DNA of 64,000 nt. Origin: a virus (taxonomy: Duplodnaviria > Heunggongvirae > Uroviricota > Caudoviricetes). This document shows, piece after piece, positions 1 through 64,000 of this stretch. Numbering within the stretch: position 1 is the stretch's first letter; each line of letters starts with the position of its first letter. Under the pieces are notes generated by a model. It searched no databases. It saw nothing but the letters and a program-made list of their open reading frames with translations, and was not told where the DNA came from. The DNA lies in IMG/VR virus record IMGVR_UViG_3300025364_000002, one strand, 5' to 3'. The translations under genes were made by a program, and so were the position numbers.

Positions 1-126
1 GCTTTTAGGGCTGGCCGCTTTTTGATTATACGACGATTATTTCTAACTTGCAATTTCTTGCACAGTTTTGCTTTTCGCCTATTCTTAGCCTTTTTCTGTT
101 TTTTCTTTTTGCTCATCGTTCTCAAA

Positions 127-164
127 CAAAGCCGACTAGAGAAAGCTCTAGTCGGCTTTTAAAA
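127..164. terminator. Perfect hairpin (gccgactagag-aaag-ctctagtcggc) flanked by A/T runs, immediately downstream of the minus gene 187..1242
   Basis: 11-bp stem with 4-nt loop read directly; T-run follows in both senses, so it could terminate transcription from either strand. Confidence 0.55.
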
Positions 165-186
165 GAAAGAAGTTTTCTACGGAGGC

Positions 187-1242
187 TCAGTGTCGTCGTG
201 TATATCGACGCTTGTGACGGGGGCTATTACGACCCTTCCTGGGCTTATATAGGTCATTCGGCGTCGGAAGCTCAGTTTCTTCTTCGACCGCATCATCGAA
301 AACTTTTGCAACTTGCGCTCGAACGTGTTCAAGGTGCTTCAACTTGAAGCTCCATGACTTAGTATCAGGATTGTACTTTCGATCGTCATATGGAACTTGC
401 TTAAGTCCGTTAATCAAGCCATACATATTTTCACCCTTCTTCCAAGGAAAGGAAAGGGTAAAATCTTCAGAGCGTAAACGAATTCGGGCGGTTGCCTTCT
501 TTTGTGGAGGCGGAACCGTTTGCACCATCTGCATCACCTGCTGAGGGTTTTTACTCTTCCAAGTATCAACCTGGTCCATAAGGTTTTCAAGGTCAGTATC
601 GTAAAAAGGCCAAAACTTTCGGACAATTTCAAAAAACTGCTCTGCTTCAGTAGCAGGTGCCGAATAGGGCGTTTTATCTCCACGATATCGTGGCGTGATA
701 ATGCCAGGAATCTTCTTCATTTGGAAGAAACCGGGCTTACAGGCGGTTCCAACAAGCCAAACACGTCCATTCTCAAACCAAACCCTTGCCTCGGATTTAG
801 AGGCATCACCAGCAAGAACACCGGCAAGACCAATGTAACCAAGAGCTTCTACAATCTTGATCAGTCGCTCTCTGAGCGTATCGCTCATCATGTAGCTAAG
901 AAAATAGTCTAGCTCACGGACTTCATCACGATAATCTGAGCCAGCCAACTTCATTGCCATAATGTCATCATTGGCCTTTTGTACTTGCTCGGACTTCTTC
1001 AAAAAAGAAGCCTTAAACGATTCAAAACGTTCCTGTAGTTCTACAGGAAGCTGATCAGCATGAGTGCCGAGAATTAGAGCGCCAGCAACGGGCAAATTCG
1101 CCTGAATGGTCTTGGCATAAAGATGATTATCCTTATTGCGACAAATCGGCCCAACACCACACTCCCGTGAAGCAGGGTCGGTCAATTCTTTGCGACAACG
1201 AGAACAGTGACGAAGCGTGATATCAGTAACAAGTCGAGGCAT
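187..1242 (-). CDS. Hypothetical protein with N-terminal Cys-rich zinc-finger-like segment (CSRCRKEL...CGVGPIC)
   Basis: 351-aa ORF; CxxC...CxxxxC near N-terminus; no catalytic motif recognised. Confidence 0.55.
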   Translation of the reverse strand: MPRLVTDITLRHCSRCRKELTDPASRECGVGPICRNKDNHLYAKTIQANLPVAGALILGTHADQLPVELQERFESFKASFLKKSEQVQKANDDIMAMKLAGSDYRDEVRELDYFLSYMMSDTLRERLIKIVEALGYIGLAGVLAGDASKSEARVWFENGRVWLVGTACKPGFFQMKKIPGIITPRYRGDKTPYSAPATEAEQFFEIVRKFWPFYDTDLENLMDQVDTWKSKNPQQVMQMVQTVPPPQKKATARIRLRSEDFTLSFPWKKGENMYGLINGLKQVPYDDRKYNPDTKSWSFKLKHLEHVRAQVAKVFDDAVEEETELPTPNDLYKPRKGRNSPRHKRRYTRRH

Positions 1243-1336
1243 CCGAACACTCCTTTTCTGGGTTTAGGTTAACACACGCACCCCAAGGAGTAAACCAAAT
1301 GTCCGATAAACGTATTTGTTTATCTATTAACTTAGT

Positions 1337-1717
1337 TCATTCGAAAATTTGGTATACAACCCAGGCAGAAATACCAAGAAAAGCTAGAAACAAAAATTTA
1401 TATGATACGGCGGGACCCATGATGACATTAAAAAGACCAAATAGTGCTGGCATGGCAATTAACCCAAGAATGATCCAGGCGCCGACCTTCATCCAATCCT
1501 TAGGATTGTGTGCAATTTTTGGTTCGACACTCGGGGCATCGTGAGTGAATTTTTTTGTTTGAGCTTTATTTTTATTTGCCCTAAGATTTGCGCCACTTTT
1601 CTTTTGTCTTAATTCGTCTTCAAGTTCAAGGACTCGCTGTATGGCAGCAGCCTTTTCTTCACGCATTTCATCCAATTTCTTAAGCAACTGTTCATGGGAA
1701 AATTCACGGTAGATCAT
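1337..1717 (-). CDS. Membrane protein with N-terminal coiled-coil and C-terminal transmembrane helices
   Basis: 126-aa ORF; charged heptad-like N-terminus, hydrophobic C-terminus (IILGLIAMPALFGLF..., FLFLAFLGISAWVVY). Confidence 0.45.
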   Translation of the reverse strand: MIYREFSHEQLLKKLDEMREEKAAAIQRVLELEDELRQKKSGANLRANKNKAQTKKFTHDAPSVEPKIAHNPKDWMKVGAWIILGLIAMPALFGLFNVIMGPAVSYKFLFLAFLGISAWVVYQIFE

Positions 1718-2097
1718 TCTTCACTCTCCAGAGTTGGGTTGCATAACTTTACCAGATGTTGCCGTTGAGTCCAAACCGTTTTTTTATCTATTAGAACTTT
1801 GTGCCAAAGATTTTCTTTACCTACCCAACAATCAACAATTATGCCTCGGGTGGCAAAGCGAAGACTCATCCAGCGACCTGTTTCGGCTTCAACTTTATCC
1901 TCGTGCTTATCGGCCTTTTTCACCGATTCGAAATCAAGGTATACTACTAAACTTTCAAGCCAATTGATTATATCTGTGGGGTTGTGACCAATTTCAAAAT
2001 CTGATGGTTCATTTAATTCGTAAAGGTCGGCATAATGATCCAAATATTCATCTTGAAATACAAAACGAACCAAAGTCCCATTTTCCAACTTATTCAT
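1714..2097 (-). CDS. Hypothetical protein
   Basis: 127-aa ORF; 4-nt start/stop overlap with downstream gene. Confidence 0.45.
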   Translation of the reverse strand: MNKLENGTLVRFVFQDEYLDHYADLYELNEPSDFEIGHNPTDIINWLESLVVYLDFESVKKADKHEDKVEAETGRWMSLRFATRGIIVDCWVGKENLWHKVLIDKKTVWTQRQHLVKLCNPTLESEE

Positions 2098-2377
2098 TTT
2101 TATCCAACACTAAGGCTTCTACTGAAACAGTATATAATTTCTCCTCGATAAGAATAACCGCATCCCATGAGGGAATTGGGCCGGTAATATCCCTAACGAC
2201 GTCAATAACCAACACTCTTTCTGTTTGTTTGATGATTAAAGGAATGGGGTTTGAAGCGACCCAGGTACGTCCAAATCCCTTTAAACGATATTCACGGATA
2301 ACACCAAAATTCTTCTGGATTTGGAAGGGTGACTGGATGAACAACTTGGCAAATTTTTCCCAAAAAGGCTGCTTCAA
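2090..2377 (-). CDS. Hypothetical protein
   Basis: 95-aa ORF in the co-directional array. Confidence 0.35.
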   Translation of the reverse strand: MKQPFWEKFAKLFIQSPFQIQKNFGVIREYRLKGFGRTWVASNPIPLIIKQTERVLVIDVVRDITGPIPSWDAVILIEEKLYTVSVEALVLDKNE

Positions 2378-2613
2378 TCGTTTCCCTTGGAAGATCCTTC
2401 ATTTTGCTCTCTTTCAACTTCTTCCACCTGTTTCTGAAACTTATACGTAAAAGAAACAAAGTCCGCAATGAAGTATGCCAGCGTTACAGCAATAATTGAC
2501 GCCACAAGTTCAGGCAAAAATATCACAAAAAACCCCTGAAGTAAGAGCATCAAGGGAATCATCATAAATAAAAGATAGAAAACTCTAAATAGAGCATTTT
2601 TGAGTTTGATCAT
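2374..2613 (-). CDS. Small membrane protein; start trimmed to an internal Met because the full ORF (to 2742) overlaps the upstream RNA ligase by 89 nt
   Basis: Hydrophobic segments (FYLLFMMIPLMLLLQGFFVIFL...). Confidence 0.35.
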   Translation of the reverse strand: MIKLKNALFRVFYLLFMMIPLMLLLQGFFVIFLPELVASIIAVTLAYFIADFVSFTYKFQKQVEEVEREQNEGSSKGND

Positions 2614-2653
2614 TGTTGTCGTTTCAAACAAGAACAACCGAAGCTTTTCAGCC

Positions 2654-3877
2654 TCAGTTTTCAAGGTGTTGCAAAACCGTATCGAGGAAGCTGTTTGACC
2701 AACCACCATCAACATGCCGCTTTGACTGAATCCAATCGACAAGACCGCTTACACGGCCCTGGTACTGCTCCATCATCGGCGCCATCCATCCCTTTCGGGC
2801 CTGAACAGCAAGCGCAAACATCTTACGATGCTCCTTGGAGCCCTTCTCATGGATCCAACCCCGACTTTCGTTCCATGCTGCAACCTCTGCAAGACAAGCC
2901 TCGTAAACATCACGATAGTTTGCCACCAGGTCACGGAATGATGCCTGCAACTTGTGTGCCCGATCCACAACGTGGTCCGGGAATAGCGGCAGTGCATCGT
3001 CGAGCTTCTCCAAAAGAAGCAACTCCACGAGTCCCCGAGGAGACTTCAATACCGAGTCACGAACCTTGTTCAGGGCAAGATAGCCGGCATTCTTAATCTT
3101 GATACGGCGAAAATGCTGGTCGCAGACCACAATTCCTTCGTGCTTTATCGGATCACATGAAGAAACAAAATCAACAAGTTCAGAAACTGAACCAAAACGA
3201 TAACGCTCTGCTGTTGGCGTCTTCACCTGAGCTTGAACAAAGGCCGGACGAAGTTCCTTACCTGTTGCCGTTTTGCGAGCAGCAAGCAAAGTAATGCTGT
3301 GTCCTTCATATTCAACAACGATACGATTCGCAGGACTGGTTAATTCAAACATGTAAGTTGTGTCACGAAATAGTTGTGCTGATGTCCACGATTCAAAATC
3401 TTTGCCGACAGTTTCTTCTAATGCTTTCTCAAAAAGGGTGCGAAAAGTATATTCACCAGATCCATCCACTGGAAGGTTTGCTTCTGGCAATGAGCGAGTT
3501 GCAACATGCCATTCATTCTTCACATCATCATAATAAACGATACAAAGCGTTCCGTCCATCTTTTCATAGAAGGAAGTTGCCGGATGATTAAAATCAACTT
3601 CGGCAGCCGCAGACTGTCCATAGTTGAAAAAACGATCAAATGATCGAGCCAATATAACTGTATCACCAATTGGACGAGTCAAATCAATCAACTCTTGAAT
3701 TTTGGTTGGTCGAAGAATAAGACCACGGCACTGCTGTGCCAGTAAGTCATCTTCACGAGATTCAATATGGTCATAGTTCAATGAAAACTTGTACTCGTGC
3801 ACACGAGCTTTGACGCCATGCTCACGCTCCAAGTCTTCAAGAGACTTGGTTTTCAAATACTCACGAACAAAAACCAT
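2654..3877 (-). CDS. ATP-dependent RNA ligase, Rnl1-like (covalent nucleotidyltransferase superfamily)
   Basis: Motif I KxDG (EKMDGT), motif IV EGIVV, motif V KIKN in correct order in a 407-aa protein. Confidence 0.75.
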   Translation of the reverse strand: MVFVREYLKTKSLEDLEREHGVKARVHEYKFSLNYDHIESREDDLLAQQCRGLILRPTKIQELIDLTRPIGDTVILARSFDRFFNYGQSAAAEVDFNHPATSFYEKMDGTLCIVYYDDVKNEWHVATRSLPEANLPVDGSGEYTFRTLFEKALEETVGKDFESWTSAQLFRDTTYMFELTSPANRIVVEYEGHSITLLAARKTATGKELRPAFVQAQVKTPTAERYRFGSVSELVDFVSSCDPIKHEGIVVCDQHFRRIKIKNAGYLALNKVRDSVLKSPRGLVELLLLEKLDDALPLFPDHVVDRAHKLQASFRDLVANYRDVYEACLAEVAAWNESRGWIHEKGSKEHRKMFALAVQARKGWMAPMMEQYQGRVSGLVDWIQSKRHVDGGWSNSFLDTVLQHLEN

Positions 3878-3900
3878 CTATTAGTTTCCTTAAGGTTGAT

Positions 3901-3931
3901 CAAAAATTATAGGGCTCATTTTGAGCCCTAT
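3901..3931 (-). terminator. Rho-independent terminator (hairpin atagggctc-atttt-gagccctat then T-run in minus sense)
   Basis: Hairpin and AATTTTTG read directly between genes 3963..4190 and 2654..3877. Confidence 0.5.
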
Positions 3932-3962
3932 ACCAAGCTTTTTTACTTAGAAAGAATTTGTA

Positions 3963-4190
3963 TTACGATACCATGTTTTCTGTCAAATCCTGAACAGGTC
4001 CCAAGTTAAAGCCTGCCGGGATCAGCAGCTTCTTTCCGGTCAAGACTCGACTCAATTCCAAACGAATTACATTACAACGAACATAATCCTTGCGGTCGCA
4101 AGCATTGATATACGCCTCATTAAGACCATCAATTTGATGGTTGATAGACTCGGGTACATTCCACATATTTTGCTCCAGGTTAGAAGTCAA
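3963..4190 (-). CDS. Hypothetical protein
   Basis: 75-aa ORF. Confidence 0.35.
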   Translation of the reverse strand: MTSNLEQNMWNVPESINHQIDGLNEAYINACDRKDYVRCNVIRLELSRVLTGKKLLIPAGFNLGPVQDLTENMVS

Positions 4191-4228
4191 CTAGTACACA
4201 TCATACAATATCATACCCAGCGTTTGGT

Positions 4229-4477
4229 TTAAACCGTTTGGTAAAACTCCTCAGCAACACAACAATATTGAAAAAATGTTCTTCTGCAAAAGTAGTGGTT
4301 TTTAATTTCCTTCCCCGTCAGGAAAAAACCATCAAATCCATTACCGTCATCATCCCAACAAACATGAGTAAAAAGCACGGGCTCATTGTTGAACCTTCCT
4401 GGCAAAACCAGAAGTTTGCCAATGAACCTACACGGGTTATCATGAAGTGGATTGCTAGTTTGAGACTTGAGTGCCAT
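4229..4477 (-). CDS. Hypothetical protein
   Basis: 82-aa ORF; shares stop/start boundary with the upstream phosphoesterase gene. Confidence 0.35.
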   Translation of the reverse strand: MALKSQTSNPLHDNPCRFIGKLLVLPGRFNNEPVLFTHVCWDDDGNGFDGFFLTGKEIKNHYFCRRTFFQYCCVAEEFYQTV

Positions 4478-5325
4478 TAATCAATCTCAAAAATTTTGTC
4501 AATTGCCGGATGACGATATCGAGCCCTGCCTGTTACACATCGAATATTTGGTGTAATTTGATTATCTGCGCCACCATGTGAGTGACCACAGAGAACTGTG
4601 ATATTTTTATGCTGATATTTATCAGCCACTGCTAAAAGCATGTCGCCCATGTGCCTGGACGAAAAATGAGGCATCCAATCATCATCGGATATTTTGCCGT
4701 CATAAGTAGAGTTTTCTCTAAATGGTGGAACGTGTGTTGCCACAAACACATGATCAAACTTTTTGAAAGCCTCATGAAGTTGCTCTTCAATATACTCGGC
4801 AGCCTCTTTTGCCAATTCGTTAATTTTAGCAAAACGAAGCTCTTTGGTTGGACAAGCACTATCTGCAAGTTCTTTAATGAGCAAATAATCATTCAAATAT
4901 ACTCTACTTTTAAACCAGTTGGCGTATTGCCCATCATACCAACCATCGTGACCAACCAATGCAATTTTTTCCGTGAGAGGAATTACACCAGAAGTATTGA
5001 GCCAGCCAAGACGAGCCTCCAAAATCATCTTGGAGGTTTCATCATAGGTAAAAAGCCTGCCCATTGTTTCACGGACGTTCTCAATGGAGCCGTTATAATA
5101 ATCGTGATTTCCCAAAACAAAGAAAATAGGGCATCTGTGCTCTAGGTTGTAATCCATGAAACCAAGATAATCTACAAGTGATGGTGCTTCGGCAATATCG
5201 CCAGTGATGACGATGGCCGAAGGTTCCTGAGCTTTTATCTTTCGACAAAAGGACTTAATCCCTTCCTCATGAACAAAATTCAAATGGATATCAGTCGCAA
5301 AAAGGAGCTTGAAATTGTCAGTCAT
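4477..5325 (-). CDS. Calcineurin-like metallophosphoesterase
   Basis: Signature D-x-H (ATDIHL), GDxxE (TGDIAE), GNHD(Y) motifs. Confidence 0.8.
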   Translation of the reverse strand: MTDNFKLLFATDIHLNFVHEEGIKSFCRKIKAQEPSAIVITGDIAEAPSLVDYLGFMDYNLEHRCPIFFVLGNHDYYNGSIENVRETMGRLFTYDETSKMILEARLGWLNTSGVIPLTEKIALVGHDGWYDGQYANWFKSRVYLNDYLLIKELADSACPTKELRFAKINELAKEAAEYIEEQLHEAFKKFDHVFVATHVPPFRENSTYDGKISDDDWMPHFSSRHMGDMLLAVADKYQHKNITVLCGHSHGGADNQITPNIRCVTGRARYRHPAIDKIFEID

Positions 5326-5443
5326 AGTACGTGTACTATAGCCTAAACTTTTTAAGTTTTAAAGTCTTTTGCAATGAAACAAAATTTCATAGAAATCTGC
5401 AATTTTGCATTTCTATTTTAGTTGAAGTAATATGTGCAATACC

Positions 5444-5914
5444 TTAGGTATTAATTGGAATCCCTGCTTTGATTAGTCTTTCGAATAATTTCATATTGTA
5501 GTGCTTATAGGAACACTCATCCCTAAGTAAAGCTTGGGCATTTACCCACATTGGCAACCCTTCACGGGTCATGCAATGCAATTTGCCGCCAACAATTTTT
5601 TGTGCAAAAAAAGTAAAAGATATCATTGTCCGACCAAGTCCAACATACAGAGGAATGAGAGAACTTTTTTCTACTAAAATACCAGTCTCTTCAAAACACT
5701 CTCGAACAGCAGCATCTTTTGCGGTTTCTTTTACTTCTAAATCTATTTTGCCGCCCGGCAATCCAATGTTTTCAAATTCTTTTCTTTTTGTTATTGCAAG
5801 TATGGAACCGTCCCCACTTGGATTTAGAACCAAAACACAGGCTGACTTTGCGTTAATGAGACCTTCATCAATTTCATTTTCGGTCATAAATGTATTGATA
5901 TTTAATCTATTCAC
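5444..5914 (-). CDS. Nudix hydrolase
   Basis: Nudix box GGKIDLEVKETAKDAAVRECFEETGI (Gx5Ex7REUxEExGU). Confidence 0.8.
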   Translation of the reverse strand: MNRLNINTFMTENEIDEGLINAKSACVLVLNPSGDGSILAITKRKEFENIGLPGGKIDLEVKETAKDAAVRECFEETGILVEKSSLIPLYVGLGRTMISFTFFAQKIVGGKLHCMTREGLPMWVNAQALLRDECSYKHYNMKLFERLIKAGIPINT

Positions 5915-6134
5915 CGTCTTCCCCTAAACTTTTATTGATTATGTTTTGGTGTTTTTTGTTGGTTTTTTCAACCAAACCTTCAAGAAGTAAGCCCAGAGGA
6001 GCTGAAATGAACCCCACCAGTATAACAAATGCAAGCGAAGCAGTGCTAAAATTAAGCAAAGTAGCGACTGTCGCTGCAACTATTGCACAAATGATTATGA
6101 CCGAAATAAAAACAAAATTTCCAATGTTTGACAT
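5907..6134 (-). CDS. Small membrane protein
   Basis: 75-aa ORF with two hydrophobic helices. Confidence 0.4.
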   Translation of the reverse strand: MSNIGNFVFISVIIICAIVAATVATLLNFSTASLAFVILVGFISAPLGLLLEGLVEKTNKKHQNIINKSLGEDGE

Positions 6135-6146
6135 AAATTTCCTTTA

Positions 6147-7121
6147 TTATAACCTACAGTTTTTCTTTTTCATCAAGAAGTCAATAAGGTTTTCACCCTC
6201 TTGATTTAAGAAATTGCGGTAATAAGCATTAGGATGAGAATTTTGCAAAGCAAGAATCGCCGCATCAATTCTTTTTGGGTGAAGCAAATTTGCCCAATAG
6301 CCTTTGATTGTAAACAGAAACGAATTTATTTCTGGGAACGGTATAACCGTCTGTCGTTCAAAGCGAAGATAAACTTGTTGATCGTCATTCCAAGTCCATT
6401 TGTTTTCTACAAATTTATTTGGATGCAAATTCAAAACCCTGTCAGAACGAAAAGAGATAGCACCAACCCTTTGAACTGGTGTACCCATGCGAATTATTCC
6501 ATTTACCATAGCGGATGGATTTTTAATGATTGGACGTCCGTCAACCTTCGTTACACGCTCATGAATCTGAGCAAAGGATTTGCCCACAACAGTCGAAGCA
6601 CTCCAGCCAGCGGGCGACATTAAATGAGCGGTAGAAACAAAATCATTCCCGTCTGAATTTACCGAGCAAATAACAAGATCTTCTGGGACTTGCATAGCCA
6701 ATGCATCTAAAGCATCAGCATAGTCGGGCTTGTTTCCAAATAAATCTTCAGCACCGATAAGTTCGTAATCTTTATCAAACTGAATAAACTCCAACTTAAA
6801 CGCAACCCAAAGCTTGTTGTTGTTTTCATGCCATTTGAACAAATGAGGATAATCAGTACAAAGCCGATCAATAATGAACCTGATAATTGGTGCTCGATTT
6901 ATAGCTCCCGCAAACTGATAATAACTAGATAAATCTTCTTTATGAGATTTGTTTTTGTTATCCATGAACCAAGAGTGAAATTCATCAATTTGAAAGATGT
7001 TTCTGTGTTTTTGTGGAACTGCTGCAAGTTTTGTCATCACAGCAGAAGAAGGTGGAAGGCTCCCACCCTTTAGGGGGTAATAATCTAAAACATCAGTATC
7101 TTCCAACATAGGAATCCTCAT
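6147..7121 (-). CDS. Hypothetical protein
   Basis: 324-aa ORF; no motif recognised. Confidence 0.55.
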   Translation of the reverse strand: MRIPMLEDTDVLDYYPLKGGSLPPSSAVMTKLAAVPQKHRNIFQIDEFHSWFMDNKNKSHKEDLSSYYQFAGAINRAPIIRFIIDRLCTDYPHLFKWHENNNKLWVAFKLEFIQFDKDYELIGAEDLFGNKPDYADALDALAMQVPEDLVICSVNSDGNDFVSTAHLMSPAGWSASTVVGKSFAQIHERVTKVDGRPIIKNPSAMVNGIIRMGTPVQRVGAISFRSDRVLNLHPNKFVENKWTWNDDQQVYLRFERQTVIPFPEINSFLFTIKGYWANLLHPKRIDAAILALQNSHPNAYYRNFLNQEGENLIDFLMKKKNCRL

Positions 7122-7672
7122 TTGTTCATGTTTTCCGTTTTGGTTCTAAGGCCAATGAGTTTATGTTTCACGAATTTCTTATGACTTTTCAATGCCTGAG
7201 AAAATCTTGGTTCAGCAAGCCCTGTTCCATAACTCCAGGAAAGTGTGTTGTATTTTGCATTATTCCAAACTCGATTGCCGTATGAGCCGATTTCTATGTC
7301 GTCAACTTTCCAATCGAATCCGATTTCCGTTTCTTCTGCGGTCAAAGAAACACCTTCGCTGACAAAAAAATCCCCAGCCAAAGCCATTATTTCATCTGCT
7401 TTACAGTAAGGATCTTCTGAATAAAGCTCCACCTTCATGAACCAAGGCTGGTGTAAATCATCCTTGGGTTGATGGTCTCTAAAACATGGAGTGACAGCTA
7501 CAAGTTTTTTGCTGGTGTATTTACCATATCCACCATTTACAAATGCTAGAAATGATTGCTCAGCTGAGCCAACCAAAGTGCCCATTGAAGTTTGGAAACA
7601 GTTGTCCTGCGGAGAGTCATCTGGATACGTTATTTGAACAAATCTATCGTCAACAATCCATGGAACTTCCAC
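7118..7672 (-). CDS. Hypothetical protein
   Basis: 184-aa ORF; ATGA overlap with downstream gene. Confidence 0.5.
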   Translation of the reverse strand: MEVPWIVDDRFVQITYPDDSPQDNCFQTSMGTLVGSAEQSFLAFVNGGYGKYTSKKLVAVTPCFRDHQPKDDLHQPWFMKVELYSEDPYCKADEIMALAGDFFVSEGVSLTAEETEIGFDWKVDDIEIGSYGNRVWNNAKYNTLSWSYGTGLAEPRFSQALKSHKKFVKHKLIGLRTKTENMNK

Positions 7673-7726
7673 ATACCCAAACCTTTACTTTCATAAAAGG
7701 AAACGGCACGGGCAATCCTCCCCCAA

Positions 7727-8017
7727 TCAATCTTCTTCGTCCTGATCGGATGATTCATCTGCTTCCCTTTCTACTCTATTGCCATCCTTGAAAGCTTCAG
7801 CTGTACGTTCATTCATCAAACGAAGATCTTCCATGGTAATACTTGGATGGTGCTTTTCCAAATAACCTTTAATTGCTCCATAAAGATCGGAAAGTTCTGT
7901 TAGAAGCATGATTTCCACACCTTGTTCTTTGGCATCCAGTGCTTCTATCATCTCTTCTTTGATTTTAGAGAAGTCGCCGTATTTGCCACGAGGTATTTTT
8001 CTTTTATGATACCCCAT
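7727..8017 (-). CDS. MazG-like nucleotide pyrophosphohydrolase (small, all-alpha)
   Basis: EExxE...ELSDLYG pattern (IKEEMIEALDA...ELSDLYGAI), typical of the MazG/HisE fold. Confidence 0.45.
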   Translation of the reverse strand: MGYHKRKIPRGKYGDFSKIKEEMIEALDAKEQGVEIMLLTELSDLYGAIKGYLEKHHPSITMEDLRLMNERTAEAFKDGNRVEREADESSDQDEED

Positions 8018-8338
8018 TTATCCACCCATTTTCTCGTATTCGGACCAGTATGCCTCCTCAATCGGATCAGGAATGGCAGTTGAACCTTGCTCATATCCGT
8101 TTTCGTTGAGCCATTTTTCTACTCTACTCCACTCGTCAAGTTTAATTAAACCATCAAATTTTCCACCACCAACCCGGTTGGTTATGAATTTAATTTTATT
8201 GTCAATCATCCACTGGTAAAAGAGCGTGCAATCTTGATGATGTTGTTTGTTAACCTTATATGGGTCCCGCTCTGGAGAAGCTACTGTAATCCAAATATAG
8301 GCACCAGCCTCCCACTTAACACTTTTCTTTTCACTCAT
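8018..8338 (-). CDS. Hypothetical protein
   Basis: 106-aa ORF. Confidence 0.45.
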   Translation of the reverse strand: MSEKKSVKWEAGAYIWITVASPERDPYKVNKQHHQDCTLFYQWMIDNKIKFITNRVGGGKFDGLIKLDEWSRVEKWLNENGYEQGSTAIPDPIEEAYWSEYEKMGG

Positions 8339-8741
8339 TTTTGAATCCTGTAGCGTGCTTCATCTTGCGGTAAATTTTTGATTCAATGCGGTCACCTTCA
8401 ACAAGGTAATACCATGGTTTGGCACGGCCCCAGGTGAAAAACAGTGCCTTAACCGGTCCTTCAACAATTTCTTGAATTTTGTGAAAATTATTTCTTGTCA
8501 TTAATGACACAGTTCCTGGGGATTTGCGAAAGAGACCCTTCAGCCCTTTTGAAATATATGAGCCCCGCAGAACAACAGTAATGAAGTTCCAAGGATGGCT
8601 GTGTAAATGAAAATCTTGATCGGCTTTATGTATGGTGTGAACATAAAGGCCAAAAAATGTAGTTTGAATAATTGCATATCTTTCGAAATGCAATTCGCCT
8701 TTCCTACTTCGTATCTCTTTAACTTTTTGGAAAATTTTCAT
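8331..8741 (-). CDS. Hypothetical protein
   Basis: 136-aa ORF. Confidence 0.45.
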   Translation of the reverse strand: MKIFQKVKEIRSRKGELHFERYAIIQTTFFGLYVHTIHKADQDFHLHSHPWNFITVVLRGSYISKGLKGLFRKSPGTVSLMTRNNFHKIQEIVEGPVKALFFTWGRAKPWYYLVEGDRIESKIYRKMKHATGFKNE

Positions 8742-8750
8742 AATGTTTAG

Positions 8751-8826
8751 CCAGACCTGCGGGATTTGAACCTATGTTCTCTGATTTGAAAGGTCGTTGC
8801 GTTAGTCTTCTATACTACGGGACTGT
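8751..8826 (-). tRNA. tRNA-like element with a canonical T-loop (GGTTCAAATCC) and a D-arm-like TAGT-ATAGAAG-ACTA; the full cloverleaf could not be closed by hand
   Basis: Reverse complement read directly; acceptor pairing is imperfect (two mismatches). Confidence 0.3.
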
Positions 8827-8856
8827 ATTTAATTTTCATTCAAATGATGATGGTTG

Positions 8857-9492
8857 TTACATATCATCATCAAATTCCTCATCATCTTGTTCAAAGTCAT
8901 CGTAATCCTCAATGAAATCCTCGATACGGATAAATACAACCTTGACACCGACGATTTGTCCACTGTTGTCTCGTGATACATAGCAATCATATGCACCGTC
9001 GCCGAACCCCGATGAAGAAACAACTCCACCATCTAAGACGCCGGCGCCAAGAGCTGATAAAGTAGTCTCACAGGCATTATCATACCAACCACCATCGCCA
9101 TATTCGTCTTGCCCACCACCAAATTTAGCTACATCATAGATGCCAGCTTGACCCGAGTCAACGCCAACAGTAATATCGGTTTTTTCTGAAAAACCCATGT
9201 TTTGTGAATAATGATCAAGGTGAACAGCTTGTACAGACCAGCAGCGATTGCCCCAATCTGTCTTGCCTTTCTGAACAAAACCTTTCCAAATTCCGTTCTT
9301 AACATTACCCAAAGCGCCTGCACACCAAGTACCTGGCGAATAACAAGGATCGGAAACAACAAGCTTTCCTGAGTCGACATTAAACGTCCCAAGCTCAATT
9401 GTTTTTTCGGGGAAATATCGTGGATGTGTAGTATAGACCATTTTCATTCTCCAACAGGAAAGATTGTTCCTACAGGGGCAGGCTGCCGCCAA
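8857..9492 (-). CDS. Hypothetical Gly/Asp-rich protein with acidic C-terminal tail
   Basis: 211-aa ORF; C-terminus EDFIEDYDDFEQDDEEFDDDM. Confidence 0.5.
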   Translation of the reverse strand: MAAACPCRNNLSCWRMKMVYTTHPRYFPEKTIELGTFNVDSGKLVVSDPCYSPGTWCAGALGNVKNGIWKGFVQKGKTDWGNRCWSVQAVHLDHYSQNMGFSEKTDITVGVDSGQAGIYDVAKFGGGQDEYGDGGWYDNACETTLSALGAGVLDGGVVSSSGFGDGAYDCYVSRDNSGQIVGVKVVFIRIEDFIEDYDDFEQDDEEFDDDM

Positions 9493-9878
9493 GGCGGCTC
9501 GTCGCTGTCTTTAAACAGCCAAACCTCCTCTCCAAACTCATTTGTGAGCGGGAAATTAAATTCACATTCCATTAATGTTTGGATTTTTTGAAGGACATAA
9601 TCTTGCCAAAAACTTACGATAATTTCTCGACTTTCGAGAAGCTCTTTAGTTTCCAAAGTAGGCTCAATGTGATATTCACCATATTCGTCTAGCTTCAGAA
9701 TCCATTTTGCATTAAATGCAATATCTGGCACATATTCGCTTTGAACATAATTTAATTCGCAAATTTGAACATAGGCACGGTCATAATATGACTCTGTGAA
9801 ATCTTCACAGTTGCCCAGGGCGTTTGAGACACGGCCGTCCAAGTTGACAAAATCACATTTTCCAATCTTGTATCCCAT
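9444..9878 (-). CDS. Hypothetical protein
   Basis: 144-aa ORF. Confidence 0.45.
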   Translation of the reverse strand: MGYKIGKCDFVNLDGRVSNALGNCEDFTESYYDRAYVQICELNYVQSEYVPDIAFNAKWILKLDEYGEYHIEPTLETKELLESREIIVSFWQDYVLQKIQTLMECEFNFPLTNEFGEEVWLFKDSDEPPWRQPAPVGTIFPVGE

Positions 9879-9907
9879 AACAACATCCTATCATCAACGG
9901 ATAAAGT

Positions 9908-10219
9908 CTAAACTGGCTCCCAACGGATATTGGCAATTTCATCTCTAATAATGTCATCAAAAACAAGTTGACCTTCCGGGGTCAGAAAAAACAATCTATA
10001 GTAATTTCTACTACCGCTGTACTCGCCGTCTTCAATAATTGGTTTTCGTACTATATCAACACAACAATAAATGCTATGAGGCTCAGGCCAGTGACGTACA
10101 AATCCCTTGTCGGTCTTTTCACACAAAAGCGATGATGCCCATTGGCGTGTTCCATACAAATCGGGGTCATCGATTTTCCACCTGTATAACTTTCCACGCT
10201 TAAAAAAGAGATAGGTCAT
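9908..10219 (-). CDS. Hypothetical protein
   Basis: 103-aa ORF. Confidence 0.45.
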   Translation of the reverse strand: MTYLFFKRGKLYRWKIDDPDLYGTRQWASSLLCEKTDKGFVRHWPEPHSIYCCVDIVRKPIIEDGEYSGSRNYYRLFFLTPEGQLVFDDIIRDEIANIRWEPV

Positions 10220-10545
10220 TCTTCCTCAAAATATTTTGGATGCGGATGCCAGCGGTCAACAATTCGCCTTGAAAAACGACCAAATATGTCGAAAACAATC
10301 TTTTCATCAGGCGAAAGAAACACTATACATGTTACAGTCATCGGCTTGCCTTTTGAGCGATTAACTGTTTTTCTTGTGACTCTGACGCACATGAAAGTTT
10401 CACCAATTTTGGGATAATATTCTTTGCTGCCATTAAGATCCCAAAGGTGCGTTCTTGGGGTAATGCCTTTGAAATCAAACCGCTCATCAAAACCGCCAAA
10501 GATATAAAGCTTGCCAGAAAGAAAATAATCCTCAGGTTCCATCAA
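10216..10545 (-). CDS. Hypothetical protein
   Basis: 109-aa ORF; ATGA overlap. Confidence 0.45.
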   Translation of the reverse strand: MMEPEDYFLSGKLYIFGGFDERFDFKGITPRTHLWDLNGSKEYYPKIGETFMCVRVTRKTVNRSKGKPMTVTCIVFLSPDEKIVFDIFGRFSRRIVDRWHPHPKYFEEE

Positions 10546-11077
10546 GAGCCTCTTTTAGCAAATCAGTTGGATCTAATAGATTTTTTGGGACTGGACATTC
10601 TTTGTGCCACCAAACAGTTTCCTTGGTGCCGTGTTCGTAAAGTTCAAAGTGAAGCATAAACCTTGAATGGTCAGGGACATCAGCCCTTTCTTTATTTTTT
10701 TTTAGAACTGGAGAAACGCAAGCAAGGATCTGTCCTTGTTCAATAACATCCCCAACTTTCAGTTTGACAGTAGAAACTTCGCCATAGCAGACCACTCCTG
10801 ACGGTCCTTCAATCAAAATAGCTTGCGTAGGAAGCCACCAAGGCGAGCCGGCTTTTGGACCAGTAAACTCTTCTATTGCTACTACAATACCTGGCTCCAC
10901 GGCATAAACAAGGCAAGGCTCGGGCACGTAAAGATCAACGCCTGTATGAATGTCGTATTTCCTTACGGCTGCAAAAGCACCTGGGTGATCTCCAGTTGGG
11001 ATCTCGCCTTTCCATGCAAACAATGGAAATAACCAGGACATAACCCCTACCTCGGAAGACCATATTCTACACGACAA
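10532..11077 (-). CDS. M23 family metallopeptidase (LytM/lysostaphin-like), copy 1
   Basis: HxxxD (HTGVDL) and HxH (MLHFELY) zinc-ligand motifs; paralogue of 41589..42143. Confidence 0.75.
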   Translation of the reverse strand: MSCRIWSSEVGVMSWLFPLFAWKGEIPTGDHPGAFAAVRKYDIHTGVDLYVPEPCLVYAVEPGIVVAIEEFTGPKAGSPWWLPTQAILIEGPSGVVCYGEVSTVKLKVGDVIEQGQILACVSPVLKKNKERADVPDHSRFMLHFELYEHGTKETVWWHKECPVPKNLLDPTDLLKEALDGT

Positions 11078-11361
11078 GAGACGTTGTTTAACTGTATTCG
11101 TCTACGTTCCTGGTTGTAGAAAACGATTCCTTCACCATTGTGTTTCACAAGATAGCGAAACCGACCATTGTGACAGCGAACATCTTCATCATTTTGGCTA
11201 CAGTAAGTGGCCTCAGACTCAATGGGTTGACATATCACCGTTCCAGCGTTGCTGGGGTCTTCCATGTGATCATACCTAATGGTATGAAAAATTGCAATAG
11301 CAAAAACTATGAAAATGTTTACCAGAAAAATAGAAACAAAATACTTTTTCACGAACTTCAT
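11047..11361 (-). CDS. Membrane-anchored hypothetical protein
   Basis: N-terminal TM helix (IFLVNIFIVFAIAIF). Confidence 0.4.
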   Translation of the reverse strand: MKFVKKYFVSIFLVNIFIVFAIAIFHTIRYDHMEDPSNAGTVICQPIESEATYCSQNDEDVRCHNGRFRYLVKHNGEGIVFYNQERRRIQLNNVSCRVEYGLPR

Positions 11362-11555
11362 TCCTGACCCAATTCTTCGATAAAGTCTGGTCCTAATACC
11401 AGTACCTTGTAGATTTCCTCAAAACCTTCTGACAACCCTTCTAACTTTGCAGCTCTTATGGGGTCGGCACAAATATCAGCCGTCTCACGGACTCGCACAG
11501 AGCGTTTGCGCAGCCATCTACGCAGCAGTTTCACTTGTTTGTCGGTCAGTGCCAT
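11358..11555 (-). CDS. Small hypothetical protein
   Basis: 65-aa ORF. Confidence 0.35.
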   Translation of the reverse strand: MALTDKQVKLLRRWLRKRSVRVRETADICADPIRAAKLEGLSEGFEEIYKVLVLGPDFIEELGQE

Positions 11556-11578
11556 AGAATATAAAACGTTATTAACTT

Positions 11579-11917
11579 TTAGTCGTCCAATTTAATCTTA
11601 AAAACACTGGCCATTGCATAAATGACGCTCTGTTTGATGATGACATCTTCGTTGTCAATGCCAGAGTTAACCTTTTCAAGAGAAAGTCTGAGTGTTGTTG
11701 GACGTTGCTCAGCAGGAACCATAAGGATAGAGTATATACTAAAAGAATACATCGGAAAGACAACAATTGGCGTGAGCAAGAAGCTCAACGGAGAAAAAGA
11801 ACGCCAAATGGCGTTTGTGGCACCCAACTTCTTCATATATCGAAGAGATTGGATATGCACTATCAGTCCTGGCAAAAGGAACAGCAAAGCAAAAAATACC
11901 AAAGCCGAAATCAGCAT
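11579..11917 (-). CDS. Small membrane protein
   Basis: Multiple hydrophobic segments. Confidence 0.4.
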   Translation of the reverse strand: MLISALVFFALLFLLPGLIVHIQSLRYMKKLGATNAIWRSFSPLSFLLTPIVVFPMYSFSIYSILMVPAEQRPTTLRLSLEKVNSGIDNEDVIIKQSVIYAMASVFKIKLDD

Positions 11918-11926
11918 AATAACCTC

Positions 11927-12559
11927 CTAACAATAACACTCATACATTGGTTTACGACACCTGTTACAGGTTCTGGAATTCTTCCTTTTGAAGATTTCCC
12001 AGCAAACTTTGCAATAAGTTCCTGCAAAATGACGACCTACCGGTGGATTAGGAAGTTCTTTTTTGCAGGTCGAGCAAATATACAAGTCTTCTTTGGCGAA
12101 CTTAATCAAGTTAAATAGCGTTACCACGAAAAGAGGGGCTCCTTCTTCAACCAAATTATCAAAACTGGAAATGCCAAAGGGACCTTCCTTACCCAAGGCT
12201 GACATGCCATCGTCCGCCCAACGGTCAAAGACTATTGTGGTGTTTGGAAAACCTTCTTTATTCTCACAAGATACAGAAACCATTATAGTAACATAATTTT
12301 TTTTATCCCCCCCAGGTGGTTTTTCTCTACCAACACATTCACCAGTAACAACATTGTAGGAAAGTGTGCGATTGACAGTGACAGAACGATATTTGGCGGG
12401 GTGATACGGGTTTTCCCTTAAAGAAAGGATTTTTTCCTTGGCCTGACTCATTACCCAAATTGATGGGCTTTGATCACCAATCATGCATCGTGTACATAAT
12501 TCGTATTCGCCATAACCTGACCAACATTGGTTTTCACAATTTTTGCAAATATTTGGCAT
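11927..12559 (-). CDS. Cys-rich zinc-ribbon protein
   Basis: Several CxxC pairs at both termini (CKNCENQC, CTRC ... CSTCKK, CKVC, CNRCRK...CYC). Confidence 0.5.
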   Translation of the reverse strand: MPNICKNCENQCWSGYGEYELCTRCMIGDQSPSIWVMSQAKEKILSLRENPYHPAKYRSVTVNRTLSYNVVTGECVGREKPPGGDKKNYVTIMVSVSCENKEGFPNTTIVFDRWADDGMSALGKEGPFGISSFDNLVEEGAPLFVVTLFNLIKFAKEDLYICSTCKKELPNPPVGRHFAGTYCKVCWEIFKRKNSRTCNRCRKPMYECYC

Positions 12560-12595
12560 TTAGTTTTCTAACATCAAAGATTTTATAAAATCTTG

Positions 12596-13102
12596 TCAAA
12601 ACTCAACTGGTTTAGTTGCCTTTTCAGTTTTCTCCATAAGTGGCTGTGACGCTTTTTCAAAAACAGAGACAGTGCGAGGATTGTGCTTCAATCTATCATA
12701 GAAATTGAGTATAGGTGTGAAGATAATTCCAAGGAAAATAAACACAACCATGATAGTATAAATAGGCAAAGCAATAATGGCAGATGGTAGTATCAGCAAT
12801 GCGTGATGCCATTCTACCAAATAAAATTTATCGTTCATTAATTTGGCTACTGTTTCGTTTGTAAATTTACAACAAAAACTCGCAGACCAAAGAATGCCAG
12901 CCAAGCCCCCAATAAAGCCAATGACGGCACTCATGAACCAAATTAGCATCATGGCGTTAGCCATTGATTTGCCAACCAAGGCGAAAAGCAGACTTGATTT
13001 GAATCCAGTGCCCAGCACAAAGACCCAAGATACGGGGATTGCTGACAATACTGTTGCCAAAATAACCAGCAACAAAGCTCTAACAATGTTCAGTCGGTAC
13101 AT
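12596..13102 (-). CDS. Polytopic membrane protein
   Basis: At least four hydrophobic helices in 168 aa. Confidence 0.5.
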   Translation of the reverse strand: MYRLNIVRALLLVILATVLSAIPVSWVFVLGTGFKSSLLFALVGKSMANAMMLIWFMSAVIGFIGGLAGILWSASFCCKFTNETVAKLMNDKFYLVEWHHALLILPSAIIALPIYTIMVVFIFLGIIFTPILNFYDRLKHNPRTVSVFEKASQPLMEKTEKATKPVEF

Positions 13103-13109
13103 ATTATCT

Positions 13110-14525
13110 TTACAATAGTGTTGGAAATAGAACTACATCACGGAGAGTGGTTTGGTTAGTCATAATGGCAACAAATCTGTCCACTCCCATTCCCAAGCCT
13201 GAACAAGGTGGCATGCCATATTCCATGCACTCAAGAAAATCTTCCTCAAGCATCATGGCCTCGTCATCGCCGTCCTCACGGGCAGCCATCTGTTCCTCCA
13301 ACAACTGTCGCTGTAGAACAGCGTCAGTAAGCTCCGTGTAACACTTCACAAGCTCCCAGCCATTGACAATAAACTGCCACTGCTCGACCGTGCGGCCGTC
13401 TTCGCTTCGCTGTGCGAGAGGACTCATGTGAGCCGGGTAATCCTTGAGGAAAATCGGCTGAACAAGGTTTGGCCGCACCTTCTCCTTAAACATTTCGTCG
13501 ATTTCCTTTGCAGAACTCAACGACCAGGGCGAAATTCCAGTATATTGCTCAAATACCGCAGCATAAGACCTTACCGGAGGATCGGTAAAATCAAGCTTGG
13601 TCCCCTGATATTCGACAATCATCCTCTTAATAAGAGGAGAAGCGGGATCGTTTGAATATTCATGACCGGCCGCAAAGAAAAGGTAAGACAAAAGCATCTT
13701 AAACAACTCAAGGTTGTCCATATAACTCATGTAAGCGCCATACCACTCAACCGAGGTAAACTCCTGCAAGTGGGAAGGATCGACCCCTTCATTGCGAAAG
13801 TTCTTTCCGATCTCATACACTCGATCAAAAGAAGCTGCAACAGCACGCTTCAAGTAAGTCTCAGGTGCAATACGAAGATAAAGATCGGCATCCAGTGCAT
13901 GATGATGCGTCTGAAAAGGACGAGCCTGGGCTCCTGAAGCCCGAGTCTGTAAGATCGGGGTTTCCACTTCCATGAAACCGTAGCGCTCCAGAAACTTACG
14001 AAGCTCCGAAACAATCCGAGAACGGGTCACGAAAACCTGCTTCACATCAGGGTTCATGACAATATCAAGGTAACGCTTACGAAGACGTAGCTCCGGATCA
14101 ACAATTCCATCAACCTTATTTGGGAAGGGATGGATTGGATCACGGAGAACCTTGAAAGCACGGTTTACCAAAACCGTCTTCTCGCCAGTAGTGGAAGTCC
14201 ACATTTCACCTTCAATGGTGATAATACTGCCCATCTTTACAGCCTTCATCCACCCCTTGAAGCTTTCGGGGGTTTCACGCTTGTTGAAACAAAACTGAAT
14301 CTTTCCAGACTGATCGACAAGCTTTCCGAAAGCAATGGAGCCAAGTCGTCGAAAATTAACAACCCGACCCGCAAGAGTAACAGCGTGGCCGTCCCTAAGC
14401 TCAAGAGCATTGCTGGCCATCCAAGTTTGGTAGACGCCCTTTTCCACAAACTCCGAAAACTTCGGCTTGCGGACGGTCTCGGCCAACTGTTCAAGAGTAC
14501 CTTCTTCATTACTTAGAGTAGACAT
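13110..14525 (-). CDS. lysS: Lysyl-tRNA synthetase, class II (N-terminal OB anticodon-binding domain plus class IIb catalytic core)
   Basis: Class IIb motif 2 KNFRNEGVD...EFTSVEWYGAY; 471 aa; strong SD (AAGGGAGAGA) upstream. Confidence 0.8.
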   Translation of the reverse strand: MSTLSNEEGTLEQLAETVRKPKFSEFVEKGVYQTWMASNALELRDGHAVTLAGRVVNFRRLGSIAFGKLVDQSGKIQFCFNKRETPESFKGWMKAVKMGSIITIEGEMWTSTTGEKTVLVNRAFKVLRDPIHPFPNKVDGIVDPELRLRKRYLDIVMNPDVKQVFVTRSRIVSELRKFLERYGFMEVETPILQTRASGAQARPFQTHHHALDADLYLRIAPETYLKRAVAASFDRVYEIGKNFRNEGVDPSHLQEFTSVEWYGAYMSYMDNLELFKMLLSYLFFAAGHEYSNDPASPLIKRMIVEYQGTKLDFTDPPVRSYAAVFEQYTGISPWSLSSAKEIDEMFKEKVRPNLVQPIFLKDYPAHMSPLAQRSEDGRTVEQWQFIVNGWELVKCYTELTDAVLQRQLLEEQMAAREDGDDEAMMLEEDFLECMEYGMPPCSGLGMGVDRFVAIMTNQTTLRDVVLFPTLL

Positions 14526-14598
14526 ATCTCTCCCTTTGCTTGGGTTACCTACTCAGCATACCATGGGGAAGTTCTAACCTAAACCGGTTATATAAAAT

Positions 14599-15045
14599 TC
14601 AGTGGGGGATGATTTTCATGCGATGATTTTCCATCATTGCATCTATTTTAGGCAACAAATCCATTGCTTTCCTGGTCATTTCTTCCAGCGAAAAGTTTTT
14701 AATCGGAGTATCCGTGCAATAAACAAGAAAACTTCTATATTGTTGCAATATTGGGATTGGATTGCCGTCATAAGTTGGTAGTTCAATTGGCTCAAGCTGA
14801 GCTTTAGTGGTCCACCAATATTGGTTGTCTGGTGTTAAAATTTTAACATGGTTTCGCTTTTCATCTACTACCAAAACCGAGTCAGGAAGTTTGGATTCGT
14901 TTACAAAACTTTTCCTTCCTCTCACATCGTTTCCGTAGACTTGTTTGCCCATTATGGCGAATCTTGGATTGTTGCAAATGCGTTCAGTAAATTTAAAAAA
15001 ATGCCCAACGTAGGGTTTAAATTTTAATTCTTTTGGCTTTGCCAC
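14599..15045 (-). CDS. Hypothetical protein; possible paralogue of 15533..15985
   Basis: Shared pattern around VLVxDExxNxVK. Confidence 0.45.
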   Translation of the reverse strand: MAKPKELKFKPYVGHFFKFTERICNNPRFAIMGKQVYGNDVRGRKSFVNESKLPDSVLVVDEKRNHVKILTPDNQYWWTTKAQLEPIELPTYDGNPIPILQQYRSFLVYCTDTPIKNFSLEEMTRKAMDLLPKIDAMMENHRMKIIPH

Positions 15046-15533
15046 TATTTTCCTCCAATTAGGTCAAAAAACTGCTGTTCAGTAATGATATCAACTCCAA
15101 GTTTCATAGCCTTCTTTAACTTTGTTGATTTTTCAGAGTGGGTTGGGCTTCCTACAATCAAATAATCACAATATTTAGAAATGTGAGATTTAAATTTACC
15201 GCCCTTAAGCTTGATTAGATTTTTGAAATAATCACGAGACACTGAAAGGTCTCCAGTGATTGCAAAAGATTTACCACCGAAATCATTATTAATTTTTATT
15301 AAACGGAGGGTGTCAGTAGTAACGAACGTTGTTTGCTCATCCCAAATTATTTTTACGAATTTATTATCCACCTGCTCTATTATTAGAGCAACAGTACCAG
15401 CAGGAATTGTTTCTCTTCCAGTCCAAAGATCGGGAGATTTGAGCGCATGGGTTTTTTGCGTGGTGATGGCTACCCTACCAACCAGATCAATTGAACCAAC
15501 TAATCGTCTAAGGTTTTGATTTTCAATCGTCAT
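15045..15533 (-). CDS. BRCT-domain protein
   Basis: C-terminal GKSFAITGDLS...DYLIVG...KLKKAMKLGVDIITEQQF matches the BRCT consensus (as in ligase/PARP C-termini). Confidence 0.55.
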   Translation of the reverse strand: MTIENQNLRRLVGSIDLVGRVAITTQKTHALKSPDLWTGRETIPAGTVALIIEQVDNKFVKIIWDEQTTFVTTDTLRLIKINNDFGGKSFAITGDLSVSRDYFKNLIKLKGGKFKSHISKYCDYLIVGSPTHSEKSTKLKKAMKLGVDIITEQQFFDLIGGK

Positions 15534-15985
15534 TATTTATTTTTCTTATTGGTAGGGCTTATTTCATCTGCATATTGCCTGAGCAAATAAGCGACTCGCT
15601 CTATTTCTTCAGCATAATTTGAAAGAGCTTCAAAGTCTTCTTCTTTGCTTTTCATCTCTCCAGCAAGAAAAAGTAATTCCTGGATACACTCTGATATGTT
15701 ATCCACTTCTTTAAAGAGGCCGTTCTTGACTTCTTTATGGAGGAAGAATTTTGGAATCCACACAAAGGAACCAGTTGCGAGTGTGACTTTTACTCTAGTG
15801 TTGCTTTCATCTGTAACAAGAACAGCTTCGCCAAAATCTGACAAATCAAGACAAATACGTGTTTTATTTTCATGGAAACAGGGAATATCTTTATGTTGCC
15901 GCAATGTAAAAACACGTCCTATGAATGGTTTAAGATAAGGTTCATCTCTCTTCTTAGCAGGCATCCTAAATCCCAAAAAAAGCAA
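15533..15985 (-). CDS. Hypothetical protein
   Basis: 150-aa ORF. Confidence 0.45.
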   Translation of the reverse strand: MLFLGFRMPAKKRDEPYLKPFIGRVFTLRQHKDIPCFHENKTRICLDLSDFGEAVLVTDESNTRVKVTLATGSFVWIPKFFLHKEVKNGLFKEVDNISECIQELLFLAGEMKSKEEDFEALSNYAEEIERVAYLLRQYADEISPTNKKNK

Positions 15986-16048
15986 TCAACAACGTTTGTT
16001 GACCATTGCTTAAATATCCTGTGTTTTTACTGACAAAGAGGAAAAATT

Positions 16049-16336
16049 CTAATGCATCCAAAACCAAAAACTTATTTTCGTCTTAAGTGACAACGATTTA
16101 CACTTGTCAGCTTGAATATAGATTCTTCTACCTCCCCAATCCATAAGCCACAATTCAAAGTTGTGATAACAGTGTTTATCGAGCAATGTGAGATATCGAC
16201 CAACCGGCACGAATACGTGGTCATTTGACCCAGAATGCAAAAATCCCCAGGCCCAAGCACCATCATCTTTGACTTGGTGAGTTACAAGTCCCAACTTTAC
16301 GTGGAACCATACCCAAATTTTAAATAACCACTGTCG
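16049..16336 (-). CDS. Hypothetical protein; start trimmed to internal Met because the listed ORF overlaps the upstream ORF by 128 nt
   Basis: ORF track. Confidence 0.25.
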   Translation of the reverse strand, partial: RQWLFKIWVWFHVKLGLVTHQVKDDGAWAWGFLHSGSNDHVFVPVGRYLTLLDKHCYHNFELWLMDWGGRRIYIQADKCKSLSLKTKISFWFWMH

Positions 16337-16343
16337 CATTATA

Positions 16344-16652
16344 TTAGTTTTCACGCATATCATATTCGGCATTGTCGCACATGGACACACGTGCCTCAAC
16401 ATCAAAATGTGGGCTATAAATACGACGTCCACGGTACGTGAATTTTTCACGGACTTCATGCTCCATTGCAACCTTGCAAGCCTTCCAAGCTGTTTCTACG
16501 ATTTCTGTGATAGTTGAATATGGCGACAAATACCACTTGCGACAATGCTGTGGGATGGGACCAGCCTCAGGATTCTCAACATCGATGTCCATGAAAACCC
16601 ATTGAAGAAGAAACCCGTCCCCCTTTTCCATGAGACGAAGCTCCCAACCCAT
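16344..16652 (-). CDS. Hypothetical protein (start uncertain; full ORF extends to 16811)
   Basis: ORF track; overlapping alternatives. Confidence 0.3.
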   Translation of the reverse strand: MGWELRLMEKGDGFLLQWVFMDIDVENPEAGPIPQHCRKWYLSPYSTITEIVETAWKACKVAMEHEVREKFTYRGRRIYSPHFDVEARVSMCDNAEYDMREN

Positions 16653-16719
16653 AAATTGGATATTCTTTAAGATTATCTGAACTTCGTCAATACTCTTTCG
16701 TCGTTGAACTATGCTTGCC

Positions 16720-17067
16720 TCAAAAAATTTCGCTATAATGGTTGATAATGCTAGCGCCACGCTTGGCAAAATATTGCCGAATTTTAATATAAACCTCAGC
16801 GAGGTTATCATTGGTTGAGTTTAGTCCACCTCTCGAATCCAACCCATCGCTGATTTCAACCCACTCAACCGTAGAATCGTCAGGGTTTGGGATGCATTCT
16901 TCAGTGGAATAAAATCCAGAAACATAAAGCCTGTCTGAACAGCCCACAACATGAACAATAACCTCTGTCGTGTCATAATCACCACCGGGTTGGGTAGAAG
17001 CAACCTTTTTGACCTTGCTGATCTTGCTAAGCTCGTCGATAACCTCACTTGTCTTCCAGTAATACAC
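16720..17067 (-). CDS. Hypothetical protein
   Basis: 115-aa ORF. Confidence 0.4.
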   Translation of the reverse strand: MYYWKTSEVIDELSKISKVKKVASTQPGGDYDTTEVIVHVVGCSDRLYVSGFYSTEECIPNPDDSTVEWVEISDGLDSRGGLNSTNDNLAEVYIKIRQYFAKRGASIINHYSEIF

Positions 17068-17425
17068 AGTATCTCCTAAGGTATTCTTTAGTTAAGATCC
17101 TATTCTTAACAAGAAAATGCTCAAAATTTAAAGCAGAAGTAAAATAAACACCGTCATTGTAAATGACTCGTACCCAATTTGTAGCACCTAATTCAGATGC
17201 GCCAAGGTACATTACCCAAGGCTGTCCTTCTATGGTTATGACGTTCGTAAATTTGCTTCTGATCTCACCTAACTTGCCAGGCGATGGTTCTTTAACCAAG
17301 GTAAACAATCTACCTTGACCCATGTCGCCGAAGTGGCCGGTCATCTGATACAACTTTCCAGGCTTTAGGACATTGGTAATTTCACCAATAACAAAATCAT
17401 CAATTTTACCAGATGAGTGACTCAC
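17045..17425 (-). CDS. Hypothetical protein
   Basis: 126-aa ORF. Confidence 0.45.
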   Translation of the reverse strand: MSHSSGKIDDFVIGEITNVLKPGKLYQMTGHFGDMGQGRLFTLVKEPSPGKLGEIRSKFTNVITIEGQPWVMYLGASELGATNWVRVIYNDGVYFTSALNFEHFLVKNRILTKEYLRRYCVLLEDK

Positions 17426-17435
17426 AGTAATTTAC

Positions 17436-18362
17436 TCACACCAACTTGATGTCATAGATAGACAACTTTCCACCAGCAATTGGGATATCAATCAATTCAG
17501 TCTTGTCGGTCTTAATTCCAAGTGGCAAACGTTCATCTTTATCGGTTGGGATGTGGATTTTATCCTCAAGTGGGTGTTTGGTAACAATCATGGTTTTGTC
17601 TCTAGAACCTTGCATGTCGTATCCGGCAAACATGCCAAACACATAATAGAAAGGATTCGGCACTGTAACTTTGTATCGAGAATCGTTTTCCCGAGCTTCC
17701 TTCCATGAATCGGCCACGAGCGATTCAAAGAAGTATTTTGGCATATAACGATATAGTCTCTGCCCATTCCATCCGGGACCGACGGGACCACTTGTTACTG
17801 TGTGCGGAAACCCAGGATTGTAACTAGGATCCATTTTCTGGACTTCCTTGAGTTTACGAACCTGCAAAGGCCCCTCGTAGGACAGTTCAGGATCTTCATG
17901 TTCAAACTTTACCCAATACTTCTGACCATAACCATTACGACGCTTAATCATAGCAAGCGTTGCGGGTTCACTGTGATCTTCCTGAGCTTCCGCAGAAATT
18001 GAAGTATCGTTGACCACAGTGAAGTTTGCATAGTTGAAATCAGCAAGCTTTACCCAGAAACGTCCATAATTGTTTCTGTTTCCTTTGGCTTTAACCAAAG
18101 CTTGATCTGTAGTTTCGATAATTTTGAGCGTTACACTCGAAAATTCCTTAAGGCCCTTTCGAACATAAATGCGATCGACTTCAAGTTTTGTTCCAGCTGG
18201 AAGTGTTCTCGAATAGGAATCAAGCTCGTTTTGCCAGCTATAACTGGTATTTCGACCATCGGCAAGTGCGACATCACTGTTGCGATGTTCAAGATAAAGC
18301 TCGAACGTCCAGTCTTTTTCGACTTTAAGCTCAGAGCCAAGTTCGGGAATAAATGCCTTCAT
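17436..18362 (-). CDS. Hypothetical protein
   Basis: 308-aa ORF. Confidence 0.55.
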   Translation of the reverse strand: MKAFIPELGSELKVEKDWTFELYLEHRNSDVALADGRNTSYSWQNELDSYSRTLPAGTKLEVDRIYVRKGLKEFSSVTLKIIETTDQALVKAKGNRNNYGRFWVKLADFNYANFTVVNDTSISAEAQEDHSEPATLAMIKRRNGYGQKYWVKFEHEDPELSYEGPLQVRKLKEVQKMDPSYNPGFPHTVTSGPVGPGWNGQRLYRYMPKYFFESLVADSWKEARENDSRYKVTVPNPFYYVFGMFAGYDMQGSRDKTMIVTKHPLEDKIHIPTDKDERLPLGIKTDKTELIDIPIAGGKLSIYDIKLV

Positions 18363-18363
18363 G

Positions 18364-18735
18364 TCAAGACTCCAGGTATTTCTCTAGTTCAACCAGAACC
18401 TTGTTGGCAATTTCTTCTGCTGAATCATCTTCAACTTCATCAGCCAACGTAAGCTCATAGAAAACATCATCCCCTCCATGATCAAGGGTGATGTTATACT
18501 TTTCCTCAAGAGAGGAAACCAGCTTGCCAAATTCTTCTGCGAAGAAGATGTTTTCAGGATGATATTGGTTGCTCACAAGCGACCTTTCCTCGATATCATT
18601 CTCATCTTCTTCAGCAAAAGGATTCCATTCGGTCCACAGGACTCGTAGTTTTAGGTTGTGGGTCTGCATCTTATTCTCCCAATACAATTTTGTCGAACGC
18701 TTTACTCTTTTTTGAGGTTGAAGTTGTAGACACAA
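18364..18735 (-). CDS. Acidic hypothetical protein
   Basis: 123-aa ORF rich in D/E. Confidence 0.45.
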   Translation of the reverse strand: MCLQLQPQKRVKRSTKLYWENKMQTHNLKLRVLWTEWNPFAEEDENDIEERSLVSNQYHPENIFFAEEFGKLVSSLEEKYNITLDHGGDDVFYELTLADEVEDDSAEEIANKVLVELEKYLES

Positions 18736-19439
18736 CAGTCAAGTCCAATGGCAACTTCGAGCACCAACAGATCTTTTTCTACAACTTTGTTTTTTGCCTG
18801 AAACTTTGCCCTGATAGGAAAATCAGTTCGCAGAGAAATCGAACAGACCTCCATCCACTTGTCGCCATTATCAACCTCAACATCCATTGTTTTTTGGCTG
18901 TAAGATGGAAGACGGTCAGAAACAACAATTCTAGTTGGCAAATGAACCATTTCTGCAATCATTTTTCGAACAGGTTCTAGCACTGCCGAATGATAGTCAT
19001 TTAGTGTATCTGCTGTAAAAATGCACTGAAATTCCTGCTGATAAAACTCTTTCAGCCGCATGTTTTTGGTAACCTGGTCCTGTTCCCGTCGAAAACTTTT
19101 ACCGGTCTGCCAAACCACAAAAGGTGGGCGAGTTGGCTTTGAAAGTCCCCGGAGTAGATGGGCTGCGTATGCATACGAACCAGGCGTGGTTTCAGGTCGT
19201 AGAACGAGTCCAGGATTTTCCCCTTCTTGAAACCAAACATCCTCACGTGTATAGTTTGGGTTAATCAGAGTTTCAGGAGTAAGGATGGGAGTTTCAACCT
19301 GAAAAAAAGCCCAGGCCGGATTCATTTCGAGCAATGCCGTCTTTAGTTCAGCCAAAAAGTGTTGCTCAAACACTCTTCGTAGTCTGATTTCACGTTCAGA
19401 CCAGAAAATAAGACCGTTGCTGTTGTACAGGCTATCCAT
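18702..19439 (-). CDS. Class IIa aminoacyl-tRNA-synthetase-like catalytic core (truncated paralogue lacking an anticodon-binding domain)
   Basis: Motif-2-like WQTGKSFRREQDQVTKNMRLKEFYQQEFQCIF (fRxE...R..EF.Q.E pattern of the HisRS/ProRS/ThrRS/GlyRS group). Confidence 0.5.
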   Translation of the reverse strand: MDSLYNSNGLIFWSEREIRLRRVFEQHFLAELKTALLEMNPAWAFFQVETPILTPETLINPNYTREDVWFQEGENPGLVLRPETTPGSYAYAAHLLRGLSKPTRPPFVVWQTGKSFRREQDQVTKNMRLKEFYQQEFQCIFTADTLNDYHSAVLEPVRKMIAEMVHLPTRIVVSDRLPSYSQKTMDVEVDNGDKWMEVCSISLRTDFPIRAKFQAKNKVVEKDLLVLEVAIGLDCCVYNFNLKKE

Positions 19440-19720
19440 TGACTAGAGAGTATCATCACTTCGTCGAAATGAGAACCACTTTACAATATTAGAGGTTTCT
19501 TAAAGCTTCGGGCACACACTGCATACCACGGGTGACCCATTGTTCGATTTCTGGACTTCCAAATTCAAAGCAGCCTTCCCAGCGGGTCTGAATCCAAGCT
19601 CTAAAAGAAGCAATGCTTTCTTTAGCTGGGTCGCCTTTTCAGGTACCTTGCACACTCCGAACAGAACCCAAAACCAAACCATCGTCCGAACAATAGAAAT
19701 TCGAACATTATTCCTTCTTC

Positions 19721-19749
19721 ACAAAAAAAGGACGCCGAAGCGTCCTTTT
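19721..19749 (-). terminator. Rho-independent terminator (A7-GGACGC-cgaa-GCGTCC-T6)
   Basis: Hairpin and flanking runs read directly at the stop of gene 19750..20478. Confidence 0.6.
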
Positions 19750-20478
19750 TCAGTTGTATTCTGTTCCGCCCTTACGGGTGAGGTAATCACCGCTAACAGA
19801 CTTTAGCTGAACACGGCCAATTTCTTCGCTCCAGCGTTCTACCGTAGGTCGAACAACAACACCCTCACGGATATGCATTTCCTTACCGGAAATAGTCTCG
19901 AAGCCGTCAGTGTACTCGTACAAAACCTTCTTCGAGAAGGGCCCACGGTAAAGCACCGGAACACGCTGAAGACCAAGTCTCTTGCAAGCCGCATCAAGCT
20001 CAGAGTCGTTCAAATAACTGCCAGACCCTGGACGTCCAACATAAATATCAAATACTCTAAAACCGATCTCGACGTCCTTGTCGGCAGAACTGCCATAAGA
20101 AAGGTCCTGAACACCACGTCCAAAAATCTCTCCAAGAACGTAAACCGGCTGTGGATCGAAATCGTGTTTTAGCTGATGACCAAAAGCAAATGAAATACGG
20201 TTGTCCATGTTGTAGTGTCGAGCGACACGCACGTATAGATTCGTCTTGTTGGCTTCGGCATCATACTTCATCGCCAGTCCACGAGCCGAAAGACCCTTGG
20301 ATGAGATAATGAGACGGCCCTCCTCGGGATGGGCATCCCTCGGCGGCATAAGGCCAATCATACACCAGGTGTTATGAACAACAATGCCTTCAGCAATATA
20401 GTTGTTGTTGCCACCATCAATCTCTAAATCATAGAGATCACTATCACTTTCAACATACTCAATCTTAACACAGCGCAT
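19750..20478 (-). CDS. C-terminal half of a fractured Rnl2/Rnl5-family RNA ligase: 36-aa IntC (split-intein C fragment) followed by the C-extein
   Basis: N-terminus MRCVKIEYVESDSDLYDLEIDGGNNNYIAEGIVVHN|T is intein blocks F/G ending HN plus nucleophile T. The extein carries ligase motif III VYVLGEIFG, motif IV EGVVVR and motif V LKSVS. It is in the same frame as ORF 20773..21567. Confidence 0.8.
   Translation of the reverse strand: MRCVKIEYVESDSDLYDLEIDGGNNNYIAEGIVVHNTWCMIGLMPPRDAHPEEGRLIISSKGLSARGLAMKYDAEANKTNLYVRVARHYNMDNRISFAFGHQLKHDFDPQPVYVLGEIFGRGVQDLSYGSSADKDVEIGFRVFDIYVGRPGSGSYLNDSELDAACKRLGLQRVPVLYRGPFSKKVLYEYTDGFETISGKEMHIREGVVVRPTVERWSEEIGRVQLKSVSGDYLTRKGGTEYN
20371..20478 (-). other. 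IntC, split-intein C-terminal fragment (36 aa)
   Basis: Length and sequence style match natural IntC fragments (e.g. DnaE IntC, 36 aa, ending ...N). Confidence 0.75.
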
Positions 20479-20764
20479 TTTTTACTCTTTCTATCGTTTT
20501 TTCTTTTTGATTGTTCCAATCACTTTCCCAAACAATTAGAACTTTGTACCCTCTTTTGAGCAAGGCGGCGGTGCGCCTTTTATCTCTTTTCCATTGTTGC
20601 CCAACAGTCCTGGAAATCCAAGAGCAATATTCGCTTGGGTCGTGAAATTTTGTTGGATTACAATGGAACATATCTCCATAGAATTCCAAGATAACTTTCT
20701 CACTTTTCAACAAGCCGTCTACGATAAACCCTGATATAATTTCTTCACGATTTGACGCCTGCAT
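20465..20764 (-). CDS. Free-standing Vsr-like (very-short-patch-repair fold) homing endonuclease inserted between the intein halves
   Basis: FYGDMFHCNP...WKRDKRRTAALLKRGYKVLIVWESD parallels the Vsr FxDGCFWHxH...RDxxxxxxLxxxGWxVLxVWE pattern; different frame from the flanking exteins. Confidence 0.65.
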   Translation of the reverse strand: MQASNREEIISGFIVDGLLKSEKVILEFYGDMFHCNPTKFHDPSEYCSWISRTVGQQWKRDKRRTAALLKRGYKVLIVWESDWNNQKEKTIERVKNALC

Positions 20765-20772
20765 GGGACTTG

Positions 20773-21567
20773 CTACATGATTGGACTTTCAATATCTTCA
20801 TCAGGCAAAAGTTTGCCAGCTTCCACCCACATTTGTCGGTCACGTGAATAAACGGGGTGATCCTCGGTTAAGGTGAGAGTAGAACCGTTTTCTAAGGTAA
20901 GCTTTACCCATTTTTTATCTTCACTGTTTAGCCGACGCATGCGACCAGTAATAGGTCGCTCAATATATTCCTTGCTTTGTTCATTATAAGATAAAACCGA
21001 CTGAATTGTTTTATCAGCCACTACTTCTGCGATAGACCGCTCGCTTCCATCTACAAGTCGGACCATACTTGCTTCATGCAAGCATCCATGAAGTTTCTCA
21101 GTGAAAACAACCTCTTCACCTTCCTCAAGAATGTGAGGAAAACGCTTAAAATTTTCGATATCGTACTTCAAGGTACGGTCCTGACCAGCAGCGAACACCT
21201 CACCGGAAAGATGGGCCGGAATTGGAGGCTCCCACTTGGTAATTCCAAGAATATTAGCAACATCAGCACCCTCTTGCCACTCAGGACGTGCAGGATACAC
21301 AAGTCCCTGTGAAAGGATGCCACGAAGACGAATGGCCTTTACACGATTCTTTGCCTTTCCGGCAAGCTTACCCTCAAGACCCATTTCACGGAGGAGAGCC
21401 TGAGGAACGACAGCCTGTTCTGGAATGTAGGCAACGAGATCACCGCTCTTAAACTGGTCCTTGCGGACAATTGCTTGGTAATCGCCCACCTGGGCGAGTT
21501 CTAAAGCATCAGCATTGGGGTGTTCAAGAACAGTAATCCGTTCGACAGTTACAGAAAAAGTTGACAT
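20773..21567 (-). CDS. N-terminal half of the fractured RNA ligase: OB-like N-domain, then the nucleotidyltransferase motif I, then a 103-aa IntN
   Basis: ...FTEKLHG|CLHEASMVRLVDGSE...TLTLTEDHPVY...LLPDEDIESPIM*. KxHG is the ligase lysine-adenylylation motif. C1 plus TxxH (block B) is an intein N-fragment. The stop codon directly follows IntN. Confidence 0.8.
   Translation of the reverse strand: MSTFSVTVERITVLEHPNADALELAQVGDYQAIVRKDQFKSGDLVAYIPEQAVVPQALLREMGLEGKLAGKAKNRVKAIRLRGILSQGLVYPARPEWQEGADVANILGITKWEPPIPAHLSGEVFAAGQDRTLKYDIENFKRFPHILEEGEEVVFTEKLHGCLHEASMVRLVDGSERSIAEVVADKTIQSVLSYNEQSKEYIERPITGRMRRLNSEDKKWVKLTLENGSTLTLTEDHPVYSRDRQMWVEAGKLLPDEDIESPIM
20776..21084 (-). other. IntN, split-intein N-terminal fragment (103 aa)
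   Basis: Begins with Cys after KLHG; has block A (CLHEASMV) and block B (TLTLTEDHP). Confidence 0.75.
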
Positions 21568-21838
21568 AAATTCCTCTAATGAGTTGGTTAAGAACCATTA
21601 ATCACTAAGAAGTTATTGACTTAACTTTTCGATTACGAAAACGCCTAAAAATATGAACCCGATGTAACCCCCGACTGACAGAATTATCAGCGGGAACATC
21701 CGCAACACCAGGAGAAACAGAGCTATATAACATATAGCACATGCCACCAAGGATGTAAACACGAAAAGGGTACTTGGTGAATATTTCCTCACGTGTCCCG
21801 CCGGGACACATTTCTGCCCCTCATTTAATAACTAGTTT

Positions 21839-22171
21839 CTAAAAACTTTGCGTACAAAAAGTCTCTTTTGAATTTTCGGTCAAAAAATATTCATGCCAAT
21901 AAGCTTCGCCATTTTCATTAACAAAAGGAGTTACATCAAGCAATTTACGACCAAGCGTGTCAACAAAATAAAGCTTCTCACCAAGCAGTATCAGCCATGG
22001 GTTGTGTAAATCATAGTAATTTATTGCTCGAAAATCTTCACTAGAAGGCTTGAGGTTGATGACCATGAAAAGCGTGTTGGAAAGTACCTTTTTTCCAACT
22101 TCATCTCTGTTGCACGCCACTGGATATACCGTAGCAGTATTGCAGAACCTGAACAATTTCCCAGGTTTCAT
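21839..22171 (-). CDS. Hypothetical protein
   Basis: 110-aa ORF. Confidence 0.4.
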   Translation of the reverse strand: MKPGKLFRFCNTATVYPVACNRDEVGKKVLSNTLFMVINLKPSSEDFRAINYYDLHNPWLILLGEKLYFVDTLGRKLLDVTPFVNENGEAYWHEYFLTENSKETFCTQSF

Positions 22172-22188
22172 GATTACCCCATCAAAAC

Positions 22189-22377
22189 TTACAAAAGATC
22201 GTCGTCATCATCATCTAATGACTCTTCCGATTCAACGTTGACAGTGAGCCCCATATCTTCCAAATCAGAAATGAGCTGCTCTAAGTTTTCTTCATACTCG
22301 CCATCATCCATTTCATCATAATTGATTTCAGTTTGAACCATAAGCGACACTAGCATCTTTTTCATGAGTTTCTCCAA
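22189..22377 (-). CDS. Small acidic protein
   Basis: 62-aa ORF, D/E-rich. Confidence 0.35.
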   Translation of the reverse strand: MEKLMKKMLVSLMVQTEINYDEMDDGEYEENLEQLISDLEDMGLTVNVESEESLDDDDDDLL

Positions 22378-22404
22378 AGTTAAACAAATCTAAGAAATTG
22401 GTTA

Positions 22405-22710
22405 TCAAGACTTGATATTGTACATTTGTTCGTATTTTTGTTTTTGTTCTTTGGTCATATCCTGGTATCTACGAACTGTCTTACCCCTGATGAACTTTCC
22501 ATGATTTTCATTCCATCGAATGGAAGGCTCGTCGAAGGACCCAACGTAATACAACTTCTCAGACTCATCAAACTTAAACATAGTCTGATCAGAATTAAAA
22601 CGACCAAAAATTTTAACAATTTTTATTTTCTTGTTTCCTTTTTGATGCTTGGTCTTGAATTTGATGCCAGCTCGCTTGAGCATTTCAGTGAATTGTTTAA
22701 AATCAGTCAT
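22405..22710 (-). CDS. Small basic hypothetical protein
   Basis: 101-aa ORF. Confidence 0.4.
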   Translation of the reverse strand: MTDFKQFTEMLKRAGIKFKTKHQKGNKKIKIVKIFGRFNSDQTMFKFDESEKLYYVGSFDEPSIRWNENHGKFIRGKTVRRYQDMTKEQKQKYEQMYNIKS

Positions 22711-22712
22711 GC

Positions 22713-23069
22713 TTAAAAAACAAAGTTAAGTGCTATAAATTTGGCTTGATCACCGAACCAAATAACTGGATGTTTGCCGTCTTTGATTGGCCAAGGAGTA
22801 TTGTTTAGGTGTGTTCTAATCAGATCAAGTTCGGAACCATTGGCAACAACCATAATCTGCTCTGCATTCAGAATAAATTGCCCAGGGCCCGGTTCTTCCT
22901 TTTGTTTTTCAGTCTTTTTTGATTTAAGGATGTCAGCTCTAAATGGATTTTCTTCTCCCGCTTCCCAGGAGAAGGTAACGGCCTGATTAATTTCGTCTGT
23001 GGACATCTTTCTATGAAAGCGTTTAAGTCTAAGTGCCGAATTAGGCCAAATTTGAACGGTGATGGTCAT
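22713..23069 (-). CDS. Hypothetical protein
   Basis: 118-aa ORF. Confidence 0.45.
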   Translation of the reverse strand: MTITVQIWPNSALRLKRFHRKMSTDEINQAVTFSWEAGEENPFRADILKSKKTEKQKEEPGPGQFILNAEQIMVVANGSELDLIRTHLNNTPWPIKDGKHPVIWFGDQAKFIALNFVF

Positions 23070-23467
23070 TAGCCCTTACCTTTGTTAGATGGCGACAATG
23101 CCAACAAACGAAATTTTCTCATGTCTTTTCTGATTTTTTTAATCAATTTTTGAGTTCTCTTAGAAGGAGACTTGGTAAGAAATCCTCTGCCCCGAAACTT
23201 ATCATAGTCTGGCAATCTGGTAAACTGTGTTGCAGTAATGTCAACCACTTCACCAGTTTTACGATGTTTTAAAAGCCAATGTATATCACCCTCATGTCTA
23301 AGAGTTCCAGGCTTCCACTCTGAACTATTGTTACAAAGATGATAAAAAGCTTCAGAAGCAACATAGCAGTGACCTTTCAGTTGATTTGATTCGCCTCTGT
23401 ATTTGGGCTTTCTCAAATCATCTGAAAGGTTCTTTTTAATAAGCCTGATTATTGTTTCGTTTTTCAC
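23069..23467 (-). CDS. Hypothetical basic protein
   Basis: 132-aa ORF. Confidence 0.45.
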   Translation of the reverse strand: MKNETIIRLIKKNLSDDLRKPKYRGESNQLKGHCYVASEAFYHLCNNSSEWKPGTLRHEGDIHWLLKHRKTGEVVDITATQFTRLPDYDKFRGRGFLTKSPSKRTQKLIKKIRKDMRKFRLLALSPSNKGKG

Positions 23468-24372
23468 TTCTTTTTTGGAAAGAATTTGCTAAGTCGTCGC
23501 ATCGTGCTTGCAAGTTGGCGCATTCTTCGACGACTATCATCATACCATTCACGATCCAGTCGCTCACGTTGGCCCATCCGCTTTACAACCTCATTGAGGA
23601 AATCGATTGTGTTGTGTACGTCTGTAGAAATGTCAATCCACTCTTGAGTAAACTGAACCTCTTTAGCAGTTTTTCGTTCTTTACGTCTCCTTTTCTCTAT
23701 ATCTTTAACAGTGACACCCAGCTCTTCGGCCAATTCTTTCTTGCACCTATTGGCCCGCCTTCGCTGAATTTTCAGCAAGTTTTTGCGGTACCATTCAAGA
23801 CAAAGTTGAAATTCATTTATTTGTTCAATATTCTCAAAATTAGTATATATTTGCTCGACCCTCGGTATAGAACGGCCATAAACTTTGTTGAGAATGTCTT
23901 CAGGAATTTCAGGGGGAGAACGCAACTGACGAATTTTTCGATTTGCGGGAGTGTCTGCAAGGTCGTTGGTGATTTCCAAATCAGGAAAATCCTCTTTCAT
24001 CACTGACAAAACATGGCGCTTATTAAAACTCCAAAGATTCAACTTTTCGTCAAACCCCCATTTCTGGGAAAAAACCATCCATTCATCTGGCGGATCATCC
24101 ACATGGCGAATTAATCGCCACGGACGTTCTTTGAGCTTTTTTCCAAAGCCTTGCCTGTGAGTTTCAGTCGGATGAAGCTTTAAAACGAAATCACCAACCC
24201 GCCGTTCAATATGTTTTCGATCTGGCCAAGGCGACCAAGGAAGTTCACCAAATTCAGGTCTTGGATTGAGTCTGCAATCTAGGTCATCAAGATTATATGG
24301 AATGTGAAATGCAAAAGTTCTTCCCTCACGGAAGTGAGGCACTTCTACCAATTCTTCTTTGTAGTGTGACAC
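23464..24372 (-). CDS. Hypothetical protein with basic C-terminus
   Basis: 302-aa ORF. Confidence 0.5.
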   Translation of the reverse strand: MSHYKEELVEVPHFREGRTFAFHIPYNLDDLDCRLNPRPEFGELPWSPWPDRKHIERRVGDFVLKLHPTETHRQGFGKKLKERPWRLIRHVDDPPDEWMVFSQKWGFDEKLNLWSFNKRHVLSVMKEDFPDLEITNDLADTPANRKIRQLRSPPEIPEDILNKVYGRSIPRVEQIYTNFENIEQINEFQLCLEWYRKNLLKIQRRRANRCKKELAEELGVTVKDIEKRRRKERKTAKEVQFTQEWIDISTDVHNTIDFLNEVVKRMGQRERLDREWYDDSRRRMRQLASTMRRLSKFFPKKK

Positions 24373-24569
24373 ATATCCCCCTAGAGGTTAGGGTTTATTG
24401 CTTAGGTTTCGGACAAAGTATAGCATGAACCTGATCGCCTTCGAACCCATTGGGCAATTTATCAACATCGTTCTTATCTTCGAGATATATTTCCCAGCAA
24501 AATACACCATTTGATGTTGTCCCGGAACCAACAGCCCATGCAGACTTTGCTCCGTTTTCTCTGCAATGT

Positions 24570-24917
24570 TCAAAAAGTCTCTGATGAGGTGCTTTTAGCA
24601 TTTTCGGATTTAGTCTGCTCTTTTTCTTTAGCTTTTTCATACTTTAAAGCTCTCTCTGCCGCTCTTTTATGTTCAGAAATGGCATATGCCTCCTGACTAA
24701 GAACGGTGAACACCAGGGGATATCCTGCCAATTTACCATTTGTCTCTTTCAAGACAACTTCTTTGAATTCACTATTTTCAAGGTAAATTCTCATACGCCT
24801 ATTACGGCTACCATCGCCTTCAATTGCAGCCCCCCAAGCATCATTACCAATTTTCTTATTGAGGGCGAAGAATGCCTTTTCCCAATCTTCTAAGTTTTCG
24901 AATTTGCGTCCATCCAT
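24570..24917 (-). CDS. Hypothetical protein
   Basis: 115-aa ORF. Confidence 0.4.
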   Translation of the reverse strand: MDGRKFENLEDWEKAFFALNKKIGNDAWGAAIEGDGSRNRRMRIYLENSEFKEVVLKETNGKLAGYPLVFTVLSQEAYAISEHKRAAERALKYEKAKEKEQTKSENAKSTSSETF

Positions 24918-25147
24918 CAGCTGTCCATATTTTTTTCTTTTAAGCCAGCAAACACTGGATATCCGTCTACTTCCTTGGGAAGTGCTTCTACCAATTCACG
25001 GGAGTAGAGTTGCGCAGCAATCGCATATTTTCCGTTGGAAAGATTTATAGTGATATCAAAATCGGCTACTTTCTTCTTAAAGTGTGCCAAAAAAGCTTCT
25101 TCTAGTTTGCTCTTTGCCTCTTGTACGCCAACAATACTATTGTTCAT
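24917..25147 (-). CDS. Hypothetical protein
   Basis: 76-aa ORF. Confidence 0.4.
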   Translation of the reverse strand: MNNSIVGVQEAKSKLEEAFLAHFKKKVADFDITINLSNGKYAIAAQLYSRELVEALPKEVDGYPVFAGLKEKNMDS

Positions 25148-25149
25148 AA

Positions 25150-25479
25150 TCAGCTCAACTTGTCTGGGTCAAATGGCTCATACTCAATTTGAGCCCTTGC
25201 CACCTGGCATTTACCTGCGCAATAATACTTTTTCCAAATATCTCCACTTTCTTCACCTTTACCGGACAAGGTAAAAAGAATCATTGGATACTTGGTTGAA
25301 AGTGCCCTCATATCTTCATCGTGTCGATACCACTTTATGCTATCGCCGTAACCTTTCGCAACTTCCTTAATTATTTCCCACTTTTCATCCTTGGCAAGCT
25401 CCTCTTCAAAGACCGATGAAAAACGATCCTCGTGAGCCAGAAAGCGGTATTCCAATTCGTAATTTGTATAATATCCCAT
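25150..25479 (-). CDS. Hypothetical protein
   Basis: 109-aa ORF. Confidence 0.45.
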   Translation of the reverse strand: MGYYTNYELEYRFLAHEDRFSSVFEEELAKDEKWEIIKEVAKGYGDSIKWYRHDEDMRALSTKYPMILFTLSGKGEESGDIWKKYYCAGKCQVARAQIEYEPFDPDKLS

Positions 25480-25745
25480 TAATTCATATCTCCGTGGGCT
25501 GGGATTTCTCCAGTTGCCATTATATGTTCATAAATGGCGTTCTGTACGGCTTTTTGATAACGTTCAGTTATTTCTTTTTGGGCTGCTTCTTGTTTACGAG
25601 TTTCGGCCTCGATGTTTGCCTTATACTCATCAAGAATTTTATTAAGTTTTTTTGTAAGGAATTTTGGCGAAGTATACACGCTAGTCAAATATCCCAAAAT
25701 AAACGAGAAAAGTCCAACAACTACAGTTATTAGAATATAAATCAT
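25479..25745 (-). CDS. Membrane-anchored hypothetical protein
   Basis: N-terminal TM helix. Confidence 0.4.
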   Translation of the reverse strand: MIYILITVVVGLFSFILGYLTSVYTSPKFLTKKLNKILDEYKANIEAETRKQEAAQKEITERYQKAVQNAIYEHIMATGEIPAHGDMN

Positions 25746-25981
25746 CAGTTGGCTTCCATGTGACCCTTTTCGATAAGTTGAAACCTTCTCATTTCTTCAT
25801 GATGGCGATTGGATTCTTTCATACAAGAATTCATTCCAAAAAACATCATTGAAACAAGTCCGATTAGAATTGTTCCTCTTGTCAGAGTTCCAATTATTTC
25901 TCCTGCGTCAATGTTCATTTTCCGACTCTTCCGTTTTATATTGTTTACTGCTCCAAACTGGTCTAAAACCTTCTTCCACAA
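25745..25981 (-). CDS. Small membrane protein
   Basis: 78-aa ORF with hydrophobic segment. Confidence 0.35.
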   Translation of the reverse strand: MWKKVLDQFGAVNNIKRKSRKMNIDAGEIIGTLTRGTILIGLVSMMFFGMNSCMKESNRHHEEMRRFQLIEKGHMEAN

Positions 25982-26279
25982 TCAAACACTCTGCCTTTAG
26001 CCATGCTTCCTCAAAGGAAAATCGGGTTCTCGAAAGAAAATCGTCAGTTCTTGATGAAGGCATGGGCTCATATTCAAACTGACCTTTTTTGTTCAGTACG
26101 TACATGTTATCCATGACAATCACCCATTTATCCGGCCCACGCCATTCAATGCCAACTTGAGGCTGAATGCCCTTTTTAACCTGCTGTTCTCTTTCAGCAA
26201 GAACATTTGTTCTTGCGCATTCGAGCATCTTTTCTGACTGCGCTTTAGACATAAAATTCTCCTCGGTCATTGTTTCCAC
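25908..26279 (-). CDS. Hypothetical protein
   Basis: 123-aa ORF. Confidence 0.4.
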   Translation of the reverse strand: METMTEENFMSKAQSEKMLECARTNVLAEREQQVKKGIQPQVGIEWRGPDKWVIVMDNMYVLNKKGQFEYEPMPSSRTDDFLSRTRFSFEEAWLKAECLIVEEGFRPVWSSKQYKTEESENEH

Positions 26280-26445
26280 CGGTCGAAATAACCTCTAAAC
26301 CACGCTTCTCACAATAAGACTTTACTTGCGAGTCAAATTTCTTGGTAATCTTCATGACTCCATTTCGATCAATTCTTGAAGAAGCGTCAAAAACAAGTCG
26401 ATCAGACCGAACGTCAATCGGTTCCATTTTTATCCCTCGCTTCAA
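26245..26445 (-). CDS. Small hypothetical protein
   Basis: 66-aa ORF. Confidence 0.35.
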   Translation of the reverse strand: MKRGIKMEPIDVRSDRLVFDASSRIDRNGVMKITKKFDSQVKSYCEKRGLEVISTGGNNDRGEFYV

Positions 26446-26701
26446 AGTAAATGTCCATTAGGTACATCAGCTGTTCTCCATTGTCACCATCGCCACCTAC
26501 CGCCCAACAAAAATAGTCGTCATTGAAAATGAAATCTAAGGTGGCAATAGCTTCCATCAGAGCTATGGATTCTGGATGATGCTCTGCTCCAGTTTCCCAG
26601 CGTTTGTTAACATCGGTTTCAATATTAACAAGGCTATATGGAACAGTTTCGGCAAGTTGCTTCTGCCAATATTCTTTTTTAAGAATATCTTCTGCTTTCA
26701 T
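26414..26701 (-). CDS. Hypothetical protein
   Basis: 95-aa ORF. Confidence 0.4.
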   Translation of the reverse strand: MKAEDILKKEYWQKQLAETVPYSLVNIETDVNKRWETGAEHHPESIALMEAIATLDFIFNDDYFCWAVGGDGDNGEQLMYLMDIYFEARDKNGTD

Positions 26702-26723
26702 GACAAGTCTTCGTTGAGGTTAA

Positions 26724-26807
26724 TACCCAGGGTGGGACTCGAACCCACAAGGGCTTGCGCCCGGAAGATTTTGAATCTCCTACGTATGCCAATTCCGTCA
26801 CCTGGGC
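26724..26807 (-). tRNA. tRNA-Leu(CAA), type II with long variable arm
   Basis: Cloverleaf folded by hand: acceptor GCCCAGG/CCTGGGT, anticodon stem GGAGA/TCTTC with loop TTCAAAA (anticodon CAA), variable arm CGGGCGCAAGCCCTTG, T-arm GTGGG-TTCGAGT-CCCAC, discriminator A; 84 nt, CCA not encoded. Confidence 0.8.
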
Positions 26808-26810
26808 ATG

Positions 26811-27143
26811 CTACTTAGTTTTTTTTGTTGCCGAAGCCAGTACATCTTCGAAAATTTTCAGTAGAGTTTTTGAAGATAAACCTTCATCATTTTCCATATC
26901 ATATGGTTCTTTTGAATCTGTTAAAGGAGACAACTTATCAGAAAGTTTTTTCTCGGCTGCTGCCCTTTCTTCAGCTCTGATTGCCATTTCACGGCAAGCT
27001 AATGCAAAAGCATCTTCTATCTTGGTTTTGTCAAGAGACACGCCAGACAGAACAAAGCGTGTTGCCACATCCGGGTCCATTTTTTCCATGCATGCTTTGA
27101 TAAAAGCAGCGTCAAGATCTTGAACATCATCTACAAACTTCAT
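26811..27143 (-). CDS. Hypothetical protein
   Basis: 110-aa ORF. Confidence 0.4.
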   Translation of the reverse strand: MKFVDDVQDLDAAFIKACMEKMDPDVATRFVLSGVSLDKTKIEDAFALACREMAIRAEERAAAEKKLSDKLSPLTDSKEPYDMENDEGLSSKTLLKIFEDVLASATKKTK

Positions 27144-27180
27144 ATTGATATGAATATACCCTCTCTTATATGTGTATTTA

Positions 27181-27684
27181 TTACTCTGCCAAGATTTCGA
27201 ACATATTCTCGATCTCTTCTTTAATCTTGGCTTTTTGCTGAGACCTGATCATGTATCCCCATTTGCGCTGGGTGGTGCGCATAATATTGACCCATACAGC
27301 CTTTTCGTCAGTTAGGAGCTGCCCTCTAACGTAAACGTAACCATCATCCGCACGAAACTGTGCCGCTTCAACAAACATTACAGTCTTTTCCTTGTGAAGG
27401 AACTGATCTGACTGTGCAAAGGAATTACCCGCTCCAGCACCGCCCTGTAACATAAAGGCATTAAAATTATCTTCACCGCCAGTTTCTACGATATCCTCTT
27501 CAAGAGAGTAATAAAGATCCTGTTTCGTTTTTAGCAGGGTGCCCTTCTTGAAGGTCTTAATCTGCGGAATAATACGAAACATCTTTACTCGGGTTGGCTC
27601 GTACTCTTCTTCATTCATATAGTACCCATCCTTACCTGTCGTTTTAGACTCCCGTTTATTCCTAGGAATGTCTATAACAATCAA
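27181..27684 (-). CDS. Hypothetical protein
   Basis: 167-aa ORF. Confidence 0.45.
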   Translation of the reverse strand: MIVIDIPRNKRESKTTGKDGYYMNEEEYEPTRVKMFRIIPQIKTFKKGTLLKTKQDLYYSLEEDIVETGGEDNFNAFMLQGGAGAGNSFAQSDQFLHKEKTVMFVEAAQFRADDGYVYVRGQLLTDEKAVWVNIMRTTQRKWGYMIRSQQKAKIKEEIENMFEILAE

Positions 27685-27770
27685 GACTGAACACTTCTAT
27701 ACAGTGGTTTCGCTTTTATGCTCCTACAGCATAGCATAGCTTGGATTGGTTCTGAACCTGCTCAGGTTTC

Positions 27771-27989
27771 CTACCGACGTCCAGTAGTTCGAAGCCGTTT
27801 TGCCTCCTCAAGCATTTCCTCCACAGTCCATCTTTTGGGCTTCGCAGGAGCCTCAGCCTTTTTATGTGTTACGTACGGCTTATTACTTGTAGCCATTTCT
27901 TCAAGCTTGCTTGCCATTTCACAACGATGGCACTGCTGCCCAAAGCCTTTGTGCCCACAAGAAAAACGTTTACGATTGCCACTTGCCAT
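27771..27989 (-). CDS. Small zinc-ribbon protein
   Basis: CGHKGFGQQCHRC motif in 72 aa. Confidence 0.4.
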   Translation of the reverse strand: MASGNRKRFSCGHKGFGQQCHRCEMASKLEEMATSNKPYVTHKKAEAPAKPKRWTVEEMLEEAKRLRTTGRR

Positions 27990-28041
27990 TTATTGTACCC
28001 CTACCTTATCTTAGAATATTAATCTAATTTTCTTTATCGAA

Positions 28042-28383
28042 TTAAGCCCCTGAAATCATCTTTGCAAATGAAATAGCATAAATCCATCCTGTTTCGCTCG
28101 GTTCAAAACGAGCTACAGGCGAATTGCCAATCTTCAAAAAGTGAGGATCCAAACACTTAGACTTGACACCACGATCAAGAATTGATTTATCCTCGTACAC
28201 AAGGATTTTGTTGCCACCATGATTGAAACAATCGGGATAGTTTGCTTCAACTACCGCAACCTTGCCAAAGTCAAGTCGTCTTTTTACTTTAAAACTGTAT
28301 TTGTCAGGATACCCATCATTCACAGGTGTTCCACCCCAACTATAACTTGGTAAATCATCCGAAAACATTTTTTTGAATCCCAC
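28042..28383 (-). CDS. Hypothetical protein
   Basis: 113-aa ORF. Confidence 0.45.
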   Translation of the reverse strand: MGFKKMFSDDLPSYSWGGTPVNDGYPDKYSFKVKRRLDFGKVAVVEANYPDCFNHGGNKILVYEDKSILDRGVKSKCLDPHFLKIGNSPVARFEPSETGWIYAISFAKMISGA

Positions 28384-28385
28384 GA

Positions 28386-28718
28386 TTACTCCGCTTCGGC
28401 TTTGGGGTTATCAACTGGTTCAGGATCGAGAGTCCATCTCATAAAAGATTGAATTCTAATCTCTTCTCCAAACTTTTTGTTCTGCTCATCCAAAACTTGG
28501 ATAACCTGTTTTGAATCATCAAAAAGCCAGGATTGCTCTAGCAGAGCATCAACACTCTCAGGTGCATTACTAGCAATATGCATTAGCATATTATCAACAA
28601 AAGTTAAAAACTCACTATTTCGTGCAACAAAATCAGTATTGCAAGAAACCTCAATAAGCACGGCAAGACGATTGTTATGGTATTGGTATGTTCGAATTAC
28701 ACCTTCACGCTTAGTCAT
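28386..28718 (-). CDS. Hypothetical protein
   Basis: 110-aa ORF. Confidence 0.45.
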   Translation of the reverse strand: MTKREGVIRTYQYHNNRLAVLIEVSCNTDFVARNSEFLTFVDNMLMHIASNAPESVDALLEQSWLFDDSKQVIQVLDEQNKKFGEEIRIQSFMRWTLDPEPVDNPKAEAE

Positions 28719-28752
28719 TTAATACCTCCGATATGTACCACAAGCCGTTACT

Positions 28753-29055
28753 TTAGCCAAATTCATTTCTATTTTCCCACTCGATGTGTTTCATATGAAG
28801 CACCGGGGTTTTTTCGCTGACTACCAAGCAAATGGTCATTCTGTGCTTCAGCCAATAAAACAAAGACAACTCCTTGTTTTTGTGTCGGCCGTATGGCTGG
28901 AAACTCCTAAATAAGAGCTTTTCACCTTCTGGTACCGATACTTGATTGTATCTCTCATCAAAATTAGAGAAAGTATGTTCTTTTGTCGTAACATACATTT
29001 CACCATATTTGAGTTGGGTGTATTTTACATATTTTGTCATTTGACCACTGCCCAA
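28753..29055 (-). CDS. Hypothetical protein
   Basis: 100-aa ORF. Confidence 0.4.
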   Translation of the reverse strand: MGSGQMTKYVKYTQLKYGEMYVTTKEHTFSNFDERYNQVSVPEGEKLLFRSFQPYGRHKNKELSLFYWLKHRMTICLVVSEKTPVLHMKHIEWENRNEFG

Positions 29056-29333
29056 ATAGCATCTTGCGGAACTACAAGATAGTCTATGTCGTCAACCTTT
29101 ACCTTTAAACCTGAATGTGGCCTGTACACAACGTTCATTCCAACACTTAGGCGGCCAAGAACATTCAGTTCTGTTGAAACCTTTGGACCGATGGCAACAA
29201 TAGTTGCTATGTTCTCATCACGTTGAACAGTTTGAGGAACAATAATCTTATTTTCAATTTTGGATTTATCTTGCTCTTCTCTTTGCTCTATCCTAAGGAC
29301 GATTTTATCGTCTGTTGGTCTGAGTTTTGTCAT
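29037..29333 (-). CDS. groES: Co-chaperonin GroES (Hsp10) homologue
   Basis: LRPTDDKIVLR...IVAIGP...VGMNVVY...DIDYLVVPQDAIWAVV tracks the GroES consensus (RPLxDRVLV...AVGxG...GDxVLF...ILAV). Confidence 0.65.
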   Translation of the reverse strand: MTKLRPTDDKIVLRIEQREEQDKSKIENKIIVPQTVQRDENIATIVAIGPKVSTELNVLGRLSVGMNVVYRPHSGLKVKVDDIDYLVVPQDAIWAVVK

Positions 29334-29638
29334 TTTTGCACCATTATTACTTCTTCGTGCACTTCAATGGGCGGGGCTGTCTTTTCCCATGGCCGACGCA
29401 TTTCAAAACGAAGACGCAACTCGCCTTCTCTCTTTGGCTTTAGAGTGTGTATTAGTTTTATACCACTTCCCACTGTCATGGTGTCTGGGTTGTATGGCTT
29501 TACTGCCCGAGCATTAACATATTCGAAGTCACCAATCGACATGTGTTGCCAAACATATCCAGTTGAAGCATTTGACTCAAGTATTACCTCTACCATTTCT
29601 CCGGCAGAAACAAATCTCACATTATCATTATTATTCAT
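29330..29638 (-). CDS. Hypothetical protein
   Basis: 102-aa ORF. Confidence 0.4.
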   Translation of the reverse strand: MNNNDNVRFVSAGEMVEVILESNASTGYVWQHMSIGDFEYVNARAVKPYNPDTMTVGSGIKLIHTLKPKREGELRLRFEMRRPWEKTAPPIEVHEEVIMVQK

Positions 29639-29837
29639 TCATTTCCTCATCTTGTTCTTTGGTAAAACCATAAGGACAATGTCGGCATAAGCTTTGACAG
29701 CAATATCCTCTTTCCCGGAGGAAGTATGCAGTTAACACTTTTTTACCAGTAAATGGGTCTCTATACCAAAAATTTTTGTTAGCTACTGCGGCTTCATGCA
29801 AATTAATTTGCTTTTGAGTAAGTTTCTTGTTTGCCAT
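29631..29837 (-). CDS. Small Cys-rich protein (GYCCQSLCRHCPYGF)
   Basis: 68-aa ORF with CCxxxCxxCPY cluster. Confidence 0.4.
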   Translation of the reverse strand: MANKKLTQKQINLHEAAVANKNFWYRDPFTGKKVLTAYFLRERGYCCQSLCRHCPYGFTKEQDEEMNE

Positions 29838-29866
29838 TTCAGAATTTACTCCATTGCAAACAAATT

Positions 29867-30547
29867 TTATTTATTGTTTTTGGCTCGTTTAATATAAGAA
29901 ATAGAGATATCGCATGTAACTTCTGCTTTTCCAGCATGGATTTCGATAGCATTGCTATTTTCTTCCAATGCGGCATTTGCTGTCATTGTACGAACAGCCC
30001 GACTACGATACTTTTCATCTTCGCTGTAACGAACAGTCCAACTCCCAACTGTATATGCCTTTGGATCTTTTCCTAAAACCTTGCACTCAGATTCAAAACG
30101 CTTTTGACATTTATCGAATGCTTTCTTGAGTGCTTGTGTTGAAAGCTCAGATTTGTTTTTTACATCAAACGTTGGTTCGTCTACTGTTACACCTGTAATA
30201 TTTGTCAACGAATCATGAATTTTGCTAACTTTGTCCAACTCCGACGTGTGAAAAACCATCCCATAGTTAGCCGTGTATCCAACGAGCTTGTGCTCTCCTG
30301 AGCGGTGTTCCCATTCTCGTTTTGGTGCGACGCTAACGTTGGTTCTAAGATTCTCAACAGCACCTTCTTCTTTGTAGGACTCATATAGTTCTGTCATTTT
30401 AGACACTACAGTCTTTGAAGCTTCCTTTGCTTCCTTACCAGTTTCGCCCGTGGCTGAGGCCGAAGCCACGAAGCGAGCCATGTCAAAATCAGCTACAGCT
30501 GCCCCTTGAGCAGAAACAGACGTAACAAACTTATCGTCATTTCTCAT
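29867..30547 (-). CDS. Hypothetical protein
   Basis: 226-aa ORF. Confidence 0.5.
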   Translation of the reverse strand: MRNDDKFVTSVSAQGAAVADFDMARFVASASATGETGKEAKEASKTVVSKMTELYESYKEEGAVENLRTNVSVAPKREWEHRSGEHKLVGYTANYGMVFHTSELDKVSKIHDSLTNITGVTVDEPTFDVKNKSELSTQALKKAFDKCQKRFESECKVLGKDPKAYTVGSWTVRYSEDEKYRSRAVRTMTANAALEENSNAIEIHAGKAEVTCDISISYIKRAKNNK

Positions 30548-30594
30548 TTATAATCCTTTCGTATAGCTACACTATACCACTGATCAGTACGTGA

Positions 30595-31446
30595 CTAAAC
30601 CACTGGGGCAATAATCTTAATCGTCTTGTTAAGTCTTAAACGTTTCCATTTTTGTTGGCCAACTCCGTAAGGTTTTGTTGTCCAAGCCTTGTATCGGTGA
30701 AAACCATCAATTACTCGAAATCCACCACCCTTTTTAGGAATTGCTACAATGGCAGGGTACCAACCTTTGGTGGAATTCCATAATCTATTTAGCAACTTAT
30801 TGCTTCCAAGCCCATGCCAAGGGCAAAACCAGACATATTCTTGATATATCGAATTTGAGCATCGCTTTAATATTTCTTTATCAGCATATACTTCTTCAAC
30901 AGGTACTTCAATTAGCTTCCAGCTTTTATACTGTTCAACTTCGGGTAACAAGGAATCGTATTCCTGCTCAAGAACAAACCTAACTCGCTCGGAATTTGAT
31001 CGTTTATTAAATTCCTCCACCCGTTCCAAAAGAACAACCTCGGCTCCTGGTTTAGCAAAGACACCTTCAATTTCGTCTCCGTAGTAACCACCACAAGTCT
31101 CAACTACGAACAAATCATCAACGTTTTCAAAAAGTTTTTTCAAAAACCTCACAGCCAATGCAAAGCCCAATTTTCCTTCGTTACCTTGACCATCTTGAAA
31201 AAAAGTTTCGGCCAAGCCGACAGCGCCAAAGACTGTTATCGGCTTGATTCGAGTGCTTTCAATGGTGCCGCATCGACAAATCTCATCACAACCATATGCA
31301 TTGCAATCGTGATAATAATCAGCTTCAACATGGAGACGATCCCGCCAATCACCTGACAGATTGAGAACAATTTTTCCTTTGTTTTCCTTGTTCATTGATT
31401 CACCTATTTTAAATAAAACTGGGGAATATGTACTAAACAAAAGCAC
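30595..31446 (-). CDS. Protein with C-terminal ParB/sulfiredoxin-like nuclease domain
   Basis: GGGFRVIDGFHRYKAW matches the ParB-N DGxHR signature; N-terminal ~200 aa unassigned. Confidence 0.55.
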   Translation of the reverse strand: MLLFSTYSPVLFKIGESMNKENKGKIVLNLSGDWRDRLHVEADYYHDCNAYGCDEICRCGTIESTRIKPITVFGAVGLAETFFQDGQGNEGKLGFALAVRFLKKLFENVDDLFVVETCGGYYGDEIEGVFAKPGAEVVLLERVEEFNKRSNSERVRFVLEQEYDSLLPEVEQYKSWKLIEVPVEEVYADKEILKRCSNSIYQEYVWFCPWHGLGSNKLLNRLWNSTKGWYPAIVAIPKKGGGFRVIDGFHRYKAWTTKPYGVGQQKWKRLRLNKTIKIIAPVV

Positions 31447-31479
31447 ACCTGTGCAGGTGACACCTGTGCAGGTGTGCTT
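31441..31479. repeat. ~39-bp near-perfect palindrome containing two tandem CACCTGTGCAGGTG units, between the SPFH and ParB-like genes
   Basis: aagcacacctgtgcaggtgacacctgtgcaggtgtgctt read directly; self-complementary about a central A. Confidence 0.7.
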
Positions 31480-31502
31480 GGGATTAATTCAATGCAAACT
31501 AA

Positions 31503-32480
31503 TCACTGACCCATGTTCATGATTAGAGGAGTTTGCTGATCCCCGCCACCAAGAATCACAGTGCGAGTATTTTCATTGGTTGTAATATCTCTGGTAGCAT
31601 CGATTGCACGAAGCCGTAGAAGTTCGGGCGTAATCGAGCGAGAAAGGATTTCATTGGCTTCGGCTTCTGCACGGGCACGAATCAAGCGTGATTCTGCGTC
31701 TCTGTTTGCTTGAATGATAGCAACACGACGCTGTCCTTCTGCCTCGGCAGTTGCACGTTCTGCTTCCTGTTCGGCGGTACGAATTGCCTGCTCACGCTCG
31801 TTACCCTGTTGACGCTGACGCTGAACCGAGGCGATAGACTCACGAATTTCAGGCGGGAGCGCAATATTACGTAGTTGCACGTCATCAATTTGAATAGAAT
31901 ATGATTCCAAATTCCGCTGTTCAAGTGCATTAGAAATGCGACGTCGAACAAGTCGCACCATTTCACGTCCAAGCTCATCACGACTCGTGGAAACCGCAGC
32001 TACGGCATCATATTCTCGCACAGCTTCACGGACAGCAGTGCGAACTGAAGTTTCAACAACTGACTGTTGATAATTCGGCATATATCGTCGGACGCCCGGC
32101 GCCTGGCCTGAATTAAGATGGTAAAGAACCGTAACATCGAGTGTCATTGACAACTGGTCAGAAGACATAGCGTGTAGCGCAGATACCCCAGCCATTGTTA
32201 TATTTTGCGTCTGTATGGACATTTCATCAACTGTTGCGAAGGGATTTACAAAATGAAAACCCTCATCTAAAGTATAATTCTGCACAGAGCCAAAAACAAT
32301 TGGTACACCTATATGACCAGTCTGCACCTGAACTGCGGACGCTAATCCAAAAAACACTAACGATAGCACCAGACCACCAGCTGCACCAAGTCTGGTAAAA
32401 TTAGCTGCATCCTCTAGAAAGAAACTGACAACAAATGCGCCAATAGCCAAGAAGGCTAATACAATTGCTACATAAATCAC
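31503..32480 (-). CDS. SPFH/band-7 (stomatin/prohibitin/HflK-C-like) membrane protein
   Basis: N-terminal TM helix plus long Ala/Glu/Arg-rich coiled region typical of SPFH proteins (AEQEAERATAEAEGQRRVAIIQANRDAESR...); noticeably higher GC than its neighbours. Confidence 0.65.
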   Translation of the reverse strand: MIYVAIVLAFLAIGAFVVSFFLEDAANFTRLGAAGGLVLSLVFFGLASAVQVQTGHIGVPIVFGSVQNYTLDEGFHFVNPFATVDEMSIQTQNITMAGVSALHAMSSDQLSMTLDVTVLYHLNSGQAPGVRRYMPNYQQSVVETSVRTAVREAVREYDAVAAVSTSRDELGREMVRLVRRRISNALEQRNLESYSIQIDDVQLRNIALPPEIRESIASVQRQRQQGNEREQAIRTAEQEAERATAEAEGQRRVAIIQANRDAESRLIRARAEAEANEILSRSITPELLRLRAIDATRDITTNENTRTVILGGGDQQTPLIMNMGQ

Positions 32481-32495
32481 GATTATTATCCTCCG

Positions 32496-32717
32496 TCACC
32501 TATATGGTGATTCTTTGTTTGTTCCACGTTTTGCTAGTTCTTCATTCAGCATTTTAAGGTTATCCTTAAGAGAAGCAGTAGTTGACTGCTCCAAAATAGT
32601 CAGACGTTTTAGACGTTCTGAACGCTTTTTTAACTCGGTCGAACAGACCCAGCCAAAAATAACTCCACAAACAAACGTGGCACTAATCAAAATTGTTACA
32701 AGCATATCAAGTCTCAT
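32496..32717 (-). CDS. Small membrane protein
   Basis: N-terminal TM helix. Confidence 0.4.
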   Translation of the reverse strand: MRLDMLVTILISATFVCGVIFGWVCSTELKKRSERLKRLTILEQSTTASLKDNLKMLNEELAKRGTNKESPYR

Positions 32718-32956
32718 TTATATCTTGAGATTATCTTCATGAATTCATTGCCAAGCTTGGTAGCAAGCACTAAGCCAACAGCAATCGCTATCAAAGCAAC
32801 TGACCCAGCACCGATTGTAATTCCAGTCCAAAATGTTAGTTCTGCTTCAAAAGCAGTTCCAAAAATCTTTGAGAAGACCAACTACTAGCCATATCGTTAA
32901 GCCAATAGTAACAACTGCGCCAATCAAAACCCCAAATGCAAAAAAGTAACCGCTCA
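32714..32956 (-). pseudogene. Small two-helix membrane protein gene, apparently frameshifted (ATG frame, 36 aa, followed by a +1-frame hydrophobic continuation of 53 aa)
   Basis: Hand translation: MSGYFFAFGVLIGAVVTIGLTIWLVVGLLKDFWNCF* then, in the +1 frame, ...IFGTAFEAELTFWTGITIGAGSVALIAIAVGLVLATKLGNEFMKIISRYK*. Confidence 0.3.
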
Positions 32957-33190
32957 TTATTCGTCCTCGTCTAAGTCATCGTAGAATGAAACTTCTCTCT
33001 TGACAAACCTGATAATAGATTCGCCATATGACCCCCTGTTTCCAGCGAGGCCCAACTTAATTGTCTCCTCTTCGCTCTCTTCTACGAGAAGATTAATTTG
33101 AAATCCTTTACCTATCACAATTTCTTCCCTTTGGTCGAAACACCATACGTTAGCCTTATAAGAGTACGCAATTGTCGGTTTATAACCCAA
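32957..33190 (-). CDS. Hypothetical acidic protein
   Basis: 77-aa ORF. Confidence 0.4.
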   Translation of the reverse strand: MGYKPTIAYSYKANVWCFDQREEIVIGKGFQINLLVEESEEETIKLGLAGNRGSYGESIIRFVKREVSFYDDLDEDE

Positions 33191-33337
33191 CCAAAAATTC
33201 CGGCTACAACTGCGACAGTAGCCGCTCCAGATGCAAATCCAATCCAGAACATGTTCTACTTATCTTATCGGCCTGATAATATCTTTTAAAAGAATAACCT
33301 GAATTACCAAAAAGCTTTGAGTATGCATCTTTAAGAT

Positions 33338-33889
33338 TCATTGAATTTCTCCGAGTGCTAACTTGAGGATATAACGAGTAATCTCTCGGTCTTCTTCCCT
33401 GCGCTTTTGCTGTGCGTAATCCAATCCAAGTCTGTTGTAGTCCTCTTCATCCAATTTCGAAACCTTTTTGTGATATCTTTTTACCTTGTTTTCAAATGAA
33501 GTGTAATGTTCGGTTGGATTGACCAACGACAAAAATGCTTCATTTTCTCCTCGGCGCCAACGATTTGTTGTGGTGGATGCGGTACAAGATATAACCTTGC
33601 AATTAGGCCAGTTTCTAGCGCCCGCCATGCACAATAAATCTGCACCTCGGGCACTTACTGCCTTTTGCTTATATTCGCTTCCAAGCTCTTTACCTTTGGG
33701 AGACACATAAGCTCGATAAATAAAACTCTGGCTTTCCTCGTATGAATATGGCACATGAATAGCATGCAAGATCCTACTTGCACCAAGAGTCTGGGCGAGT
33801 TGATGAATACCAATTCCACCACCAGTTACCACAAAAGCAAGTTTGGGACCTTGGTAACGATGTACGAAATCATCAAATACGTCTTGCAC
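33338..33889 (-). CDS. Hypothetical protein with N-terminal Gly-rich Rossmann-like loop (FVVTGGGIGIHQ)
   Basis: 183-aa ORF; GGG loop; translationally coupled (overlapping) with the ARH gene. Confidence 0.45.
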   Translation of the reverse strand: MQDVFDDFVHRYQGPKLAFVVTGGGIGIHQLAQTLGASRILHAIHVPYSYEESQSFIYRAYVSPKGKELGSEYKQKAVSARGADLLCMAGARNWPNCKVISCTASTTTNRWRRGENEAFLSLVNPTEHYTSFENKVKRYHKKVSKLDEEDYNRLGLDYAQQKRREEDREITRYILKLALGEIQ

Positions 33890-34613
33890 ACTTTTCTCGC
33901 AATCTTTCCAGTTTTTCGTCTAGGCTTCGAAGGTAGTCTAATCCATACGGACCATTTTCTAAACCTTCATAAAGATGCTGTGGTAGGTCGTTTTCAATTT
34001 CTTTACAACAAGAACCAATGCCCAGCGCCATGGCCGCAATTGAATCTACGTCGCCCGTATAATCAATACACTCTTTAAGGCATTCGCTCAAAGAATTATT
34101 TCTCAATACTGATGAAATTGCTGCCTTGACACAGGGAATAGCATCACTAGTACAACGTTTTCCTACCGGCCAAAGATCTTTTTTATCGTTGAAAATTCTA
34201 CTTGAACCACTACCAAGTACAAGGAAATCAACCAAATTATTCTTTTTGCCATCATTGTAAAGAAAATAGTGTGTAGCCAAAGCAACTGCTTGCGAGGAAG
34301 CAATTGCATCAGGCGTATCGTGAGTCACTTGAGCTTGCATTCTAGAAAATGTTAAGACTTTATAAACGTTCGGTAGGTATCCGATCGAACACGATCTCAT
34401 TGCTGCGCCGCATTTATTTGACTTCTTCGACAGCTTGGCAAGCAACTCTTTACCAGACTCAACTTGATCTAAGATAGCTTGAAAACGACGTGAATATGCA
34501 TTTCTTGCATCACGTTTATACACCTCCACCCATTTGTTTGCGAGTTTGAGCGGAAGTGTATTTGGATCAAAATGGTCGTTTTCCAAAAGATACTCTGTTA
34601 CACCAATTGACAT
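33873..34613 (-). CDS. ADP-ribosylglycohydrolase (DraG/ARH family)
   Basis: C-terminal signature YTGDVDSIAAMALGIGS corresponds to the GGDTDT(I)AA(I)AGA metal-binding motif of the family. Confidence 0.7.
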   Translation of the reverse strand: MSIGVTEYLLENDHFDPNTLPLKLANKWVEVYKRDARNAYSRRFQAILDQVESGKELLAKLSKKSNKCGAAMRSCSIGYLPNVYKVLTFSRMQAQVTHDTPDAIASSQAVALATHYFLYNDGKKNNLVDFLVLGSGSSRIFNDKKDLWPVGKRCTSDAIPCVKAAISSVLRNNSLSECLKECIDYTGDVDSIAAMALGIGSCCKEIENDLPQHLYEGLENGPYGLDYLRSLDEKLERLREKCARRI

Positions 34614-34826
34614 CTAGGTGTCATCTGTATATGAACCTGCTGGCAAATGTCCTGGAAGATTGTGCGGATAATATGTACTCAAATCATTTTTGATCTGGGT
34701 AAGTCGCTCAGGTTTTGCAAACTCAAAACCTCCTCCATAAGCATCCCCAATTCCGATTTTCACCAACATGCCATTCTCCTACTTGTTACAAATGAGCAAA
34801 GTTCAACGAATCGGACTTTATCTATC

Positions 34827-35288
34827 TCAACTAGCATGCCTTACCCAATCTTTTTCAAATGCTGCCTTTAAATCTTCATAATCTTTTCGAGGCATAGAAG
34901 ATTTTACCTTTTGAAGGATAGCTGCTGCGTGCCTTGATTTCCCAAGGACTTTCTCTTTTGCCGAGAAATAAAGATTTGTAGGAACGATAAATGGAAGCCA
35001 AAGTGGAAGCGTGGGCAATGAGAACAAAGCAACGCCTATGGCTCCCGAGCCCATATTTTCCTTATTAATAATAAGGCTCGAACAAGTGCTGTTTATCCCT
35101 TGGCTTTCAATGGCAATGACATATTGGTTGCCCTTTTTATCTGAAAGATAAAAAGAATCTAAACCAGTTGTCTTGTTTTTCTTGCGTTCAACAAATTTAA
35201 GTTTTGGAATCATTGGAATGTCGGCCCATACAGCCCAGGCTCCAAAAAGTATAACACCTGATAGAATTGCCGCTTCTTCAAAATTCAT
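34827..35288 (-). CDS. Membrane-anchored hypothetical protein
   Basis: N-terminal TM (ILSGVILFGAWAVWA). Confidence 0.4.
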   Translation of the reverse strand: MNFEEAAILSGVILFGAWAVWADIPMIPKLKFVERKKNKTTGLDSFYLSDKKGNQYVIAIESQGINSTCSSLIINKENMGSGAIGVALFSLPTLPLWLPFIVPTNLYFSAKEKVLGKSRHAAAILQKVKSSMPRKDYEDLKAAFEKDWVRHAS

Positions 35289-35382
35289 ACTAACCTACTT
35301 TCCTTCGTAGGACGACGTCCTACAGCGCACTTTATATAATCTTTCAAGATTTCTTTGGCTTTCTCGGCCTCATAATTTTCTA

Positions 35383-35985
35383 CTATTTGGGAGCCACCTC
35401 ACGGAAATTGGTTAGCATTGAATTTCGTACCGGTTTCCATTTTTCTTCGTAATGCTGCCAATCTTCACTCAAATCATCCATTATTTCTTTAAAAAGATGA
35501 TTAACTTCGCTGTATCTAAAAATAGATCGTGAAGTTGCAATCTGGATTCCGAAGCTAATGATTCTGATTGAGTGCCACAAAGACTTCTTGCCTCGCTCAA
35601 GTTCTTTTTCACGATCATACGGCGAAACAAATTTTTTCTTAGCTTTGACCCAGGAATGACTAGACTTCTCTGAAAGAGAGTGCCTTAGTCTAGCTTTATC
35701 CAGTTTAAACTTCCAAGGAACATCAGGTTGAATAAGAACCTTGTCACTTGGAAGATGATAGCACTCCAAGGCCATAATGTGATGTTCATCTAACAAACGT
35801 TGGAAATGATTTGGAGTGAGATACCTGATATTAATCAAACCCTTGTTCATTTCGCCTAGACGAACCTGATCCTTTATTGCGACATAGTCCCAATCTGAAT
35901 CAGAACGAGCAGTGCCATACACTCTGCTCCCAAAAGGATAAAGTGCATAGTAACTGTCCTTAGGCAATTGAGGTTGATGTTGCAC
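35383..35985 (-). CDS. Minimal nucleotidyltransferase (Pol-beta superfamily) protein
   Basis: GS...D.D signature FGSRVYGTARSDSDWDYV; 200 aa; abuts NAMPT gene with 1-nt spacing. Confidence 0.55.
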   Translation of the reverse strand: MQHQPQLPKDSYYALYPFGSRVYGTARSDSDWDYVAIKDQVRLGEMNKGLINIRYLTPNHFQRLLDEHHIMALECYHLPSDKVLIQPDVPWKFKLDKARLRHSLSEKSSHSWVKAKKKFVSPYDREKELERGKKSLWHSIRIISFGIQIATSRSIFRYSEVNHLFKEIMDDLSEDWQHYEEKWKPVRNSMLTNFREVAPK

Positions 35986-35986
35986 A

Positions 35987-37573
35987 CTAACCTCGATATC
36001 GATTAATCAGGGACTCCACCTCAGTCTGGAGTAAATCACTTCTTCGACCCGCAGAAAATGGCATTTCATCGAATTCACGGATTACACGAGCCTCACAGGT
36101 CATGAAATCATCAGTGAAGCCAGGGCCGAAAGGTTCATCAGAAGTGCCATCGTAATAGGTAACCAATGCATCATCACCAAGTTCGCCAGGTGCCGCAAGA
36201 GTGACCCCAGAGGTAAGGGCAATATCATCACGGAGAACCATGCATTCTGGGAGAGTCTGCTTACCAGGAGAATTGCTCAACTTGATAACTGGACGATCGT
36301 CGTTGCCGACAGCACAGAGAGCAAATTTGGTGCTCATGTGGTCCCTGTTGATATTGTTACGAAGATGCCCGCCAATACTGAAAATACCACATCGCCATGG
36401 AACAAAACCGGCCGCAAGAGCTGCGTCGGTAATTTGAAGAACACTATCAAACGATTCACCGTTACCAACAATAAATCGAAGCGTGGTAGAAACATGACGT
36501 GTGACACCATCAGCACACAAGTGCTCAGCCATAAGCCCAGCCTGATGTGCCTTTTGTAGAGTACCAATCACCATATCTGTCGAATCGCCTGAATCAGGAC
36601 GGGCAACAACGGTTCTTCCAGAGCCATCCGCCTGAGCCCTAAGGGCAAGGGGGATAAGGTGTTTCTCAAGCGCAGCCCAATAATCATAACAATCACCAAC
36701 CATGCTGAGTAATTCGTGATTGTCAGCAGTATCGTACATGTTCTCATAACAGTCGCCTTCGACTGCATAACCCTGCACGATGCGATGCGCAAGAGCTTTC
36801 ACCGAAGAGCCAAAAGCAGCTGGTGCGCCATTTTTCCAGTTCTGGAAAGCAGCACGGAACGTGTCCGTACCAAACCAGACATAGTTGTGAACCCGACCCA
36901 CCAATTCCGATTCCATTGGAGATGCTGCTGCCCTGTCGCCGAAATCATGAATCATGAGTCGGGCAAAAAACATGCACTCCTCGTCGCTAACCGAGTCAGG
37001 CTCAAATTTCCTGATGAGATTGTAGGCATACTTCAAAAAGTGTCGAGCGGCGGTCAAACGCTCCGTGGCAGCCCAAACATGCAGCAGGGTGGACTCGAAC
37101 CAAGGAACCAGCGGTCCAAACCCAGGCTCTGTAGCCTCCACCCTGAGGAATGGCTCGTGCGGATAAATTACAGAGCCTTCGGGCATTCCAACGACCTTGA
37201 GTGGAAGGTAGCCTCCGTATTCCTTGACGACTCGTCGCCACATTTCCTCAGGAAATTCGAAATCGTCAAAAGATCCGTCGTACTTTGCCTTTCGGCCCTT
37301 CAAAAATTCGATAGTCTCATCGATTTCGGAATTGGTGATCGGATCGTAAAAAAGCAAGTCGCAAAGCTGTTGCAAACCAGCAAAGACAATACGCTGGTCT
37401 TCAGGCGAATAAAACGGCTCATGTGCATGAGGAAACTTCCTGAAAGTACCGTAATACTTGGAATTTTCCGTAGCCTCTTGGCTCTCGAAGGTAAATCCGT
37501 TAATGGTGTAAGCGTCACTCCAGAGCATTCTGGGTGTTCTATGATATCTTCTTGCGGGTAGTTTCTTTGCCAT
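35987..37573 (-). CDS. nadV: Nicotinamide phosphoribosyltransferase (NadV/NAMPT-like, type II PRTase family)
   Basis: 528 aa with family-typical segments (IHDFGDR, long central PRTase core); GC-rich relative to flanks. Confidence 0.75.
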   Translation of the reverse strand: MAKKLPARRYHRTPRMLWSDAYTINGFTFESQEATENSKYYGTFRKFPHAHEPFYSPEDQRIVFAGLQQLCDLLFYDPITNSEIDETIEFLKGRKAKYDGSFDDFEFPEEMWRRVVKEYGGYLPLKVVGMPEGSVIYPHEPFLRVEATEPGFGPLVPWFESTLLHVWAATERLTAARHFLKYAYNLIRKFEPDSVSDEECMFFARLMIHDFGDRAAASPMESELVGRVHNYVWFGTDTFRAAFQNWKNGAPAAFGSSVKALAHRIVQGYAVEGDCYENMYDTADNHELLSMVGDCYDYWAALEKHLIPLALRAQADGSGRTVVARPDSGDSTDMVIGTLQKAHQAGLMAEHLCADGVTRHVSTTLRFIVGNGESFDSVLQITDAALAAGFVPWRCGIFSIGGHLRNNINRDHMSTKFALCAVGNDDRPVIKLSNSPGKQTLPECMVLRDDIALTSGVTLAAPGELGDDALVTYYDGTSDEPFGPGFTDDFMTCEARVIREFDEMPFSAGRRSDLLQTEVESLINRYRG

Positions 37574-37684
37574 GCGGCCTCCTATGGAGCCAGACTAACA
37601 CTAAGTGGTGGGCGTGTAAAGCCCAAAAGCTCTTAGCTTTATCACCACTTGAGTTAGTTTACCATAAGTTGGCTAGGATTTGAA

Positions 37685-38011
37685 CTAGACTTTAAAGCTC
37701 GACCCGCAGCCGCAAGTCGACTTTGCTTTAGGGTTGATAAATTTGAAACCAGCACCCATTAGGCCATCTACATAATCAATGATTGAACCTTCTATGTAAG
37801 TCATCGACATCATATCAACAACAACTTTTATTTCGCCAAATTCAAAGACATGGTCAGTGTCATTAACATTTTCCTCTTCTTCAAAAAAGAGATCATGGGT
37901 ATATCCAGAACATCCACCACCCTTAATTCCTGTACGAATTATTGGCGTCAAATCTTCCTTTTGGGCGATTTCTTTAACCTTATCTACTGCTTTATCAGTT
38001 AGTTCTAACAT
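37685..38011 (-). CDS. A-type Fe-S cluster carrier (IscA/ErpA/HesB family)
   Basis: GGGCSGY...C-terminal CGCGSSF signature. Confidence 0.8.
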   Translation of the reverse strand: MLELTDKAVDKVKEIAQKEDLTPIIRTGIKGGGCSGYTHDLFFEEEENVNDTDHVFEFGEIKVVVDMMSMTYIEGSIIDYVDGLMGAGFKFINPKAKSTCGCGSSFKV

Positions 38012-38487
38012 GTGTCTTTTACTCGCTTTCTTGATTTAGACGGAGGCTTCATAATCGAAAGTGAAGACAAAAAATCGCTAATATCAATCCAAACATTACC
38101 ACCACCAATAATGCAAAACTGATAATATTCTGGAAACTTATCGTGCCTTTCCAAAAACATCATCTTAGAGTTTTTTGGAACCGTGGTCAAGATCTGCTTA
38201 AAATAATGCCAGGTTTTATATGATCCACGCTTGCCAGGTTTTGTTGTCCGTGCAGCATTAATTTCGTCCAACGTTTTAACGAGCGTTCCTTGCTTCATGA
38301 GCATAAAACTATCTAGTTTTGGAAGTCGACCACCATTTTGGATGTACCGTAATGTGAAATCTTTGTTTTTATTAGCAAGTTTACGGCTATAGCCGGATTT
38401 TGAAAGGTTTATTGCCCTCGTGGTAATAGCTTTATTAAGCATTGTTTTTCTTTTTTTGTTAAACATATCAGCAAAGCGAGCAGTCAC
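38005..38487 (-). CDS. Hypothetical basic protein
   Basis: 160-aa ORF. Confidence 0.45.
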   Translation of the reverse strand: MTARFADMFNKKRKTMLNKAITTRAINLSKSGYSRKLANKNKDFTLRYIQNGGRLPKLDSFMLMKQGTLVKTLDEINAARTTKPGKRGSYKTWHYFKQILTTVPKNSKMMFLERHDKFPEYYQFCIIGGGNVWIDISDFLSSLSIMKPPSKSRKRVKDTC

Positions 38488-38797
38488 TCAAATGTTCTCT
38501 AAACATGTTTATAGCTTCGTCTACAGCTTTGTAAAGCTTATCATGAACACTTGTCTTAAATGAACAAGCAGGTTCATTACCAAGTTTTGACTTGGTCCAA
38601 ATGGTAATAGAAAACTTATCATTCGGCAATTTGTTCAATTGCCATCCAAAAGCCGAGTCTAATTCACCAAATTTATCAGAGAGATTCATTGAATTAATTA
38701 TTCTTCCTATTTTATCTTGATGTTTAATCAACATCAACAATCTTGCCTTGAATGAGTGCTTTATCCTGAAACACGTCATCGAAGAATGGAATAACAA
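38468..38797 (-). CDS. Hypothetical protein
   Basis: 109-aa ORF. Confidence 0.4.
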   Translation of the reverse strand: MLFHSSMTCFRIKHSFKARLLMLIKHQDKIGRIINSMNLSDKFGELDSAFGWQLNKLPNDKFSITIWTKSKLGNEPACSFKTSVHDKLYKAVDEAINMFREHLSDCSLC

Positions 38798-39299
38798 ACT
38801 TTCTTCCCTTGTAAAGGGTATAGAAATCTTCTACATCCTGTGCTAATGGCAAAATCACACGAGATTTTACAGTCATGTTGTCCCCATGTGTTTCTATCAA
38901 TTCGGCCATACTCCCTTCGGGAGTCTTTTCTACAAAAATAACTGAATCCTGTTCAAAAGCCGAACCCAATCTCATTATGTCATCCTTGGTAATATTTGGA
39001 ACGACAAATGGTCTTTCGACATTTCCATATCTACCACTAACCTGATAGAAACCATACCCAAGTTCTCTAAGCTCTTCTGCCAATTCACGATTTCTTTCTC
39101 GGTTTTGCTTTGGAGTTAGCTTTTGTGCCATTGGATTTTCAGCTGTAATGATTCCAATGGTGTCAATACTTGGCTCCATTCCAGCCAAACTACGCACTAG
39201 TCGAGCATAACCGCCTTCCTCAAGGTGTTCTTCATTGAGCATGCCGACAATTCGTCGGACTTCTTTTCGTATGATTTCTTTTAAAATTTTATCAATCAT
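38724..39299 (-). CDS. Hypothetical protein
   Basis: 191-aa ORF. Confidence 0.45.
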   Translation of the reverse strand: MIDKILKEIIRKEVRRIVGMLNEEHLEEGGYARLVRSLAGMEPSIDTIGIITAENPMAQKLTPKQNRERNRELAEELRELGYGFYQVSGRYGNVERPFVVPNITKDDIMRLGSAFEQDSVIFVEKTPEGSMAELIETHGDNMTVKSRVILPLAQDVEDFYTLYKGRKFVIPFFDDVFQDKALIQGKIVDVD

Positions 39300-39306
39300 G
39301 GTAATG

Positions 39307-39543
39307 CTAAATATTACTTGGACTAGGCAGCTTAACTAAAATTTTACCATTTACCATTGCTTGCGAATTGAAGTCTGCGCCCATAAGCCAGCCCCTAACG
39401 ATTCCGTTGGAAGAATGATGAACTTGCCTTAGGTATTCTTCCTTTATAGAAACAAGCACAAGATTCCAATCTTTCTTCCGGAAGCCGTTTGGAAAAAATA
39501 TAGAATCAATCATGTCTCTAAAAAGTAGGTTTATTTCATCCAT
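39307..39543 (-). CDS. Hypothetical protein; start placed at an internal Met because the full ORF (to 39840) would overlap the MTase by 167 nt
   Basis: ORF track; start uncertain. Confidence 0.3.
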   Translation of the reverse strand: MDEINLLFRDMIDSIFFPNGFRKKDWNLVLVSIKEEYLRQVHHSSNGIVRGWLMGADFNSQAMVNGKILVKLPSPSNI

Positions 39544-39673
39544 TGACTGAAGTTGATCATTTTCACTGGCAAATGTCGGCTTTTCATCAGTTGCCCAAAC
39601 AAAAATAATAGGATCAGAATTACCAAGGGCACTAATGCAAAACTTTTCTAGTTCTTGTTGACCTACTACGAGT

Positions 39674-40252
39674 TCAGACCTCAGCCTGGTCTCCCCACAC
39701 GTCCCAGCCTGTGACTTTTCCTCTTGCGAAAACTTCGATTCTGGGTCTTTTGCCATAAGCTTGTTCGATAAGCTTACGAAATATAGCAGGTTTTGAACTG
39801 TGTGATTTTTTACCACTAACCCTTGGAGCCAAAACAACATGTGGAAGTTTTTCGTCCAAAAGTTTAAAGGGCCGACCTTGCTTACTCGTAGTTGCTAACA
39901 ATAAGTATTCAGTTGTTGGCTTACTGTAAGTAGCACGAATACCCTGGCCATTAATGATACCATTGTCGCTCTTGCGAGTTTTTACCCAGACATGAGCAAC
40001 GCCCCTAAATTGCAAACCCCATGCTTCAATGGCTTCGATTGCAAAATGCAAACGTGGACTTGTTGCCCAGCAAAAAACAGCACCTGGTTTATTCAGGATA
40101 TTGCGAATAGGAAGCTTTTTGATATCATCCACAGACATCAAATTGTAGTGCTTGCCGGCAGCAGCATTTTTATTTGGATCACCGTAGTATGGCCACGGTG
40201 GATCAATATAGACTATGTCGTATTTCTTATTTGGCCACACAAGACTGGACAT
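39674..40252 (-). CDS. MT-A70 family N6-adenine DNA methyltransferase
   Basis: DIVYIDPPWPY catalytic motif near N-terminus, 192 aa. Confidence 0.75.
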   Translation of the reverse strand: MSSLVWPNKKYDIVYIDPPWPYYGDPNKNAAAGKHYNLMSVDDIKKLPIRNILNKPGAVFCWATSPRLHFAIEAIEAWGLQFRGVAHVWVKTRKSDNGIINGQGIRATYSKPTTEYLLLATTSKQGRPFKLLDEKLPHVVLAPRVSGKKSHSSKPAIFRKLIEQAYGKRPRIEVFARGKVTGWDVWGDQAEV

Positions 40253-40272
40253 TGTTACCTTACTTGTTTATT

Positions 40273-41520
40273 TCAGCCGGTCCTTTTAGTTAAATCAAAA
40301 TGCGTTTCAATGAAGTTGATAACCATTTCAGGATCAGCCGTTGAGCGGAAAAGAACGTTAGGACCATGTTTGTCTAACATGACAGCCCCAATCTTATCCG
40401 ACTCAAATAGTTTAATACCACTAGCAGTGTTTTGTCCACACTGATGCGAACCACACTCAAAGAACTTTTGAGAAACCTTAGGAATAACATTTTTAGTTTT
40501 CATTTCGCAATGAAAATGAACAACGCAATCAAATTGATCATATTGTCGAAGCAATTCAAATTGACTTCGTACACCCGCACTAGGCTTTCCACCAATCGAT
40601 TCGACAATTTCATTGTCAGAAAATGACACCATGGCAAGATCAAGCCCACCAGGTTCATTATAATTCTGTTTTCTTCTCGAAGAGAAGATACACTTTTCAT
40701 TAACCAAGAATCCAAAATGACCAACGGTTTTGCCATCGAAAGCTTGGTAAGCCCCTCGTTTTACACAATGTTCAACTACGGTCTTCAGCGTAGAAGGAGC
40801 TGTATGCCATGCAATGGGTACATCGGCCACAACTCTTGTTCTTGTAAATTCATTTGTTGAGCGAGCTAATGTAATATCGATTAATTCATTCAATGCTTCA
40901 AAACGATCAGTGGTTTTTCCGTAGGCAGCCATTTCTGGCGTAAGAATCATATTCATGCGAGTATGAACATCATTAGCGAGGACAAGATTGCAACTGTTTT
41001 GCTTTAACAGTTTCATACCTGCTTCAAACTGCTCCTCTTCGGTTGCGCCAGCTGTTGTTTTAAAGCCTACCAAAAAAATGTCCTTCCTCGTTTTGCGAAT
41101 ACGACCAATGATCTTATCCGCTGGTTTCATTGAAAGCATGTGTAAACCATTTGATGTCTTCAGCCTTGGTTGTTCTTTTCCAGACTCGGTTACTCCAACA
41201 TTATATTCATTTCCAGCGAGCACATTACCCTCAAAATCACAGAGTGCAGCACTCATGAAGAGGATTTTTGGTGCTGGATCATCCAGCAAATTGTCAATAA
41301 GCTTGGAAATGTCATCGTTTGTTTCAAGCGAATCCCCACCAGCCATTCTTGTTAGGTGGAGTTGAATTTTTCGATTTGAATCCTTAGATAGGATTAAATT
41401 CCTGAGGATTTTCGCTGTTTTGCCGTAGGCTGGAGCGCTTAGCGCTAAATGTGGCCTGATATGGAAAACAGTTCCTCCACCGATAATATGAATTTCTTTG
41501 GTAGCTTCTTTTGGCGACAT
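40273..41520 (-). CDS. Two-domain protein: N-terminal DFP/CoaB-like (phosphopantothenate-cysteine ligase fold) domain plus an unassigned C-terminal domain
   Basis: GGGTVFHIRPHLALSAPAYGKTA, MSAALCDF and FLVGFKTTAGATEEE...NLVLANDV parallel the CoaB segments (RFIxNxSSGKMG, AAAVADY, LVGFAAET...ANDV). Confidence 0.45.
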   Translation of the reverse strand: MSPKEATKEIHIIGGGTVFHIRPHLALSAPAYGKTAKILRNLILSKDSNRKIQLHLTRMAGGDSLETNDDISKLIDNLLDDPAPKILFMSAALCDFEGNVLAGNEYNVGVTESGKEQPRLKTSNGLHMLSMKPADKIIGRIRKTRKDIFLVGFKTTAGATEEEQFEAGMKLLKQNSCNLVLANDVHTRMNMILTPEMAAYGKTTDRFEALNELIDITLARSTNEFTRTRVVADVPIAWHTAPSTLKTVVEHCVKRGAYQAFDGKTVGHFGFLVNEKCIFSSRRKQNYNEPGGLDLAMVSFSDNEIVESIGGKPSAGVRSQFELLRQYDQFDCVVHFHCEMKTKNVIPKVSQKFFECGSHQCGQNTASGIKLFESDKIGAVMLDKHGPNVLFRSTADPEMVINFIETHFDLTKRTG

Positions 41521-41588
41521 GTTCCACCCCTCTAAGGGTTAGAGTGTTTACCACAAACCTACCAAGCCAGTGAAACTTTTTGAAGTGA

Positions 41589-42143
41589 TTATCTTGACCG
41601 GCGTCGTATTACTACTTGTTGGTCAACAATTGTTGATAACAAATGGGGAGTTGGATCTAACAGCTGTGGAGGTTTTGGGAATTGATAACTCCAAGTAACT
41701 CGCTTTCGTGTTCCAATGGAATATAGTTCTAGATGTAGCATGCAGGTATCTTTTCGTCGCTTTTTCTTATTAATTCGGATTACGTTGCCTACAATCTCCC
41801 CAGCTTTTACCTCTTGGCCAATTTTTAGACCATTTCTCTCCTTCACGTTACAATAAGCAACAACACCAGTTTTGCCTTCAATTAAAATAACCCTGGTTCT
41901 ATTGAGCCAGGGTTTGTTTTCTTTATGTTTGCTAAAATCTCTTATGCTTACAACAATTCCATCTTCTACTGCGGCGAGTGGTTGATTATGATCACAAAAT
42001 AAATCAACGCCAGTATGACGATTATATGGACGCTTCGCTCCGAAACCTGCTGGATGATATTTGCCGTTGGGCAATGCCCAAGTGCATCCGGGGAGCGGTG
42101 ATTTCCAATTTGATTGGGTATCAGTATTAATTGTTTTATTCAT
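41589..42143 (-). CDS. M23 family metallopeptidase, copy 2
   Basis: HTGVDLF...MLHLELY; paralogue of 10532..11077. Confidence 0.75.
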   Translation of the reverse strand: MNKTINTDTQSNWKSPLPGCTWALPNGKYHPAGFGAKRPYNRHTGVDLFCDHNQPLAAVEDGIVVSIRDFSKHKENKPWLNRTRVILIEGKTGVVAYCNVKERNGLKIGQEVKAGEIVGNVIRINKKKRRKDTCMLHLELYSIGTRKRVTWSYQFPKPPQLLDPTPHLLSTIVDQQVVIRRRSR

Positions 42144-42483
42144 GTCTAATCTCTTCTAAGTCCTGCTCAAAGAATATTAGTTTTCTTTTTCCTATTAGTA
42201 ATTCAACAGCTGGTTCATGTTCTCTTGATAGAAATGCAACTTGAACCTTTCTTAACTCCAGACCTATTAAGTCGGTAAAAATGTACTCAACCGGCAAAAA
42301 CTCTGTGTTGACCAAATATATTGTTTCATCTTCATCGAGTCCAAAAATGGACAATGTTTCAACTGGTTCTTTTCGCTGAGCGGCTAATATCGGATTGACA
42401 AAATCAGTTTTACTTATAGCCTCAAAAACTATAAGCAATGGATCACGGATGGAAAGTTTGCATCTGTAAAGTGCCATAGCCAT
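42136..42483 (-). CDS. Hypothetical protein
   Basis: 115-aa ORF. Confidence 0.4.
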   Translation of the reverse strand: MAMALYRCKLSIRDPLLIVFEAISKTDFVNPILAAQRKEPVETLSIFGLDEDETIYLVNTEFLPVEYIFTDLIGLELRKVQVAFLSREHEPAVELLIGKRKLIFFEQDLEEIRHE

Positions 42484-43246
42484 CTAAACGCTTTTTCATA
42501 ATTGCTACAGCATCTGGGTTTTCATCAACCAATGTTACGTTTCGTCCATGCATAGCCCCCGCCTCGCCAAGAGTGCCTGAACCCGCAAAGAAATCCAAAA
42601 GGTGTTCTCCAGGATTTGAGTGTACTTTTACTATGCGTTCGATTATAGCCATTGGTTTTTGAGTTGGGTAGCCTAGTCTTTCTTTACCGTTTGTTGGAAC
42701 GATAGTGTTCCACCAAACATCTGTCGGTGTTTTGCCTCGCTTAGCCTTCTCGGCACCAACAAGACCCGGAGCCATATATGGGATGCGATCTATCGCATCG
42801 TAGTTATAAGTATATTTTTTCAAGTCTTTTACATACCAAAGAATGTTATCATGTTTACAGGGCCACTTGGTTTTAGGTCTTCCGCCATAATCATACGCCC
42901 AAATTATTTCATTTTTGAACTTTTCTCTACCAAAAATTTTATCACAAAGCACTTTTACATAGTGAATTTCACGGTAATCCATATGAATAAAAAATGAACC
43001 ATCATCTGTAAGCAATCTTTTTGCTTCTTCAATTCTTGGCTTTATCCAATCTATAAAATCATCGAATTTATCTTTGTATGAACCATGATGACTTGATTGA
43101 ACCTTTTTTGTATTAAACGGAGGATCTATTACAATTAGATTAAATTTTTTATCAGGCAACGATCGCAATATTGGCAAATTGTCCCCTTGATAAATTTTAA
43201 TTGTTGGCATACAAAAAGTTTCCTTCTTTACTGTTTCTTTTGCCAT
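42443..43246 (-). CDS. DNA methyltransferase (N6-adenine/N4-cytosine class, DPPF motif)
   Basis: IVIDPPFN catalytic motif and C-terminal AdoMet-binding FFAGSGT. Confidence 0.8.
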   Translation of the reverse strand: MAKETVKKETFCMPTIKIYQGDNLPILRSLPDKKFNLIVIDPPFNTKKVQSSHHGSYKDKFDDFIDWIKPRIEEAKRLLTDDGSFFIHMDYREIHYVKVLCDKIFGREKFKNEIIWAYDYGGRPKTKWPCKHDNILWYVKDLKKYTYNYDAIDRIPYMAPGLVGAEKAKRGKTPTDVWWNTIVPTNGKERLGYPTQKPMAIIERIVKVHSNPGEHLLDFFAGSGTLGEAGAMHGRNVTLVDENPDAVAIMKKRLDGYGTLQMQTFHP

Positions 43247-43973
43247 TGATGATAGCTGAAATTACTGGCTGTGGAATTCCTAATACTTTTGCTGCTTCAT
43301 ATTGGCTTTCAAAAAATTCGGATGAACCATCGGAACGAATGTAAACTATTCGTCTTTTATTTCGTTTGGGGCTTTGTGCACGAGACATAGCTTTTTCAAC
43401 ATCTTCCATTTTATGAACAAAGGTCCAACCTTTAGCATATGTGGCACGACCTTTTAGAACATTTCTAATTGCTTTTTCGTTACAACCAAGAGCTTTTGCT
43501 GCTTTTTTTTGTGCGGCAAATTTTTTTATTTCTTTTGTTTTAACATTTATAGCTATCACTGCTTTACTGCCTGGTCTATTTGCAGCGATTTTTTTACAAG
43601 TTTCTAGGGGTAACTTCTTACCCAATTTCCTTTTACGCTGCTTTTCCTTTGTTTTTTTAGAAGTCTTTACTCCCTTTCGTCCACCTCGACCACCCTTATC
43701 AGAATTAATCATATTTAAGTTCGGCCAGAATTGTTGAATGTATTCAAATTCAGCTATGTAAGCCTCGTCTTCAGTTGAGAACTCTTTTATTAATTCTATT
43801 GATATACTATCTTTATATTTTTTAAGCCAATTCAACTTTCTTTTACGTTTTTTATCATAAAAATGTTGTTTTAACCGTTTTTCTAAAGTTTGGCCTGTAA
43901 CTCCGATATAAAATTTAGGACTTTTCGATGAAATGATTTTATAAAGCTTGTGCATATTAATATGTACGCACAT
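43197..43973 (-). mobile_element. GIY-YIG homing endonuclease with C-terminal NUMOD-like DNA-binding repeats (probable true start at 43955)
   Basis: KLYKIISSKSPKFYIGVTGQTLEKRLKQH (GIY-YIG core with catalytic R...H); repeated AAKxLG...(I)xNxLKG helix motifs at C-terminus. Confidence 0.75.
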
Positions 43974-43981
43974 AACCTAAA

Positions 43982-44107
43982 GTTATAAGGAGGATCAATA
44001 TAAATAAGAGAAAAAGTCTCTTTGGGTAACGTTTTAAGAAACAGGAGATTGTCTCCCTGAATAATGTTTATTTTTGTACTCATATCACAACAATGCAAGT
44101 AATACAA
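43982..44107 (-). pseudogene. N-terminal remnant (42 aa, through DPPYN) of a second DPPY-type DNA methyltransferase, truncated at the homing-endonuclease insertion
   Basis: INIIQGDNLLFLKTLPKETFSLIYIDPPYN aligns with IKIYQGDNLPILRSLPDKKFNLIVIDPPFN of the intact MTase downstream. Confidence 0.55.
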
Positions 44108-44546
44108 TAATCCAAAGAAAAGTTAGGTGTAAAATTTGATCTACAGCAATAAACAAAATTGCATGTACAGGCGACTCTTTGAACAACTTACCAAACATCT
44201 TTTTAGAAGACAAATACCGGTCTTCTCCTGGGCCTGAGTTCTTTGATAGTTCTGGAACTTTTCTTACGAACTTTGCCCACAAAAAAACCGGTATATAGGT
44301 ATCAATGATGAAATGAGAGAGAAAGAGGGTTAACAACGAAATGGGTAAGCCCCATCCACCAATACCTAACAAGAGTATAAATGGAACAAATGCAGCTGTG
44401 TAAATTATACAGTGTCTTCCACGGACAGAGAAGTCATGGTGTTTGTTGGTTGCTTCATCATGCGTTTGGAACAACCAATCAGCAAAAAAGTGAACAAAAG
44501 CAAGTAATGAAAAAACACCACCAGCTAATGCAAAAGTCTCTAACAT
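44085..44546 (-). CDS. Polytopic membrane protein
   Basis: Several hydrophobic helices in 153 aa. Confidence 0.45.
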   Translation of the reverse strand: MLETFALAGGVFSLLAFVHFFADWLFQTHDEATNKHHDFSVRGRHCIIYTAAFVPFILLLGIGGWGLPISLLTLFLSHFIIDTYIPVFLWAKFVRKVPELSKNSGPGEDRYLSSKKMFGKLFKESPVHAILFIAVDQILHLTFLWIIVLLALL

Positions 44547-44625
44547 ATTTTTATTCCTTTATTGGGAAAGCCACAAACTCATTTATACTTAAGAGGGAAC
44601 TACCTTAGAGAGAGGGTTTAATAAA

Positions 44626-45030
44626 ATGGCTATTAAGACTACAATCGGACCAAAAGGCGTTGTTTCCGAAAGAATTGCAGGTACCAGCGACGTACTCGTT
44701 GTTGATGTTGAGTCTCCACGTGAAAATGTAAGAACCATTACATCAGGCTCAGGTGTTATATCCGTAACTGGTGGAACTAACTTATTCATTGCTCCAGTTA
44801 CCCCTACCGCTTCTCTTCCTGGCGTTGGAAGTGAAGAGGTTGGAACTCGTGTTCTTCTTATGAAGGATGATAACACTGCTACAGTTCTTGTTTCAGGAAC
44901 CAACCCAATGAACGCTGCCGACACTTTAGTATTGAATGATGCATTTGCACACCTTGAACTACTTGCTGTTAAAGGTGACGACGATGGCTCATTTGTTTGG
45001 CATGTTCTTCACACCTCAGGCGTACTCTGA
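44626..45030 (+). CDS. Gly/Thr/Val-rich beta-type small protein on the opposite strand (possible structural or highly expressed moron-like gene)
   Basis: 134-aa ORF with SD (AGAGAGGG) 8 nt upstream and a strong terminator immediately after. Confidence 0.6.
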   Translation: MAIKTTIGPKGVVSERIAGTSDVLVVDVESPRENVRTITSGSGVISVTGGTNLFIAPVTPTASLPGVGSEEVGTRVLLMKDDNTATVLVSGTNPMNAADTLVLNDAFAHLELLAVKGDDDGSFVWHVLHTSGVL

Positions 45031-45050
45031 TTTAATCATATACCTCTCTT

Positions 45051-45080
45051 AGCCGCTCTTTCGAGAGCGGCTTTTGGTGC
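45051..45080 (+). terminator. Rho-independent terminator (agccgctct-ttcg-agagcggct + TTTTGG)
   Basis: 9-bp GC-rich stem and T-run read directly. Confidence 0.7.
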
Positions 45081-45144
45081 TTAAGCTTTTTTGTTTTGAT
45101 AATTCGCTTGAAACTTATCTTTTGTCTCTATTGGGCAATTTGGT

Positions 45145-45681
45145 TTAATGCCAAGTGGGTTTGGGGTGGAATGTTTTGCAAACCACACACCAACACCATC
45201 TGAAACCAAACGAAAAAAATTGCCTAGGCCCTGTCGTTTCTGCGGGTAACAATTCATGAGGCGTTCTATCTGTCATCCAATAGAGATAATTCGGTTTCAT
45301 TACTTCGTTTTTGGCATTGGGCTGGGAACAACTGCCCATATGATCTACATCATAGGTAATACAATCCCAAACACGGCAGCGACCGTCAGTTGACGCCATA
45401 TAAATTCCCTCGCTCGTGCCCCAACCACCACCCCAACCAGCTCGATTGGTTCCGTCTGTGTGAATTCCTGGCCTGCGAAGAGTTTTGTCTTTTCTTACCA
45501 TACCTTCATGAACTGTTAGGTAAACAATCGAACCCTCTTTTAGAGGGCATTTATCAATCATTGATTGATAATGACTAAGGAAAGATGGAACGGAGTTGGG
45601 ATCGCCAAAAATAATTGGCATCATGTTTACATGAATGTTATTACTTTTAGGAAAAGTTACACTTTCAATTTCTCTATACAT
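45145..45681 (-). CDS. Hypothetical protein, possibly a metal-dependent oxygenase-like fold (HTDG...H)
   Basis: RPGIHTDG motif; weak. Confidence 0.35.
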   Translation of the reverse strand: MYREIESVTFPKSNNIHVNMMPIIFGDPNSVPSFLSHYQSMIDKCPLKEGSIVYLTVHEGMVRKDKTLRRPGIHTDGTNRAGWGGGWGTSEGIYMASTDGRCRVWDCITYDVDHMGSCSQPNAKNEVMKPNYLYWMTDRTPHELLPAETTGPRQFFSFGFRWCWCVVCKTFHPKPTWH

Positions 45682-45883
45682 GCTTACCCAAAATTTTGGC
45701 GGTTAATGGGATTGATACCCACTTTGTGCCGGTCATCCTCCCCCGAGCGTATGTGGCACCATTCATCGGGATCTTAGGGACCTCCACGTCTGGAAAAAAT
45801 CAGCCGTACAATGAGCTACTAAAGCACTCTGATATTTTTCACGAACCGTAGTGTAACCGCCAAAGACTACTATATGCTAACAG

Positions 45884-46309
45884 CTAAGCAACATATACTA
45901 AACCATAATATTTGCCGACAGTTCTCTTGAACTTCCATTCGCCAAGCAAAACTCCATAAGTGCAGGCAGACTTTTGAAGAGCATGGAGAAAATCGGAATC
46001 ACGAATATAAAACAACTGTTTCGTTTCTGTATGTTCCAGAATTAACTGAGTGGTGGAATTGCAACTAATAAATCGTTCAACTTTGAAAGCGGCTTTGAAT
46101 GGAGAATTATCTTTCCAGGTGACATTTAGATTATTATATCTTTTTCTGTTGACATAGTCAAAGTAACTAACGACGGAAACGTTCTTACCGCACGTCCACG
46201 GGACTCCCTTTTGGGTCCATGGGATTTGATAATCTTCACTTTTTTTATTCATTTGTTTCGAGCTGCCCCCTAACCATCCTATCTTTTCGACCTTTATATT
46301 TTCGGTCAT
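45884..46309 (-). CDS. Paralogue family member A (family defined in this window: ...KPFKAxF...LLGEWxFKR...)
   Basis: Shares SPFKAAFKVERF...GVLLGEWKFKRTVGKYYGLVYVA with 49740..50144 and 50125..50535. Confidence 0.5.
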   Translation of the reverse strand: MTENIKVEKIGWLGGSSKQMNKKSEDYQIPWTQKGVPWTCGKNVSVVSYFDYVNRKRYNNLNVTWKDNSPFKAAFKVERFISCNSTTQLILEHTETKQLFYIRDSDFLHALQKSACTYGVLLGEWKFKRTVGKYYGLVYVA

Positions 46310-47165
46310 AGGATTCTAACTGACGCAAATCCAAATTTGCATCCTTGCTTTTCATTGTTCCACCGCTCAGAAACAATTCAATCATTCTATCCTTTGTAAG
46401 AATTTTGGTTGTTTTGTCATCTTTCGAGGGACCCCATCCAAGCCTTGCCAAGAAATTAAGCATTGCATCAGGATCATATCCACTGTCAATATACAATTGA
46501 AATGTTGAAGCTTGTTCTCTTTTTGAGAGTTTTTTTCCCTGATGACGCAAAAGTCCAACGTGACTATATTTTGGCAAAACGCCGCCAAGGAGGTCATACA
46601 ACAAAACCTGCTTTGCTGTATTTGTAATGTGGTCCACGCCTCGAATTATATGATTGATGTCCATTTCAATATCATCAACTACAGAAGCAAAATGATAAGT
46701 GGGACTACCGTCAGATTTGATCAATGTTAGATTATCAAACCCCCGAACATTGTCCGCCCGAATGGGAATGTTGCCAGCAATATCATCAACCCAATAACTT
46801 CTGGAAAGAAAATCACCAACAAGATTTAAATGAACTCGCTTACCATCTCGAACGGCTTTGCCACTGTCTACCAGAAACGACACGGCAGCATCATAATGCT
46901 CCATTCTTTTACTCTGGTAGTCTAAACCATCCCAATCAAGCCCAAGCCACTCAAGGCTTTTCAAAAATTGGTCAGCCCATCTCTGCTCTGACCTTTCAAG
47001 ATCGGTGTCATCAATCCTAACAAAAAACTTACCACCAGAAGCTCTGGCGGCAAGCCAATTGAAATAAGCAGTTCTCATTGTACCCAAATGAGTAGGGCCT
47101 GTAGGTGAAGGTGCGATTCTAGTAAAAAACTTCATATTGCGCCACTTTGTCCAAAAAATGTCCAA
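46245..47165 (-). CDS. Truncated class-I glutamyl-tRNA-synthetase catalytic core, glutamyl-Q tRNA(Asp) synthetase (YadB/GluQ)-like
   Basis: HIGH-region RIAPSPTGPTHLGTMRTA and KMSKS-like KLSKR; 306 aa with no anticodon-binding domain. Confidence 0.7.
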   Translation of the reverse strand: MDIFWTKWRNMKFFTRIAPSPTGPTHLGTMRTAYFNWLAARASGGKFFVRIDDTDLERSEQRWADQFLKSLEWLGLDWDGLDYQSKRMEHYDAAVSFLVDSGKAVRDGKRVHLNLVGDFLSRSYWVDDIAGNIPIRADNVRGFDNLTLIKSDGSPTYHFASVVDDIEMDINHIIRGVDHITNTAKQVLLYDLLGGVLPKYSHVGLLRHQGKKLSKREQASTFQLYIDSGYDPDAMLNFLARLGWGPSKDDKTTKILTKDRMIELFLSGGTMKSKDANLDLRQLESYDRKYKGRKDRMVRGQLETNE

Positions 47166-47398
47166 GCTACATTTTCCCCGGAGAGTTTTGGTTCGCCTTC
47201 GTCGAAGGTATTTCTAATAGGCAACTCATGAACCTCTGCTACAACAGAGCAATGAATGGCTTGTGCATGATCAATAGCTACATCTAGACTATCACAAGGC
47301 CCTTGAAAATTTAAACCTTCGTAAGTATGCTCAAATACAAGGCAAAATAACATTATACCATCTTCAGATGGCAGAAATCTTCTTCTGTCATCCAGCAT
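47132..47398 (-). CDS. Hypothetical protein
   Basis: 88-aa ORF. Confidence 0.35.
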   Translation of the reverse strand: MLDDRRRFLPSEDGIMLFCLVFEHTYEGLNFQGPCDSLDVAIDHAQAIHCSVVAEVHELPIRNTFDEGEPKLSGENVAWTFFGQSGAI

Positions 47399-47528
47399 TC
47401 TCTGTCCTTAAAAAGGACCGTTGCTCCCAAATAATCATTTGGAAAATATATTTTTCCCCACTTGCCATACTTTTGGCCAACATACTTTGGAGAGTTGCAA
47501 CTGTTTTTGATGGCCAAAACATACCATA

Positions 47529-47957
47529 TCATTTTGAAAGATCAACAGGAATGCGAACCTTACGGAGATAGTCAGCAATTTGCTGAATGGCGTGTTCAAC
47601 AACGCCTTCGGACGGATTTGTGATCATATCCATCCTGAAGTGTTCTCCTGGGCCCTGAACACCCCAACTGCAAAGCATGAAAACATCATCGTCTTCCATA
47701 ACGAATGAAATTCTACCGTGATTGGACTGCGGAAAATCAAATCCTTGATAGTAGACGATCATCTCTCCCTCGCCAATTTCAACATCACTATATTGCCTTG
47801 TTTCAGCAACACATGAATATGTCCAAGAAAGACCTTGGCGGGCAAGATGTTTACATGCGATACCAATATATTCACATGTTTTATTATGATTCACGTTTTT
47901 CTCCAAACAACTGATCATAATAAACAAACCCAATGAGTTCTTGTTTATCCTTTTCAA
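47529..47957 (-). CDS. Hypothetical protein
   Basis: 142-aa ORF. Confidence 0.45.
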   Translation of the reverse strand: MKRINKNSLGLFIMISCLEKNVNHNKTCEYIGIACKHLARQGLSWTYSCVAETRQYSDVEIGEGEMIVYYQGFDFPQSNHGRISFVMEDDDVFMLCSWGVQGPGEHFRMDMITNPSEGVVEHAIQQIADYLRKVRIPVDLSK

Positions 47958-48387
47958 ATTTGCCGCAATCCTGTTCCCATTTTTCCTTTAGCTCAATGTA
48001 ATCTTCGTAAGCTTTATCTGATCGACCAGTAGGACCATAATGCAAATTTGGGACTTTTCCTTCATTATTATCTTTAAGTTTTTTATTTATAATACCTCTG
48101 CCGTTGAAGGGGAAATAATCTGTATGCAGCCCCATGTGCCCTTGCCATAAAGCATGTGTAGTAATTAAGCGAATTTTATCATCGTCTGTCAGTTTATAGA
48201 CGTTGTATTTACGATACCAGCCAAAATCATATTCTGTATCAATATCATCAGGGTCTTCGGCTACTGATACAAATTCTTCAAGCAAATCAAAATAGCATAT
48301 TTCATTTTCATGTAACAAAACTCCACTAAGTGGTCCATCCCAATAATCCAAATGCCAGAGAATTTGCACGTTTTCAAGTTGTTTCAT
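47884..48387 (-). CDS. Hypothetical protein
   Basis: 167-aa ORF. Confidence 0.45.
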   Translation of the reverse strand: MKQLENVQILWHLDYWDGPLSGVLLHENEICYFDLLEEFVSVAEDPDDIDTEYDFGWYRKYNVYKLTDDDKIRLITTHALWQGHMGLHTDYFPFNGRGIINKKLKDNNEGKVPNLHYGPTGRSDKAYEDYIELKEKWEQDCGKFEKDKQELIGFVYYDQLFGEKRES

Positions 48388-48422
48388 TTTTTTTGCTTTC
48401 CAATTTGTTTCATCTTTTTAGC

Positions 48423-48496
48423 GAGACCTGTGGGATTTGAACCCACATCACTCCGGGTTAAAGCCGGCCGCATTACCAATTTTCTGCCAAGGTCCC
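48423..48496 (-). tRNA. tRNA with anticodon UUA (ochre-type suppressor tRNA; type I, 74 nt)
   Basis: Hand-folded: acceptor GGGACCT/AGGTCTC (one G-U), U8, D-loop with GG, anticodon stem CCGG/CCGG with 7-nt loop C-U-U-U-A-A-C (U33, anticodon UUA, A37), 5-nt variable loop, T-arm GTGGG-TTCAAAT-CCCAC, discriminator G. Confidence 0.65.
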
Positions 48497-48501
48497 ATTT
48501 G

Positions 48502-48575
48502 TGGCCGCCCCAGGAGTCGAACCTGGCTGTCCCACGACTGACGACCAAACTGTCCTATCTGCTTTGACGGGTCCT
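48502..48575 (-). tRNA. tRNA-like element: canonical T-arm (CCAGG-TTCGACT-CCTGG) plus 7-bp acceptor-like helix (GGTCGTC/GGCGGCC), discriminator A; D and anticodon arms not resolvable (possible mini-helix or degenerate tRNA)
   Basis: Reverse complement folded by hand; only a 45-nt acceptor/T minihelix closes cleanly. Confidence 0.3.
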
Positions 48576-48624
48576 TCCCCCGTTTCTATGGCCACTTGAA
48601 CTAACAACATTTCATAATCTCATG

Positions 48625-48700
48625 GAAGCCACACACTTCCAGCAGGAATTGAACCTGCGCCGGGAACACTTGCCACTGTCGCCGAGCCAACTACTAGTTG
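48625..48700 (-). tRNA. tRNA-like element: T-arm-like hairpin GCAGG-TTCAATT-CCTGC followed by a second hairpin GGAAG-tgtgtgg-CTTCC; no acceptor pairing found
   Basis: Read directly; may be a tRNA remnant or an unrelated structured RNA. Confidence 0.2.
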
Positions 48701-48754
48701 TTATGTACGTCATATCGCCGTGCGGCAAAAACAGATAGGAACAGAACTTGTATG

Positions 48755-49111
48755 CTAACTTGTTATTTTTTTGTAACCCCTTCCTGCTACTTTCAAGTTT
48801 GCGCAAAGTTTAGCAGTTGCTTCACTTGGCTCGATTGTCAAGGCTGTGTACTGATTGATATCAGGCTCATAGAAAAGTGAATGCCTTAGTCCCTGGCTTT
48901 CGGTCAAGCAAACAAATGCCTTCAATGCCGCTTCGTTTTTAACTCCCAAAACTACAATGGTGTTTGAATTAGTATACCACTTTCGCTCCTCTTCGGGGAA
49001 GTCGTGTGTAAACTGATCCTTGGCATGAATGCTTTGTGCGATTTGATAGCCAGGCGAAATGTCCTGGCGAACCAATACATACATTTTCATTGTTGGTTGA
49101 CTTTGCATCAT
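48755..49111 (-). CDS. Hypothetical protein
   Basis: 118-aa ORF. Confidence 0.45.
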   Translation of the reverse strand: MMQSQPTMKMYVLVRQDISPGYQIAQSIHAKDQFTHDFPEEERKWYTNSNTIVVLGVKNEAALKAFVCLTESQGLRHSLFYEPDINQYTALTIEPSEATAKLCANLKVAGRGYKKITS

Positions 49112-49569
49112 GCCACCTCACCGCTTTTATTGAGGATTTTAGTTACACGGCAAGAGACTTTAAATTTCTTAGGATTTTTCTCCCAACGAAAGATAACATT
49201 GTCGCCAGTCTTTAACCAATGAAGGATGTTGTCTTCATTGAACTCATTTTCAGACCAATAAACACGATAGCCGCCATAGATTATACAAATAGAAGCAATA
49301 TTCCTAACAGCTTCATTGAGCTGCCAGTCATTAAAATAAAGTGACCTATTTGATTCAACGTCATCATACCGCTTACCCAACATTAGGGCATATGCTAGCT
49401 GGTGTAATCTCGAATGCCAACCAAGAGATCGCTTTCTGTTCCACCCATAAGTTTTTCCTTCAAGGTGCTTAGAATTAATTTCTTTCTTTAGAATTCTACG
49501 AGACTCGTCGGTAAATCCATTAATAGCAGCTTTTAGCTTGTAAAGGTCTTTTTTCGTAAATGCCTTCAT
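49108..49569 (-). CDS. Hypothetical protein
   Basis: 153-aa ORF. Confidence 0.45.
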   Translation of the reverse strand: MKAFTKKDLYKLKAAINGFTDESRRILKKEINSKHLEGKTYGWNRKRSLGWHSRLHQLAYALMLGKRYDDVESNRSLYFNDWQLNEAVRNIASICIIYGGYRVYWSENEFNEDNILHWLKTGDNVIFRWEKNPKKFKVSCRVTKILNKSGEVA

Positions 49570-49739
49570 TTTATCATCCTCCTAAATTTGTTATAAAGTA
49601 ACACACCAACTTTTTGGTAAAACAAAGTCGGTTTTAGGAGGTGGGCCTCGGTTATATATTTACCAGAAATGCAACATGATTATATCCTGTGCTTGTGAAA
49701 GGAAAATGTTTAAATAAACACTTTCCAGCCAAGGTAGCG

Positions 49740-50144
49740 TTAGGCTAAGCAAACACTTAGGTATCGTCCTGATTTACGGAAAACCCATTCACCCACAAAC
49801 ACACCAGCAATAGCCGGCAGCGTTTTAAGTAGTTGAACAAAGTCTTCTTCCTTCATGACATATTCATAACCGTTTTCGGTATCATGAAGAACTGCTTGAC
49901 AACTCGTACTCTGGTTTGAACTGTAAAGATGCGAAAGACTGAGCCCTGCCTTAAACGGCTTGTTTTCTTTCCATTCAATTGGTTCGGATTTGCGAATGTA
50001 GCCATACCCTCCAATATTTGGATGCGCCATGTCGCAAGTTTCAGAATCTTTTTTGGGGCATTGACGTGGAACACATCCATGCTTTCCTACCACGTGAGGA
50101 ACCAAAAAATTTTTATCGTCTTTTTCAGTCATTGTTAAATTCAT
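49740..50144 (-). CDS. Paralogue family member B
   Basis: EPIEWKENKPFKAGLSL...GVFVGEWVFRKSGRYLSVCLA. Confidence 0.5.
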   Translation of the reverse strand: MNLTMTEKDDKNFLVPHVVGKHGCVPRQCPKKDSETCDMAHPNIGGYGYIRKSEPIEWKENKPFKAGLSLSHLYSSNQSTSCQAVLHDTENGYEYVMKEEDFVQLLKTLPAIAGVFVGEWVFRKSGRYLSVCLA

Positions 50145-50535
50145 TAGCCTTTTCGGCAGGAACTATTGAAAGAAAGCCACCATAACTATGAAAAACCCAT
50201 TCGCCAAGACAAACACCCATAATCCACGTTGTTTTATCCATCATTTCATTGAAAAGATCTTCGCCAACATAATAAGTGGCCTCTGTTTCCGTATTTCTCA
50301 TCAAGAACTGAACTGACGAACGTTTGTTTACAACCCTATCAAATCTCAGAGCGGCTTTGAACGGCTTATTTTTCCTCCACTCAATTGGCTCGCCATCGGC
50401 TCGTTTGTTGATGGTCCAATCGTATCTTCCAGGCCAATGTGTTTATTTTCGCTTGGGGCGTCGCCAAGGAACAGAACCATCTGGGTAAAATGGAATTTCA
50501 TCCTCATAAGGATTTTTGAGCTTTCTATTTGTCAT
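50125..50535 (-). pseudogene. Paralogue family member C, interrupted by a single in-frame TAA at 50443..50445 (codon 31); the remaining ~106 codons stay in frame and conserved
   Basis: Hand translation: MTNRKLKNPYEDEIPFYPDGSVPWRRPKRK-TAA-THWPGRYDWTINKRADGEPIEWRKNKPFKAALRF...GVCLGEWVFHSYGGFLSIVPAEKANEFNND*. Confidence 0.55.
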
Positions 50536-50537
50536 CA

Positions 50538-50894
50538 CTATTCTTTTTCAGTATTAAGTTTAGCGATAAGTGGATCATTAGGGCCAAGATATTCAACCAA
50601 TTTATCTGGCCTTGCAAGCAGCCATTGATCACTCGTGATTGGCTTTCCTTCACATTCTGGTGGAAAAATTTCTATTTGTGGACAGTTGCCCCAATCTACA
50701 TCAGCTTCGGAAATATATCCCCATCCATATTCCGTGCCCTCCCAACCAGGATCAAAAAATATTTTTGTGGAATCTTCTACGTTAACAACACCCCATTCAT
50801 GTTGGCCAAAGTATACTTGGACATGCAATTCATCTTCATGCTTGTGAATTGGACCATGTTCATGCCAGTTTGCTTTGGGGTGTGCCCTAAGCAA
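50538..50894 (-). CDS. Hypothetical protein, possible cupin-like fold
   Basis: HEHGPIHKHEDELHVQVYFG resembles the cupin G(x)5HxH(x)3-4E(x)6G motif. Confidence 0.35.
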   Translation of the reverse strand: MLRAHPKANWHEHGPIHKHEDELHVQVYFGQHEWGVVNVEDSTKIFFDPGWEGTEYGWGYISEADVDWGNCPQIEIFPPECEGKPITSDQWLLARPDKLVEYLGPNDPLIAKLNTEKE

Positions 50895-50923
50895 ATCTTC
50901 TTATGATTTATAAACCTTTACTT

Positions 50924-51553
50924 TCATTTTTTTCGCTTGTTGTTTTCTTTCAGCATGTTGATAAAGGTTAGCCCTTGTTCCCTCGCATCATCAATTGCCA
51001 CATGAGTATGAGGCATATTTTTAGGAAACCACCGTTTTGGCCAAAAGCGTTTGCTTGTTTTCTTGTAACCTGTTTGTCTCATTGCCATCACATAAGTTCG
51101 TACGTCTACACAAGAATGACTAAAAAGAGAATGACCAGTAAAATGCTTCATATACCAGTACATAAAAAGAAAATCAAAGCCGGATGGCATACAAACCATC
51201 ACAGGTTTATATGTGCTTCCACATAATCTTTTTACCCATTTATCAAATGCCTTAAAGGCATCTTTAGGTTTCTGAAGATTTCTCCTGTGAGCATTCCACG
51301 CATCTGGAAATTGCTTCCACCATTCCATGGTGGAAGCATCTGGCTGGGCACCGGGAAGCAACTCTAGGTTTGCTTCAAAAAAATCTAATTCTTCCCCATC
51401 TTCGGTAAAAGCAACAACACCAAAGCTGAGCAATGAATTGATTGCAGGCAATGGACCATCGGTTTCAATGTCCGTGCTAAAATATAATTCTTTCATTTGA
51501 TTATCTGTAACAGGATCTTTGTACGATAACGCAAACATCCGAACCTGGCACAT
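50924..51553 (-). CDS. DEDDh-type 3'-5' exonuclease (DnaQ/RNase T/oligoribonuclease superfamily)
   Basis: Exo I FSTDIETDG (DxE) and Exo III HVAIDDARE (H-x4-D) motifs. Confidence 0.7.
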   Translation of the reverse strand: MCQVRMFALSYKDPVTDNQMKELYFSTDIETDGPLPAINSLLSFGVVAFTEDGEELDFFEANLELLPGAQPDASTMEWWKQFPDAWNAHRRNLQKPKDAFKAFDKWVKRLCGSTYKPVMVCMPSGFDFLFMYWYMKHFTGHSLFSHSCVDVRTYVMAMRQTGYKKTSKRFWPKRWFPKNMPHTHVAIDDAREQGLTFINMLKENNKRKK

Positions 51554-51734
51554 TTACAAAACCAGTTCCTTCTGCGTCGACTACTGTAAAAAATCCATTT
51601 GCTTCTTGTGAAACAGAATCAACCAGCCAAGAACCATAGTCAGCCACCACGACATCGCCCTTTCGAAGGGCGCTTATTGTGATATATTGCTTTCCAAGCT
51701 TTGCAACTAGTTGTTCTAATGTAAGTCCACTCAT
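51501..51734 (-). CDS. Small hypothetical protein
   Basis: 77-aa ORF. Confidence 0.35.
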   Translation of the reverse strand: MSGLTLEQLVAKLGKQYITISALRKGDVVVADYGSWLVDSVSQEANGFFTVVDAEGTGFVNVPGSDVCVIVQRSCYR

Positions 51735-52016
51735 TTATTTCTCCTACAGTAGCAGAATAGCAATGCTAGATAAACCTGTTTAGGCTATTCTTGTAAAATC
51801 CAAGCTGCATCATGACTTACTTTAGTGTCGTAAATCGACAATTCAACAATCTCTTTTTCGATTTGAAAATCAAACTGGTGAAGTTCAGCTTTGATTTCTT
51901 CAAGTTTCTTTTTAAAATCCTCGTAGTACATCTCGTAGTTACGATAAGTCACCATAATAGTGAAAGTCCCGTCATCATATCGCTTGAAAACATTTGAACT
52001 TCTACGAGCCCCATGT

Positions 52017-52814
52017 TTACCAGCAATGGTTTTTAAGAATCTCTAATTTTTCTTCTGTGCAAAGACAGTTGAGATGACTCTCAAAGTAACAGTTGGGCGG
52101 CATTACCGGATTTTCATGCTTTTGCGAAGGCGCAGCCGGATGCCAGGGAATAGTTTCGATCTTTTCACGGACAACTTCCCAGCCGCCTTGTCGCAAAGAA
52201 TGTGTGATGCGCTTCATTTCTTCATAAGCCTCACGGTTGTTACCCATGAAAGTGGAAGACGTCATTAAATCTTTCATAACCTTGCCACCGCTAAGGTGAA
52301 GATCAAGCAAAATTGGTTTTACACCAGCATCCTTGCAATCTCTTTTAAATTCTTCAACTGTATGTTTTTGCAGTGTTTCGAGATTGTTTTTTTGTAGTTT
52401 GGAAATTTCTTCATTTGAAATAAAAGCATTGCCATCAGAAGTGAAAACGGGCTTACTTTTTTCAATATCAACAGTGACATGAATTTCGTATGGAATTGGA
52501 TATTTGAGTCTATGTTCCCTTGCCTGTAGGTCTGCCCATATTTTCATTTTGTGGCTAACCATCGTTTCGAACTCTTCGTCCGAAAAATCAAGGTCATACA
52601 CAATCGACTGCAAGCAAAGATACCCATCTGCACACTCTTCAAGAATTCGAGCCTTACTTACAAAACGATGATTGGTCGCAAATGCGTTATCGTATGGAAG
52701 AACTACCTTTGCAAGCTCGCCAACTTCTTCACAGGTCTTCAAAGCCTTTTGTGAAAGGTTCTTCTCATCAGATTTGGTAAGCGTCTTAATATAGTCAAGT
52801 ATTTTCTTATCCAT
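52017..52814 (-). CDS. N-terminal MazG-like NTP pyrophosphohydrolase domain fused to a C-terminal domain with two H-x-(T/S) motifs (possible 2H-phosphoesterase-like)
   Basis: CEEVGELAK...ECADGY (MazG EExxE/ExxD); C-terminal EIHVTVD and LDLHLSGG. Confidence 0.45.
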   Translation of the reverse strand: MDKKILDYIKTLTKSDEKNLSQKALKTCEEVGELAKVVLPYDNAFATNHRFVSKARILEECADGYLCLQSIVYDLDFSDEEFETMVSHKMKIWADLQAREHRLKYPIPYEIHVTVDIEKSKPVFTSDGNAFISNEEISKLQKNNLETLQKHTVEEFKRDCKDAGVKPILLDLHLSGGKVMKDLMTSSTFMGNNREAYEEMKRITHSLRQGGWEVVREKIETIPWHPAAPSQKHENPVMPPNCYFESHLNCLCTEEKLEILKNHCW

Positions 52815-52825
52815 AATTCCTCAAA

Positions 52826-53605
52826 TCAATCGTTTGGACCGACCCGAATAATACGATCAGATGCCTCGTAAATCAGCGCATTACGCTCTCTTGCACGCTC
52901 TGTAAAGCCTTCTACAGTTTCAAAGCTGCGACGCACTACAACATAAACCTTGGGCGTCCCAGGCTCTTCTACACGACGCTGACCTGGGTCAAGGTTGTGG
53001 TCGTTCTCTTCAACTGTATTGTATGACTCAAGAACTCGACGAAATACTCGTACAGTTACTTCTGGCACTGCCCTTGGAGCAGTGAAAACAACTCTTACAA
53101 ATTCTTCAGCCTCCCGAGTTCCTTCGTGGGTGGATACCGTCATCGTAACAGGAAATGGATAGGGATTTTCAATTACCAAATCTTTCGAACCCCAATCAAC
53201 TGTCGCATCCAAGCCAGGTCGAATATAGGTGCTAATTCTAGAATGGGGATGTTGTTCTATGATAGTCAAACCAGCATACATAGCAGCTGCGTAAATCGTA
53301 CTAGCAGTTTGACAGATTCCACCGCCATAATCACGTTCCATTCTACCGGAAATGATCACAGGTGCTTGACGAAAGCCTCTTGAACGTGTTCGTTCACCAA
53401 CAATATTATTAAATGAAAATTGTTCGCCAGGTTCAAGCCTGATTGTCGAGATAATTTCTGCCGTTCGCCTAATGTTGTGTGCTCGACCTCGGTAACGACC
53501 ATAGTCCCCATACCTAGTCTCGATGGACGAGAGTTCAACAGTTTGTGCCTGTACGTTCACAGGTAGTGAAAATACGACACCCAAGACAAAAATTAGCCTC
53601 TTCAT
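52826..53605 (-). CDS. Secreted VanW-like domain protein
   Basis: Signal peptide MKRLIFVLGVVFSLPVNVQAQ; GGGICQTASTIYAAAMYAGL matches the VanW GGGxCQxSTTLY motif; GC-rich gene. Confidence 0.6.
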   Translation of the reverse strand: MKRLIFVLGVVFSLPVNVQAQTVELSSIETRYGDYGRYRGRAHNIRRTAEIISTIRLEPGEQFSFNNIVGERTRSRGFRQAPVIISGRMERDYGGGICQTASTIYAAAMYAGLTIIEQHPHSRISTYIRPGLDATVDWGSKDLVIENPYPFPVTMTVSTHEGTREAEEFVRVVFTAPRAVPEVTVRVFRRVLESYNTVEENDHNLDPGQRRVEEPGTPKVYVVVRRSFETVEGFTERARERNALIYEASDRIIRVGPND

Positions 53606-53892
53606 TTATTTTCCTCTGGAAAAGCTGACAGCAATGCTCTGCTAATCAGACGCCAAACACTATACGACTTCCTTGGAAAGTTTTTTACTTCCCCAAGACG
53701 AGCAGCTTTTATCGCAGCCTTTCCATTGACCGGCATAGGGCATTTTGTTGAACCTTTACGGCAAACTGCTACCTTGTAATCGCCTTTTTTATCAGTTTTC
53801 AATCCACCGGTATTTGCGATATATATTCTGCCAAGTTCTTTGGCTCTATTGGCATCGCCCTTGGGCCACAATTCAATTTTGACTACAATCAT
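53602..53892 (-). CDS. Hypothetical basic protein
   Basis: 96-aa ORF. Confidence 0.4.
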   Translation of the reverse strand: MIVVKIELWPKGDANRAKELGRIYIANTGGLKTDKKGDYKVAVCRKGSTKCPMPVNGKAAIKAARLGEVKNFPRKSYSVWRLISRALLSAFPEENK

Positions 53893-53942
53893 GCTTTATT
53901 CCATAAAAAAGCCACACCATATAGGTGTGGCCTATTATTTAT

Positions 53943-54029
53943 TGGACCCGATCGGAATTGAACCGATGTCCTCAAGATCGCCTAAAAAAACTTCTACGTT
54001 ACCTAGTTTGATTTTCAGATTACCGGTCC
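53943..54029 (-). tRNA. tRNA-like element (87 nt): T-arm ATCGG-TTCAATT-CCGAT, acceptor GGACCGG/CGGGTCC (one mismatch), discriminator A; internal arms not resolved
   Basis: Reverse complement folded by hand; possibly a type-II tRNA or degenerate tRNA. Confidence 0.3.
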
Positions 54030-54399
54030 GAGGTATCAGACAACCAACCGGGTTCTTTCATTTGAAATCTTGATCAGACAGCCAATAGAAATCTAACTCT
54101 AGTCTAATCCAGTCCTAATAACGACGCCTTATAGAATGCAAGGACACTCAAGCTATAAGACGGCTCTCATCAAGCAGCGAGAGCAAGAGGTGCATTGTCT
54201 GCATTTATAATCGTTTATTGGATTTAAGTGGTTCTAAACACCCACCGTAACGCCATTTTTTCTTCTTACCCCAAGTCGAAACCAGTACGGGCCCATGTCA
54301 AAGAACAATACCTTGAGAGTATACCTAGTAAGTATTAGGTTGTAAACTGCTTGACTTCTTTCTTTTTGGTGTCATTTACTTCAAAATCTTGCTAAAAAT

Positions 54400-55218
54400 T
54401 CATTTTAGCATCTTTGCCATATTAGAATAAAGCACGTGTGAATCATTGTCAGACAACCCTGATTGCTGACCATCATTGAGTTCGATAACGATCCACTCGC
54501 CGTTTTCAGTTTTTGCAATGTCGACCACAAAGAAACGAACCCTCGGGGCAATGATAGAAATAACTTTGTTTAAGAAGTCCCTTGGAACAAGATTTGCGTC
54601 TGGTTTATATCCCACTTCTTCTTCAATGTATTCGGTGTGCGAAGACCAATAAAAAGCTCCTGAAATCACCTGCCCATCAAGCACAAAAAAGCGGTACTCT
54701 TCAGAAATAGGCAATCCCTGAAGACCATCAGCAAGTTTCCTAAGTGGAACATACTGCCTTATATAAATTTGTTGTGCTCCCACGTGTCCATCAGCAGCAA
54801 GGCGGCCGTAGACTTCTCCAGCCTCAAATTTGTCTTTAGCAAACATGTGTGTGCGCCAATTGAATTTCATTGAATTTGTTTGCCCTTTTAAGACAAACGG
54901 ACCCTCGGTCGGAATTTGGTCTAGATAAAACCAAGTACGTGGAGTGTATTCACCAAGGTCATAATACCAATTTCTCAAATCAGCAACATAACAATGTTGC
55001 CTATAAGTGTTGAGAAGCTTTCCACCCATACACTCAACGTCAGCTTCGAGTTCTTTATACCATGGAAGTGCCGAAAATCTTGGAATAACAAGGTTATCGT
55101 TTTTAACATGAGTTCGCTGGGTAATCACGGGAAAATACTCCTCGCAAACTTTCATTTCATGTTCTTCAGCTAAGGAAGCTCTGAATAGGACTACAGGTTT
55201 CAATTGAAATTTTCCCAA
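54400..55218 (-). CDS. ATP-grasp fold enzyme
   Basis: FVLKGQTNS..., EYRFFVLDGQVISGAFY, WIVIELNDGQQSG resemble the ATP-grasp B/C-domain signature segments. Confidence 0.5.
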   Translation of the reverse strand: MGKFQLKPVVLFRASLAEEHEMKVCEEYFPVITQRTHVKNDNLVIPRFSALPWYKELEADVECMGGKLLNTYRQHCYVADLRNWYYDLGEYTPRTWFYLDQIPTEGPFVLKGQTNSMKFNWRTHMFAKDKFEAGEVYGRLAADGHVGAQQIYIRQYVPLRKLADGLQGLPISEEYRFFVLDGQVISGAFYWSSHTEYIEEEVGYKPDANLVPRDFLNKVISIIAPRVRFFVVDIAKTENGEWIVIELNDGQQSGLSDNDSHVLYSNMAKMLK

Positions 55219-55559
55219 ACTCTAAAAAAATCTTGTTCGCACTTGAATGACTGCCAATACACTCTATCTGCAATAAGCAACATGTAATGCATGACATTGG
55301 CAAATGTATAATTCTGTTTTATAAAGTCACTTTCCACAAAATCAAATGTAATGCCTGGCTCCATGTAAACAACCATGCCGATAACTGGCTCTAGATCCCG
55401 TTCATACCATATTGACTTTGTTAAAGTCCAAGCCAAATCTATATCAGCTTTATTAGCTTGACACCCTGTAAGGATTTCTCGAAAATCATCTGGATGTGTT
55501 GTCCACACGGACATCACATTGCGTGCTCGAAACACCTGTCCTATTTTTATTGAAGTCAT
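55200..55559 (-). CDS. Hypothetical protein
   Basis: 119-aa ORF. Confidence 0.45.
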   Translation of the reverse strand: MTSIKIGQVFRARNVMSVWTTHPDDFREILTGCQANKADIDLAWTLTKSIWYERDLEPVIGMVVYMEPGITFDFVESDFIKQNYTFANVMHYMLLIADRVYWQSFKCEQDFFRVWENFN

Positions 55560-55873
55560 TTGTCAATAATGCTGGAGAGGGGCTTCCAACAATAAAGAAA
55601 CTCTATTTCGTCCAGGTATTCAAGCCAAACTACATGATGATTTAATAACGCTTGCACGCAAATATTAGCAGAATAATGAGGCAATTGACAATAATCTAAA
55701 ACCAACATATTAGTTTTAGCAGGAAAATTGATAACAAACTTCCTATCGTCTGCTTCCATTACAACAAATTCATATGTTTTTTGTTTGTATTCATCGGGTC
55801 GGAAAACAATACCAGAGCCAGCTTTTACCGACTGATAAACTCCTCCTTGTTTTAACGAATCATTTTCCAACAT
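55556..55873 (-). CDS. Hypothetical protein
   Basis: 105-aa ORF; ATGA overlap. Confidence 0.45.
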   Translation of the reverse strand: MLENDSLKQGGVYQSVKAGSGIVFRPDEYKQKTYEFVVMEADDRKFVINFPAKTNMLVLDYCQLPHYSANICVQALLNHHVVWLEYLDEIEFLYCWKPLSSIIDK

Positions 55874-56109
55874 TTATTGAAATCTTTCTTACTGAGAATT
55901 TGCCAAACTACTTTAGCACCTAGGAGCCAAATATAAACCCCTGCTCCACCAATATCAAGCAATTCTATCAACAGAACAATGGTTTCTGGTTCTATAAGAG
56001 CATGATCAACGTGTGTGATAGTTCTTTCATATCTTCCCCAGGGATCTGTCTTCATGGCTAAAGAACGACCTATTGCCTTGAAAAGCATCCCTGGTTTTAA
56101 ACTTGTCAC
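55852..56109 (-). CDS. Hypothetical protein (first gene of this minus-strand run)
   Basis: 85-aa ORF followed upstream by an AT-rich divergent region. Confidence 0.4.
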   Translation of the reverse strand: MTSLKPGMLFKAIGRSLAMKTDPWGRYERTITHVDHALIEPETIVLLIELLDIGGAGVYIWLLGAKVVWQILSKKDFNKCWKMIR

Positions 56110-56317
56110 TCATATAAAGAGTAACAAAATATAAAATGTTCTATTTGTTGTCGTTGTCAATGCTTTGCCCTTAGTGTGTCACATTGCAAAATATACATAA
56201 AACATTGTTGCTTTATAACATATGTGAATATCAACCTTTCCACATAGTAGACCATGTAACCAATTTCATACAAATTTATTAGTTTATATTTTATACAGAC
56301 TAAACTATACATAAAGC
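56110..56317. promoter_or_regulatory. AT-rich divergent intergenic region likely carrying promoters for both the minus-strand array and the plus gene 56318..57154
   Basis: 208 bp non-coding, ~75% A+T, flanked by divergently oriented starts. Confidence 0.45.
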
Positions 56318-57154
56318 ATGGCGAACTCACCTTTAAAAAAGTACGGCTACATCTGGCACAACGAAAATGGGTTTTGGACTACAAAAGTAGACGAAAAATA
56401 TGAAGCTACAGCATGGGAGTTTGGTGACAGATTTCAGTGCGTGGTTCAGGTAACCAATTTAAATGATCCAAAAAAAGAAAAAGTGAGCCTTGGATTGGAA
56501 ATGAACGACAGCCTAGATAAGGCAATGAAACACTGTCTTGACTTCATTGAAACCCATCGAAACACTACACCGCCCAACGCCGAAGAAATGATTTTGAAAA
56601 CACACAAAGACTGGCCTCACTTATACAAGTATAGACATCAATTATTAAATCAAATCTTTTTTGTTGGTGGAAATGATTATGATTGGTTGGATGGTAGAAT
56701 TGTTAGCAATTCCCCTGAGGAAGACCATAAAACCTGGACTATGAAGCAGGAACCCATCTTTGAAGAAGAAACTAGTAAGGAACTTATTTCTTTAGTTGAA
56801 GATTTACTGAACTCCAATCCAGAAAATGAAGAAATAAAGGACTTGGCTAATAACATTTTATGTGCTGCGAAATCACAACAAGAACACATAAAAGAACAAC
56901 AAACTCTAAAAAAGAAAGTTCCCTTTAAAGAAGGAAATTCATCAAGTCCAATTAATTTTTCTAACATCTCTGAATATTCGAAAATTTGGACTGTTCCAAC
57001 TGATATAACAGATGATTGGCTTGCAATTTGCGCCGAGGCTATCCTATTATTAAAGCAACGAAATTCAAACGAAAACAATGAAGGTCAAGCAGATTTACTG
57101 ATCAAGCATTATGTCGCCCTGTTCGGTGAACGATTCATTCACCTTCTTAAATAA
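56318..57154 (+). CDS. Hypothetical protein on plus strand
   Basis: 278-aa ORF starting right after the AT-rich region. Confidence 0.55.
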   Translation: MANSPLKKYGYIWHNENGFWTTKVDEKYEATAWEFGDRFQCVVQVTNLNDPKKEKVSLGLEMNDSLDKAMKHCLDFIETHRNTTPPNAEEMILKTHKDWPHLYKYRHQLLNQIFFVGGNDYDWLDGRIVSNSPEEDHKTWTMKQEPIFEEETSKELISLVEDLLNSNPENEEIKDLANNILCAAKSQQEHIKEQQTLKKKVPFKEGNSSSPINFSNISEYSKIWTVPTDITDDWLAICAEAILLLKQRNSNENNEGQADLLIKHYVALFGERFIHLLK

Positions 57155-57547
57155 TTTAAGTTTTGTGGGCAAGTAGTTTTCATAACTTTCCCATATTTCT
57201 TGTGCTATACTAGCAGACACATACCAATCTGCGCTGTCACATCGTGGAATGACATATTTTTGATGCTCCGGCATGTCTACGACTATACTACCTTTTATAA
57301 GGCGCTCTTCCCATAAAAATTTAAACGTAATCTCAAAATACCATTGTTCGCCATGTAATGGTCTTGACAAAAATGAGTTTATGTTAGGAATTCTTCTCGA
57401 AAGTGTAGACATTCTAAAAGGCGAAACTTCCCAGTTTAAAAACAAGAGCACCGCATCCATTGAAGGAATGGTAAACAAATTCCATCTGACATGGTGCTCA
57501 CTAACGGGATCGTAATTAATCCTGTATAACTTTCCAATCTCAAGCAT
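57095..57547 (-). CDS. Hypothetical protein (3' end overlaps the convergent plus gene by 60 nt)
   Basis: 150-aa ORF. Confidence 0.45.
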   Translation of the reverse strand: MLEIGKLYRINYDPVSEHHVRWNLFTIPSMDAVLLFLNWEVSPFRMSTLSRRIPNINSFLSRPLHGEQWYFEITFKFLWEERLIKGSIVVDMPEHQKYVIPRCDSADWYVSASIAQEIWESYENYLPTKLKLFKKVNESFTEQGDIMLDQ

Positions 57548-57827
57548 TCATCAAACCTGTATTGACACCATCAGGATCAAGTTCAAATTCAAATCCAGTG
57601 TCAACCTTTTGGGCATAATAAACTTGCTCTCTCCAGAGAAAGGATATATTTTCTTCGTACGAAATGTTCATCTCGTAGTACAAAAGAAGAATAAATTCGC
57701 CACGTGGAATTTTTACTTTTGATGACAACCCATCAACATGAGCTTCAATTCTGGTTCTGGTTTTCCAGAGAGCCCCTCGTCTATAACATGGATTATCATC
57801 CGCCATCGCCTTCGTCCGAGAAATCAT
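57540..57827 (-). CDS. Hypothetical protein
   Basis: 95-aa ORF. Confidence 0.4.
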   Translation of the reverse strand: MISRTKAMADDNPCYRRGALWKTRTRIEAHVDGLSSKVKIPRGEFILLLYYEMNISYEENISFLWREQVYYAQKVDTGFEFELDPDGVNTGLMNA

Positions 57828-58170
57828 TTAATAATCTTGACTTCAACTTTTTAATAGTCTCGCCCTTTTTGAAAACAATGGCTACCATTTCTTCTTTGTG
57901 AAGGAACCGAAGAAGATGACTTCTCATATATGGATCATAAACAACATCTACAAATAGAGTAGGCTCACCCGCAGGAACGGTATAATGTTGAAAATAATGA
58001 CCACGTGGCACAGCTACCACAACACCACGTTCATCCACACCAACATTATATTTGGCAAAATACATTGGCTCTTTAAACACGAACAAGGTGCCCGAACCAA
58101 TGTTGTGGTCTTTTTCCATACACTGCATGATCATTTGGCAACGCTTGATATGTTTGTGCTTAATAGCCAT
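57796..58170 (-). CDS. Hypothetical protein
   Basis: 124-aa ORF. Confidence 0.45.
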   Translation of the reverse strand: MAIKHKHIKRCQMIMQCMEKDHNIGSGTLFVFKEPMYFAKYNVGVDERGVVVAVPRGHYFQHYTVPAGEPTLFVDVVYDPYMRSHLLRFLHKEEMVAIVFKKGETIKKLKSRLLNDFSDEGDGG

Positions 58171-58545
58171 CTATTCCTTCTCTTTAACTACACGAACATT
58201 ACGCATAAAATCTCTAAGGAAAGAAGATTGGGTGACTGGAAAGAGCAACACTAACTCTCCATAAAGGAACTTGTGAACGAAGTGAAGGCCAGGTTGAAAA
58301 AGAATTCCCTCGTCGTCATTCATTTCCTCCATACCAAGATACAACAGAAGCTCTCCTAATTTAACTTCAATTTTTGTTACGCTTATTGAATTCAAATTAT
58401 CTTCTCTGGTCCAAAAGGAATTTTTTATCGTATCTCCCATACTGTAAGGGAGGCGCTCAACTAGGACACCGGGCTCAGCATCAACTGAGCACATTCGTGC
58501 TCTTAATTCAGAAAGTAGGGATTTCTTGTTCTCCGACAACTTCAA
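58171..58545 (-). CDS. Hypothetical protein
   Basis: 124-aa ORF. Confidence 0.45.
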   Translation of the reverse strand: MKLSENKKSLLSELRARMCSVDAEPGVLVERLPYSMGDTIKNSFWTREDNLNSISVTKIEVKLGELLLYLGMEEMNDDEGILFQPGLHFVHKFLYGELVLLFPVTQSSFLRDFMRNVRVVKEKE

Positions 58546-58921
58546 AAATTTCCTCTAGTTTGGAGTTTGCCTCCCCATCCAAGCCATCTAATGACCAAAA
58601 TAGAATTTTGTTATGGAATAGCCACTTTAGAACTTGGTACTCCTGCTGAAGGAATTTGTGTTCAGCATCTTCAGCTGAAACTTCAACTTCGCTTGGCCCA
58701 AGAAACAATAGAACTTCGCCAGGATTCACAGCTTCCCAACCATTTCTGCCAGAAACATATTCTTTAGTAACTGATTCATTTTCATCAGTTAGGTATTGAA
58801 CAATGGCTGGCGATGGTCCATCAACCCAGAAAATCTTCTTATTATTCGATTTCAGCTTGTGTAGCTGACCTTGCTTGAAGCCCAAGCTCTCAAGTTTTGA
58901 GTTTATTTTTTCTCTATTCAT
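58508..58921 (-). CDS. Hypothetical protein
   Basis: 137-aa ORF. Confidence 0.45.
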   Translation of the reverse strand: MNREKINSKLESLGFKQGQLHKLKSNNKKIFWVDGPSPAIVQYLTDENESVTKEYVSGRNGWEAVNPGEVLLFLGPSEVEVSAEDAEHKFLQQEYQVLKWLFHNKILFWSLDGLDGEANSKLEEIFEVVGEQEIPTF

Positions 58922-59277
58922 TTTACCTCGAACTCATTTTTGATTTTCCAATCACCAAAACGTGATGATGGTACAAAAAATATTTGCTCTTCTATTAGAA
59001 ATTCATACCAAAAATCCCAAAATTGGTCAACCTTTCGACGAATACCATGAGCATTTATGAACATTAAGATGGTTCCTTCAGCCAAAGGACCGTTCAACAT
59101 TTCCATTGCCAAAGGCGTTGATATTTCCTCTATTTTCTCTTGAAGTTGTTCAATAGTAATACGAACATAGGGTAAAGTTGCACCATTTTTAGCAATTAAA
59201 AGACGACCTGGTGCTATACCCCTGTTGGCCAAACAATCAAGAAGGCTTTGCCTTATTTCTTCCTTAGACACCATCAC
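58918..59277 (-). CDS. Hypothetical protein
   Basis: 119-aa ORF. Confidence 0.45.
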   Translation of the reverse strand: MMVSKEEIRQSLLDCLANRGIAPGRLLIAKNGATLPYVRITIEQLQEKIEEISTPLAMEMLNGPLAEGTILMFINAHGIRRKVDQFWDFWYEFLIEEQIFFVPSSRFGDWKIKNEFEVK

Positions 59278-59741
59278 AACAAGACTTTAAACCTGTCACG
59301 AAAATCCGTACTAAAGCCGTTGAAATTTGCGTTTTTATAAATGTAAAAAATTTTTTGGTCCCACAAAACCTTCAAAGTAATTGCATCATAATTTTGGTCA
59401 TGCTCAACACCCAAAAACATCACAATAGAATTTTCAGGAATCTTGTGCCAATCTGGACGATATTCTTTCATGGAAATTTCAGTTCGAGCATTCATCTCAA
59501 TTTCGGTTCGCAATAACGAGCCCTCTTTGACTTTATAATGCTTTAACATTAGGGCACGGGCCCTTTTAAGTTCACGAGTAATTCGTTCTTGGTTCAGCAA
59601 TTTATAACTCATACCAATTGCTTTATTAAGCAAAATATTTTGAGGGTTGTTAGATAAAACAAAACCTTCAACAAAGTTGAAGGTTTTGCAGTATATAAAA
59701 TTTATCGTTTCACGAACAGTTTTTAGTCCTATCACTACCAT
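59274..59741 (-). CDS. Hypothetical protein
   Basis: 155-aa ORF. Confidence 0.45.
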   Translation of the reverse strand: MVVIGLKTVRETINFIYCKTFNFVEGFVLSNNPQNILLNKAIGMSYKLLNQERITRELKRARALMLKHYKVKEGSLLRTEIEMNARTEISMKEYRPDWHKIPENSIVMFLGVEHDQNYDAITLKVLWDQKIFYIYKNANFNGFSTDFRDRFKVLL

Positions 59742-60096
59742 AGTCCTTAGTCAAGCGGCGAGGAACTGCCTTGACAAGCTCATGGTTGTATTGTCTGTTT
59801 GTCAGGTACATAAAATAGAGCTTTTCCTCCAGGAGGAAGGACACCTTCCACATTTCTTTATCAGGGTAACGTTGAAGGTGCCGAGGAAGATTGCCAATCT
59901 TCTTCTTATCAAGAAACTCTGGATCTGCCGTCAGTAGAATCGGAACACCACGTTCTAGCTGACTTACGAAGTTACCGTATGACTTACGTTTATCATCATT
60001 AGCAGGATCGTAGAAGGGAATAGCGCCAGACCTGACGTTCTTCCGTGATAGCATAACCAGCTTTCCCTTCGTAAAGCGAGGCTTTGTATTAGACAT
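59710..60096 (-). CDS. Hypothetical protein
   Basis: 128-aa ORF. Confidence 0.45.
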   Translation of the reverse strand: MSNTKPRFTKGKLVMLSRKNVRSGAIPFYDPANDDKRKSYGNFVSQLERGVPILLTADPEFLDKKKIGNLPRHLQRYPDKEMWKVSFLLEEKLYFMYLTNRQYNHELVKAVPRRLTKDYGSDRTKNCS

Positions 60097-60195
60097 TGCT
60101 ATTCCTTGGTGGTTAGAAGATGAATCTAAACAAGCTTAGCACAGAGGCACTACGTTTTAAACCAAATAGGATTTTTCTACATTGAGAATTTACAT

Positions 60196-60600
60196 CTATT
60201 TGTCAAAGTTGTCCCCTTTAGAATCTTTTTCAAGAAGGTTAACTTTGGACTTTTTTGCTGAACGTTTTGAGCGTTTTTTGGGTTTTGACACAGACTCCTC
60301 GTCGAGCTTGTCAGCGGTTTCAGACTTTTCTTTTGTTGACCCCTCCAGAGAATTTATCTCTTCAAGTTCCGGCTTTTTGTCAACTTTTTTTTGCTTTGTT
60401 TCCAACTCAACTTTAGCAAGATATTTCTCCGCTTCTTTGCGAAAAACATCTGTAACCAAGTGCTCTTTTTCAAGGAATTGAATAAGCTCATTGAGCTTTT
60501 TTCTTGTATTAATATCATGCTGTGCTAGGAAATCCGAAACTGTTCTACGTCTCTTTTTCAAAACAACATAATAATCAGGTTTTCCTACTTCAATTGCCAT
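60196..60600 (-). CDS. Lys/Glu-rich hypothetical protein
   Basis: 134-aa ORF with KE-rich low-complexity C-terminus. Confidence 0.4.
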   Translation of the reverse strand: MAIEVGKPDYYVVLKKRRRTVSDFLAQHDINTRKKLNELIQFLEKEHLVTDVFRKEAEKYLAKVELETKQKKVDKKPELEEINSLEGSTKEKSETADKLDEESVSKPKKRSKRSAKKSKVNLLEKDSKGDNFDK

Positions 60601-60868
60601 TTGGGTGATCTTTCTGGGCTAAATAAAGCACATCGGCAAGTGCTGTATGCACAGATTGGTCCTTGGCCAATGCCTTCATCTCCGCTTCAGGAATTTTTAC
60701 TCCTACACGTTCAGCAGAGTAATTAAGTAGCTTTTTAATTGCAGAAATCAAAACATTACGAGCAGTAGCATGATTCATCTTATAACCATTATTGGTCATA
60801 ATCTTGGCAATCGTTCGAAAATCGGTTCCTTCTTCAACGGTCACATACTTCTTTTGTTTATTTGCCAT
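60590..60868 (-). CDS. Small helix-turn-helix-like protein
   Basis: TDFRTIAKIMTNNGYKMNHATARNVLISAIKKL resembles an HTH DNA-binding unit. Confidence 0.4.
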   Translation of the reverse strand: MANKQKKYVTVEEGTDFRTIAKIMTNNGYKMNHATARNVLISAIKKLLNYSAERVGVKIPEAEMKALAKDQSVHTALADVLYLAQKDHPNGN

Positions 60869-60874
60869 ATTCCC

Positions 60875-61237
60875 TCAGTTTGTTTGCTTCTGTCTTTCTT
60901 TAGCTTTGGTAAGAATGCTTTCAATATTTGCTTTATAAAGCGCTGTAAACATTTTTACAGGCTTAGAAATATTAAGCTCAGGGACTGTTGACGCCCTATC
61001 ATTTTCAAGTCCCCTAATTTGAAAAAGCTCAGGATAACTGCCTATTTTATGTTCACTTGTTAGGTGAAAATGTTCAGGAGCTATTGTTTCTAAATAATCT
61101 TCTATTGGAACGATTAAACTTCCTGTTTTTATTGTTTCAGCCTTTGAATCCAATGAAGTAACATCTTTATCATTTTGGATGGTAGATAGTATTAAGTTAA
61201 CGTAATTTTTATCCTGCTTTTTGCTCATATTTTTCAC
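60875..61237 (-). CDS. Hypothetical protein
   Basis: 120-aa ORF. Confidence 0.4.
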
Positions 61238-62006
61238 TCTCTACTAGAGAATCAACCTCTTCTTCGCCAACAACATCAAAACGTAGAAGTAAAATAAGCC
61301 TCTCTCTCTCCGATAGAAGCTTAAGACCCTCAGAAACTATGTCAACAAGCTTTGCTTGATCGAAAAGCCTGTCAAGACTTGGCTTATTTTCTGGCAAAAT
61401 ATCCTTAAGCGTTCCCGAGTCTTGTTCATTCCCATTGGAAATGGGTTGTTCAATGGATGATATGTATTTTGAACGTATTGCACTTTGCACTGAGCGCATC
61501 ATTTTTTCAGATACGCTTTCGCCATTAACTTCAATGTTGTCATACCCACTCTCAATTAAACTTTGAAAGGTCTGGTTTTCTTCTTTGAGTTTTCGAATTA
61601 TTTTATTATGTTGAGTTCTTACATGGCTTGGTACATGAATCATTGGCTCAATATTAATAAGATAGTTATTGACAGCTTGTCGAATCCACCAGGTCGCATA
61701 AGTTGAAAACTTGTAACCAAGCTCCACATTGAAACCATCAATAGCCGAAAGCAGTCCTATTGTTCCTTCTTGTAAGAGATCTTCACGATACTTCTTATGT
61801 TCTTTCTTTGAAGAATAATATTTGTTTACTATGTAAGTAACTAAAGCTTGATTATTGCGTGCAAGACTGTTTCTGACTTTGATAACCTTTGAATCTTTTT
61901 GATCCAAAATCTTCTTCTCTACGAGTCCTTTGAGCTTTGCGTACTCTACAAATAAATCTTTATCATTAATATGTGCTTTACTTTTACCGCTCATGGTTTC
62001 CTTCAT
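61209..62006 (-). CDS. Sigma-70 family RNA polymerase sigma factor
   Basis: Region 2 [16 protein letters not shown] and region 4 [13 protein letters not shown]. Confidence 0.75.
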
Positions 62007-62431
62007 TGTTTATTTTTAATCCAAGCTAAATAAGTGCCTATGCATTTTGTTTTTGTTATCTCAAACTTGCGTCTATCAACATTTATGCCAAGTCGATTAG
62101 CCAATTTAAGACCTTCACGCCATGCGTCAAGTTCTTCCTGAAGAATTGCTAATTTATATGTTGCACTAGATCTGCTAAATCCATCAAAAATCTCGTTGTA
62201 TTCAACGTCATATCTTTTCTTTTTTAAAGTGATATAGTGACCGATCTCGTGCAATAAACAGTAAAGTGAAACTTCATCAGAATGATGATCGCCAATAACA
62301 ATTCTTTTTTCAATGAAATTGATGGAATCATGTGGCACAGGCTGGTATAAAACTGCGTACCCTTTTTGGTTGCAATACCGTTCAAGTTTTCTTAATTCAA
62401 GGAGCCAATCAATAGATTTAAATTCGCTCAT
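62003..62431 (-). CDS. HExxH zinc-metallopeptidase-like protein (ImmA/IrrE-type?)
   Basis: [10 protein letters not shown] motif in 142 aa; translationally coupled to the sigma-factor gene. Confidence 0.45.
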
Positions 62432-62501
62432 GAATTCACTCTATCTTTTACTTTTTCTTCTATAAACTACATTGTTTATCGATTAATTAAACTAAGAATC
62501 T

Positions 62502-62876
62502 TTAATTGCACTCGGCATCATATTGTCTAATAAATTGTTCCATATAACGGCGTCGCCTCTCTTCCGCAGATGGAGTTGTATTCCAATCAAAATCTGGCTC
62601 AAGAAAGCGTCGATATATCTCAACACTCTCTCGATTATCTTCACAAAAATTCTCCAAATCTCTTTGAATAACTTGCTGCGGTTCAACCTGTCGTGGTTGT
62701 TCGCTTCCAGCTGAAGACCAGCTTGGCCCAGCATTCCAGGGAAGGTATGGTTTATCACAACCAACGCAACCCAAAGCAATCAAGAATGCAGCAAGAATTA
62801 TTCCAACTTCAACCAATAAGACTAAAGGCATTGTTAAGATTTTTTTTCTAGCTCTTTTTCTGTCAAACAATATCAT
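62502..62876 (-). CDS. Membrane-anchored hypothetical protein
   Basis: N-terminal TM helix (LVLLVEVGIILAAFLIALG). Confidence 0.4.
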   Translation of the reverse strand: MILFDRKRARKKILTMPLVLLVEVGIILAAFLIALGCVGCDKPYLPWNAGPSWSSAGSEQPRQVEPQQVIQRDLENFCEDNRESVEIYRRFLEPDFDWNTTPSAEERRRRYMEQFIRQYDAECN

Positions 62877-62982
62877 AAATTATCCACTCTTCCAAAGAAG
62901 ATAAACCAAAACATTAACCAAATAAACCAGACATAAAAAAACTGTGCTCAATGCACAGTTTTTTATAAACATGTCGTCGACA

Positions 62983-63363
62983 TTATTCAGTTTGCTCTGC
63001 TGGTTGTTCTTGAGTTTGTTGCTGTCTCATGGCAGCATTGAACTCTTCAGCAGCTTGCCTGACAGCTTCACCAACACCAACAATTGGCGGCAAGAGTTCC
63101 ACGCCATCTCCTTCACGTAGACAATGGTTTTCGTAAACAGAAACTACGTTACAATACGCACCCATGGTCCTGCAAAGCGCATTTGCTTGTTGGTAAACAC
63201 CAAGATTCAAGCTGCAATCTAAGGAGGCGGTGTCTCCATCAGCCATTTCTTGTCTTAGTTCATCTTGACTTGCTCTCAACTCTCTTCGCATTTCATCTTG
63301 AGATACGTGACCACACCCGAAAGCAAAAAGAGCAAAAAATAATGTTATTAACGCATTTTTCAT
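62983..63363 (-). CDS. Putative lipoprotein/secreted Cys-containing protein
   Basis: Signal peptide with lipobox-like FAFGCGH. Confidence 0.45.
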   Translation of the reverse strand: MKNALITLFFALFAFGCGHVSQDEMRRELRASQDELRQEMADGDTASLDCSLNLGVYQQANALCRTMGAYCNVVSVYENHCLREGDGVELLPPIVGVGEAVRQAAEEFNAAMRQQQTQEQPAEQTE

Positions 63364-63399
63364 TTCATTTATCCTTTGATACTAAACAACTAATAGAGT

Positions 63400-63630
63400 T
63401 TACTCTATCAATCTTGGTTTTGGACAATGAAATATTTGGATAGGTCGGCCTCTGTAGGTTTGAGGAAGTCTCTTAAATTGTTTTTTGCTTGAACAATACA
63501 AATACCAAATTGGATTATTTTTATTATTGTAACCTTGACCAACTGCCCATGTGGTTCCACTGGATGCCTTTTGAGCAATGTTTAAAAGTTCTTGACAAGG
63601 AGTTGGGGGTGGAGTTGTGACTACAATCAT
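63400..63630 (-). CDS. Small hypothetical protein
   Basis: 76-aa ORF. Confidence 0.35.
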   Translation of the reverse strand: MIVVTTPPPTPCQELLNIAQKASSGTTWAVGQGYNNKNNPIWYLYCSSKKQFKRLPQTYRGRPIQIFHCPKPRLIE

Positions 63631-63684
63631 AACATTTCCTCTATAAAGAGGCTACCACTCATCCTTTCAATCTAAACAGATTTT

Positions 63685-63948
63685 CTATCGACATCGTACA
63701 TTGGCCCATCCTTGGATAAACGAGTTGGTTGAATCAGTTTCGACTCGCAATTGCACACTTCGACCCGATAAAATTGTTGTTTGTCCCCAATTTTCTAATA
63801 AAATTCCAGTCTGGGTTCTTCCATAAACACGGCCTTCACAGAATATACTTCTATTTCTACTATTCGTTATGATTGCTGTAACTACTGTTTCACTAATTTC
63901 CACCTCTGCTTCCGCTTGCCACCAAGCTAAAGCAATAGAAGAACTCAT
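63685..63948 (-). CDS. Small hypothetical protein
   Basis: 87-aa ORF. Confidence 0.35.
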   Translation of the reverse strand: MSSSIALAWWQAEAEVEISETVVTAIITNSRNRSIFCEGRVYGRTQTGILLENWGQTTILSGRSVQLRVETDSTNSFIQGWANVRCR

Positions 63949-64000
63949 AAATATGATAATTGCAAACAGTACAGAAGCACCGGTCTTTAAAAGATTATTG

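Follow-up and report, generated by a model that had tools for sequence, protein, structure and literature searches.

Why would a phage genome carry a complete gene for lysyl-tRNA synthetase (LysRS), and does this gene belong to a common system with the RNA ligase and phosphoesterase genes that lie on the same strand a few kb away? These questions are raised by the 64,000-nucleotide stretch of viral DNA analysed here (the window). The original prediction, made by analogy with the repair of tRNA-Lys in phage T4, was that the three genes might form a broader system that protects or replaces the lysine-decoding apparatus of the infected cell.

A complete class IIb lysyl-tRNA synthetase gene

ORF 13110..14525 is a real, full-length class IIb LysRS gene (Table 1). 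It had been described from the letters alone as a complete enzyme with an FRNEG motif 2, an N-terminal OB domain and a strong Shine-Dalgarno (SD) sequence, and all these features were confirmed. The coordinates are exact; Pfam detects the tRNA-synt_2 core (6e-73) as well as the OB fold; motifs 1–3 are present, with FRNEG at residues 243–247 and the GLGMGVDR of motif 3 intact, including R450; and the gene is preceded by a purine-rich SD tract, the GGGAG core of which ends 4 nt ahead of the ATG. A scan for promoters and terminators around the gene gave none above the shuffled expectation at the gene start.

Table 1. Features of the LysRS gene and of other genes of the window discussed in the text.
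Feature	Position	Strand	Description	Evidence
Lysyl-tRNA synthetase CDS	13110..14525	-	471 aa, ATG start, stop codon included	ORF list
SD-like tract	14528..14537	-	AAAGGGAGAG	Read directly from the sequence
LysRS N-terminal segment	14385..14525	-	47 residues, ahead of the OB fold	NCBIfam alignments, pLDDT
LysRS OB-fold anticodon-binding domain	14160..14381	-	Residues 49-122, Arg54/Phe66/Gln77 triad	PF01336 (tRNA_anti-codon), 1.1e-09
LysRS class II catalytic core	13119..14096	-	Residues 144-469	PF00152 (tRNA-synt_2), 6.3e-73
LysRS motif 1	13947..13979	-	Residues 183-193, GFMEVETPIL, invariant P190	Alignments
LysRS motif 2	13740..13799	-	Residues 243-262, FRNEG...H...EFT..EWY	Mapped on Salmonella LysS and E. 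coli LysU
LysRS motif 3	13164..13199	-	Residues 443-454, GLGMGVDRFVAI, R450 = LysU R480	Alignments
T4 Rnl1-family RNA ligase	2654..3877	-	407 aa	PF09511 (3e-15), phrog_562
Calcineurin-like metallophosphoesterase	4477..5325	-	282 aa, generic	PF00149, phrog_1649
NUDIX hydrolase	5444..5914			
Cys-rich downstream neighbour	11927..12559	-	210 aa	Conserved in 3/16 relatives
Membrane ORF between LysRS and Cys-rich protein	12596..13102		168 aa	Found only in the phage studied here
Upstream neighbours	14599..15533	-	148-aa protein and 162-aa BRCT-domain protein	Pfam BRCT
Class-I tRNA, anticodon UUA	48421..48496		34 kb from LysRS	

The best NCBIfam models for this ORF are LysRS models, with scores slightly below the curated cut-offs (NF001756, 450.9 for a cut-off of 468; TIGR00499, 413.6 for 427.6). 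Their alignments begin at residue 43–48 and leave the N-terminal ~45 residues unmatched, so that the shortfall in score coincides with an N-terminal segment unlike that of cellular LysRS. In a sequence search against the PDB, the best 34 matches were all LysRS (top match 9slz, 1.5e-100; E. coli LysU, 1.4e-94), with EpmA/PoxA and AspRS far behind. The EF-P lysyl transferase EpmA/PoxA (GenX) was ruled out as the identity of the protein, as the OB domain is present and TIGR00462 scores 186.8 for a cut-off of 286.9.

The phage enzyme shares with bacterial class IIb LysRS (9slz from T. thermophilus, 1e1o/1bbu from E. coli and 3e9h from G. stearothermophilus) the two-domain architecture, motifs 1–3, the lysine and ATP ligands and the fold, the Thermus enzyme being 40% identical to it. 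It differs from bacterial LysRS in being phage-encoded, in its identity of at most 48–49%, in a few clade-specific substitutions and in its N-terminus, where an unrelated 47-residue segment replaces the N-terminal helical extension. The number of residues ahead of the OB fold is 39–66 in cellular enzymes, 12–26 in most members of the phage clade described below, and 46–55 in the small sub-clade to which the present enzyme belongs.

Integrity of the active site, fold and selection

Degenerate catalytic motifs would turn such a protein into a non-enzymatic paralogue. E. coli LysU residues were mapped onto the phage LysRS through Salmonella LysS as the reference, and the equivalents of LysU G216, E240, R262, E264, H270, F274, E278, Y280, E421, E428 and R480 were found in the phage enzyme and in 119 of 119 relatives; motifs 1–3 and these LysU-equivalent residues are thus all intact. 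In motif 2, R244, E246, H252, F256, E260 and Y262 correspond to LysU R262, E264, H270, F274, E278 and Y280, respectively. The residues of the lysine pocket (LysU G216, E240, E278, Y280 and E428) are all kept, here as in the 119 relatives, and four of the five ATP/Mg2+ residues (LysU R262, H270, E414, E421 and R480) are identical in the phage enzyme, the fifth, E414, being replaced by Gln.

Four positions differ from the E. coli enzyme: N271L, E414Q, N424K and F426Y. Since a metal is bound through E414, the E414Q change needed checking. All 80 cellular LysRS retrieved from GTDB with two peptide patterns drawn from the phage clade showed the same L/Q/K(N)/Y signature; they belong to many phyla and include the enzymes of Frankia, Streptomyces, Christensenella, Fibrobacter and Lachnospiraceae. 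The E414Q, N424K and F426Y changes are therefore a trait of a large cellular LysRS subfamily, of Actinomycetota/Clostridia type, in which they are universal, and catalytic decay was rejected.

Conservation extends beyond the ligands. Of 101 alignment columns with a conservation of 95% or more among 81 cellular LysRS, 92 are kept in the phage LysRS, the changes being mostly conservative; by domain, 76 of 82 near-invariant cellular positions are kept in the core and 16 of 18 in the N-terminal/OB part. The R54, F66 and Q77 triad of the OB domain is invariant in the LysRS family alignment. At some positions that hardly vary among cellular enzymes, the phage clade has a few substitutions of its own; one of them is the Arg equivalent to LysU R401, replaced by Gln in the present enzyme and mostly by Ala in the clade.

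The AlphaFold2 model of the protein (pLDDT 81.9, pTM 0.79) shows the OB domain as a five-strand barrel. Confidence is low (pLDDT 40–60) for residues 1–30, and also in two other stretches, residues 196–216, a loop that carries G198, the equivalent of LysU G216, and residues 244–253, the motif-2 loop. With this model, the top 50 Foldseek matches in the PDB were all LysRS (TM 0.73–0.79), the best one being T. thermophilus LysRS bound to tRNA-Lys (TM 0.79, 40% identity). The dN/dS values obtained against three relatives (0.084, 0.046 and 0.119) argue for strong purifying selection on the gene. By its residues and its fold, the phage LysRS is apparently competent for catalysis.

A phage-restricted lineage in a huge-phage genome

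Many relatives of this LysRS were found in a large protein database (50–87% identity, ~430–475 aa); at least 18 of their 90% clusters are on contigs longer than 100 kb, nine of them on contigs longer than 200 kb, and IMG/VR holds 11 loci of the clade. The best match among GTDB species genomes is 48% identical, any cellular sequence found is at most 48–49% identical, and the nearest cellular LysRS are mostly of the Actinomycetota type. A neighbour-joining tree was built from 209 sequences, with the bootstrap performed on a subsample. The 124 metagenomic and IMG/VR LysRS form one clade with zero GTDB members, recovered in 100 of 100 replicates. The Actinomycetota-type group was sister to this clade in 64–95 of 100 replicates, a result which, owing to the pattern-biased retrieval from GTDB and to the simple tree method, indicates the donor lineage and does not establish it.

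In the annotated phage collection, a megablast search with positions 12000–16000 gave zero matches. In a protein search of annotated phages, identity did not exceed 38.5%, and most of the matches were to host contigs deposited under a phage name; the best true-phage match was LR756504.1, with 33% identity, and no member of the present clade was found in the collection searched. On the evidence of the tree, this LysRS appears to belong to an old lineage restricted to phages and not to have been captured recently from a host.

The identical LysRS protein, with the same neighbours, is present on 16 contigs from independent assemblies; ENA contigs that encode it include two of 307,594 and 461,030 bp, the longer one being contig k141_87304 of ERZ27249357. 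We surveyed ~84 kb around the gene, that is, the window and ~10 kb beyond each end. The ORFs of the window are short and nearly all on one strand. They encode several PHROG-only families, a T4 gp63-like RNA ligase, homing endonucleases and an intein, together with DNA methyltransferases, a sigma factor, NAMPT and a MazG-like protein. A phage-only protein encoded at 40273..41520 is 46% identical to that of an uncultured 595-kb phage, Caulobacter jumbo phages coming next. As no capsid or terminase gene was found in the ~84 kb, the case for a phage is built on the kinds of genes present, the size of the contigs, the presence of relatives in IMG/VR and the resemblance to proteins of jumbo phages; the evidence that the LysRS gene belongs to a huge phage is thus strong but indirect.

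The same data bear on whether the gene could be a bacterial housekeeping lysS on a cellular or plasmid contig that was wrongly assembled or classified. The absence of a structural phage gene from the window is compatible with such an origin, as are the deposition of one clade member in a MAG labelled Candidatus Paceibacterota and the obvious host contamination that accounts for most LysRS matches in the annotated phage collection. However, the contig with the Paceibacterota label has the same phage-like content; the identical gene and neighbours recur on the 16 independently assembled contigs; GTDB genomes hold no relative above 48% identity, and the clade stands apart from all cellular sequences in 100 of 100 replicates. 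Furthermore, the gene is surrounded by PHROG families, homing endonucleases, an intein and the T4 gp63-like ligase, and one neighbouring protein has its closest matches in huge and jumbo phages. A cellular origin of the contig is, on these grounds, hardly credible.

The original prediction considered virus-encoded aminoacyl-tRNA synthetases (aaRS) to be rare outside giant viruses, a view that is now outdated: as many as 15 aaRS have been reported in a single huge-phage genome, and huge phages also carry tmRNAs and ligation genes for tRNAs that host defences have cut (Al-Shayeb et al., 2020, Nature 578:425, PMC7162821), and annotated LysRS genes are present in the genomes deposited with that study. 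According to a 2026 review, the aaRS encoded by large phages were acquired from bacteria. The features of huge phages are found here, with contigs longer than 200 kb and with aaRS, tRNAs and tmRNA in the window and its flanks, where a second aaRS-like gene is also present. As in the published huge-phage genomes, the LysRS is related to bacterial enzymes yet distinct from them (PMC7162821); the present lineage differs in that it appears as a deep phage-only clade and not as a gene recently taken from a host. Among eukaryotic viruses, the giant ones (Mimiviridae, Klosneuvirinae, Tupanvirus) also combine virus-encoded aaRS with viral tRNAs in a very large genome, but the present phage belongs to a different realm and infects a host of a different domain, and its LysRS is of independent, bacterial-type origin. 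In conclusion, the observation that prompted this analysis is correct, and the LysRS is ordinary for a huge-phage genome and points to no new mechanism.

tRNA genes, RNA-repair genes and the role of the enzyme

The window encodes a tmRNA and two tRNAs. The tRNAs found in the ~84 kb around the LysRS gene are Leu(CAA), a tRNA with anticodon UUA, Ser, Pro and Gln, in addition to the tmRNA; no tRNA-Lys was found in this region. Linkage was analysed in 16 related LysRS loci, two pairs of which are near-duplicates, over up to 10 kb on each side of the gene. tRNA genes flank LysRS in 11 of the 16 loci. A tmRNA is near LysRS in five, all among the 11 IMG/VR loci (four detected by ARAGORN and one more by Rfam), and a tRNA-Lys in one, where it is part of an array of 11 tRNAs.

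The gene probably encodes an active LysRS that supplies Lys-tRNA-Lys in the infected cell and is one of the genes by which a huge phage supports translation. As expected by homology, the enzyme would act as a dimer. Its class II core would activate lysine with ATP to form lysyl-adenylate, its OB-fold domain would recognize the anticodon of tRNA-Lys, and lysine would then be transferred to A76 of this tRNA. The enzyme would keep Lys-tRNA-Lys supplied while the phage multiplies, as one piece of a repertoire that would also comprise tRNAs, tmRNA, methionine aminopeptidase and other aaRS-like genes. The identity of the protein, its intact active site, its fold, the selection on the gene, the phage context and the structure of the clade are shown by the present results; that the enzyme is active, that it acts on tRNA-Lys and that the phage profits from it is what we infer. 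The catalogue of huge-phage translation genes gains a well-supported, apparently functional LysRS, from a deep lineage confined to viral or large metagenomic contigs, with a short N-terminus, and often located next to a tmRNA and tRNA genes of the phage. The finding lends support to the idea that some components of the translation machinery are kept by huge phages as their own over long periods.

The original prediction was right about the presence, a few kb from LysRS, of an Rnl1-like ligase and a metallophosphoesterase, identified by PF09511 and PF00149. The ligase matches phrog_562 (the T4 gp63 family) over nearly its full length (6.6e-43) and scores 67 bits with TIGR02308, for a cut-off of 242, as a distant member of the Rnl1 family; it keeps the KxDG adenylylation motif (KMDG at residues 106–109, with K106). 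The phosphoesterase scores 39 bits with TIGR03729, for a cut-off of 148, and is not Pnkp. Could these two proteins and LysRS form a single system that repairs or replaces lysine decoding after the attack of tRNA-Lys by a PrrC- or PARIS-like anticodon nuclease? The three genes lie within ~11 kb on one strand, and the ligase has kept its catalytic motif. In related loci, an Rnl1 homologue is encoded 1.7 kb downstream of LysRS (locus L103) and a phosphoesterase 1.0 kb downstream (locus L014). Furthermore, nucleases of phage-defence systems are documented to attack tRNA-Lys, and phage tRNAs counter them (PMC11464382, PMC10264068).

The linkage analysis argues against such a system. An Rnl1 homologue is present within 10 kb of LysRS in L103 only, hence in one of the 16 loci, and a phosphoesterase in two (L102 and L014). 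Within the window, ~20 unrelated genes separate the ligase from LysRS. The synteny that is kept concerns two immediate upstream genes and one downstream gene, and only in the closest relatives: the 148-aa and BRCT-domain neighbours adjoin LysRS in five of the 16 loci, all relatives of at least 64% identity (tblastn synteny). No recognizable polynucleotide kinase or Pnkp was found in the ~84 kb, in which only two weak P-loop-like strings were seen, in small unrelated ORFs. There is no tRNA-Lys in the same ~84 kb, and the sole tRNA-Lys near the LysRS of a relative is one of the 11 tRNAs of an array. The comparison with T4, where Rnl1 and Pnkp repair PrrC-cleaved tRNA-Lys, is therefore limited to an Rnl1-family ligase with its catalytic lysine motif: no Pnkp was found in the ~84 kb studied here, the phosphoesterase is a generic calcineurin-like enzyme, and the association of ligase and LysRS is not conserved. 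To our knowledge, T4 itself has no LysRS.

Just past the left edge of the window are genes for cREC domain, RNase T-like and Macro domain proteins and for a second phosphoesterase. The ligase, phosphoesterase, cREC and Macro genes match the generic RNA-repair repertoire already described in jumbo phages (PMC7824862), and nothing in them ties this module to lysine. A common lysine-repair system is, in view of these results, unlikely; the lysine-specific hypothesis is not supported, and there is no sign of a special repair system for lysine tRNA.

A supply of Lys-tRNA-Lys for translation also has to be weighed against functions outside translation. LysU-type enzymes such as E. coli LysU synthesize Ap4A, and the phage LysRS could make dinucleotides of this type, to be degraded by the NUDIX hydrolase and the phosphoesterase, or could provide Lys-tRNA for a non-ribosomal transfer. 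The NUDIX hydrolase and metallophosphoesterase genes are 7–9 kb from LysRS, here and in L102, and there is a precedent for phages drawing on aminoacyl-tRNA to modify DNA, in Mom and its use of Gly-tRNA (PMC13219725). Nevertheless, the presence of a complete anticodon-binding domain and the conservation related to tRNA argue that selection has acted on tRNA charging, the linkage with NUDIX and phosphoesterase genes is lost beyond the nearest relatives, and no aminoacyl-transferase partner was identified. A role of this kind is very improbable.

Charging of tRNA remains the probable activity, and the tRNA concerned might be a particular one. LysRS might be dedicated to variant phage tRNAs that the host enzyme handles poorly, either a nuclease-resistant tRNA-Lys encoded elsewhere or the UUA tRNA, and in the latter case lysine would be inserted at some UAA codons. 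In E. coli, tRNA-Lys is known to give rise to ochre suppressors that insert lysine. The UUA-anticodon tRNA is encoded 34 kb from LysRS, its anticodon differs by one base from UUU, that of lysine, and the LysRS clade is old and phage-specific. However, the discriminator base of this tRNA is G73, and not the A73 that is usual in bacterial tRNA-Lys. In pairwise comparisons with phage tRNAs, 39–49 of 75 positions are identical, and the UUA tRNA resembles tRNA-Lys or tRNA-Gln no more than it does unrelated tRNAs. When IMG/VR was scanned with two patterns for relatives of this tRNA, the outcome was nothing or chance hits within coding sequence. In the window, TAA serves as an ordinary stop codon. 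In addition, the enzyme has retained the OB-domain residues that are conserved among cellular LysRS, so that nothing suggests a changed anticodon specificity. It was concluded that a dedication of the enzyme to such tRNAs is quite unlikely.

A related idea, which we regard as speculative and consider unlikely, is that the lineage has been kept for so long because LysRS performs a task beyond the reach of the host enzyme: it might charge nuclease-resistant phage tRNA-Lys variants, or the UUA tRNA, and thereby sustain the decoding of lysine codons when host tRNA-Lys is destroyed by the defences of the cell; if this were true, the phage LysRS would be the protein-level counterpart of the counter-defence exerted by phage tRNAs. 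Recoding of TAA by the UUA tRNA was rejected for the window, where TAA ends 38 of the 109 ORFs and genetic code 11 gives 86.5% coding sequence.

Translation-related genes of the window and of related phages

The window encodes a tRNA with anticodon UUA, which carries discriminator G73 and the acceptor stem G1-C72/G2.U71/G3-C70; from its anticodon, the predicted codon read would be the ochre stop UAA. TAA is still a frequent stop in the window (38 of 109 ORFs). The tRNA arrays that adjoin the LysRS gene in relatives include a group I intron (locus L006) and a tRNA match of 121 nt (locus L013), which suggests that these phages have intron-containing tRNA genes. It was also observed that the tRNA-Ser called in L096, a sequence extending beyond the right window end, has an anticodon (ACU) that is not normally in use; the call may be erroneous, or the gene may contain an intron or be a pseudogene.

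The tmRNA of the window encodes the tag ADNAPLALAA. Tags of the ANDSSYALAA type were found on the tmRNAs of five relatives (L008, L009, L010, L011 and L013), a few kb from their LysRS.

The second aaRS-like gene, a fragment of a catalytic core, is nearest to GlyRS (NF003211, 1.7e-15, covering model positions 163-304 only) and is devoid of an anticodon-binding domain. None of the 16 related loci has a counterpart; comparable short proteins are annotated 'tRNA synthetase class II' in published huge-phage genomes.

Features of the window and of related sequences
Feature	Location	Strand	Support or remark
tRNA (class I), anticodon UUA	48421..48496	-	Rfam tRNA, 54.4 bits
tmRNA	53940..54294	-	Rfam, 127 bits
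Class IIa aaRS catalytic-core fragment, 245 aa	18702..19439	-	
RNA ligase (DRB0094/PF09414 family), two pieces	19750..21567	-	
Ligase N-half + intein N-terminal region	20773..21567	-	
Endonuclease-like ORF, 99 aa	20465..20764	-	between ligase halves
Ligase C-half + intein C-terminal region	19750..20478	-	
Predicted membrane protein, 168 aa	12596..13102	-	starts 8 nt past LysRS stop
NAMPT, nucleotidyltransferase, ADP-ribosylglycohydrolase	35383..37573 and 33873..34613	both -	
Haem-dependent oxidative N-demethylase alpha-subunit-like protein, 324 aa	6147..7121	-	PF11927, 1.7e-24
tRNA-Ser, anticodon ACU, 81 nt	L096 699..779		ARAGORN; ~9 kb past right window end
Group I intron	L006 13461..13659		Rfam, 66 bits
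tRNA match, 121 nt	L013 14349..14469		

The interrupted RNA ligase and other genes

The two-piece ligase has the appearance of a split intein, or 'fractured gene', accompanied by a free-standing homing endonuclease; in an 84%-related phage (L102), the same ligase is unbroken and encoded by a single 367-aa gene.

The predicted membrane protein gene is, on locus comparison, an insertion peculiar to the window's phage, because no homologue was found at the 16 related loci and because the relatives have a Cys-rich 210-aa gene directly after LysRS, with nothing between.

The window's NAMPT (phrog_448, 1.8e-42) is immediately adjoined by the nucleotidyltransferase (phrog_388), with the ADP-ribosylglycohydrolase close by; we take this pair to resemble phage NAD+ salvage pairs, which have been reported to counter NAD-depleting defences. 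The PF11927 protein, of an enzyme type unusual in phage, is kept in L102.

Labels of database records

Many records of the annotated phage collection, named as Listeria, Staphylococcus, Salmonella, Enterococcus or Acinetobacter 'phage', are short unannotated contigs bearing ordinary host lysS, epmA or aspS, an apparent host contamination that affects matches H2-H14 and H16-H33 of the LysRS protein search. A contig of 318,917 bp (L100; NCBI GCA_041660845.1, JBAZVS010000001.1), filed under Candidatus Paceibacterota as a MAG, looks, by its gene content, like a huge phage binned as a bacterium: it carries a LysRS of the phage-restricted clade, an 11-tRNA array, HNH, Acb5-like, IF1, SpoU methylase and RNA ligase genes, and numerous small ORFs without known function.

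Follow-up and report, generated by a model that had tools for sequence, protein, structure and literature searches.

A jumbo-phage Rnl5-type RNA ligase gene apparently fractured by a split mini-intein and an internally deleted Vsr-like endonuclease gene

Organization of the Locus

Three consecutive ORFs on the minus strand of the 64,000-nt stretch of viral DNA analyzed here (the window) carry the two portions of an RNA ligase, the two portions of an intein and, between them, a small nuclease (Table 1). ORF3 lies in the reading frame of ORF1 and ORF2 lies in another; the stop codon of ORF1 and the start of ORF2 are 8 nt apart, and ORF2 overlaps ORF3 by 14 nt. The coordinates, frames and sizes given in an earlier note on this DNA, made without database searches, were all recovered from the sequence, including the middle ORF of 99 aa in its own frame with its 14-nt overlap of IntC. 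The profile searches that the note had proposed as a check gave matches well beyond chance for all three ORFs, and its readings of ORF1 as an OB-like N-domain, motif I and a 103-aa IntN (PF21189, TIGR02306, TIGR01445) and of ORF3 as a 36-aa IntC, a Thr and the ligase motifs (TIGR01443, PF09414, TIGR02306) were both borne out.

Table 1. Features of the fractured RNA ligase locus (positions in the window)
Feature	Position	Strand	Description
ORF1	20773..21567	-	264 aa; ligase N-half + IntN, TAG stop; TIGR02306, PF21189, TIGR01445, PF01079 Hint
N-extein	21085..21567	-	161 aa; OB-like N-domain + motif I (K158-L-H-G161), end ...FTEKLHG
IntN	20776..21084	-	103 aa, CLHEAS...ESPIM; Cys1 + block B T-E-D-H; TIGR01445
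Inserted cassette	20371..21084	-	714 nt; IntN + stop + endonuclease ORF + IntC
ORF2	20465..20764	-	99 aa; Vsr-like (EDxHD family) nuclease core; internally deleted homing-endonuclease gene
ORF2 deletion junction	20752..20753	-	504-nt in-frame deletion, after codon 4; MAFFT alignment with L009
ORF3	19750..20478	-	242 aa; IntC + ligase C-half; TIGR01443, PF09414, TIGR02306
IntC	20371..20478	-	36 aa, MRCVK...GIVVHN; block F DLYDLEID, block G VVHN; TIGR01443
C-extein	19753..20370	-	206 aa; Thr+1 nucleophile first; VYVLGEIFG, FRVFDIY, EGVVVR, LKSVS
Shine-Dalgarno-like AGAGGA	21572..21577	-	4 nt 5' of ORF1 ATG; read from sequence
Intrinsic terminator hairpin	19723..19750	-	GGACGC-TTCG-GCGTCC then T7; directly 3' of ORF3 stop

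A consensus scan for promoters and terminators gave no more hits than expected by chance and no promoter on the minus strand within the operon, and its sole convincing signal was the hairpin after ORF3, which is bidirectional and which the scan output had put on the plus strand. The window holds no second copy of the ligase, the intein or the endonuclease, the locus contains no Rfam match, and a megablast search of the locus against GenBank phages found no match.

The Host RNA Ligase

The two halves of the host protein match successive parts of the same RNA ligase profile (TIGR02306), with ORF1 covering profile positions 3-170 (E = 1.9e-43) and ORF3 covering positions 179-341 (E = 1e-27), and the C-extein additionally matches PF09414 RNA_ligase (E = 1.7e-18). 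Deletion of the 714-nt cassette in silico yields a 1104-nt ORF of 367 codons, whose product gives a single continuous match to TIGR02306, from position 3 to position 341 of the 341 in the profile. Its score of 255.2 bits exceeds the cut-off of 151.15, which each half on its own fails to reach. Comparison with an uninterrupted allele, which the earlier note had suggested, was possible with the intein-free ligases of the related phages L093 and L091, and the spliced ORF aligns with both without gaps. The L093 locus is syntenic with the window (an aaRS-like neighbor is 85% identical), and its ligase is identical to the spliced product at the junction EKLHG/TWCMIGLMPPR (the slash marks the insertion point); the empty-site DNA of L093 reads GAGAAGCTTCACGGC before and ACCTGGTGCATG after the insertion point. 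The break in the window ligase falls within motif I, between G161 and T162 and three residues past the catalytic Lys158, and the tryptic junction peptide expected from the spliced ligase is LHGTWCMIGLMPPR.

These profile matches predict that the host gene encodes an ATP-dependent RNA ligase and place it in the Rnl5/DRB0094 family. Membership in the Rnl2 family, which had been offered as an alternative, was rejected, as the TIGR02307 profile gives 17.3 bits against a cut-off of 197.15. The best match in the PDB is NgrRnl (5COT), with which the N-extein aligns up to the NgrRnl motif I, TVKLDGS. Like the Rnl5 ligases DraRnl of Deinococcus (DRB0094) and NgrRnl of Naegleria, the spliced product is a complete member of TIGR02306, with an N-terminal OB-like domain and a nucleotidyltransferase domain and without a C-terminal domain; unlike them, it is encoded in two pieces and carries KLHG in motif I instead of KLDG.

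The Split Intein

All residues expected of a class 1 intein are present in the two fragments (C1, T-E-D-H, DLYDLEID, VVHN and T+1). IntN scores 30.1 bits against the N-terminal region profile TIGR01445 (cut-off 24.5), IntC scores 24.9 bits against the C-terminal region profile TIGR01443 (cut-off 15.6), and the fused fragments score 41.9 against PF14890 (cut-off 35.8). Judged by these motifs and profiles, IntN and IntC are the two parts of a class 1 intein that is interrupted where endonucleases are canonically inserted. The solved inteins closest to the fused fragments include NrdJ-1 (E = 6.4e-7), DnaX and gp41-1, with matches that span both fragments. A single-sequence AF2 model of the fused fragments was unusable (pLDDT 33.6), and the HINT fold is thus assigned from profiles only. 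Fragments of DnaE-type split inteins pair electrostatically; here, both fragments are acidic (net charges of -5 and -6), and opposite charges that could pair occur only locally, in IntN residues 43-61 (about +4) and IntC residues 6-21 (-7).

The same arrangement recurs among related loci. In the 22 N-halves compared, C1 directly follows K-x-H-G, the Thr and His of block B are kept and the end point is the same, with C162, T234 and H237 invariant in all 22; similarly, all 12 representative C-halves begin with Met-IntC-HN followed by T or S. Between the window and L009, a fractured relative, synonymous sites are saturated (pS 0.71-0.83), and pN is 0.17 in the N-extein, 0.21 in IntN (where pS is 0.76), 0.09 in IntC and 0.18 in the C-extein; purifying selection acts on all four of these segments. 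When GenBank phages were searched with IntN (tblastn), no RNA-ligase intein turned up, and the only matches were remote inteins of DNA polymerases (27-31%) and a single hypothetical protein.

The Endonuclease ORF

ORF2 matches the Vsr profile TIGR00632 (E = 2.6e-6), DUF559 (E = 7.6e-7) and PHROG endonuclease families (E down to 4e-13). The match to TIGR00632, which describes Vsr mismatch repair proteins, covers profile positions 54-119 only and reaches 27.7 bits against a cut-off of 97.85, so that ORF2 falls outside that family proper. Its AF2 model (pLDDT 91.7) has as best folds Vsr (1CW0 and 1VSR) and the catalytic domain of I-Bth0305I (3R3P). As in E. coli Vsr, which the predicted structure resembles best (Foldseek probability 1.00, TM 0.68), residues D16, H34 and D61 are aligned with Vsr D51, H69 and D97; unlike Vsr, ORF2 lacks the N-terminal segment and most Zn ligands, and it stands where a homing endonuclease would be found and not a repair gene. 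With I-Bth0305I and the EDxHD family it has in common the fold of the C-terminal nuclease domain and the catalytic E/D/H/D residues (PMC3239194; 3R3P), and its size is that of the crystallized isolated I-Bth0305I catalytic domain (a 98-residue chain), although it lacks the N-terminal DNA-binding region of NUMOD/HTH type. The catalytic residues of the EDxHD type are D16, E27, D31, H34 and D61, and the residues invariant in the family (D16, E27, G30, N36, P37, W58, D61, V75, W79 and D82, together with H34) are all present. A word-indexed search with ORF2 alone recovered 2 proteins, and a profile built from the endonuclease cores recovered 33.

The endonuclease of L009 is 267 aa long, and full-length relatives in RNA-ligase loci range from 267 to 341 aa. 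Alignment of the window with L009 (MAFFT) opens a single gap, at position 20752 of the window against 3817-4320 of L009, which corresponds to 504 nt or 168 codons lost in frame. As a result of this deletion, ORF2 has retained its start codon and lacks the N-terminal DNA-binding region, Cys-rich (CxxC...CxxC) and helical, that every full-length relative in RNA-ligase loci bears. The earlier note had read the middle ORF as a Vsr-like homing endonuclease; the Vsr-like fold and the catalytic core stand, whereas the protein is not full length and only the core is left. ORF2 most likely represents an intermediate in endonuclease decay, with its homing activity reduced or lost.

Alternative Explanations

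An active ORF2, as a minimal homing endonuclease whose core dimerizes, recognizes the DNA of motif I and still mobilizes the cassette, is unlikely but deserves serious consideration. All invariant and catalytic residues are kept within a confidently predicted fold, the deletion is in frame with the start codon retained, and further core-only ORFs of ∼100 aa occur in the fractured DNA ligases L089 and L090. In addition, the pN of ORF2 relative to L009 (0.165) matches the low values of the exteins, and the core has neither stop codons nor an excess of substitutions on the window branch (5, against 8 for P0122), so there is no rate acceleration. In isolation, the catalytic domain of I-Bth0305I forms a stable dimer, and most of the sequence specificity of that enzyme resides in its nuclease domains (PMC3239194), which, with the unaccelerated core, suggests that ORF2 may have residual activity. 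Against this, the missing N-terminal region is present in every full-length relative of the RNA-ligase loci; a deletion has one chance in three of being in frame; the low pN could simply reflect a recent deletion; inspection of the sequence revealed no Shine-Dalgarno site for ORF2; and the endonuclease of related loci has decayed further, to 51-aa and untranslated remnants, which makes the truncation look like a step toward loss.

The remaining alternatives concern the ligase itself. An assembly or sequencing error, or the recoding of a stop codon, might mask a contiguous intein with the endonuclease inside it, and the window does encode a tRNA with the anticodon TTA while ORF1 ends in TAG. 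However, a 1921-nt stretch is base-for-base identical in four contigs that were assembled independently and come from different samples; a fifth contig, which is shorter, matches exactly over a sub-stretch of at least 1500 nt. The source samples are ENA ERZ27249346, ERZ27249351 and ERZ27249355 and JGI 3300000910 and 3300001101. The layout is thus the same in at least four independent assemblies of the ∼461-kb phage, with the ORFs intact in all, and is not an assembly or sequencing artifact. Between the stop of ORF1 and the start of ORF3, the ORF1 frame is closed by six stop codons, with each of the three kinds represented, so that no contiguous intein is hidden there, and ORF2 occupies another frame. 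Furthermore, long ORFs end at all three stop codons, the standard code gives a normal coding density, and the three-ORF layout is common to relatives. Reading TAG as sense produced a 683-aa "ORF" that merely reads through an intergenic region, and recoding was rejected. The contiguous intein that the earlier note had named among the findings that would overturn its reading is accordingly ruled out, and this explanation is effectively refuted already. It is also hardly credible that the ligase is a pseudogene, killed by the mobile element and giving no functional product. The ligase gene is indeed broken apart, and the endonuclease has itself been degraded, but purifying selection on the exteins and intein halves between two fractured lineages is strong at a distance where synonymous sites are saturated, no assembly has a broken ORF, the spliced product exceeds the equivalog cut-off with all motifs in place, and the fractured form is widespread. 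Finally, the two halves might function without covalent splicing, with the intein fragments as a mere dimerization module, in a manner comparable to the intein-less nrdA of Aeh1. Phage enzymes that are encoded in fragments and assemble non-covalently are already known (PMC3045599). This explanation is nevertheless very unlikely, as C1, the block B Thr and His, the terminal HN and the +1 Thr or Ser do not vary among dozens of diverged halves, a conservation that would be needless for association alone, and as a HINT domain of 139 aa would sit within the active site, three residues from the adenylylated Lys. NrdJ-1 and gp41-1, to which the intein is related, are efficient, ultrafast trans-splicing split inteins.

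Proposed Trans-Splicing of the Ligase

The locus is therefore very probably a jumbo-phage Rnl5-type RNA ligase gene fractured by a split mini-intein and a Vsr-like endonuclease gene that has been internally deleted and is most likely weakened or dead, and the ligase would be restored by protein trans-splicing. A mini-intein would have invaded the motif I DNA (K-L-H-G/T) of an Rnl5/DRB0094-type ligase gene, and the insertion of a free-standing Vsr-like endonuclease gene at the canonical endonuclease site of the intein would have broken it into an IntN of 103 aa and an IntC of 36 aa. From the Shine-Dalgarno-like sequence before ORF1, the lack of any terminator or promoter found between the ORFs and the terminator after ORF3, we infer that the three ORFs share one joint transcript. 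ORF1 (29.7 kDa) and ORF3 (27.3 kDa) would be translated separately, after which IntN and IntC would associate into a HINT fold and splice in trans through Cys1, the block B Thr and His, the terminal His-Asn and Thr+1. The predicted product is a 41-kDa ligase of 367 aa that unites Lys158, supplied by ORF1, with the remainder of the nucleotidyltransferase domain, supplied by ORF3; IntN (11.9 kDa) and IntC (4.1 kDa) would be left over as by-products. The split intein would stay locked in because the ligase depends on the splicing element; the endonuclease can decay while the intein remains fixed, since the host cannot lose the intein without a precise deletion.

Comparison With Known Fractured Genes

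The fractured-gene hosts described by Dassa et al. (2009) are gp41, IMPDH, DnaE, NrdA, NrdJ, DNA ligase, terminase and one unknown (PMC2677866). In the window, two ORFs on the same strand restore a collinear full-length homologue when joined at the intein boundaries, the upstream ORF ends in IntN and a stop codon, and the downstream ORF opens with Met and IntC. Like the published loci (gp41-1, NrdJ-1, IMPDH-1, NrdA-2, DnaE, DNA ligase and terminase), this one consists of the host N-half with IntN, a free-standing Vsr-like endonuclease ORF in a frame of its own and IntC with the host C-half, it is of phage origin, and the break in its intein falls at the canonical site of endonuclease insertion. 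Its closest solved split inteins, NrdJ-1 and gp41-1, themselves come from fractured genes. The endonuclease 3' end overlaps the start of IntC, by 14 nt here and by 6-69 bp in the published loci (PMC2677866). The window differs from these loci in that its endonuclease is a core-only deletion derivative of 99 aa and its host is an Rnl5-type ATP-dependent RNA ligase. A regulatory RNA hairpin lies 5' of the endonuclease start in 15 of 16 published fractured loci (PMC2677866), whereas no 5' UTR hairpin was found before ORF2, where the spacer is 8 nt and the fold of positions 20725-20835 has z = +1.04; the fold around the ORF3 start is marginal (z = -1.9).

RNA ligase is absent from the eight hosts of Dassa et al. 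(2009) (PMC2677866), and full-text literature searches found no natural split intein in an RNA ligase. RNA ligase would thus be a further host enzyme, so far without a published report that we could find, for selfish elements of a kind already known. The claim of novelty made in the earlier note holds to this extent, but the locus is not a one-off, as metagenomes contain dozens of related fractured RNA ligases. RNA-joining enzymes also serve as intein hosts in the case of the RtcB-type ligases of archaea and actinophages, whose inteins are contiguous and in most cases contain LAGLIDADG endonuclease domains (bioRxiv 10.1101/2025.01.02.630785); unlike the Rnl5-type host, RtcB belongs to an unrelated, GTP-dependent ligase family. 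With the Rnl5-type ligase, an RNA-repair enzyme would join a short list of hosts that has hitherto comprised almost entirely enzymes of DNA replication, repair or packaging.

Spread Across Metagenomes

The motif I site of Rnl5 ligases is an intein hot-spot, with at least two lineages of inteins and four architectures, including endonuclease-free, mini-intein and LAGLIDADG forms. The middle ORF of one related locus (L066, 260 aa) looks HNH-like by eye; it has no Pfam or NCBIfam match and its family is therefore left unnamed. The truncated endonuclease of the window and its more decayed relatives would represent steps of the gene-breaking and homing-cycle model within one host gene. The RNA-ligase loci also reveal a large and diverse family of natural split inteins related to NrdJ-1 and gp41-1, with Cys1, Thr+1 or Ser+1 and fragments of about 100 and 36 aa, which may be a source of orthogonal protein-ligation tools.

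NAD+-dependent DNA ligases are fractured at K-x-D-G/C in L089 and L090. Among seven inteins compared, the split inteins of these two loci are closest to the RNA-ligase inteins of L078 (44% identity) and L015 (42%), and they are closer to these than the L078 and L015 inteins are to that of the window. It is conceivable, at somewhat less than an even chance, that split inteins and Vsr-like endonuclease genes move between enzyme families via the motif I (K-x-D/H-G) DNA of covalent nucleotidyltransferases. If so, natural "extein switching" across families would have occurred repeatedly, steered by an active-site motif common to the whole superfamily, and it would come with a decay series at one site (full endonuclease, core only, remnant and none) in addition to mini-intein and LAGLIDADG forms. 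In public metagenome data, the two halves of the RNA ligase currently have either no annotation or the label of a partial RNA ligase or hypothetical protein.

Organization of the locus

An RNA ligase is encoded in two pieces by the outer two of three consecutive ORFs on the minus strand of the window, with a Shine-Dalgarno-like AGAGGA upstream of ORF1 and a GC-rich hairpin with a T7 tail downstream of the ORF3 stop (see table). The coordinates, frames and sizes that the earlier note assigned to these ORFs were all correct on re-reading of the sequence. The Cys-initial segment of ORF1 reads CLHEASMV...TLTEDHPVYSRD...EDIESPIM, and in ORF3 the first 36 residues (MRCVKIEYVESDSDLYDLEIDGGNNNYIAEGIVVHN) precede a Thr and 205 more. 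The compositional outlier is the host ligase gene and not the inserted cassette, the whole window having 40.5% G+C.

Features of the window, and insert forms in related metagenomic or viral loci (L numbers)
Feature	Location	Strand	Description
ORF1	20773..21567	-	264 aa; 161 residues ending ...VVFTEKLHG, then 103-residue Cys-initial segment and TAG stop
ORF2	20465..20764	-	99 aa; frame other than ORF1's; begins 8 bases past ORF1 stop
ORF3	19750..20478	-	242 aa; frame of ORF1; begins 14 nt inside ORF2 end
Ligase exteins	19753..20370, 21085..21567		G+C 48-50%
Intein/endonuclease cassette	20371..21084		G+C 36-43%
Aminoacyl-tRNA synthetase	13110..14525	-	full class II, Asp/Lys/Asn type, 471 aa
Synthetase core fragment	18702..19439	-	class II, 245 aa; directly downstream of ligase
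NAMPT/NAPRTase-like gene	35987..37573	-	528 aa
N6/N4 DNA methyltransferase	42443..43246	-	start overlapped by 3' end of GIY-YIG gene
GIY-YIG + NUMOD gene	43197..43973	-	homing-endonuclease-like, free-standing
tRNA, anticodon TTA	48421..48496	-	would read UAA; ARAGORN 'tRNA-Stop'; Rfam tRNA 54 bits
VanW + G5 domain protein	52826..53605	-	
tmRNA	53940..54294	-	phage-encoded; Rfam 127 bits; tag peptide ADNAPLALAA
(a) Intein lineage of the window	L009/L010, L078; L066		with 267-aa, 341-aa Vsr-like genes; with unrelated 260-aa ORF
(b) Second lineage, CADxxT...TGNHPVWLP	L011/L012, L055, L061		with 281-331-aa Vsr-like genes
(b) Decayed endonuclease	L062:3849-4004		51-aa remnant
(b) Untranslated remnant only	L015/L070 (L015:3820-3977)		in 158-nt spacer
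(c) Contiguous mini-intein of lineage (b)	L085:3001-4530		
(d) Large contiguous inteins	L077:2983-5037, L081:2971-5103		with LAGLIDADG motifs
Fractured NAD+-dependent DNA ligases	L089:206-2939, L090:1120-3804		broken at K-x-D-G|C

Both intein fragments proposed earlier exceed curated cut-offs: the 103-aa N-fragment (IntN) scores 30.1 bits on TIGR01445 (intein N-terminal region; cut-off 24.5), the 36-aa C-fragment (IntC) 24.9 on TIGR01443 (intein C-terminal region; cut-off 15.6), and the two fused 41.9 on Pfam Intein_splicing (cut-off 35.8). Along both fragments there are matches to solved inteins, among them NrdJ-1 (E = 6.4e-7) and gp41-1, two split inteins from fractured genes, and the class-1 splicing residues are complete (Cys1, block B T-E-D-H, block F Asp, His-Asn, Thr+1).

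Ligase identity and position of the break

The RNA ligase model TIGR02306 (DRB0094 family) is matched at its positions 3-170 by residues 5-162 of ORF1 (E = 1.9e-43), which also match the OB-like domain PF21189, and at positions 179-341 by residues 52-235 of ORF3 (E = 1e-27), which also match PF09414. Neither ORF alone reaches the curated TIGR02306 cut-off of 151.15 bits; the 367-aa product spliced in silico scores 255.2 bits in a single stretch over positions 3-341 of 341. The earlier suggestion of RNA_ligase/Rnl2 membership thus stands for RNA ligase but not for Rnl2, whose model scores only 17 bits, and the enzyme is of the Rnl5/DRB0094 type. Motif I of the nearest solved structure, Naegleria NgrRnl (5COT), TVKLDGS, aligns with FTEKLHG|T, which places the break inside the active site, three residues past the adenylylated lysine.

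Reality of the fracture and the empty site

A contiguous intein had been named beforehand as part of a result that would overturn the split reading. One masked by a frameshift error or by recoding is ruled out by six stops, of all three kinds, in the ORF1 frame before IntC, and by the normal use of all three stop codons across the window. ORF statistics of the window indicate the standard genetic code despite the tRNA with anticodon TTA. An ORF1 protein of exactly this sequence is encoded by 19 contigs (ENA ERZ27249346, ERZ27249351 and ERZ27249355; JGI metagenomes 3300000910 and 3300001101), the longest of ~461 kb; a 1921-nt region is identical in four contigs, and a fifth, shorter one shares a sub-stretch of at least 1500 nt exactly.

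Excision of the 714-nt cassette leaves a 1104-nt ORF that aligns gap-free, at 70-79% nucleotide identity, with two intein-free ligase genes of 367 codons, those of L093 and L091. L093, which is syntenic with the window (its aaRS-like gene downstream being 85% identical to the synthetase fragment), has the same peptide, EKLHG|TWCMIGLMPPR, across the junction. The uninterrupted allele sought in related phages is accordingly present, and the comparison defines the empty homing site.

L009 is likewise fractured, and its comparison with the window shows saturated synonymous sites (pS 0.71-0.83) and low pN (N-extein 0.17, IntN 0.21, endonuclease core 0.17, IntC 0.09, C-extein 0.18), so the ligase and both intein halves have evolved under purifying selection in the fractured state. 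In all 22 N-halves compared (39-80% identical overall), Cys directly follows K-x-H-G, the block B Thr/His are kept and the C-terminal end is ...EDIESPxx. HMMER, run with ORF3 against all of 1.84 billion representatives, gave at least 12 clusters (at 50% identity) of 223-246-aa C-halves, each beginning Met-IntC-HN and then Thr/Ser. On the most economical reading the two halves would be joined by covalent splicing, since a 139-aa HINT domain left beside the catalytic Lys would obstruct the active site.

Comparison with known fractured genes

In architecture the locus agrees with the fractured genes whose hosts are gp41 helicase, IMPDH, DnaE, NrdA, NrdJ, DNA ligase, terminase and one unknown protein (Dassa et al., 2009; PMC2677866). 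RNA ligase, put forward in the earlier note as a new host, is absent from that list, and the full-text literature searched, whose journal coverage is partial, reports no RNA ligase with a natural split intein, so that an earlier mention is possible. A 2025 actinophage survey describes inteins in RtcB-type ligases (bioRxiv 10.1101/2025.01.02.630785), but these are contiguous and their hosts belong to a family unrelated to the present ligase. None of 50,697 GenBank phage records carries the window's intein in a ligase. The new host is of value to intein biology and as a supply of split inteins, and is mechanistically expected.

The endonuclease

ORF2 matches Vsr/DUF559-type nucleases only over the C-terminal part of longer profiles (PHROG 22677 positions 264-344 of 353; TIGR00632 positions 54-119 of 119). 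Its AF2 model (23-sequence alignment) is confident (pLDDT 91.7), with E. coli Vsr 1CW0 as best PDB match (probability 1.00, TM 0.68) and further matches to 1VSR and to 3R3P, the isolated I-Bth0305I catalytic domain (98-residue chain; probability 0.97). All columns invariant among relatives are retained; D16, H34 and D61 correspond to Vsr D51, H69 and D97, and the family-specific Glu is E27.

The Vsr-like assignment of the middle ORF therefore holds, but not its status as a full-length gene. In the nearest fractured relative (L009/L010, IMG/VR), which has the same TAG stop, 8-nt spacer and 14-nt overlap, the endonuclease has 267 aa, and global DNA alignment of the window with L009 shows collinearity throughout, apart from a single in-frame gap of 504 nt just past codon 4 of the window's gene (267 - 168 = 99 aa). 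Since further relatives have 281-341-aa endonucleases whose N-terminal region is helical and bears CxxC...CxxC, the long form is ancestral and ORF2 a deletion derivative without the presumed DNA-binding region. The N-terminal region of I-Bth0305I makes long-range, largely non-specific contacts, most specificity coming from the dimeric nuclease domains (PMC3239194), so the 99-aa protein could keep weak activity. Against L009 its core has a pN of 0.165, no higher than in the exteins, with no rate acceleration on the window's branch. An impaired remnant is nevertheless the preferred reading and probably correct, continued activity having a smaller, though real, chance. In the closest endonuclease relative (P0122, 74% identical; protein cut by the end of a 1099-nt JGI contig), the catalytic His is replaced by Tyr (GDVFYCNP), which suggests inactivation in that lineage.

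Insert forms and mobility

Several insert forms occupy one ligase site, after K-x-H-G, across related loci (see table), and within this one host gene they reproduce the steps of the gene-breaking model (Dassa et al., 2009; PMC2677866). Among L009-L088, endonuclease decay runs from 341 to 267 aa, to a 51-aa remnant and to an untranslated remnant.

Intein and host histories conflict across related ligases. IntC of the representative proteins P0166, P0212 and P0207 is 94%, 86% and 83% identical to that of the window, with C-exteins only 38-41% identical, whereas the other intein lineage is found in P0156, whose C-extein is the most similar of 12 C-half representatives (59%); the N-halves are mismatched in the same way. 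This points to horizontal movement of inteins among diverged ligase genes. For the window and L009, by contrast, cassette and exteins have diverged to an equal degree, a sign of vertical inheritance since the two lineages separated. The DNA ligases of L089 and L090, reached through their short, core-only Vsr-like ORFs (98-100 aa), are fractured at the homologous motif I position, and among seven inteins compared theirs are closest to RNA-ligase inteins (L078, 44%; L015, 42%). These pairwise identities at two loci suggest that the element may have moved between two enzyme families via their common active-site motif.

Other genes in the window

The GIY-YIG gene is a second mobile-nuclease footprint. 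The window also holds a tmRNA and a full aminoacyl-tRNA synthetase, and the NAMPT/NAPRTase-like gene and the VanW + G5 protein are auxiliary functions of the sort usual in very large phages.

Follow-up and report, generated by a model that had tools for sequence, protein, structure and literature searches.

The NAD+/ADP-ribose cluster and its setting

Does the run of genes at positions 30595–38011 of this huge-phage DNA form an NAD+/ADP-ribose module, and which product would turn NMN into NAD+? The stretch analyzed here (the window) covers 64 kb of a genome of at least 461 kb. A preliminary description had proposed a higher-GC island of bacterial origin, in which a nicotinamide phosphoribosyltransferase (Nampt) was paired with a minimal nucleotidyltransferase. 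The open reading frames listed there were all recovered, co-directional and tightly packed on the minus strand (Table 1), and the cluster is one of NAD+/ADP-ribose-related genes centred on an intact Nampt. We consider it slightly better than an even guess that the region represents this phage's form of an NAD+ salvage module common to a clade of huge phages, partly disabled here.

Table 1. Positions of the features discussed, with the evidence for each assignment
Feature	Position	Strand	Evidence
Stand-alone Nudix hydrolase, 30 kb off	5444..5914	-	PF00293 1.6e-9
283-aa protein, short ParB/Srx-like C-terminal motif, syntenic neighbour	30595..31446	-	
SPFH/Band_7 membrane protein	31503..32480	-	PF01145 8e-29, PHROG 200 6e-53
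45-codon stump of HIGH-superfamily nucleotidyltransferase (putative NMNAT)	33204..33341	-	N-terminal match to relatives
CinA C-terminal/PncC (NMN deamidase) fold protein without Ser/Lys dyad, 183 aa	33338..33889	-	
ADP-ribosylglycohydrolase (ARH; ARH3/DraG-type), 298 codons, one in-frame TAG	33873..34769	-	PF03747
153-aa protein, two predicted membrane segments	34827..35288	-	hydropathy
Pol-beta-fold nucleotidyltransferase, HEPN-like helical C-terminal domain, HalB/RlaP-like, 200 aa	35383..35985	-	
Divergent NadV-type Nampt, 528 aa, intact	35987..37573	-	Pfam, PHROG, NCBIfam
IscA/ErpA-type Fe-S carrier	37685..38011	-	PF01521 1e-15, TIGR00049 1e-33
Suppressor-type tRNA, anticodon UUA, no encoded CCA	48421..48496	-	ARAGORN, Rfam RF00005 54 bits

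Gene composition gave no sign of an island. Only the genes for Nampt (GC 0.490, z 2.7; GC3 z 2.1) and the SPFH protein (GC 0.469, GC3 normal) were raised, those for the Pol-beta nucleotidyltransferase, the ARH and the CinA-like, IscA and ParB-like proteins lying near the window mean of 0.40 (within 1 sd), and an aminoacyl-tRNA synthetase gene (0.480) and an RNA ligase gene (0.476) elsewhere in the window are as high. Because only Nampt is clearly GC-rich and is matched by this synthetase, the GC profile contains no island, and the bacterial acquisition deduced from it is not supported.

The gene order is kept in seven related huge-phage loci (L004, L006 and L124–L128). L124 and L125 have the order IscA, Nampt, CinA-like protein and HIGH-superfamily nucleotidyltransferase. 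In one sub-clade, a pair consisting of the Pol-beta nucleotidyltransferase and the ARH is inserted between Nampt and the CinA-like gene; L004, L006, L126 and L128 show this arrangement with an intact ARH, and L127 shares it with the HIGH gene frameshifted. Among relatives this colinear, shared gene order argues only weakly for a functional link. The IscA/ErpA gene is a conserved upstream neighbour of Nampt (in L004, L006, L124, L125, L127 and L128) with no evident NAD link, and the SPFH/Band_7 gene is a syntenic neighbour kept in relatives and probably unrelated to the module. Profiles confirmed both of these identities and that of the Nudix hydrolase, which matched NadM Nudix domains at the Nudix box only and is not specifically similar to them. 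For the 283-aa protein, the earlier ParB-like label survives as a short PHROG motif (28 residues, 228–255; E 0.003) with no Pfam match. The 153-aa protein had no family matches, and tblastn found no counterpart in L004 or L006; it is variable, without conservation in relatives.

An intact Nampt

Family profiles, structural matches and active-site residues agreed in identifying a NadV-like nicotinamide phosphoribosyltransferase. The protein matched Pfam NAPRTase (2e-12) and PHROG 448 (2e-42), scored 162 bits against NCBIfam NF006629 (cut-off 405), and had Xanthomonas Nampt 7yqo (3e-31) and rat/human NAMPT (5e-20) as its best PDB matches. In an alignment to these Nampts, the PRTase residues F193, R196, D219, H247, R311, D313 and R392 are kept. 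Their loss had been named as evidence against the cluster reading, which is therefore not refuted on this point. The phosphate loop FSIGGHLRNNINRD is as long as in Nampts and does not contain the Namat motif, and the alignment places N at D354 and A at E246 (PMC12774641). Around the catalytic His, the clade reads ALAHR, compared with TEHS in typical NadV; this departure and that at D354 weigh against the salvage reading, in which nicotinamide is the predicted substrate. Identity with the orthologues of the seven relatives is 72–90%. NadV is found in 33% of jumbo phages (PMC9503650); moreover, an Nmnat accompanies the KVP40-type Nampt in 94% of the phages that have one, and this pair counters NAD+-depleting defences (10.1101/2024.02.11.579819).

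A lost nucleotidyltransferase and a CinA-like protein

Six of the seven relatives encode, directly after the CinA-like gene, an intact HIGH-superfamily nucleotidyltransferase of ~210 aa with the motifs PGSFNPLHxxH and SSSxIR. The corresponding stump in the window matches the beginning of its L004, L006 and L125 counterparts over residues 1–18 (MNLKDAYSKLFGNSGYSF) and keeps the ATGA overlap with the stop of the upstream gene; it had been missed in the first reading of the window. Pfam CTP_transf_like matched three of four HIGH nucleotidyltransferases (best 2.7e-6), and the best-labelled matches were to NadD/NMNAT, with none of the thresholds of the curated NMNAT/NadD profiles reached. Since the NadD/NMNAT matches are sub-threshold and a profile comparison with NadM aligned the HIGH motif only, this putative NMNAT could be another adenylyl- or cytidylyltransferase. 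Within the 64-kb window, neither a canonical NMNAT or CTP_transf_like gene nor an Adps-like gene was found.

The protein encoded just upstream of the stump had been taken for a Rossmann-like GGG-loop protein. Its AF2 model (pLDDT 93) has instead a CinA/PncC fold, as the top 21 Foldseek matches in the PDB are all CinA/PncC (E 6e-7 to 1.4e-5, TM 0.54–0.64). The catalytic K63 is replaced by an invariant S53 and S31 by V, whereas G46, S48 and Y58 in the binding site remain (PMC5384747).

These observations suggest that the ancestral core likely consisted of the NadV-type Nampt, the CinA/PncC-fold protein and the ~210-aa HIGH-superfamily nucleotidyltransferase, which would provide a NARP2-like route from nicotinamide and PRPP to NMN, and from NMN and ATP to NAD+. 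Such pathways may counter NAD+-depleting defences or feed the phage's own NAD+ consumers, and the inserted ARH3/DraG-type enzyme would release ADP-ribose from O- or N-linked conjugates. In this strain, only the Nampt step is clearly intact; since the HIGH gene is reduced to a stump, NMN adenylylation would have to be left to a host enzyme or to a gene outside the window.

An amber codon in the ADP-ribosylglycohydrolase

A second lesion lies in the ARH gene. The reading frame 33873..34613, previously regarded as the gene, does belong to the ARH family (PF03747, 6e-23; best PDB match ARH3, 2.7e-9), but it represents only the distal 246 codons of a longer gene with a TAG inside. This in-frame TAG (34614..34616, minus strand), flanked by profile positions 8–52 and 54–274, occupies a conserved Gln position: the window reads TDDT*M, and the seven relatives, whose intact ARH measures 289–298 aa, have Gln there, as seen in CAG (L004), CAA (L006) and TDDTQM (L126–L128). 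The same TAG occurs in 17 contigs, and three TAG-bearing loci from three samples are identical over 2741 bp. The gene overlaps the next one by 17 nt. The UUA-anticodon tRNA could decode UAA and also, through wobble, the UAG of the ARH; the amber-bearing ARH is either null or rescued by this phage suppressor tRNA. Gene identities, folds, motifs, synteny and both lesions are thereby demonstrated for the cluster as a whole, whereas enzymatic activities, a role in the pathway and a purpose against defences are inferred.

The Pol-beta nucleotidyltransferase

A Pol-beta-type gene does begin 1 nt past the Nampt stop, as had been described. It was further proposed that its product replaces the (H/T)xGH NMNAT as a non-orthologous NMN adenylyltransferase, with the ARH and its partners supplying ADP-ribose. 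The 1-nt gap and the lack of a canonical NMNAT in the window fit this proposal, as does a Nampt-family gene within 10 kb in 14 of ~87 loci of the nucleotidyltransferase family, spread over ~7 tree branches and including the NARP1-type L046 and L058. However, the Pol-beta fold is closest to HalB, the best structural match, and to the aminoglycoside nucleotidyltransferases, whose acceptors are hydroxyls instead of phosphates. The family occurs together with a canonical NadM-Nudix NMNAT in six other phage loci; the clade has its own HIGH-type enzyme two to five genes downstream, intact in all but one of the closest relatives; L124 and L125 carry the Nampt module without the Pol-beta enzyme; and NAD genes are absent from the surroundings of ~84% of the family's loci. 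Given the Pol-beta fold and the proximity to HalB, we rejected an NMNAT identity, and the proposal as a whole is very improbable. A toxin–antitoxin identity, which had been named as speaking against the cluster, was also rejected, the sole match to MntA being a 23-residue motif (21 bits, cut-off 60).

The most likely substrate of the enzyme is a nucleic-acid or tRNA end, not NMN. The whole region could also be read as serving RNA repair and translation support: an RlaP-type enzyme would restore RNA or tRNA ends, NAD+ genes would lie near since RNA repair and ligation in phages consume NAD+, and the ARH and CinA-like protein would remove ADP-ribose by-products. Iyer et al. (2021, PMC7824862) describe RlaP as the commonest template-independent nucleotidyltransferase among jumbo phages and as mirroring RNA ligases. 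In the family studied here, 17/87 loci have an RNA ligase no more than 10 kb away, 29/86 contain tRNA genes, and the enzyme sits inside tRNA arrays in L069, L081, L074 and L035; the window also holds genes for two RNA ligases, three proteins like aminoacyl-tRNA synthetases, PTH2, a tmRNA and tRNAs. However, the window protein has no Pfam RlaP match, which 16 of 75 relatives show, mostly below threshold; the RNA ligases are 14–33 kb away; and the window yielded no KptA/Tpt1. We regard this explanation of the region as possible, although on balance unlikely.

The genes might alternatively be independent anti-defence functions, with Nampt opposing NAD+ depletion, a HalB-like enzyme making oligo-dA that holds the Hailong HalA channel shut, the ARH acting as an orphan antitoxin-like enzyme that undoes ADP-ribosylation by host toxins, and the dyad-less CinA-fold protein binding nucleotides or acting as a sponge for them. 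HalB is a negative regulator of HalA, working via poly-dA (PMC13434031), and phages are known to use orphan antitoxin-like enzymes as counter-defences (PMC11825919). The retention of binding residues without catalytic ones would suit a sponge, and the Pol-beta enzyme adjoins NARP1, NARP2 and lone NadV alike, as island clustering predicts. Nevertheless, identity to HalB is only 13–17%, PADLOC returned no match, and the RlaP and MTPAP profile matches, one YqeY fusion, and the RNA-ligase and tRNA-array neighbours favour RNA over dA synthesis, which makes this reading distinctly doubtful.

Comparison with known systems

Hailong HalB (PDB 9dbh, 9dbi and 9dbj), of similar size, shares its architecture with the 200-aa protein: a minimal Pol-beta domain carrying GS and DxD at the N-terminus, followed by a helical C-terminal domain. 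Besides its low identity, the window protein differs from HalB in being phage-encoded, in having no HalA-like partner and in profile hints toward RNA nucleotidyltransferases. RlaP (PF10127, RNA-ligase-associated) is likewise a nucleotidyltransferase of Pol-beta type and common across jumbo phages, often with RNA ligases, a PNK-HD-like kinase/HD protein and tRNA arrays in its vicinity, and some relatives match its profile weakly; however, the window protein is below the Pfam threshold and, at ~200 aa against a 249-position model, forms a separate sequence family. The CinA-like protein resembles the PncC/CinA C-terminal domain (NMN deamidase; PDB 2a9s, 4ct8) in fold and in its GxS and Tyr substrate-site residues, but has Val and Ser for the catalytic Ser31/Lys63; the only 16 homologues found come from contigs of huge-phage size or from short metagenomic ones, and the seven contexts examined all fall in this phage clade. 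The ARH matches ARH3/DraG-type enzymes over its full length, with the metal-site motifs GDAxG, TDDT and GDxDS and bacterial homologues, cyanobacterial included, of ~46% identity at most, differing by its amber codon in this strain.

Like NARP1 (Adps + Namat), the locus uses a Nampt homologue, and the same Pol-beta family adjoins true NARP1 operons in L046 and L058; however, the window has no PRPP-synthetase-like Adps, and its Nampt lacks the Namat motif GSXoXoXoTRD, which in L046 reads GSYTYQYVTRD. The likeness to NARP2 (Nampt/NadV + Nmnat; NadV and NatV of Vibrio phage KVP40) lies in a Nampt-type PRTase with its catalytic residues and a phosphate loop of Nampt length, and in the relatives' HIGH-superfamily adenylyltransferase candidate in the same gene string, which predicts the conversion of nicotinamide to NMN and then NAD+. 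In contrast to NARP2, this candidate is a stand-alone protein of ~210 aa, far from NadM/NadR, without a Nudix or kinase fusion, below all curated thresholds and deleted in the window; a CinA/PncC-fold protein always lies between or beside it and Nampt; and the Nampt clade has ALAHR at the catalytic His and N at D354. We thus regard the locus as a partly disabled variant of the known NARP2 pathway, with unexplained accessories.

Genomic setting and composition of the cluster

Between 29.8 and 38.5 kb of the window, every gene lies on the minus strand in tight packing (the features are listed in the table below). Contigs as long as 461 kb carry the cluster proteins with 100% identity, and the closest deposited phages are the uncultured LR745206 and LR756502 (635 and 642 kb); the source of the window is a huge phage. 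No match was obtained by megablast of the region against phage GenBank sequences, and a PADLOC search returned nothing for any cluster gene. Since a promoter and terminator scan of the region gave no signal above the shuffled background, transcription units could not be drawn. Family searches identified an SPFH/Band_7 protein, an IscA/ErpA Fe-S carrier and a SIMPL protein as cluster neighbours; the 'ParB-like' label goes back to a 28-residue PHROG match (E 0.003).

The preliminary description regarded this region as a higher-GC island, suggestive of a bacterial source, and the GC and GC3 profiles speak against an island. Only the Nampt gene was raised in both GC (0.490, z 2.7) and GC3 (z 2.1); the SPFH gene had a raised GC (0.469) with normal GC3, and the other five of the seven listed genes (Pol-beta nucleotidyltransferase, ADP-ribosylglycohydrolase (ARH), CinA-like, IscA and ParB-like) deviated by less than 1 sd from the mean of the window (0.40). 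Equally high values occur outside the cluster, in an aminoacyl-tRNA synthetase (0.480) and an RNA ligase (0.476). We accordingly rejected a horizontally acquired GC island.

Elsewhere, the window holds three aminoacyl-tRNA-synthetase-like genes, two RNA ligases (one with an intein), an EF-Ts fragment, PTH2, a tmRNA and two tRNAs; the synthetase, EF-Ts and PTH2 set is typical of huge phages. Between the halves of the intein-split RNA ligase lies a small endonuclease-like ORF (20465-20764; MTES_1575/DUF559 matches). A tmRNA was also found near the Pol-beta nucleotidyltransferase of another locus of that family, L081. The block of methyltransferase, homing endonuclease and DUF3293 genes is located just upstream of the cluster and is kept in the related locus L004. 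The stand-alone Nudix protein matches the PADLOC candidate family PDC-S07 (3e-7), and its match to the NadM Nudix domain is confined to the Nudix box; together with the adjoining metallophosphoesterase it may process nucleotides or ADPR as a pair that stands apart from the main cluster.

Features of the cluster and of the remaining window
Feature	Position	Strand	Evidence or remark
Stand-alone Nudix with calcineurin-like metallophosphoesterase directly upstream	4477-5914	-	
Class II Asp/Lys/Asn-type aminoacyl-tRNA synthetase	13110-14525	-	
Class IIb synthetase core	18702-19439	-	
RNA ligase, split by intein/Hint element	19750-21567	-	PHA02142 OB-fold + PF09414
EF-Ts N-terminal fragment	28386-28718	-	
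ARH, 298 codons, interrupted	33873-34769	-	PF03747
Pol-beta-type nucleotidyltransferase, generic	35383-35985	-	family searches; begins one base past Nampt stop
Nampt, nicotinamide/nicotinate phosphoribosyltransferase family	35987-37573	-	Pfam NAPRTase 2e-12, PHROG 448 2e-42
DUF3293/SAM-lyase-like protein	38724-39299	-	
MT-A70 DNA methyltransferase	39674-40252	-	
N6/N4 DNA methyltransferase	42443-43246	-	
GIY-YIG/NUMOD homing endonuclease	43197-43973	-	
GluRS/GlnRS-type class I catalytic domain, 306 aa	46245-47165	-	no anticodon-binding domain (GluQRS-like size)
Suppressor-type tRNA, anticodon UUA	48421-48496	-	no encoded CCA, discriminator G
PTH2 peptidyl-tRNA hydrolase	48755-49111	-	
tmRNA, tag peptide ADNAPLALAA	53940-54294	-	Rfam 127 bits

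A divergent Nampt with conserved catalytic residues

Family searches agreed with the preliminary naming of the first gene as NAMPT-like, and its PRTase catalytic residues proved not to be missing. When the protein is aligned with rat NAMPT, with Xanthomonas Nampt and within its clade (human numbering), F193/R196 (HDFGDR), D219 (GTDT), H247, R311/D313 (RPDSG) and R392 are kept, as are D16/Y18; the exceptions, Asn at D354 and Ala at E246, are shared with the closest relatives. Among solved structures, it comes closest to Xanthomonas Nampt (3e-31), followed by mammalian NAMPT (5e-20). The enzyme is divergent, as its score against NCBIfam NF006629 was 162 bits, compared with a cut-off of 405.

We also considered the possibility that this gene encodes the Namat of a NARP1 (Adps + Namat) pathway, in which the signature GSXoXoXoTRD gives ADPR-PP specificity (PMC12774641). 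In length and in its Gly-Gly, the phosphate-loop/helix segment FSIGGHLRNNINRD agrees with Nampt, and it lacks this aromatic signature. In addition, no Pribosyltran or Prs-type match that could represent the PRPP-synthetase-like Adps was detected in the 64-kb window, and tblastn with the Adps of two NARP1 loci (L046 and L058) found nothing in the 20.6-kb segment 25383-45985. The NARP1 reading was therefore rejected. Because the catalytic residues are kept, the Namat signature is missing and no Adps was detected in the window, the protein is, by sequence, an enzyme of the NadV/Nampt type, and probably an active one.

Loss of a HIGH-superfamily nucleotidyltransferase

Gene order was compared among seven related huge-phage loci. 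L124 and L125 have IscA, Nampt, the CinA-like gene and the gene of a ~210-aa protein in this order, with neither the Pol-beta nucleotidyltransferase nor ARH; in L004, L006, L126 and L128, Nampt is followed by the Pol-beta nucleotidyltransferase, small ORFs, an intact ARH, the CinA-like gene and the gene of the ~210-aa protein. L127 shares the latter order with a frameshifted ~210-aa gene, which appears in two frames at 5554-6128 via a frameshift or an assembly error; if real, this split represents a second independent disruption of the gene.

The ~210-aa protein carries the motifs PGSFNPLHxxH and SSSxIR, and three of four members matched Pfam CTP_transf_like (best 2.7e-6). Its best-labelled NCBIfam matches were nicotinate/nicotinamide-nucleotide adenylyltransferases and PPAT, with NadD, NMNAT and PPAT models all below cut-off, and in PDB comparisons and hhalign against NadM the HIGH motif alone aligned. 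By its motifs and profile matches, the protein is a HIGH-superfamily nucleotidyltransferase, and its genomic context suggests a putative NMNAT.

In the window, only a 45-codon ORF remains (33204-33341). Its first 18 residues, MNLKDAYSKLFGNSGYSF, agree with the N-termini of the relatives, and it retains the ATGA overlap with the stop of the CinA-like gene; the remaining ~600 bp are lost. No CTP_transf_like gene was found in the 64-kb window, which thus lacks the NMN adenylyltransferase that a NARP2 (Nampt + Nmnat) phage itself encodes. Nmnat is reported to be encoded as well by 94% of those phages that carry a KVP40-type Nampt (Osterman et al., 10.1101/2024.02.11.579819). The lone Nampt of the window would then rely on enzymes of the host, or on a gene located in the remaining ~400 kb of the ≥461-kb genome; among the matches listed in a metagenome scan for NadM, none was on a contig of this size.

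The Pol-beta nucleotidyltransferase is not an NMNAT replacement

The preliminary description proposed that the 200-aa nucleotidyltransferase adjoining Nampt could supply the adenylyltransferase step in place of a canonical NMNAT. Its predicted model (pLDDT 96) consists of a minimal Pol-beta domain followed by a HEPN-like helical bundle, with the active-site motifs GS and DxD and a third acidic residue, E74; the (H/T)xGH motif is absent, and neither the motifs ((H/T)xGH and ISSTxxR) nor the Rossmann-like HIGH fold of the HIGH-superfamily NMNATs (NadD/NadM/NadR) were found. The closest structures are HalB and ANT enzymes. Moreover, because members of the family co-occur with canonical NadM, the protein is no general NMNAT replacement. 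The proposal was abandoned; the attraction of a minimal NMNAT stems from the missing gene, not from a new enzyme.

The family is large, comprising 2078 clusters at 50% identity. Among 75 members, generic Pol-beta models matched 70 and the poly(A)-polymerase palm 34; Pfam RlaP (PF10127) matched 16 of the 75 relatives at E ≤0.05 (best 1e-4, mostly below threshold) and did not match the window protein. One member is fused to a YqeY/GatB-like domain. A reading as an MntA antitoxin, for which a 23-residue motif match was the sole support, was rejected. RlaP is the commonest template-independent nucleotidyltransferase of jumbo phages and is paired with RNA ligases (Iyer et al., PMC7824862). An RNA ligase lies within 10 kb of the gene in 17 of 87 family loci (14-33 kb away in the window), and tRNA genes were present in 29 of 86 loci, in four of which the gene sits within a tRNA array. 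Our reading of the protein is that of a HalB/RlaP-like enzyme whose probable substrate is the end of a nucleic acid.

A Nampt-family gene was found within 10 kb of the Pol-beta nucleotidyltransferase in 14 of ~87 loci (within 3 kb in 11 of these), spread over ~7 separate branches of the nucleotidyltransferase tree. The 14 include NadM+NadV loci of the NARP2 type (L001, L003, L007, L009, L025 and L052), lone-NadV loci and the two NARP1 loci L046 and L058, the former with the exact Namat motif GSYTYQYVTRD. The tendency to adjoin NAD+ reconstitution genes is real and unexplained.

In L046 (6999-9974) and L058 (7085-9937), which contain true NARP1 operons, the Adps-like and Namat genes are separated by an additional small ORF of 145 or 115 aa. 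Directly downstream of these operons comes the HalB/RlaP-like nucleotidyltransferase, with an RNA ligase no more than 6 kb away.

A CinA-fold protein without the deamidase dyad

For the 183-aa CinA-like protein, previously called Rossmann-like, just 16 homologues were found. Their contigs are either of huge-phage size or short metagenomic ones, and all contexts examined belong to the phage clade of the window. For its predicted model (pLDDT 93), the top 21 PDB matches in Foldseek were all CinA/PncC NMN-deamidases (E 6e-7 to 1.4e-5, TM 0.54-0.64). Residues of the substrate site are present (G46, S48 and Y58 in AtCinA numbering). Val and Ser take the places of the catalytic dyad Ser31/Lys63, invariantly in the 16 homologues, with VVTGGG where ESCTGG is expected and YSYEES where YSxEAK is expected; the AtCinA mutants S31A and K63A are inactive (PMC5384747). 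Thus, the PncC reading is confirmed for the fold and rejected for the catalytic dyad: the modelled fold links the protein to NMN chemistry, and it is no canonical deamidase.

An amber codon in the ARH gene and a suppressor-type tRNA

The preliminary identification as an ARH was upheld by PF03747 (82 bits, cut-off 26) and the metal-site motifs GDAYG, TDDT and GDVDS, and the closest structure match was ARH3 (2.7e-9); its proposed extent was too short, since the gene continues to 34769 and is cut by an in-frame TAG at 34614-34616 (YTDDT*MSIG). The Pfam profile is covered at positions 8-52 before the TAG and 54-274 after it. The relatives have no stop and a Gln there (TDDTQM; CAG in L004, CAA in L006). 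As the split gene recurs on 17 contigs, and three fetched loci show no difference over 2741 bp although they come from three samples, the TAG is no assembly error. The gene may be a null, may yield a split protein (an ATG directly follows the TAG) or may be read through.

Bacterial ARH homologues, cyanobacterial included, show ~46% identity. ARH domains occur in only ~5% of jumbo phages, and macromolecular ADP-ribose conjugates are favoured as substrates (Iyer et al., PMC9503650). In NARP1, the accessory enzymes Adpp and RyDEP convert derivatives of ADPR so that NAD+ can be rebuilt; by analogy only, we infer that ARH might have a comparable role.

The UUA-anticodon tRNA could in principle read UAA, plus UAG via wobble. 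Its D-arm and anticodon stem resemble the class-II-like tRNA-Leu of related phages, but its variable loop is short. The nearest tRNAs in the related loci were Leu(UAA/CAA) and Glu(UUC) at 74-75%; Gln tRNAs reached at most 63%, and a Gln-derived ochre suppressor restoring Gln was not supported. The 306-aa GluRS/GlnRS-type domain is encoded 1.3 kb away; an anticodon-blind synthetase could in principle charge a suppressor tRNA. Amber-suppressor-type tRNAs (CUA; ARAGORN label 'Pyl') were also observed in three other huge-phage loci, a few kb from the Pol-beta nucleotidyltransferase (L008 6070-6142, L018 12864-12937 and L023 14214-14287).

Genome-wide recoding was rejected for the window, where no further in-frame stop had homology support and all three stop codons end genes. 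Same-frame ORF pairs abutting at TAG-ATG or TAA-ATG, as at the ARH stop, occur at 57796-58545 and 7727-8338 (minus strand); homology evidence for a single gene was found for neither pair.

Proposed organization and comparison with known systems

We propose that the core of the module is likely a NARP2-like unit of Nampt, CinA-fold protein and HIGH nucleotidyltransferase, to which the Pol-beta nucleotidyltransferase and ARH would have been added within one sub-clade; the window strain carries two lesions, the HIGH nucleotidyltransferase deletion and the ARH amber codon. The cluster noted in the preliminary description was borne out in part, without its central NMNAT interpretation.

The conflict between phages and bacteria is actively fought over NAD+ reconstitution by phages (NARP1, NARP2 and NARP3), and accessory genes by which these pathways are extended, such as Adpp and RyDEP, are only now coming to light. 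The locus adds three candidates from uncultured huge phages: a stand-alone, highly divergent HIGH nucleotidyltransferase for the Nmnat step, its constant companion, a PncC-fold protein without the deamidase dyad, and a widespread HalB/RlaP-like nucleotidyltransferase that is a repeated neighbour of both NARP types. The locus also shows module decay in nature, by deletion and amber codon, in a phage with a UUA-anticodon suppressor tRNA. The divergent Nampt, the dyad-less protein and the very divergent HIGH nucleotidyltransferase could form an undescribed third route, in which the dyad-less protein might be a non-canonical amidase feeding a NaMN-specific adenylyltransferase, or an NMN-handling or sponge subunit. 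The HalB/RlaP-like family, with >2000 clusters and ~7 branches beside NARP1, NARP2 and lone NadV, could be a general accessory and no bystander. These two linked ideas, the trio as a third NMN-based route and the Pol-beta nucleotidyltransferase as a general NAD+ reconstitution accessory, seem to us improbable.

Compared with Hailong, the window nucleotidyltransferase has a fold like that of HalB, but the sequence identity is only 13-17%, with no PADLOC match. Furthermore, Hailong pairs HalB with HalA, a large transmembrane channel, whereas the 153-aa two-segment membrane protein downstream in the window is not conserved in relatives. NARP1 differs in having Adps next to the Nampt homologue, a gene missing from the window. 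With NARP2, the window Nampt shares the catalytic residues and the Nampt-type selectivity helix, and we regard the locus as a variant of NARP2-type NAD+ salvage, a known kind, that is disabled in part and has three accessories of putative role.
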